Virus record (IMG/VR): IMGVR_UViG_3300018080_000168
Length of the DNA: 20,000 nucleotides
Reading direction: 5' to 3' (one strand)
From: an uncultured virus (IMG/VR IMGVR_UViG_3300018080_000168)
Taxonomy: Duplodnaviria; Heunggongvirae; Uroviricota; Caudoviricetes
The notes below the pieces were generated by a model. That model made no database searches. It was not told the DNA's origin and saw only the letters and a list, made by a program, of their open reading frames with translations. Positions 1-20,000 of this stretch are shown here, piece after piece (positions within the stretch are counted from its first letter, which is position 1; every line of letters begins with the position of its first letter). A program made the position numbers and the translations under genes.

Positions 1-4
1 AACA

Positions 5-241
5 TTGAGCAAAATCGACCCAGATAAACTTAATGAATTCATAGATGAATGGATTGAAAGACAGAAAATTGTTCAACCATACAAAGAAATAATGTTTAAC
101 TCTCCTAAAGAAGTTGGGAATAAGGCAACCCACAAAGTGCATCCTAAAAAGGACTCCCTTCCGAATAAGGGTGCGAATTCCTTTTTCCCGCTTCGGGAAA
201 AGAAAAAGAAGGGATTGATTGGCATCACCAAACCCAAATAA
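5..241 (+). CDS. Hypothetical protein (78 aa, basic C-terminus); start uncertain at window edge
   Basis: ORF track; same strand as all neighbours, overlaps next gene. Confidence 0.55.
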   Translation: MSKIDPDKLNEFIDEWIERQKIVQPYKEIMFNSPKEVGNKATHKVHPKKDSLPNKGANSFFPLREKKKKGLIGITKPK

Positions 242-491
242 TGTAAAATGGCATGACAGCGATACACCTGTTATCTGTGGGACGTGCAAACACATTGCAC
301 AGCTTGGAGATGGACAGTTTATCTGTTTGCGTAGGTCTGGTGCCATCAATCCCTATTTATTTGTTATAAATCCAATGAATAATGCTGCACAATGCGACCT
401 TTGGACAAAAGGAAAAACCTTGAAGCAATTAGAGAAGCAAGAAAAAAGCAAACTTTCTGCTGATGAGATTAACAAACTTTCTGGGAAATAA
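219..491 (+). CDS. Small Cys4 metal-binding protein (CxxC-x12-C-x22-C)
   Basis: CGTCKH...FICLR...QCDLW; TTG start after purine-rich tract; contains three NP dipeptides. Confidence 0.7.
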   Translation: MASPNPNNVKWHDSDTPVICGTCKHIAQLGDGQFICLRRSGAINPYLFVINPMNNAAQCDLWTKGKTLKQLEKQEKSKLSADEINKLSGK

Positions 492-500
492 TTTTAATAG
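486..500 (+). promoter_or_regulatory. Putative archaeal BRE/TATA promoter (AAATAATTTTAATAG); leaderless start at 522
   Basis: TTTTAATA at 492-499, about 22 nt before ATG 522; no SD before that ATG; same TTTTAATAG core as 17552-17560. Confidence 0.5.
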
Positions 501-521
501 TAGTTCGTTGTTTTATACTTT

Positions 522-1022
522 ATGAAAAGATACATGCTGTTAGATTGGCTTTCCTATTATTTAAACAAAAAACAATGGAAAAGTTTGCAAACATTCGATG
601 AATTTGTCGGTTTTTGTGGGAGCCCTGCAAGATGCGGACAGGCTGCAATTCATCACTTTTCTTATAGATTCGATGGCGATGAGCATCTTTGGCAAAGTCC
701 TAAAACAACATGGGAACGCAGAGGTTTATTCAATAAAATGCTTGGTGATTGTGAGGATTGGGCAAGATTTTTCTGTTTATGTCTGAACAAAAATTGCGAT
801 GAAGATGCAGTTTTAATGGTTGTATCAAGCAGCAAAAAATGTCATGCAACTTGCGTTTCTCGCAATTGGACAATAGGTACTTATTACAGAATAAAACATC
901 CAAGTAACAAATATAAAGACATTGCAGAATTTTTTGTTTCTGATTGGAATAAGATAAAAATTTATTCACAAGAAACTGATGGTAATTTTCAATTAAGGAA
1001 AATTTTACAAATCGAGCGATAA
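522..1022 (+). CDS. Transglutaminase-like cysteine protease (BTLCP/LapG-like)
   Basis: YRFDG..LWQSPKTTWERRG...GDCEDWA (Cys codon 750) and HATCV (His 843) match the WxxP..GDCEDxA...H pattern; the third triad residue (Asp) is not obvious. Confidence 0.72.
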   Translation: MKRYMLLDWLSYYLNKKQWKSLQTFDEFVGFCGSPARCGQAAIHHFSYRFDGDEHLWQSPKTTWERRGLFNKMLGDCEDWARFFCLCLNKNCDEDAVLMVVSSSKKCHATCVSRNWTIGTYYRIKHPSNKYKDIAEFFVSDWNKIKIYSQETDGNFQLRKILQIER

Positions 1023-1051
1023 CTATTGGAGAAACACTTGGAGCTGTCTGC

Positions 1052-1066
1052 GTAAACTTTATATAG
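1052..1066 (+). promoter_or_regulatory. Putative archaeal BRE/TATA promoter (GTAAACTTTATATAG)
   Basis: Canonical TTTATATA at 1058-1065 preceded by AAA, about 30 nt upstream of ATG 1096; heads the long coupled gene run. Confidence 0.65.
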
Positions 1067-1095
1067 TCCTTAAAACAGTTTCCCTATTGTTTATA

Positions 1096-1779
1096 ATGTT
1101 AAGAAACTTTGACCGAGAAGGGTATCAAAGAGGTGGTCCGAAGTGGAGGGTTGCCGATGCCTATGTTCGAAGGGCTATAAAGGAGAATTTGCATAGGTCT
1201 CCTCAAGGTAAAATGCCTAATAAATGGTTGAGGAAGATAACAATAACTGATGAAAATTCCGACCAGGATAAGATAAAGAAAATAGCAGGTCTTATGTCTT
1301 TACTTGCACACCAATCCAGTAGAAGCAGAATTGTTAGAGATGTGGCAAGAGCAATCATACGTGCTTATAATGTAGAGCCAAAGGATTTTGAAAATGAATT
1401 ATGGGCTTTGCAGCACTGGATAATTAATAATATTCGATATACATTTGATACTGGAGAGCAATTCCAAACTCCGCAAAGAGTTTTGCTCGACTGGTATAAT
1501 CACCATGATGGAGCAGACTGTGATTGCCTTACGATGCTTTATATCAGTTTGGCAAGAGCATTAGGACATGTTAAATTAGCAATTGGATTGCTTGACTCTC
1601 GTGGAGATGGCACTATCTCCCATGCAATTGCTTTGGTTAAGTTGCCAAAACCAAAAGAGCCTTGGATGTGGAAATGGATTCCAATTGAATTGACAAAGAA
1701 AGTTACATTTGGATGGATGACACCAAAAGTAACCAAGCTGTTTGCAGCACCGATTAAAGCAGGAGGTGGTGTGAGATGA
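1096..1779 (+). CDS. Transglutaminase-superfamily protein (putative Cys protease)
   Basis: WIINNIRYTFD..QTPQRVL...GADCDC (Cys 1519)...SHAIALV (His 1621)...WIPIELT (Glu 1687 where family usually has D of 'DPT'). ATG 1096 preferred over TTG 1087. Confidence 0.8.
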   Translation: MLRNFDREGYQRGGPKWRVADAYVRRAIKENLHRSPQGKMPNKWLRKITITDENSDQDKIKKIAGLMSLLAHQSSRSRIVRDVARAIIRAYNVEPKDFENELWALQHWIINNIRYTFDTGEQFQTPQRVLLDWYNHHDGADCDCLTMLYISLARALGHVKLAIGLLDSRGDGTISHAIALVKLPKPKEPWMWKWIPIELTKKVTFGWMTPKVTKLFAAPIKAGGGVR

Positions 1780-3884
1780 TTGAACTTGAAAATGGCCAAA
1801 TGGCTATGTTTCCAGAAGGTGAGGGTACAGCTCCACATGATGTGGGCAAGATGTGGATAGTCAATCCTCCAATGAGAGTTGTTGCTGATTTGAAGGATGT
1901 CAGTGGTCCAGAGAAAGAGAAAATACACCAGTTAATTGCTGAAAAACTTGAAAAAGCTGGATTTAAAGTACAGGTAAAGAAAGGTAAAGTTTATTCAGAT
2001 GGACCTCCTACATCTATTATGAATTTTTTGAAGAATTTCTTGCCTCCAGCAAGTCAGTTTGCACAATTCGATAAAAATAAAGTGCTCATTAAATTGAGTC
2101 CTAATCCAAAAAACTTTGGATTTAGTGGGACTGTTATGCCACTAAAGAAAAATCCAAAGGTTAATGTAGTTACAAATCCACAGTTTAAAATTGACGATTT
2201 TGTAGTTAAAGTTGGCTCTGACATAAAGGGAAGAGTTTCAGGTTCCGATAATGGCAAAGTAATTGTCCAATGGGATACTGGAGACACAACAGAGGAACAG
2301 CCAACATCACTTACTAAATCTTCTGGTCCGCAATTAATTGATGTCAAAGAAGCTGACCACGGATTTGATTGGACAGTTTATAGATATTCTGGTGCAGTTT
2401 ACGATTGGGGTAATTCAGACAGTGAATATCTTGCCTTGGCTGACGCCAGACGTGCATATAATGAGATGGTTCAGGAGGAAACAAGATATAATCCTGATAG
2501 ATATGGCCAGGGAATCTATTCTGATGAAAGTCTTGCAAGATTAAGAGAAGACGCTTGGAGACATTTCGAAAGTATGAAGATAGTTCCAACAATAGAAGAA
2601 ATTTTCAATGATATGTGTGATGCCATAGAAGACGAAACAGGATATTGCGATGAGAACATAGTTGCAAGATTCTTGGGAATGGACGAAGATGATGAAATGG
2701 AAAATCCAAAGTTCAAACGGAAGGCCAGACAAGATTCATTGGAGCCAGAAGAGGAATACAGGGCTTGGATGCACAAACAGGAAGGAATGGGGATGATGAA
2801 TCCAAACATTTATGCTGATGTAAGAGACCCAAATTTCACACCAAATCCCATAGGAGCAGCTATTGGTGGCTTGGCAAAAGCAGGAGCAAGAGTAGGAGCT
2901 CGGGCTGGTATGAAAGCAGCAAAGTATGGAGCAAGGAAGGGTGCAGGTCTTGCGAAGGAAGGAGTAAAGTCTGGTGCAAGATATGGAGCCAGGAAATTGC
3001 TTGAATATTCTGCTCCGCCACAAGGTTATGCTTATAATGGACCACCATATGGTTGGTCTTGGCAAGATTTGCAGAATGCAAAAGTGGAGCTACAAGAGTT
3101 ACGGAAACTCGGAGACCCAAGATATAAGGATTTAGAGGAGCAAATCGATGAAGTTCAAGTTTATTATGATGAAATAAGTTCAAATCCAGGTGATAATATG
3201 CAGATTGTAGAGCCAAATCCCCCTAAAAAGACAATGTTTTTCGAACCGAAATACAAAAAGTATGCAAAAATTATTACTGTCAAATCGATTCCAAAGGCAA
3301 AGGAATCTTTGAACAAACTATCTGCAGAATGGAAAAATGCTGATAGAGAAAAGAAAAGAAGGATAATCAAAGCTGCTACATTGGCAGCAAACAGAGCAGT
3401 TGGCATGACCAAAAGGAAGAAAAGACCACTGCGACAAAAAACTAAAGATGAGAAACTCAAGATTGCGAAACTGTATCGTGAATGGATTAAATCACATTCA
3501 CTTTCCTCAAACCCAAATGGAGACGAGGAGGTGCCTGAAATGGAAGAAACACAGCCAATAGAGGAGCAGGAGGAGGAAATTCAAGAGGACAAAGAGATGT
3601 ATGAAAACAGTCCTCCTGAACAAAATCCACCTGACGAGTCCCAAGAGGCTTCTGATGAAGCAAACGACCCTGAAGAGGAGGAAACCAAAGAAGAAGAAGA
3701 AACAGAAGAGCAAGAGGAAGAGGAAGAGCCAAGTGCGGTTCCTGTTGTGAATCCTCCTGAAGCCGAAGAAAAGCCTTCGGAACATCTTCTGAAGTTCCTT
3801 GGATGGGGAAATCCTGTTGGCACTGACAAGAAAATCAAAATATACAGGTGTGTCAAGTGCAACAAAACATTCAGGGGTGCGTAA
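1776..3884 (+). CDS. 702-aa modular protein with 14 NP motifs (SH3/KOW-like module, Gly/Ala amphipathic segment, basic block, Glu-rich tract, C-terminal CxxC)
   Basis: Long ORF, GGAGGTGG SD, ATGA overlap with upstream protease gene. Confidence 0.9.
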   Translation: MIELENGQMAMFPEGEGTAPHDVGKMWIVNPPMRVVADLKDVSGPEKEKIHQLIAEKLEKAGFKVQVKKGKVYSDGPPTSIMNFLKNFLPPASQFAQFDKNKVLIKLSPNPKNFGFSGTVMPLKKNPKVNVVTNPQFKIDDFVVKVGSDIKGRVSGSDNGKVIVQWDTGDTTEEQPTSLTKSSGPQLIDVKEADHGFDWTVYRYSGAVYDWGNSDSEYLALADARRAYNEMVQEETRYNPDRYGQGIYSDESLARLREDAWRHFESMKIVPTIEEIFNDMCDAIEDETGYCDENIVARFLGMDEDDEMENPKFKRKARQDSLEPEEEYRAWMHKQEGMGMMNPNIYADVRDPNFTPNPIGAAIGGLAKAGARVGARAGMKAAKYGARKGAGLAKEGVKSGARYGARKLLEYSAPPQGYAYNGPPYGWSWQDLQNAKVELQELRKLGDPRYKDLEEQIDEVQVYYDEISSNPGDNMQIVEPNPPKKTMFFEPKYKKYAKIITVKSIPKAKESLNKLSAEWKNADREKKRRIIKAATLAANRAVGMTKRKKRPLRQKTKDEKLKIAKLYREWIKSHSLSSNPNGDEEVPEMEETQPIEEQEEEIQEDKEMYENSPPEQNPPDESQEASDEANDPEEEETKEEEETEEQEEEEEPSAVPVVNPPEAEEKPSEHLLKFLGWGNPVGTDKKIKIYRCVKCNKTFRGA

Positions 3885-3886
3885 AG

Positions 3887-5863
3887 ATGGATTCGTGGGA
3901 TGATGATATCTATGCACCCCACCTTGGGGCATCTCCATTTCTCGATGTGGAGACTGGCTTTGTCGATAGTGCTTACAGAGTCAGACACCTTTCGGATACT
4001 GAAAAATTGGTTGCAAAGCAAGTCAATCGTGCAAAAGTTGCCGATATGATAAAGAAAAAAGGGAAGAAACCAAAGTATGTTAAATTCTGGAAGGTTCCAA
4101 AACCAATCCAATTGCCCAAAGCGACATATCCCGAGGCTGTGCGGGAAGACATCAAGAAGTGGGCATACAGGAATCCAGTGAAATATGCTGAACTTCAATC
4201 CAAGGCACAAGCATCCAAAATCTCCAGGCAATGGAAAACAAAGGTAAAAAAGAAGAGAAATGAATTGCGAAAACAAATGATGATTGATTTGCAAAAACTT
4301 ACCAAAGAGATGAAGGAAGCAGTGAAAACAGGTGCTGTTTCAAGCAAAATGGCAAATGAGTTATTCAAGCAGAAACGCAAGGAATTACAGAACAACATGA
4401 AATTACAATTACAGGCTATTAAGAAGTCTTCCCAACAGGAAATGAAAGCTGACAAGGTTAAGTCTTTAGAAGTTTACAACAAAGTTGTCAGAGCAAGAGG
4501 GAACTATATTGACGCCAAGGCAAGAGAGGCAGAAAGTGAAAAACGTAGAATCCAGGGTTTGGTCCAGAAAGGTGAAATGGACCCAAAAGTAGCCAATCCA
4601 ATCATTAAATCTCTTGACCAGCGAATAAACAATCTACAGCTTGGCAAGAAACAGCTTCAGCAAAAGGCAATAGGCAACAAAGTTACTTTCTTGGCAAAAC
4701 ATAAGATTCTGCCAGAAGATAGAGCAAGAGAACTTTCTGATAAAATAAAGAGAGGAGCCAAAAAAGTTGCAGCTGAAAAAATCATTACAAGTCCAAAGAT
4801 GCAGAAGGAAAAGAGCGATTTGTATTCTGGAATCAAATGGGAGCAGGCATATGAAGCAGCAATATCCCATGCAGAAAATGTTGGTGCTTCTTGGGTGATT
4901 ATTCCGCTGAAAAAGGAGAATGAAACAATCACTGAAATCAAAATGCCTTTGAAAGTTGCCAAGACAAGACTTGCCAGGCTGAAGATGGGAAACAAGCTGC
5001 ATGAAGGCAGGATAACGAAAATGAAGGGCAAGGAAAAAGTACCTTCGGGTGTTATTGCTGTTTCACAGTATGGCCAAAGGATAGGTCCAGAGGCTATTAC
5101 TGCACAAATTAACTATATCAAACAGCAATCTGAAAAGGGCAAAATTAATAAAAGTGTTGCAAACAAAGCCATAATGCACTTGATGAAGGCGAAACAAATG
5201 CTGTATGTAAAAGGTCCAAAGAGAAGAGTAATGGTTGTACCTGTTTGCAGAGAAGCTCTAAAGAGAGGAGCTCCTGCAGGAGAAAAAGTTGCTGTAAGCA
5301 AGCCAGGAGTACCCATAACCAAGAAGAAGGCAATTCCTGCAACTGTTCCAACTGCAATTCCGCACAAAACATATGTTAAAACTGAAGTCAAAACAGTTAA
5401 GCCGAAAGCAAAGATTGCAAAGAAAGTTGCAAAGAAAGTACCAGTTGCGAAAAAAGCTGCTGTGCCAGTTCCTGCAGTAGAGGAAGACATGTTTGAGTCT
5501 CTTGTAAGTGCATTTACAGACATGTTCAAAGGATTTGACTTATTTGGCAAGGAAGAAGCACCAGCAACTGTCGTTAAGAAGACAACTGTTGTCAAAGTGC
5601 CTAAAAAGGTTGCAGTAGCCAAAAAGAAAGCCAAAAAAGTAAAAAAGAAGGCTGCACCAGTGAAGGGACCGAACAAATTGGTGCCAGATGAGGCAAAGAA
5701 AACAGAAAGTGGAGGATTTGATTTCTTCCCCGAAGATTTCCTGAAGGTCAATCTATTTGGTGTACTGCCGACTGACCCAGACGAATTGCCAGATGCCTAT
5801 GTGCCTCAAGATTCAAATTTCTACAATGTTCAAGCAGAAAGAGGCTATGATGAGATAGTGTAG
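3887..5863 (+). CDS. Large Lys-rich protein with coiled-coil region and histone-H1-like K/A/P/V tail; possible DNA-condensing core protein
   Basis: ATG 3887 after AGGGGTG, 2 nt after upstream stop (preferred over GTG 3848); KKVAKKVPVAKKAA-type tracts; acidic termini. Function is inference. Confidence 0.85.
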   Translation: MDSWDDDIYAPHLGASPFLDVETGFVDSAYRVRHLSDTEKLVAKQVNRAKVADMIKKKGKKPKYVKFWKVPKPIQLPKATYPEAVREDIKKWAYRNPVKYAELQSKAQASKISRQWKTKVKKKRNELRKQMMIDLQKLTKEMKEAVKTGAVSSKMANELFKQKRKELQNNMKLQLQAIKKSSQQEMKADKVKSLEVYNKVVRARGNYIDAKAREAESEKRRIQGLVQKGEMDPKVANPIIKSLDQRINNLQLGKKQLQQKAIGNKVTFLAKHKILPEDRARELSDKIKRGAKKVAAEKIITSPKMQKEKSDLYSGIKWEQAYEAAISHAENVGASWVIIPLKKENETITEIKMPLKVAKTRLARLKMGNKLHEGRITKMKGKEKVPSGVIAVSQYGQRIGPEAITAQINYIKQQSEKGKINKSVANKAIMHLMKAKQMLYVKGPKRRVMVVPVCREALKRGAPAGEKVAVSKPGVPITKKKAIPATVPTAIPHKTYVKTEVKTVKPKAKIAKKVAKKVPVAKKAAVPVPAVEEDMFESLVSAFTDMFKGFDLFGKEEAPATVVKKTTVVKVPKKVAVAKKKAKKVKKKAAPVKGPNKLVPDEAKKTESGGFDFFPEDFLKVNLFGVLPTDPDELPDAYVPQDSNFYNVQAERGYDEIV

Positions 5864-5869
5864 GTGACG

Positions 5870-7564
5870 ATGATAGAAATGAATTGTCCAAACTGCAAAA
5901 ACATAATCCTTGAGCCGAGGAAAAGCAACCCACCAGGGGCATTAGTATGTCCCATGTGTGGTAAAGGATGGATTCCGACAGAGATTCGCTCTAATCCAAC
6001 CAAGCCAACTCGCACTGGTGGTCGACACTACAAGCCATCTGAACGTCAAAGGATAATGAAAACCAAGGAATTCAAAAAATGGTGGAAGGAAAGATGGCAT
6101 GATAGTCATGGTGGTATGCCACAGCGTTGGCCAGGGGATAGTGGCAAGTTTCATGCATTTATGACAGATGTTGGCAAATTTGCATCACGAAAGGGCAAGA
6201 AAGGATGGCCAGATGCAACTTGGCTGTCAGATAAAGCTCGTTCAGATGTTACACAAGTCCGCAAATACCTTCATGAAATCGGAGAGGGGAAACGTACTAT
6301 TGGCGGACAGAAAGCCAAGAGAAATCCTAATATGCTTGTTGAGTGGGATGAAATTGAAGAAGAAATAGTATATGGCTTTTTAGAGGAAAATCCTGGCAAT
6401 TGGGATGACAATCCTGTACCAGAAGTCAAGAAGGTTGAAAAACACATCAGGAATTGGCTCAAGCTAATGGGACAGAAAAAATACAAAGAAGCTGAAGAAA
6501 TTAATGTAAAGAAAATCAAACCTGTTCTTGGCAAAGGTGTATTACCCTATGCTCCTTCAAAGAAGGAAATAAAAGACCCAAAGAAGTTCCTGAAACTTGT
6601 TAGCTGTATTTACCAAGTCGGCAAAAGGTCAGAATTAGCTGGAGAGGGTCCAGTCAGCCCATACGGTGTTTGCAGAGCCAGTGTTATGAAAAATCCAAAG
6701 TGCACACTCGAAGATGTAAAGAGCAGATTGGATACCTTGGACCTTAAAGATGTAACTTATTTCCAAGATAAAGCTGAAATTGACAATGGGAAAGCTGAAA
6801 GAAGATTCTCAAGTCAGACACTTCTTGAAACTCGCAGAGGGGTTGAGGACGATGATTTTCCCGAATTAACCAAGAAAGGTAAAGAAATTCTTAATGAAAG
6901 ATTGGCAAAGCATTTCAAAGGAATGCCAGTAACATACAGTTTTTACGAAGGTGAAAAGGGAGATTTCTTTATTATTGTGGAGTTGGTGAAGAAAAATCCT
7001 CCAAGCAAGGAAGATTGGGAAGATGCTATTGCAGGCGAAGGATGGGCTATTCAAGATTATACCAATATGCTTGATGGTGCTACACCAGAAGAGCGAAAAG
7101 TTCTCGAGCATATTATTGAAGAAGAAAAAGAGCATCTTGAAGAATTGCTCATGCTGAAACATTGCAAACTTAATCCAGGAAAAGCCTATGAATATTTGAA
7201 TCCGAAGCCAACAGGTTATGGTGAAGACCCACAAGCATATTGGGTTACTGTGCTTGTGCATCCTAATGGAGAGCATACACTGGTTCAGGATTGGGAAGGG
7301 AAAATCGTTGTAAGAGGTTCGAAAAAAGGAGCAATGGCTGTTGGCAAATCTATGCAGGATGACGTCAAGATGGCAGGAGGCCAAGTCTCGGGAAAGATAG
7401 TTCCTGTTAGACTTTGGGATGTTGGACAAGATTTTGGTGCAGAAGGCCATGAAATTTCATATAGACCAAATCCAGAAGGTGGTGGTGATGAATCCTTTCG
7501 AGAAAATGGAGCCGAAGGAAGTGTTCGAAATAGTGTACAAGGAGGTTCGGAACAAAATGCCTGA
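5870..7564 (+). CDS. Modular protein with 10 NP motifs (N-terminal Zn ribbon, basic module, half-ferritin-like module)
   Basis: CPNC..CPMC; EDAIAGEGWAIQDY...IIEEEKEHLEEL; start could be 5864, 5870 or 5879 (AGGTGA at 5862). Confidence 0.9.
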   Translation: MIEMNCPNCKNIILEPRKSNPPGALVCPMCGKGWIPTEIRSNPTKPTRTGGRHYKPSERQRIMKTKEFKKWWKERWHDSHGGMPQRWPGDSGKFHAFMTDVGKFASRKGKKGWPDATWLSDKARSDVTQVRKYLHEIGEGKRTIGGQKAKRNPNMLVEWDEIEEEIVYGFLEENPGNWDDNPVPEVKKVEKHIRNWLKLMGQKKYKEAEEINVKKIKPVLGKGVLPYAPSKKEIKDPKKFLKLVSCIYQVGKRSELAGEGPVSPYGVCRASVMKNPKCTLEDVKSRLDTLDLKDVTYFQDKAEIDNGKAERRFSSQTLLETRRGVEDDDFPELTKKGKEILNERLAKHFKGMPVTYSFYEGEKGDFFIIVELVKKNPPSKEDWEDAIAGEGWAIQDYTNMLDGATPEERKVLEHIIEEEKEHLEELLMLKHCKLNPGKAYEYLNPKPTGYGEDPQAYWVTVLVHPNGEHTLVQDWEGKIVVRGSKKGAMAVGKSMQDDVKMAGGQVSGKIVPVRLWDVGQDFGAEGHEISYRPNPEGGGDESFRENGAEGSVRNSVQGGSEQNA

Positions 7565-7886
7565 TGTTCAAGTTTCTTTCGAACAATCACCTGAAATTGA
7601 AGCAATGCACGAAGAAAGTCCAAGGATATTTTGCGGAAGTTTGCCTGGTCAAATATATTATTGCAAAGATTTTGCAGATTTGCCAGTCATGAACCAGTTT
7701 GGCATAATGTGGCATGAATTCGGACACCAAATTCACTATATTCTTAAAGATGAAGACCATCCTATATTATTGCAATTACCAAATGATGACGAATTAATTG
7801 CAGATTATCTTATCGAAATGATGTTCAATAAGCGTATCTTCTATTCAGGAGATAACAAATTACAATATGTAATGGAGGCTACCTAA
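7488..7886 (+). CDS. Small HExxH zincin-like metallopeptidase (ImmA/IrrE-like minimal domain)
   Basis: WHEFGHQIH (7710-7736) plus downstream DELIADY; ATG 7488 after GAAGGTGGTG preferred over 7419. Confidence 0.65.
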   Translation: MNPFEKMEPKEVFEIVYKEVRNKMPDVQVSFEQSPEIEAMHEESPRIFCGSLPGQIYYCKDFADLPVMNQFGIMWHEFGHQIHYILKDEDHPILLQLPNDDELIADYLIEMMFNKRIFYSGDNKLQYVMEAT

Positions 7887-9934
7887 TGCCCATAGAAATT
7901 GATATAATAGGCCAAGCCGAAGGTCGAAAGGCTTTCCAACCACTTCCGAGTGAGGTTGTAGTTGGTAAAAAAAGACTTGCAATAAGTGAGAAACCTGCTG
8001 GCAAATTAGAAACGAGAAAGGCTTCTCTCGTACCGAAAGCTGGATTTGTAGAGCCGAAGACCTTCAAGAAACTGATGAATGAAAATCAGAAGTGGAGGAA
8101 AGCTGCTTGGGACATGCAAACCATTGCCAAATATCATGGTGAAGGCGGACCAGCTAAAATGGCAAACAAAGTTGAGGCTGGTAATAGAATTCTATATGTT
8201 AGTCCTGGATTTGCATACAAGTGGCACACTTTCTTAAGAGATAAATCTTTCGAAGCCCTTAAACTGCTTGTAAAGGCTACAAGAGAGAAGGATGCCATTG
8301 AGAGGAAGAAAAGCCTTCAACAAGCAATTCGAAGGATGGCATTCTTGCGAATAAAATTTGGAGCTTCTCCAGATACAGTATCACTCAAAATAGTTGATGA
8401 TATAGGAGATGCAGGAATGTTTACCACCCAAGACCAGACAACTTTATATCAAGGTATTGATGACTTTGAAGGACTTGGTGAGATAAGCAAGTTTTATGGA
8501 ACAGAAACTGGCAGAGAGTGGTATCTTGCAAGAGACCCCAGAGAGCCAACCTATCATATGGGCAGTGGTGGGACAGTGAATTATGGTCTGCGTGTTAGAG
8601 GTGGCGGTGGCTCTATTTACAATACATCAGGTGCAGATGTTCCTACCCTTACTACTCCTAATCAAGCACCAGAAATGTTGCCTCTGGCACCACAGCAAAG
8701 AAAGGAAAGAATGCTCATGCCAGAACGTGGTGCTCCATTGAGGTATATCGTAGAGGACCTTGGTGAAGATGGCCAAACTCTAAAAGACCTTGGATTTTGG
8801 GAAGGAGCTCTTGATGTTGGCTATGCAGTTGAAGAGGATGGTCTTTACATGCCAGAAAATCAGAGAATCGATTTCCGTGTGATAAAAGCAACTGATTTCG
8901 CATCATTGCCAAGCGATGGTGCGATACTTGGAGCTGCAGAAGAATATGAAACTGTACCAGCTGTTGATGTAATGGGAGACCTGGGATTCGACAGTATGCT
9001 TGATGAAATATTTGCATTAGATGTGCCTGCAAAAAGGCCAAAGAAGAAGACATCTTTTGCAGCAAAAGCAATAGCATTAGCCAAGAAGAAGGCACAAGAA
9101 TTTGCTGCAAAGAAGAAAGCACAGGAATTAGCAAAGAAGGCAAAAGCACAGGCAAAAGCTGGTGCAAAAGCTCCAAAACCAGCGAAACCAGTTCCTCTTA
9201 TTCCTTGGATTACTAAATATGCAGTAATTCCGAAAATTGAGAAACTTCTTAATGAGAAAGACCTTACATCTCAACCGAGGTCTGCTGCTTCAACTGTAGT
9301 TTGGTTAAAGATTCTAAAAGCTGGCAAAATTCCTTCCAATAGACAGCAAAAAGAAGCACAAAATGCATTGAAATTTTTGAGGTCTCTTCCAAACAAAGGG
9401 ATAAAAGTTTCTGTTCCAAAGGTAATAGAATCCAAGAAGACACAAAATGCAAAGAAAGTTGCAGCTTCAGCAGGAAAAGGGTTGAAGGAAGGCAGACTTG
9501 AAGCAGCAAAAGCAGCACAAGGATTGGCAAAATTGGCAAATGAAGCAAAGAAAAAGTCAATGCTCGAGAAAGCCAAAGCCCAAAAGAACAAACAGGAAGC
9601 TGCAAAGTGGAAACAAAAGGGTGTACTTGCTCTTGCAAAGCACCATGAAGAAGAGGCAAATAAAGCAGAGCTTATGTCTGAAGCAGCTGAAAATACAGCA
9701 TTCGACCTTGCCAATGAGGCAAAGGAAACTGCATTGTTTGCAACTGACGCACCACTCGAACTTGCTACAAGTCTTTTCAACAACATTATACCAGAGGCAA
9801 AAGAAGCAGCTGTTACAACTGAAATACTTGGACAGGAAATAGACAAACAGCAACTAATTTTGCTTGGCGGTGCTGCCTTAATTGGAGTGATTGCTTTGGG
9901 TGGATTTGCTGCAAAGAAAAGGAGGTCGAAATAA
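7886..9934 (+). CDS. 682-aa protein with C-terminal TM anchor, Lys/Ala helical region and several xLG motifs; putative virion membrane protein
   Basis: LILLGGAALIGVIALGGFAA-KKRRSK terminus; GGAGG SD; TAATG coupling. Confidence 0.9.
   Translation: MPIEIDIIGQAEGRKAFQPLPSEVVVGKKRLAISEKPAGKLETRKASLVPKAGFVEPKTFKKLMNENQKWRKAAWDMQTIAKYHGEGGPAKMANKVEAGNRILYVSPGFAYKWHTFLRDKSFEALKLLVKATREKDAIERKKSLQQAIRRMAFLRIKFGASPDTVSLKIVDDIGDAGMFTTQDQTTLYQGIDDFEGLGEISKFYGTETGREWYLARDPREPTYHMGSGGTVNYGLRVRGGGGSIYNTSGADVPTLTTPNQAPEMLPLAPQQRKERMLMPERGAPLRYIVEDLGEDGQTLKDLGFWEGALDVGYAVEEDGLYMPENQRIDFRVIKATDFASLPSDGAILGAAEEYETVPAVDVMGDLGFDSMLDEIFALDVPAKRPKKKTSFAAKAIALAKKKAQEFAAKKKAQELAKKAKAQAKAGAKAPKPAKPVPLIPWITKYAVIPKIEKLLNEKDLTSQPRSAASTVVWLKILKAGKIPSNRQQKEAQNALKFLRSLPNKGIKVSVPKVIESKKTQNAKKVAASAGKGLKEGRLEAAKAAQGLAKLANEAKKKSMLEKAKAQKNKQEAAKWKQKGVLALAKHHEEEANKAELMSEAAENTAFDLANEAKETALFATDAPLELATSLFNNIIPEAKEAAVTTEILGQEIDKQQLILLGGAALIGVIALGGFAAKKRRSK
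9080..9151 (+). repeat. Imperfect 27-nt coding tandem repeat (AKKKAQEFA / AKKKAQELA / KKAKAQ)
   Basis: Read directly from sequence. Confidence 0.6.
9203..9391 (+). repeat. About 60-aa 'PWxxKYxV(I/L)PKI...LRxxP' domain, copy 1 (copies 2 and 3 at 11192-11368 and 11441-11620)
   Basis: PWITKYAVIPKIEKLLNEKD...EAQNALKFLRSLP aligns with PWMIKYEVIPKIGALLKERD...EAQNILAYLRALP and PWIAKYNVLPKIANLLKED...LLTKLRACP. Confidence 0.85.
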
Positions 9935-11169
9935 TGACGATGACAAGAATAGTGCAACCGAGGATGGAGGTTAAGTCTGTAGCACCAGCTGTTCCTATGG
10001 ATTTTTCATATTTCCCAGATGTATTATCACCATTTTCCGCAGAGTCGAGAATGTCAGATACAAAAGCAGTTCGTCCTTATTCATCATATCTGAAACCAAC
10101 AGGCACTCCAAAAGTAAGGCTGAAACTGATGGTTACAGGATATCCTGGATATGGAGTTGCAAGATTCTATGAGAAAGTTCCTGGCACACAAGATAGATTT
10201 GTAGTGAAGGAAAAATACAAGCATTTAGTAACTGACAAAAGAATTGATGCATTGCCAATGGTTATAAGAAGGATGCCTCCAAAAGCAATTGGGCATCTTT
10301 ATCGTTTTGACCCAACAAGAGGATTCCACATATTGAAACCACAGTATAGACGCTTTGCAATAAGAAGTTGGGATATGGGCAACATTGGTTGGGGATTTCC
10401 TAAAATCAAAATTCCGAAGATTGATATTAAGAAAAAAGTAACTGGAGTTGCAAAAGCAGTATCTTCAAAGGTTAAAGGTGGCACGAGTGCTGTTGCCAAG
10501 AAAGTTAAAGGTGGCACAAGTGCAATTGCCAAGAAGGTTAAAGTTCCTAAATTATCAATGCCAAAGGCTGATGCCTTAAAGTCTGTAGCAAGTGCTGCAA
10601 AGAACAAAGTAATAAGTGCAAAGAAAGCTGCAAGTAGCTCTGCCAAATATCTTGCAGGCAAGGCCAAAGATGCAGCAAATTCTGCAAAGAAACTTGGTAG
10701 TGCTGCTTCAAAGAAAGCATCTGAAGCAAAAGAATGGGCTGCAAGAGGCATGCACAAAACAGCAGAAGCAGCAAAGGCAACTGCAGGTAAATTAAAAGGA
10801 GCAGCAGTTGCAGCAGGTGCAAAGGCTAAAGAGTATGCAAGGAAGGCAAAGGATGCAGCAAAAGCAGCAGTAACAAAGCCAATTGATGCTGCAAAATCTG
10901 TGATAAACAAGGTCAAAGAAACAGTTGGAGGAGCAATTGACAAAGTCAAAGGTGTTGCTGCTAAACCATTTGAATGGCTTGGGAAAATTGGCAAAGTAGT
11001 TATGTATGGTGCTTTGGCTATTGGTGCAATTGCATTTTTCTACATTATTTACAGAATAAGCCAGAAACAAAAGCAAGTAGCTGCACAGAAGGCATCTACA
11101 CCAACATTGCCAAAGGCACCTGCAAGACCAACATTTGTTCCAAGACCAAGACCAGCAGGAGGTGTCTAA
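9934..11169 (+). CDS. 411-aa membrane protein with Lys/Ala 11-mer amphipathic repeats and a near-C-terminal TM helix
   Basis: KVKGGTSAVAK/KVKGGTSAIAK; TM VVMYGALAIGAIAFFYIIY; GGAGGT SD. Confidence 0.9.
   Translation: MTMTRIVQPRMEVKSVAPAVPMDFSYFPDVLSPFSAESRMSDTKAVRPYSSYLKPTGTPKVRLKLMVTGYPGYGVARFYEKVPGTQDRFVVKEKYKHLVTDKRIDALPMVIRRMPPKAIGHLYRFDPTRGFHILKPQYRRFAIRSWDMGNIGWGFPKIKIPKIDIKKKVTGVAKAVSSKVKGGTSAVAKKVKGGTSAIAKKVKVPKLSMPKADALKSVASAAKNKVISAKKAASSSAKYLAGKAKDAANSAKKLGSAASKKASEAKEWAARGMHKTAEAAKATAGKLKGAAVAAGAKAKEYARKAKDAAKAAVTKPIDAAKSVINKVKETVGGAIDKVKGVAAKPFEWLGKIGKVVMYGALAIGAIAFFYIIYRISQKQKQVAAQKASTPTLPKAPARPTFVPRPRPAGGV
10468..10543 (+). repeat. 33-nt coding tandem repeat (about 2.3 copies)
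   Basis: aaggttaaaggtggcacgagtgctgttgccaag / aaagttaaaggtggcacaagtgcaattgccaag / aaggttaaag. Confidence 0.85.
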
Positions 11170-11170
11170 A

Positions 11171-12064
11171 ATGGCACCACCTGGACCATCACCATGGATG
11201 ATAAAGTATGAGGTAATTCCAAAAATTGGAGCATTATTGAAGGAAAGAGATGTTCCCCATGCAAAGAAAGTTTCTATCAGCCAATTCATGGCACATTTTG
11301 TACAAATGCCATTTGCAAAGCAAAAATCTGAAGCACAGAATATTTTGGCATATTTGCGAGCATTACCGAGCCATAAAGAAGTAGGCAAAATGGTTGAAGC
11401 TTCTGTGAAAAAAACAGAGGGCAAAACATATGGTACATCTCCGTGGATAGCAAAATATAATGTGCTTCCCAAAATTGCAAACCTTTTGAAAGAGGACAGA
11501 GTTATTCCTACTAATACTAAAACAGTTGCAACTAATTTCCTCAAAAATTGGAAAAGTATGCCACACGCACAGCAAGACTCACAAGGAAAAAGTTTGCTTA
11601 CAAAGTTGAGAGCTTGTCCAATAGTAAGAACACCTGTGAGTCCAAAAATTAAGCCACCAACTGTGAAACCTGCTATTGCAGTGAAACCAGCAGTGAAACC
11701 AACCAAAAAGGTAATGACTGCTGATAAAGTCAAAAAGCAGATGCAGAAACGTGTGGAGGAAGCTTTGAAGAAGGCGAAGGCACAGCGAGCAAAAAAGCCA
11801 GTACCGAGTGAAAAGAATCTTGTTAAAGAAGCAAGTAAATCTGTTCAGAAAGCACAAGCCAAATACACAGAGGCAAGTCAAGAGGCAACTGCATTCGAGA
11901 AAGAAAAAGCAGCAGAGACAGAGGCAATTCTACAGGCTATGGGTGCAAAGACACCTGTTGAAGAGGCTGTTGAAGGATGGACACCAATTGAAATGGCAGC
12001 ACTTGCAGGTGTATCTCTCGTTACAGTAGGTGTTGTAGCGTGGATAATAATAAAAAAGAAGTGA
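11171..12064 (+). CDS. Membrane-anchored protein with two PWxxKY domains, Pro/Lys linker, coiled coil and C-terminal TM
   Basis: ATG 11171 after GGAGGTG (preferred over 11135); ends AALAGVSLVTVGVVAWIII-KKK. Confidence 0.9.
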   Translation: MAPPGPSPWMIKYEVIPKIGALLKERDVPHAKKVSISQFMAHFVQMPFAKQKSEAQNILAYLRALPSHKEVGKMVEASVKKTEGKTYGTSPWIAKYNVLPKIANLLKEDRVIPTNTKTVATNFLKNWKSMPHAQQDSQGKSLLTKLRACPIVRTPVSPKIKPPTVKPAIAVKPAVKPTKKVMTADKVKKQMQKRVEEALKKAKAQRAKKPVPSEKNLVKEASKSVQKAQAKYTEASQEATAFEKEKAAETEAILQAMGAKTPVEEAVEGWTPIEMAALAGVSLVTVGVVAWIIIKKK

Positions 12065-12070
12065 TGGAAA

Positions 12071-12484
12071 ATGTCGCCAAACTTGAGAGGAAGAAGGATT
12101 AACCCAGGAGACATCAATCCTGGCGATGCTCGAAAGGGAATCCCTTTGAGAGATGGCAGCGGTCGTGGTATTAGAGCTAATTATAATCGTGGTGGGCTTG
12201 GTGAGGTTGGAGTACCAAAAAGAGACGGAAGTGGGAGAGGAATACGAGCCAATTACAATCGTGGCGGTTGCAGAGAAGCTCCATTGCTTGGTGAGCTGTC
12301 AGACATTGAGGAATTGGGAGGATGGATAGAGGATATCAAACATTTCGGTGGTAAAACAGGACGAATAATCGGTGTAGTTGTGTTTGTTGGTGGTTTGGTC
12401 CTTCTTTATCCGAGAATGAAGCATGCTGCAAAGGAAACCAAGAAATACAAAAATATTGCACAGCAAAGGAGGACACAGCCATGA
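12071..12484 (+). CDS. Arg/Gly-rich small membrane protein with duplicated RDGSGRGIRANYNRGG
   Basis: TM IIGVVVFVGGLVLLY; internal peptide repeat. Confidence 0.85.
   Translation: MSPNLRGRRINPGDINPGDARKGIPLRDGSGRGIRANYNRGGLGEVGVPKRDGSGRGIRANYNRGGCREAPLLGELSDIEELGGWIEDIKHFGGKTGRIIGVVVFVGGLVLLYPRMKHAAKETKKYKNIAQQRRTQP
12137..12271 (+). repeat. Protein-level duplication G(I/V)PxRDGSGRGIRANYNRGG (12137-12196, 12209-12271); third related copy at 13727-13789
   Basis: 16 identical residues; 12 of the 16 codons differ synonymously. Confidence 0.9.
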
Positions 12485-12663
12485 AATTGATGGACGATAT
12501 AAAGGAATATGGATTCCTTGGTCCATTTTCATGGACGAGAGTTGGTATTGCATTAATAGTCATCTTTGGTGGTACATTAGTTATCCCAAAAATCATGAAG
12601 GCAAAATATGAAATAACAGACCAGGAGGAGTTGAATTGGCAAAGAGAGCACCCAGAGTGGTAA
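12481..12663 (+). CDS. 60-aa single-TM protein
   Basis: GGAGG SD, ATGA overlap; TM VGIALIVIFGGTLVI. Confidence 0.8.
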   Translation: MKLMDDIKEYGFLGPFSWTRVGIALIVIFGGTLVIPKIMKAKYEITDQEELNWQREHPEW

Positions 12664-13052
12664 ATTATCGAGGAATGTATTCAGGGATACTTGCTAAAGA
12701 CAATCCATGCGTAAGAAGAATGCGAAAGGATTTGAAGACAGACAAGTTAATTAATCCAGCAGGGTGCAGACCGAGGTTTGTTCAGCCATATGTCATGATA
12801 GATGGCGTCGATGATACAGGAGAGATACAAATGGCAAGAGGAATGCATGATTACGGACAGATGTACAATGGAATATCAGCAGTGGACCCAGGTCGAATGT
12901 ATAATGGCCTTGGAGAATACGATGAATGGGATACCATAGGTGATTTGGGTTTTCTCGATGACAAGCCTATGATTAAGATGGGACTTGTGTTCTTCGGAGG
13001 ACTTGCTGCTGGTTTGGGAGTTGGATACTTTCTGTTCAAGAAGAAGATGTAA
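12636..13052 (+). CDS. 138-aa C-terminally anchored membrane protein with MY(S/N)G(I/L) repeats
   Basis: TTG start after GGAGGAG; TM MGLVFFGGLAAGLGVGYFLF-KKKM. Confidence 0.85.
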   Translation: MAKRAPRVVNYRGMYSGILAKDNPCVRRMRKDLKTDKLINPAGCRPRFVQPYVMIDGVDDTGEIQMARGMHDYGQMYNGISAVDPGRMYNGLGEYDEWDTIGDLGFLDDKPMIKMGLVFFGGLAAGLGVGYFLFKKKM

Positions 13053-13054
13053 AA

Positions 13055-14392
13055 ATGATTGAGACTTGGAGAAGTCTATTGGCAAGACAGCCAGTCATAG
13101 GTAATAGGCTAATTCTGGCCGATATAGGCAAGGATAGACCTGTTCCTGTTAGACTTTTCCCACAAACAATCACTCCTTGGGATTATTCTTTTGCATTAGA
13201 GATTCTTAAAGATGTAAATTGCGATACTTCCCATATACAGAGAGGATTACAGTTGGCTATTGAGGAGCCAAAGAGAAATCCCATTTTCCGAACTGCACAG
13301 GATGTTGAAGATTATGCCAAAGAAATAATTGCTGATGAATTCGACATAGATTGGACAGGGAAATATGAGTTCATTGATTGTTGGGATGATGAAGGTTGGA
13401 TTGAAGCAAAAATTCGTAACAAAGAAACAGGAGAGGAGATTGAGGTTTTGCTTCAGGAATTTGCAGAGCCAGAATGGGACCCAACAGAGCAAACAAGTTA
13501 CATGCAAACTGGATATGAAGTCTATCAACCAATGGATTATTGGTCTTTCTTTGGTTGGGAGGAAAATCCCAGATTTTGTCCCAAGTGTGGAGCTTTGTTA
13601 AAATCAGGATTGCCCTGCCCAAGATGTGAGCCAGAAAAATACAAAATGGAGCATGCAAAGTTTGTTGAAGTAACCAAAAAGAATCCTCCAAGACCATTTA
13701 GACCAGGAAGAAGAGGTCCTCCATATGGCATACCAAAAAGAGATGGAAGCGGATTGGGACGCAGAAGAAATTTCAATAGAGCAGGATGTCGACCCAATAT
13801 AGCACCATTGGTTGCAATGGCAGGGATGCAAGCAGCTCAAACAGGTGCAAAAGCAGGATTAGGAGCAGCAAGAAAAGCAGAGACTGGTATTGCAGAATTC
13901 CTCACACCAAATGCACCAAGAAGAAGCAATTACAAATTCAAAAATCCAAGCCTCAAAATGGAATTCATAGACAAATTCCGTGAAATTCAATCTCTTGGTA
14001 GAGGCTATGATTGGACAGATGATTTGGATAGAGCATATAGTGAAATGCTCGAGAAATATCCAAACTTGACCAAACAGCTTTATATTCTGTATGTTTCGAT
14101 TGCAGAGAAATATCACTCACACGGTCTTCCTCTTGACATTGGAGAGAAATATATTGATATTTTCTGGAAGGATGAAAAGCAAAGTTGGATTGGTGTAAAA
14201 GAGGATGGGAGTGAAGTGGAGCTTCCAGCTTGGCTTAATTCATTTGACGAAATATTCTGGGATGAATACATAGGCGATTATCGTGGTATGCATGCTCCCA
14301 GCATAAGAGCAAATCCACAAATTTACGAACCCTTACGAAAGGTTAATATAGACCTTTTAACAGGTATAGAAAGAGGTGATGAAAGTGTCTAA
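13055..14392 (+). CDS. 445-aa modular protein with 5 NP motifs (acidic module, Zn ribbon, RDGSG peptide, Gly/Ala helix, acidic module)
   Basis: NP at 13277, 13565, 13682, 13943, 14312; CPKC..CPRC. Confidence 0.88.
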   Translation: MIETWRSLLARQPVIGNRLILADIGKDRPVPVRLFPQTITPWDYSFALEILKDVNCDTSHIQRGLQLAIEEPKRNPIFRTAQDVEDYAKEIIADEFDIDWTGKYEFIDCWDDEGWIEAKIRNKETGEEIEVLLQEFAEPEWDPTEQTSYMQTGYEVYQPMDYWSFFGWEENPRFCPKCGALLKSGLPCPRCEPEKYKMEHAKFVEVTKKNPPRPFRPGRRGPPYGIPKRDGSGLGRRRNFNRAGCRPNIAPLVAMAGMQAAQTGAKAGLGAARKAETGIAEFLTPNAPRRSNYKFKNPSLKMEFIDKFREIQSLGRGYDWTDDLDRAYSEMLEKYPNLTKQLYILYVSIAEKYHSHGLPLDIGEKYIDIFWKDEKQSWIGVKEDGSEVELPAWLNSFDEIFWDEYIGDYRGMHAPSIRANPQIYEPLRKVNIDLLTGIERGDESV

Positions 14393-15170
14393 ATTAGATT
14401 GCCTTGCAGAAATTCAGGTAAATTTAGCTGAATTGGCAGGTGAAGAACGAGCTGAAGAGTTATTCAGGAAATTTATTCATGAATTGAGGCTTATGAGCAG
14501 AAAACAGGCTATGGAAAGAATTATAAAGGCGAGAAATCGACTTCGACAGTTGACTATTGAGCCAAGATTATTCAGACCAGAGCCAGTTAAAACAAAAATA
14601 AACATGCCCAAAAACACAAAAATGGTATTGGAAAAGGTCCCAGGCGAGTTCATTGCAAATGATTTTACAGAGATTTTGCCTAATCCAGAAGACCTTCAGC
14701 CTGTTAATGATGTTCCTGTTAGAATCGATGGGATTGGGAGTTATCCTTATCCTGCATCAAAAGAAGGTCCTGTTCCAGATGTCCCAGTAAGAATTGATAA
14801 TATTGGCACTTATCCTTACACACCACCAAATGCAGCTCCAGAAATGGACCCACAGCCTTTTAACATGGGTAATATTGGTACACTTTTGCCACCGAGAACA
14901 ATTCAAAAACCTTGGCTGAATGCAAGTCAACAGCTTTTCCATCCAGGAGACTTTGTTATAAATGTAAATGACCAAAGAGTTGGTCTTCTTAAAGCAATTC
15001 GAGGAGAAGAAGCGACAGTAGTATTCAAAAATGGAGAAGCTTGGAAGATGCCAATGCAGGAATTGAGACCGTATTATGGAACTGTAAGAGAGTTGAAAAA
15101 GGTTGATAAAATCGACAAAACTGCAGAATTAGCCTATAAACTTCGATTGGCTCCAGGAGGGAGAGCATGA
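14385..15170 (+). CDS. Hypothetical protein with 23-aa-period repeat and C-terminal SH3/KOW-like domain
   Basis: GTG 14385 after GAGGTGA (alternatives 14376, 14379); FHPGDFV...VGLLKAIRGEEATVVFKNG...ELRP. Confidence 0.85.
   Translation: MSKLDCLAEIQVNLAELAGEERAEELFRKFIHELRLMSRKQAMERIIKARNRLRQLTIEPRLFRPEPVKTKINMPKNTKMVLEKVPGEFIANDFTEILPNPEDLQPVNDVPVRIDGIGSYPYPASKEGPVPDVPVRIDNIGTYPYTPPNAAPEMDPQPFNMGNIGTLLPPRTIQKPWLNASQQLFHPGDFVINVNDQRVGLLKAIRGEEATVVFKNGEAWKMPMQELRPYYGTVRELKKVDKIDKTAELAYKLRLAPGGRA
14700..14819 (+). repeat. 69-nt-period coding repeat PVxDVPVRID(G/N)IG(S/T)YPY x2
   Basis: Read directly from sequence. Confidence 0.85.
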
Positions 15171-15901
15171 AGAGGATAACTTATGGTGATGGAGTCGGTT
15201 TGCTCAAAAATAATCGGAATATTCCAATTCCAAATCCAAGATTTTCCTCAAAACATAGATTTATTACTACAGTTGATGGCAAACCAGTTGAATTTGCAGT
15301 TGGACTCATGAAGCTGAAGCCAGAAAGAATGATTGAAGAAGTCAAAAAGGTAATGAAAGACCAAGATGGCAACAGCGTTCAGCAAGTAACATATGTTAAA
15401 GCAACTGATGAACTTTTGCCATCTGGAACTACTGGCAGAAAGTACATAAATGAAAAAGGCCAAACCATTCCATCATCTGAAATACGATATTATATGCCTG
15501 AAGATGTTGAAAATGGAGGAGAAGAGATACAGCAATTTACAAAAACTGAAACTGTAGAAGTTGCTAAATACCTTCCGAGAGGCTCTGAGGAACTGTATCT
15601 GCCAGAAGACCAGTTTGAACTGCATCCAGAGTCTGAAAGTGATGCATGGGGACTTTGGCAACTTGCAAAATATTTGATATCGTCTGACCAAATAGCAACA
15701 GCAATTCTTGTTCCAAGGAAAGGATGGGCGAAATTTGGTGTTTTGCTTATTCCTTATGTAGATGAAGAAACAGGTGAGTTTGCAGTAATCGCAAGATTCG
15801 TTAGAGAAAAATTTGAGTTTAAGAATCCTCTCAAAATTCCGCAAGAACCAAAGGAAAAGAAAGGGAAAGAGCTCAAAACAGGTGTTGAAGAGCTCTTTTA
15901 G
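15167..15901 (+). CDS. Putative divergent Ku-like DNA end-binding protein
   Basis: Pattern G..IP..EI / TETVEVAKYLP...ELYLPEDQFELHPE...GLWQLAKYL...IATAILVPRKG..GVLLIP resembles the prokaryotic Ku core by eye; close to a ligase gene. The CDS itself is secure; the product call is tentative. Confidence 0.5.
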   Translation: MKRITYGDGVGLLKNNRNIPIPNPRFSSKHRFITTVDGKPVEFAVGLMKLKPERMIEEVKKVMKDQDGNSVQQVTYVKATDELLPSGTTGRKYINEKGQTIPSSEIRYYMPEDVENGGEEIQQFTKTETVEVAKYLPRGSEELYLPEDQFELHPESESDAWGLWQLAKYLISSDQIATAILVPRKGWAKFGVLLIPYVDEETGEFAVIARFVREKFEFKNPLKIPQEPKEKKGKELKTGVEELF

Positions 15902-15913
15902 GAGTGTTTAGAA

Positions 15914-16072
15914 ATGGCATTAACAAAAGAGCAATTAGAAACAGCTGGAAAGATTGTTGGACTTGCAGCAATTTTGGTAATTACTTGGAAGTTGACTGTA
16001 GAGCTACCAAAAGCAATGGAAAATGCTAAAACACCTTCTGAAAAGTTTGGTGCATTGACTATATTACTATGA
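15914..16072 (+). CDS. 52-aa small membrane protein (not in ORF track)
   Basis: Own translation: MALTKEQLETAGKIVGLAAILVITWKLTVELPKAMENAKTPSEKFGALTILL*; AGGAGTG upstream. Confidence 0.65.
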   Translation: MALTKEQLETAGKIVGLAAILVITWKLTVELPKAMENAKTPSEKFGALTILL

Positions 16073-16236
16073 TAACTACATACCAAGGTGTCTGGCTCGG
16101 CTCTGCCCTATCATTAGCAGCATGGGCAATAGCTCCTACAATGAAACAAAAGACAATAAGTGGTGCTGCATTCCTCTTTTTTACTGGTATGATTGTTTCG
16201 GAGGAATATAAGAGAAGTAGTCCAAGGAGCAGATAA
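16069..16236 (+). CDS. 55-aa two-TM protein (not in ORF track); may be a frameshifted continuation of the previous ORF
   Basis: Own translation: MITTYQGVWLGSALSLAAWAIAPTMKQKTISGAAFLFFTGMIVSEEYKRSSPRSR*; ATGA overlap. Confidence 0.55.
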   Translation: MITTYQGVWLGSALSLAAWAIAPTMKQKTISGAAFLFFTGMIVSEEYKRSSPRSR

Positions 16237-16254
16237 CAAAGAAAGGTTGAGGAC

Positions 16255-17538
16255 ATGAAAAAATGGAGCGACAAATCACACCCACTGGTGGAAGTAGCAA
16301 AAAACCACAAAAAAGTGCTAAAAATGAAAGCAGAAAGCATAGATGTAGTTGTTTCCACACCTTTTAGAAATCCCATTGTTTCAACAATTAAATTTGATGG
16401 AGAGCACAATATAATTTCTTGGACAAAGGGAGACTCTGATTGCACAGTTTGCAATAGAGGAGGAACTGTTCGTACAGACCTTAATCCCACAATGGAATTA
16501 GCTGGAATATTGCAAAGCCAAGGATACACAGAGGCAACTTTTGCAGGTGAGTTATATGCCATTTGGGAAAATGGAAAGAAAATGGACTTAAAAGATGTCA
16601 TGCACCATATAAAAGCTCCAAAGGGAAAAGAAGAGGAGAGCAGAATTAGGATTGCATTATTTGATATAATATCACTGAATGGTAAACCAATTTACGATAA
16701 ATATTGGAAAAAAATATTGTTGCTTGGAGAAATACTTGGTTCAGACACTGATTATGTTCATGCTGTTCCTGCAGTTCAAGGAGATATTAATGTTGCAAGG
16801 GATATGTGGGAGCATGAGGTATTGGAGAAAGGATTAGAAGGATTAGTTATTCATTCTAATGGTATAATCAAGGTGAAAGTAATTAATACTATGGATGTTG
16901 CTGTAATAGGAATGACAGCATTTGGAAAGAGATTTGAGCAGGGATTGGCGAGTGCGTTTCTTGTTGCATTTCAAGCTCCAGACGGAACATTTCTTGTTAG
17001 TTCACATGTTGGAGCTGCTGCTAAAGAAAAGGAACAAAAAGAATGGTATGATTGGATTATGGCAAATAAAGTTGGAGAAACTGTAATCAATAATGAAAGA
17101 CATATCATGTGTAAGCCAATGAGGATTCTTGAAGTTGGGGCAAATGAGTGGTATTGCTATGAAAATCCAAAAGTGGCAGGATATACATTTGATGGCAAAG
17201 AGTACAAGTATGCAGGAATGTTTCCTGGTGTTAAAGGACAGAAGCCTCGATTATTGAAAGATGAGAATGGCAGAATTAAAGAGCGAAAGGATAAAAGCAT
17301 CAATCCAATTGATTTAAGACTTACACAGGCTCCAGATTTTGATGAGAAGTGGCTTACACCTTATATGAAAGGTTCAAGACCGAAGCCAAAATCCGAATCT
17401 ACAGTTGTGGAGCGAAATCGTGCTGCACTTGCATCAATATTCTCTGGTGGGTCTTATGCACCAAAATCACATTTAACAACTTCTGAAGTTGAACAAAAAA
17501 ATAAGGAAGTTCTCAAGCAAATCTTTGGGGGTTCATAA
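16255..17538 (+). CDS. lig: ATP-dependent DNA ligase (nucleotidyltransferase + OB domains)
   Basis: Motif I KFDGE (Lys 16390), III FAGELY, IIIa IALFDII, IV EGLVI, V KVK..TMDVAVIG, OB-fold GKRFEQGLASAFLVA..HVG. Confidence 0.85.
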   Translation: MKKWSDKSHPLVEVAKNHKKVLKMKAESIDVVVSTPFRNPIVSTIKFDGEHNIISWTKGDSDCTVCNRGGTVRTDLNPTMELAGILQSQGYTEATFAGELYAIWENGKKMDLKDVMHHIKAPKGKEEESRIRIALFDIISLNGKPIYDKYWKKILLLGEILGSDTDYVHAVPAVQGDINVARDMWEHEVLEKGLEGLVIHSNGIIKVKVINTMDVAVIGMTAFGKRFEQGLASAFLVAFQAPDGTFLVSSHVGAAAKEKEQKEWYDWIMANKVGETVINNERHIMCKPMRILEVGANEWYCYENPKVAGYTFDGKEYKYAGMFPGVKGQKPRLLKDENGRIKERKDKSINPIDLRLTQAPDFDEKWLTPYMKGSRPKPKSESTVVERNRAALASIFSGGSYAPKSHLTTSEVEQKNKEVLKQIFGGS

Positions 17539-17545
17539 ATGAATA

Positions 17546-17560
17546 TAAAAGTTTTAATAG
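17546..17560 (+). promoter_or_regulatory. Putative archaeal BRE/TATA promoter (TAAAAGTTTTAATAG)
   Basis: A-rich BRE-like run plus TTTTAATA in one of the few intergenic gaps; GGTGA SD at 17583. Confidence 0.55.
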
Positions 17561-17591
17561 AACAAAATACAATATATAGGACGGTGATGCT

Positions 17592-17939
17592 GTGGACATG
17601 CTAATAGCCGATAGTGATTCAAGAGCAGGAGGTTGCTATTCTGGAATTTTTGGAGGCATCGAAGGTCTTGGAGAAGAAATTATGCTTGGTGAATTGACTC
17701 TTGATTCATATGGAATCGGATTGCCACAGCCATCTCCAAGAGAAGAAGTGCCGAGTTCGGATAAAGTTGTTACCAAAGCAATTGTTGCAGATAAAAACAC
17801 AGGAAAAAGATTTGGAACAAAGGTTCGAACTGTAAAACAGGAAGCAAAAGTTATGCTTTCTGACAAAGATAACAGACAAACACTTGTGCTGCTTGGGCTC
17901 GCAGGAATTTTCGGATATATGTTATGGAAGGAGAGATAG
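17592..17939 (+). CDS. 115-aa C-terminally anchored membrane protein with IEGLG motif
   Basis: TM TLVLLGLAGIFGYMLW-KER; GGTGA SD; start 17592 or 17598. Confidence 0.8.
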   Translation: MDMLIADSDSRAGGCYSGIFGGIEGLGEEIMLGELTLDSYGIGLPQPSPREEVPSSDKVVTKAIVADKNTGKRFGTKVRTVKQEAKVMLSDKDNRQTLVLLGLAGIFGYMLWKER

Positions 17940-17940
17940 A

Positions 17941-18411
17941 ATGAAGTGCCCAAAATGCAAGACAACAATGGATTATTATGGTCTTGCAGCTAATCCAAGT
18001 GGTGAGAATTTTCCTGCTTATAGATGCAAGAAATGTAATAGCTCTTTCATTGATTTGAAAAGGAATCCACCAGCAGAAAGTAGTGCTGTAGTAGAGCAAA
18101 GTTTGGACGAATCTACACTTCCTAAATCGTATGGTCCAGCGATAAAACTCTTTGAAGAGTTCAATCGCAAACCAGCAGATAAGATAATACAAGCAGATAT
18201 CAAACTTCCAGATAATTACAAAAATCCATTGGTATGGCTTGGAAAGATTGCAGGAGTAATATACATTAGCGACAAAGAAGGAAGGAAAGGCCAAAGATAT
18301 ATACACGAATGTGATGCACCTTATCCAGACTTCTTTGTTACAGCTGACAGAAAGACATATATTATTTCTGGAGGCAAATTGGAGCTTAAAGATGGCTGGT
18401 TATATTATTGA
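17941..18411 (+). CDS. Zn-ribbon plus globular domain of unknown function
   Basis: ATG 17941 after GGAAGGAG (preferred over 17884); CPKC..CKKC; three NP motifs. Confidence 0.85.
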   Translation: MKCPKCKTTMDYYGLAANPSGENFPAYRCKKCNSSFIDLKRNPPAESSAVVEQSLDESTLPKSYGPAIKLFEEFNRKPADKIIQADIKLPDNYKNPLVWLGKIAGVIYISDKEGRKGQRYIHECDAPYPDFFVTADRKTYIISGGKLELKDGWLYY

Positions 18412-20000
18412 AACAAATGAATTGATTGACAAATTAGTCCGTCCTGGCAATATAGCAGTAGCCTTTGGAAGAAGAGGCTCTGGCAAAACAGCATTTGGTT
18501 TTTACATTGCAGAAGAGGCCAGGAAGCGTGAGAGACCTGTTTTTGCAGTCGGTTATCCTCCTGAAGCCAAACAACATCTTCCTGGATACATAGATTTGGT
18601 TGAAGATATCCAGGATGTTCCGAATGGAGCATTCACACTAATTGATGAAGCAGTTGTTCAATACAGTAGCAGGAGATGGAGAAAAGGCAAAAATCTTGCA
18701 TTAACCAATATTATAGATGTAGCAAGACATAAAGACTTATCTGTCATTTTTTTGGCAATTAATACTGCAATGGTGGACCCAAATATTTTGAGAGCCATTG
18801 ATACTATGCTTGTTAAGGAACAATCACTTCTTCAACAGTATATGGAGAGACCTTTTCTTAAGAAATTCTTGAACAAGGCAGAGACTGCATTCCAGCAAAT
18901 TCCTTCAGATGACCGTGTAAAATATGTCTATATATTTGACGACAGAATGGGTGAGGGACTTGTTGAAACGCACTTGCCTACATTTTGGTCTGATGAACTT
19001 TCAAAAAGTTGGAAAGATGTAACAATGTCTGAAGACCCGACAAAACAGGGAATAAAAGTTATTGGCTCTGCATCTTTGCCTATTGGGAAATCTCCAATTT
19101 GCTTGAAATGCAAAAGTTTTGTTTATACAGATACTGAAGCATGGTGTTTACTCGGAAATGATGTTGGAGTTTCCGAATGCGAAGATTTTGAGATGAAGAA
19201 ACAGCCAAAAGTATGGAAATTTGGTAAAGAAAAGAAGAAAAAGGGCATTCCATGGATTTCTAATCCTCCTAATGGACTTGGGCAATGTCTATCCTGTGTG
19301 AATTCACAAGGAGAAACAGAAGATGGCAAAATACAGTGTGCAAAATTTGGAATTGTCAAGTTTATCGAGGGAAAGTGTGATAGTCATACAGCTGAAAATC
19401 CACAGTACTTGTATAATACATTACCTAATCCCATTGAATTACATCGCCAAGCTGTTTCAATATATCCAAAATTTAGAATTCCCATATTGACACCTACAGG
19501 ATATATTGAATATTGGGAAAAATGGCTGAAATTTGCAGATGAGCATGGATTTCCTTTGATAAAAGAGGCAAAAGGAACAGACACTTATCAAACTCCAATT
19601 GGTAAGTCTGGAATTCCATATAAAGTTGAAATTCATACAGAAGTAGGTAAAACTCCTTTCGGCAAACTTCCTATGTCATGTACTTGTATGGGCTTCAAAT
19701 ATCCAAAAGGAGGAAAGGCACGTTCTTGTAAGCATTGCGACCAACTTTCAGAGTTAATTTTGGAGTTTGCCTCAAGAGAGGGCATAACAGGTGAAAAAGC
19801 TGGAAGACGAAGAAGAGGAAGCGAAGGAGAAGCTTCAGAGGGTGGCAGTGAAGCAATACCAGGTGAAGGAGAAGGAGAAGGCGAAGGAGAAGGAGAAGGC
19901 GAAGGCGAAGGCGAAGGCGAAGGCGAAGGCGAAGGCGAAGGCGAAGGCGAAGGCGAAGGAAAAGGAGAAGGTGAAGGTGAAGGAGAAGGCGAAGGCGAAG
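18392..20000 (+). CDS. FtsK/HerA/Zot-like P-loop ATPase fused to two Cys4 modules, a SWIM zinc finger and a (Gly-Glu)n tract; runs off the 3' edge (not in ORF track)
   Basis: Own translation, open from ATG 18392 to the window end: Walker A GRRGSGKT (18467), Walker B TLIDEA (18635), ARH (18722), SWIM CTC-x13-CKH (19679-19735); GGAG SD at 18381. Confidence 0.85.
   Translation, partial: MAGYIIETNELIDKLVRPGNIAVAFGRRGSGKTAFGFYIAEEARKRERPVFAVGYPPEAKQHLPGYIDLVEDIQDVPNGAFTLIDEAVVQYSSRRWRKGKNLALTNIIDVARHKDLSVIFLAINTAMVDPNILRAIDTMLVKEQSLLQQYMERPFLKKFLNKAETAFQQIPSDDRVKYVYIFDDRMGEGLVETHLPTFWSDELSKSWKDVTMSEDPTKQGIKVIGSASLPIGKSPICLKCKSFVYTDTEAWCLLGNDVGVSECEDFEMKKQPKVWKFGKEKKKKGIPWISNPPNGLGQCLSCVNSQGETEDGKIQCAKFGIVKFIEGKCDSHTAENPQYLYNTLPNPIELHRQAVSIYPKFRIPILTPTGYIEYWEKWLKFADEHGFPLIKEAKGTDTYQTPIGKSGIPYKVEIHTEVGKTPFGKLPMSCTCMGFKYPKGGKARSCKHCDQLSELILEFASREGITGEKAGRRRRGSEGEASEGGSEAIPGEGEGEGEGEGEGEGEGEGEGEGEGEGEGEGEGKGEGEGEGEGEGE
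19862..20000 (+). repeat. Hexanucleotide GGNGAA tandem repeat encoding (Gly-Glu)n
   Basis: 23 units to 19999 (one is Gly-Lys); 10 perfect GGCGAA at 19898-19957; continues past the edge. Confidence 0.95.

Follow-up and report, generated by a model that had tools for sequence, protein, structure and literature searches.

The adenovirus protease acts on core protein precursors, the ASFV protease pS273R acts on pp220/pp62 at Gly-Gly-X, and gp21 of phage T4 removes capsid-targeting leaders. Autocleavage at Asn-Pro is known from FlhB/YscU, where it takes place in the motif NPTH, and from reovirus mu1 and aquareovirus VP5. Finally, the polyvalent proteins of phages and plasmids combine 2-15 distinct domains in one polypeptide, with architectures that vary among relatives, as described in the excerpted text of Iyer, Burroughs, Anand, de Souza and Aravind (2017, PMC5512222).

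We analyzed a stretch of 20,000 nucleotides, termed the window, from an uncultured virus (IMG/VR IMGVR_UViG_3300018080_000168; Caudoviricetes). Several proteins of this virus-like element appear to be chains of small, swappable modules that are joined at Asn-Pro (NP) dipeptides. A search of the literature retrieved no published description of such a pattern of NP seams.

Results

We determined NP counts for the translated open reading frames (ORFs) of the window and compared them to shuffled sequences. All counts of the first-pass annotation were reproduced, including the four NPs in the ligase and their absence from the membrane proteins at 7886-12064, and the excess is significant. In the 702-aa protein (1776-3884, +) 14 of the 37 Asn residues are followed by Pro (2.64 NPs expected), and in the 566-aa protein (5864-7564, +) this is the case for 10 of 24 (1.53 expected); for both proteins none of 5000 shuffles reached these numbers. 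NPs are also in excess in a 445-aa protein with a CPxC...CPxC zinc ribbon (13055-14392, +; 5 NPs vs 1.19 expected, p=0.003), in a zinc-ribbon protein of 175 aa (17884-18411, +; 3 vs 0.48, p=0.006), in the ATP-dependent DNA ligase (16255-17538, +; 4 vs 0.80, p=0.006) and in a fusion of a Zot/FtsK-like P-loop ATPase (Pfam Zot, E=3e-4) to Cys4 and SWIM-like CxC..CxH modules (18311-19999, +; 3 vs 0.85, p=0.05). The lysine-rich, mostly helical protein of 671 aa (3848-5863, +), to which neither Pfam nor PHROGs assigns a family, shows no excess (2 vs 1.30, p=0.39). The tail-anchored membrane proteins at 7886-12064 (1,402 aa) are devoid of NP, which is not significant alone, because only 1.84 are expected. 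Window-wide, we find 52 NPs vs 14.8 expected. A small Cys-containing ORF of 90 aa (219-491, +), which is missing from the ORF list of the first-pass annotation and has no match in a Pfam search, contains three NPs in its translation, one of them five residues from the start (MASPNP...).

When all dipeptides are scanned without bias, NP comes out on top in each of the two large proteins. Among X-Pro pairs it is the only one that is enriched, the ratios for D-P, S-P and T-P being 0.70, 1.09 and 1.17. At the DNA level, AAYCC is found 52 times in codon phase 0, vs 14.7±3.7 expected (0/2000 codon shuffles), and is not enriched out of frame (6 vs 7.3 in phase 1, 4 vs 4.6 in phase 2). The choice of the Pro codon at NP follows background usage; Asn at NP is encoded by AAT in 46 of 49 cases, vs 74% of the other Asn codons (Fisher p=0.0017). 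Since the excess is confined to the coding phase, it is a protein signal and not a DNA motif. A rough control consisted of five IMG/VR loci of 56-62% GC, unrelated phage-like contigs retrieved with the half-ferritin alignment, and it gave no excess (59 NPs vs 47.9 expected). Thus, the seams are a protein-level feature that is specific to the pair N-P. The residues flanking the NPs of the window lack an extended consensus, except that Pro is preferred at +1 (9/51). Skipping of the 2A/StopGo type (D(V/I)ExNPGP) was considered and rejected, because NPGP does not occur in the window: it has five NPGs, none of which is followed by Pro.

Many soluble proteins of the window are best explained as concatenations of putatively autonomous modules of ~20-110 aa, such as zinc ribbons, a half-ferritin and basic blocks. 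The 566-aa protein illustrates this. It consists of module A (zinc ribbons, aa 5-47), module B (aa 52-185), module C (aa 187-278), module D (aa 285-375) and module E, a rubrerythrin-like half-ferritin (aa 376-438) over which the relative P0008 matches Pfam Rubrerythrin; the Asn residues of its NPs are at aa 22, 44, 154, 176, 183, 277, 378, 437, 446 and 536. Each of its 41 non-self matches covers one or two neighboring modules and never the full length, and modules A to E each recur alone or in other architectures among metagenomic relatives. The 84 ends of the high-scoring segment pairs (HSPs) on this protein lie a median of 4.5 aa from an N|P bond, vs 19 aa for random positions, and 62% of them are within 6 aa, vs 19.5% (P 0.002-0.005). 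In the AF2 model all 10 NPs are in coil, in linkers of low model confidence, and five of them separate confidently folded blocks. Foldseek with the whole model retrieves nothing at E≤0.001.

In the relatives, internal HSP ends behave likewise: 31 of 74 have an NP within 8 aa, vs 11.1±2.9 for random positions (0/3000), the other 43 having none nearby. Thus, the seams coincide with module borders, give or take a few residues, as had been claimed. The individual brackets that the first-pass annotation had drawn also hold, namely NPs at 6995/7172 around the half-ferritin, at 13565/13682 around a zinc ribbon, at 19262/19397 around the Cys4 module and at 3216/3510 around a basic block. Its labels 'SH3-like' (at 2175) and 'Ku-like' (15167-15901) find no match in Pfam. 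Not every NP is a seam. Two of the ligase NPs, at aa 39 and 77, are within the adenylation domain that matches Pfam DNA_ligase_A_M (E=7e-10, aa 27-201). Moreover, at helix starts of module C, relatives have NP (4/4 and 3/4 aligned sequences) in place of the DP or SP of the window; therefore, at least some NPs are ordinary structural turns.

The 702-aa protein belongs to a family with constant ends. Both ends are homologous to the relatives P0015 and P0020: an N-terminal 'handle' (..VNPPMR..GPPT..) and a C-terminal zinc-ribbon 'handle' (..FLG..NP..C..C.KTF) are conserved and the interior is variable, the interiors of P0015 and P0020 carrying other modules, among them module B of the 566-aa protein. 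When the 702-aa protein was used as a whole in a word-based search, it retrieved only itself. A fusion in a relative involves the 244-aa protein at 15167-15901 (+), which has an NP at aa 23 behind a leader of 22 residues. Its aa 10-225 match aa 68-277 of P0021 (BLASTP, E=1.2e-9), where this module follows a half-ferritin module in a fusion, and by a hand count that assumes no gap its N23/P24 correspond to N81/P82 of P0021.

We then pooled the module homologues, excluding P0012, a perfect-repeat protein of 1,084 aa that was matched via 18 stretches, as well as P0001 and P0006, which are the window's own proteins. This set contains 181 NPs vs 44.3 expected, and 18 of its 41 members have at least five. 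Seams are kept at homologous positions. Among half-ferritin instances, 16 of 26 have NP at the identical offset, with N at -13 from GEGWA, and in none of the 26 is the NP of this border replaced by DP, SP or TP. In the ATPase fusion, which has four relatives (47-52% identity), N318-P319 is invariant in 5/5 sequences and the second NP of the bracket around the Cys4 module is present in all four that span its site. Furthermore, the ends of several free-standing relatives coincide with seams. P0022 starts M-P-LTY, with Met where the seam has Asn, the first residue of P0038 is at the seam Pro position, P0010 opens with MP where module C begins, and P0045 begins immediately behind the NP position. 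At the other end, the C-terminus of P0028 is an Asn at most two residues from the seam Asn, and P0016 and P0010 stop one or two residues short of it. The seams are the places where modules have been swapped, fused or split between relatives. Both expectations of the first-pass annotation, conservation in homologues and shuffling at NP, are borne out.

The pattern varies between lineages. P0035 and P0027 share a local dialect, EQNP. Five long relatives with the same modules (P0009, P0018, P0026, P0036 and P0040) have no NP excess, and some relatives have FGA, FSA or YNA before the half-ferritin and GAP or RAP after module C. When we looked for [FY]-small-Ala as an alternative seam motif in the NP-poor relatives, only 'YS' in P0040 stood out (8 vs 1.76); this motif is therefore a lead rather than a finding. 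Among 25 relatives, the only Pfam matches above the family's own cut-off are rubrerythrin, MIB_HERC2, C39-like peptidase, thioredoxin and Zot-type ATPase, the other listed ones, including zinc-ribbon and DnaJ-type, being below it. One relative polyprotein, P0014, has an embedded Peptidase_C39_2 domain (E=6.6e-13).

The gene directly upstream of the 702-aa protein, and adjoining it, encodes 230 aa without NP (1087-1779, +). It matches Pfam Transglut_core (PF01841) with E=4.9e-4 and 20.8 bits, below the cut-off of 23 bits. In the Atlas it has a feature score of 0.96, a structure match to Transglut_core that 'meets the bar', and nearest clusters that are 83-100% viral. The best Foldseek matches of its AF2 model (pLDDT 84.4) are the putative cysteine protease 3isr, LapG and CPR-C4 (E 1e-3 to 5e-3); with transglutaminase 2 (TG2) included, the probability is 0.84-1.00 and E 1e-3 to 1.4e-2, and factor XIII and PNGase are also among the fold matches. 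The protein is thus predicted to have a transglutaminase-core fold. Its 12 relatives share 52-70% identity, which makes it the best-conserved gene tested (ATPase 47-52%). D144-C145-D146-C147, H179 and E201 are invariant in 13/13 sequences, itself and the 12 relatives, and E201 or the likewise invariant D170 could be the third catalytic residue. The first-pass annotation had proposed two transglutaminase-like genes upstream of the 702-aa protein, and for 1087-1779 the fold and the invariant Cys and His agree with this. For the second gene, a 166-aa ORF whose translation contains the motif GDCEDWA and no NP (522-1022, +), searches of Pfam, PHROGs and PDB gave no match, and its similarity to 1087-1779 is not significant; PDB sequence searches with either protein gave nothing below E=0.1.

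A second candidate protease is a small ORF with an HEFGH (HExxH) motif (7521-7886, +), whose frame differs from that of the 566-aa ORF, the 3' end of which it overlaps. A Pfam search gave no match, and in the Atlas its structure reaches a TM of 0.54-0.61 to clusters of DUF2201_N, M48 and YgjP-like metallopeptidases, all 'under the bar'. It is possibly a zincin-like metallopeptidase. Its similarity to the HExxH end of P0009 is not significant.

P0053, a relative of the protease, and P0008, a relative of an NP protein, are on contigs from the same source that each measure 3,733 bp, and the same holds for P0057 and P0015 (13,700 bp each). This suggests that protease and polyprotein genes are linked in relatives, a link read from the shared source and equal length, not from DNA. 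DNA of relatives was found neither in viral contigs (queried with both large proteins and the ATPase alignment), nor in metagenome contigs, nor in genome contigs (queried with the ATPase and half-ferritin alignments). Among GenBank phages, the ligase has no match and the ATPase only one, to a Zot gene (28.6% identity) in a record of 6.3 kb. The proteins of the window itself are recorded from a 73.9-kb contig. No tRNAs were found in the window, no capsid or virion genes were identified in it, and Pfam and PHROGs detect no domains of the conflict repertoire in its proteins.

Discussion

We propose that the NP seams are putative processing sites of modular polyproteins, a reading to which we assign a probability of roughly 45%. 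An endopeptidase encoded by the element would cut at or beside N|P after translation and set the modules free as separate small proteins. The most likely enzyme would be the candidate cysteine protease at 1087-1779, and the small HExxH protein at 7521-7886 would be an alternative. The maturation proteases of adenovirus, ASFV and phage T4, which cut short recurrent motifs, would offer a parallel. Several observations speak against cutting. Cleavage at aa 39 and 77 of the ligase would destroy its function, at least some NPs, as in module C of relatives, are ordinary turns, 43 of the 74 internal HSP ends in relatives have no NP nearby, five long relatives keep the modules without an NP excess, and with Pro at +1 as the only preference the consensus is thin for a protease site. 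The candidate protease scores below the Pfam cut-off, and its Foldseek E-values are only about 1e-3. On the proposed reading, NPs buried in folded domains, as in the ligase and module C, would be inaccessible and remain uncut.

A broader version, which we hold more tentatively, is that NP serves as a two-residue processing code across a whole group of uncultured viruses. The conserved transglutaminase-fold protease would cut N|P to yield dozens of mini-proteins starting with Pro, modules could be recombined in at any seam, and the sister junctions of a small residue plus Ala would be dialects that have co-evolved with their proteases.

The strongest competing explanation, though in our view a less likely one, is that the chains stay intact and 'polyvalent', NP being a lineage-specific, rigid and deamidation-proof turn that insulates mini-domains and tolerates recombination. 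Half of the NPs in the model of the 566-aa protein (5/10) are in coil 3-7 residues before helices, NP also occurs within folded domains, the same modules are kept in relatives without it, and some polyvalent proteins of phages and plasmids are delivered uncleaved, according to the excerpted text of PMC5512222. However, the other helix-capping pairs D-P, S-P and T-P are not enriched, and DP, SP or TP never stand in for the border NP of the half-ferritin. Moreover, free-standing genes start at Pro or finish at Asn, and lineage dialects such as EQNP resemble recognition sites.

Cleavage at the seams might also be protease-free, by asparagine cyclization as in asparagine peptide lyases. The scissile pair would be identical, since RsgI cleaves its own chain at an Asn-Pro that is conserved and lies in a beta-turn (excerpted text of PMC10328401), and this chemistry would account for only two residues being conserved. 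We nevertheless regard it as improbable. The known cases require a defined fold, as far as the same excerpt goes, and the flanks of the present NPs vary and are modeled with low confidence; none of the listed NPs is followed by TH; the NPs in the ligase domain would break too; and asparagine chemistry would not be open to homologues that carry GA, SA or NA there.

Slightly less probable again is that NP is a tag read by some component that is not a protease, for example in particle loading or in Asn deamidation or cross-linking by the transglutaminase-fold enzyme. The superfamily of 1087-1779 does include amide-transferring and Asn-acting members, and the 702-aa family, with its constant ends, has a cargo-like variable interior. 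Against this, the window yielded no capsid gene, nothing ties NP to packaging, and the nearest fold matches, 3isr, LapG and CPR-C4, are proteases. Finally, chance, composition or a DNA-level motif (AATCC), for which the AAT bias at NP could be cited, is very improbable given the shuffles, the flat control loci, the background usage of Pro codons and the retention of NP positions in relatives at 30-50% protein identity, and the DNA motif itself was rejected on the codon-phase test.

If the seams are cut, viruses of prokaryotes would here be using polyproteins as a strategy, with a minimal site of two residues and a protease whose fold is not known to serve in this role. Annotation would change, one ORF representing many small proteins, which would explain long 'orphan' ORFs that lack full-length homologues. 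The compact pair of protease and site might also become a tool. Even uncut, the seams offer a practical way of dividing orphan viral proteins into modules that can be searched one by one.

How does the locus compare to the described systems? With the polyvalent proteins of Iyer et al. (PMC5512222, excerpted text) it shares many unrelated small domains per mobile-element polypeptide and extensive shuffling between relatives, and the 566-aa and 702-aa proteins have the multi-domain, variable architecture described there. Peptidase processing is proposed in both, by a zincin-like MPTase there and by the HExxH ORF and the cysteine-protease-fold gene here, whose predicted transglutaminase fold is unlike that of the MPTase. 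Within that excerpt 'Asn-Pro' has no occurrence and no junction motif is given, whereas here there are NP seams. The modules of the window, of which Pfam finds almost none, are outside the repertoire it describes (anti-restriction, methylases, ARTs, nucleases).

The putative seams share the dipeptide at the scissile bond with FlhB/YscU, mu1/VP5 and RsgI (PMC10328401, excerpted text). Those autocleavers, as that excerpt portrays RsgI, have a single site in a conserved folded motif, and here many NPs are found in variable linkers. The structural motif of the asparagine peptide lyases N6/N7 (NPTH turn, mu1 fold) is lacking and none of the listed NPs is an NPTH. Without conserved flanks, the analogy to FlhB/YscU and reovirus that the first-pass annotation had drawn is a poor fit. 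The bacterial transglutaminase-like cysteine proteases of the LapG type (4fgp, 4fgq, 4u65) share the predicted fold of 1087-1779, whose Cys and His are invariant, at a sequence identity of 12-16% and with a Pfam score under the cut-off.

The viral maturation-protease systems differ from this locus in motif, here Asn-Pro, and in protease fold; the window yielded no virion genes, and the predicted units are very small and would number dozens. What is shared is a short recurrent motif at many sites in several proteins, a dedicated, conserved cysteine or other protease encoded by the element, here a candidate, and N-terminal leaders before the first site. As in viral polyproteins, a recurrent short motif is present at the junctions between units.

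Gene content of the window

We read the window as an uncultured virus-like element. All coding-looking ORFs of at least 110 aa lie on the + strand, packed tightly or overlapping, in DNA of ~40% GC whose coding strand is rich in purines; no tRNAs were found in the window. The few identifiable genes, all on the + strand, encode a transglutaminase-like protein (1087-1779), an ATP-dependent DNA ligase (16255-17538), a Zot/FtsK-like P-loop ATPase joined to Cys-rich modules (18311-19999, the ATPase fusion) and, within window proteins, zinc ribbons. No capsid gene was identified within the window. Six ORFs end, according to their translations, in a single hydrophobic tail anchor. Relatives of the window proteins (designated P00xx) were found solely as metagenomic proteins, searches of 185,579 species genomes, IMG/VR and JGI metagenome contigs yielding none, and the 702-aa protein (1776-3884) is known solely from its own element (73.9-kb contig). 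The Atlas clusters nearest to two enzyme-like genes (1087-1779 and 7521-7886) are mostly viral.

Several other motifs recur. The Gly/Arg motif PKRDGSG(R/L)G(I/R)R.N(Y/F)NR.GC, for which no family was matched, occurs twice in a 137-aa tail-anchored protein (12071-12484) and once in the 445-aa protein (13055-14392), and (S)PW(I/M).KY.V(I/L)PKI..LL(N/K)E.D is present once in a 682-aa membrane protein (7886-9934) and twice in a 309-aa one (11135-12064). The ATPase fusion has a C-terminal tail that is a Gly-Glu repeat encoded by 23 copies of AGGCGA (19861-20000); its relatives have tails rich in Gly/Glu with CxxC pairs, not this type of repeat. SWIM-like CxC...CxH motifs, as read from sequence alone, are found at the C-termini of the ATPase fusion and of P0013 and P0040, both unrelated module proteins.

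Asn-Pro is enriched at the protein level

The excess of the dipeptide Asn-Pro (NP) that the first-pass annotation had claimed holds when each protein is compared with its own shuffled sequences. NP occurs 14 times in 1776-3884 (2.64 expected) and 10 times in 5864-7564 (1.53 expected; 0/5000 shuffles each), and in an unbiased scan it ranks first among all dipeptides in both these large proteins. Smaller excesses are seen in 13055-14392 (5 versus 1.19, p=0.003), the ligase (4 versus 0.80, p=0.006) and 17884-18411 (3 versus 0.48, p=0.006). The three membrane proteins (7886-12064, 1,402 aa) indeed contain no NP, but with 1.84 expected their zero count, to which the annotation had drawn attention, is not significant alone. 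Across 19 ORFs, 52 NP compare with 14.8 expected, an observed/expected ratio of 3.5. With ratios of 0.70, 1.09 and 1.17 for D-P, S-P and T-P, the excess does not extend to cap residues before proline in general. Five unrelated viral loci gave 59 NP against 47.9 expected, a rough control that counts spurious frames.

The excess arises at the level of the protein. In codon phase 0, AAYCC is found 52 times (14.7±3.7 expected, 0/2000 codon shuffles), whereas phases 1 and 2 show no enrichment (6 versus 7.3 and 4 versus 4.6), and Pro codon choice at NP matches background usage. The Asn codon is AAT in 46/49 NP, compared with 137/185 other Asn (Fisher p=0.0017), which may be a codon-pair effect.

NP marks module borders

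With the 566-aa protein (5864-7564) as query, exhaustive HMMER searching recovered 41 non-self matches, each of which spans one or two adjacent modules and none of which covers the whole protein. Its modules are A (aa 5-47), B (52-185), C (187-278), D (285-375) and E, a rubrerythrin-like half-ferritin (376-438), and its NP Asn are aa 22, 44, 154, 176, 183, 277, 378, 437, 446 and 536. The proposed placement of NP at module borders, or seams, was borne out on both sides of these alignments. The 84 ends of homology blocks in the 566-aa protein lie a median of 4.5 residues from an N|P bond, versus 19 for random placement, and 62% versus 19.5% lie within 6 residues (P 0.002-0.005). In the relatives, an NP lies no more than 8 residues from 31/74 internal ends (11.1±2.9 at random, 0/3000), and 43/74 have no NP that close; a further 20 ends are protein termini. 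In an AF2 model of the 566-aa protein (17-row alignment, mean pLDDT 63.5), modules C, D and E are confidently folded and all ten NP are in coil; five lie between blocks.

NP is also abundant in the 41 module homologues (181 versus 44.3 expected, pooled), 18 of which have at least five. EQNP is nearly the sole form in P0035 and P0027. Five long relatives (P0009, P0018, P0026, P0036 and P0040) have no excess and carry FGA, FSA, YNA, GAP or RAP at the homologous seams, the sole statistical standout among them being 'YS' in P0040. As a lead from sequence comparison, such replacements might represent 'seam dialects'. P0014 (736 aa) joins module C, a Zot-like ATPase, a Peptidase_C39_2 domain and thioredoxin in one chain, in which three NP separate module C from the ATPase. 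The NP-punctuated P0013 includes, among its modules, an MIB_HERC2 domain (aa 570-622, Pfam E=3.9e-13), a mostly eukaryotic domain.

Seams are conserved and are sites of fusion and fission

In 16/26 half-ferritin instances, of widely differing architectures, NP sits at the same offset (N at -13 relative to GEGWA); the others show GA, SA, NA, ES, PG, NM or KV, or the protein start. N318-P319 of the ATPase fusion is invariant (5/5 sequences), and the next NP is kept in the 4/4 sequences spanning it. Module shuffling at NP, as the annotation had envisaged, is seen among relatives as fusion, fission and interior swaps. The NP of the standalone 15167-15901 protein aligns with a seam NP of its fused relative P0021. 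P0022 begins M-P-LTY, where Met occupies the place of Asn; P0038 begins at the Pro position, P0045 immediately past the NP position, and P0010 with MP at the beginning of module C. P0028 ends in Asn, at most 2 residues from the seam Asn, and P0016 and P0010 end 1-2 residues short of it. The 702-aa protein resembles P0015 and P0020 only at its two ends, their interiors being different modules, including module B of the 566-aa protein.

Candidate proteases

The upstream genes had been proposed to be transglutaminase-like, which is supported for 1087-1779; for 522-1022, no family could be assigned by family, structure-database sequence or pairwise comparison. The 1087-1779 protein has a transglutaminase or cysteine-protease fold (Atlas; AF2 pLDDT 84.4), with 3isr (a putative cysteine protease), LapG and CPR-C4 as best Foldseek matches (E ~1e-3 to 5e-3). 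Cys145, Cys147, His179 and Glu201 are invariant in 13/13 sequences, and its 52-70% identity to relatives is the highest conservation among the genes tested. The contigs of two of these relatives match those of NP-protein relatives in source and size (3,733 bp; 13,700 bp), which suggests, and does not prove, that linkage of the candidate protease and NP-protein genes is conserved. A second candidate, 7521-7886, has an HEFGH motif and weakly resembles minimal zincins; read in a different frame, it shares 44-146 bases with the 3' end of the 566-aa ORF (window 7419-7564), the extent varying with the choice of start codon, and its Atlas record begins at GTG, 7521. The C39-like peptidase domain carried within P0014 is another candidate.

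Interpretation and relation to known systems

The NP pattern is real, specific and conserved. Judged from the sequences, its most likely meaning, with a probability of roughly 0.45, would be a processing code for modular polyproteins. Ranked close behind, as somewhat less likely, is the possibility that the seams are uncut linkers. Three observations argue against cutting at every NP: the ligase adenylation domain contains two NP, at helix starts within module C, NP in relatives corresponds to DP or SP in the window, and the window consensus around NP is limited to Pro at +1.

In the literature searched, we came upon no account of modular proteins punctuated by Asn-Pro in viruses of prokaryotes. 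For polyvalent proteins, processing by peptidases has been proposed (PMC5512222); 'Asn-Pro' is absent from the accessible portion of that text. In RsgI, Asn-Pro autocleavage is reported to require a folded beta-turn (PMC10328401).
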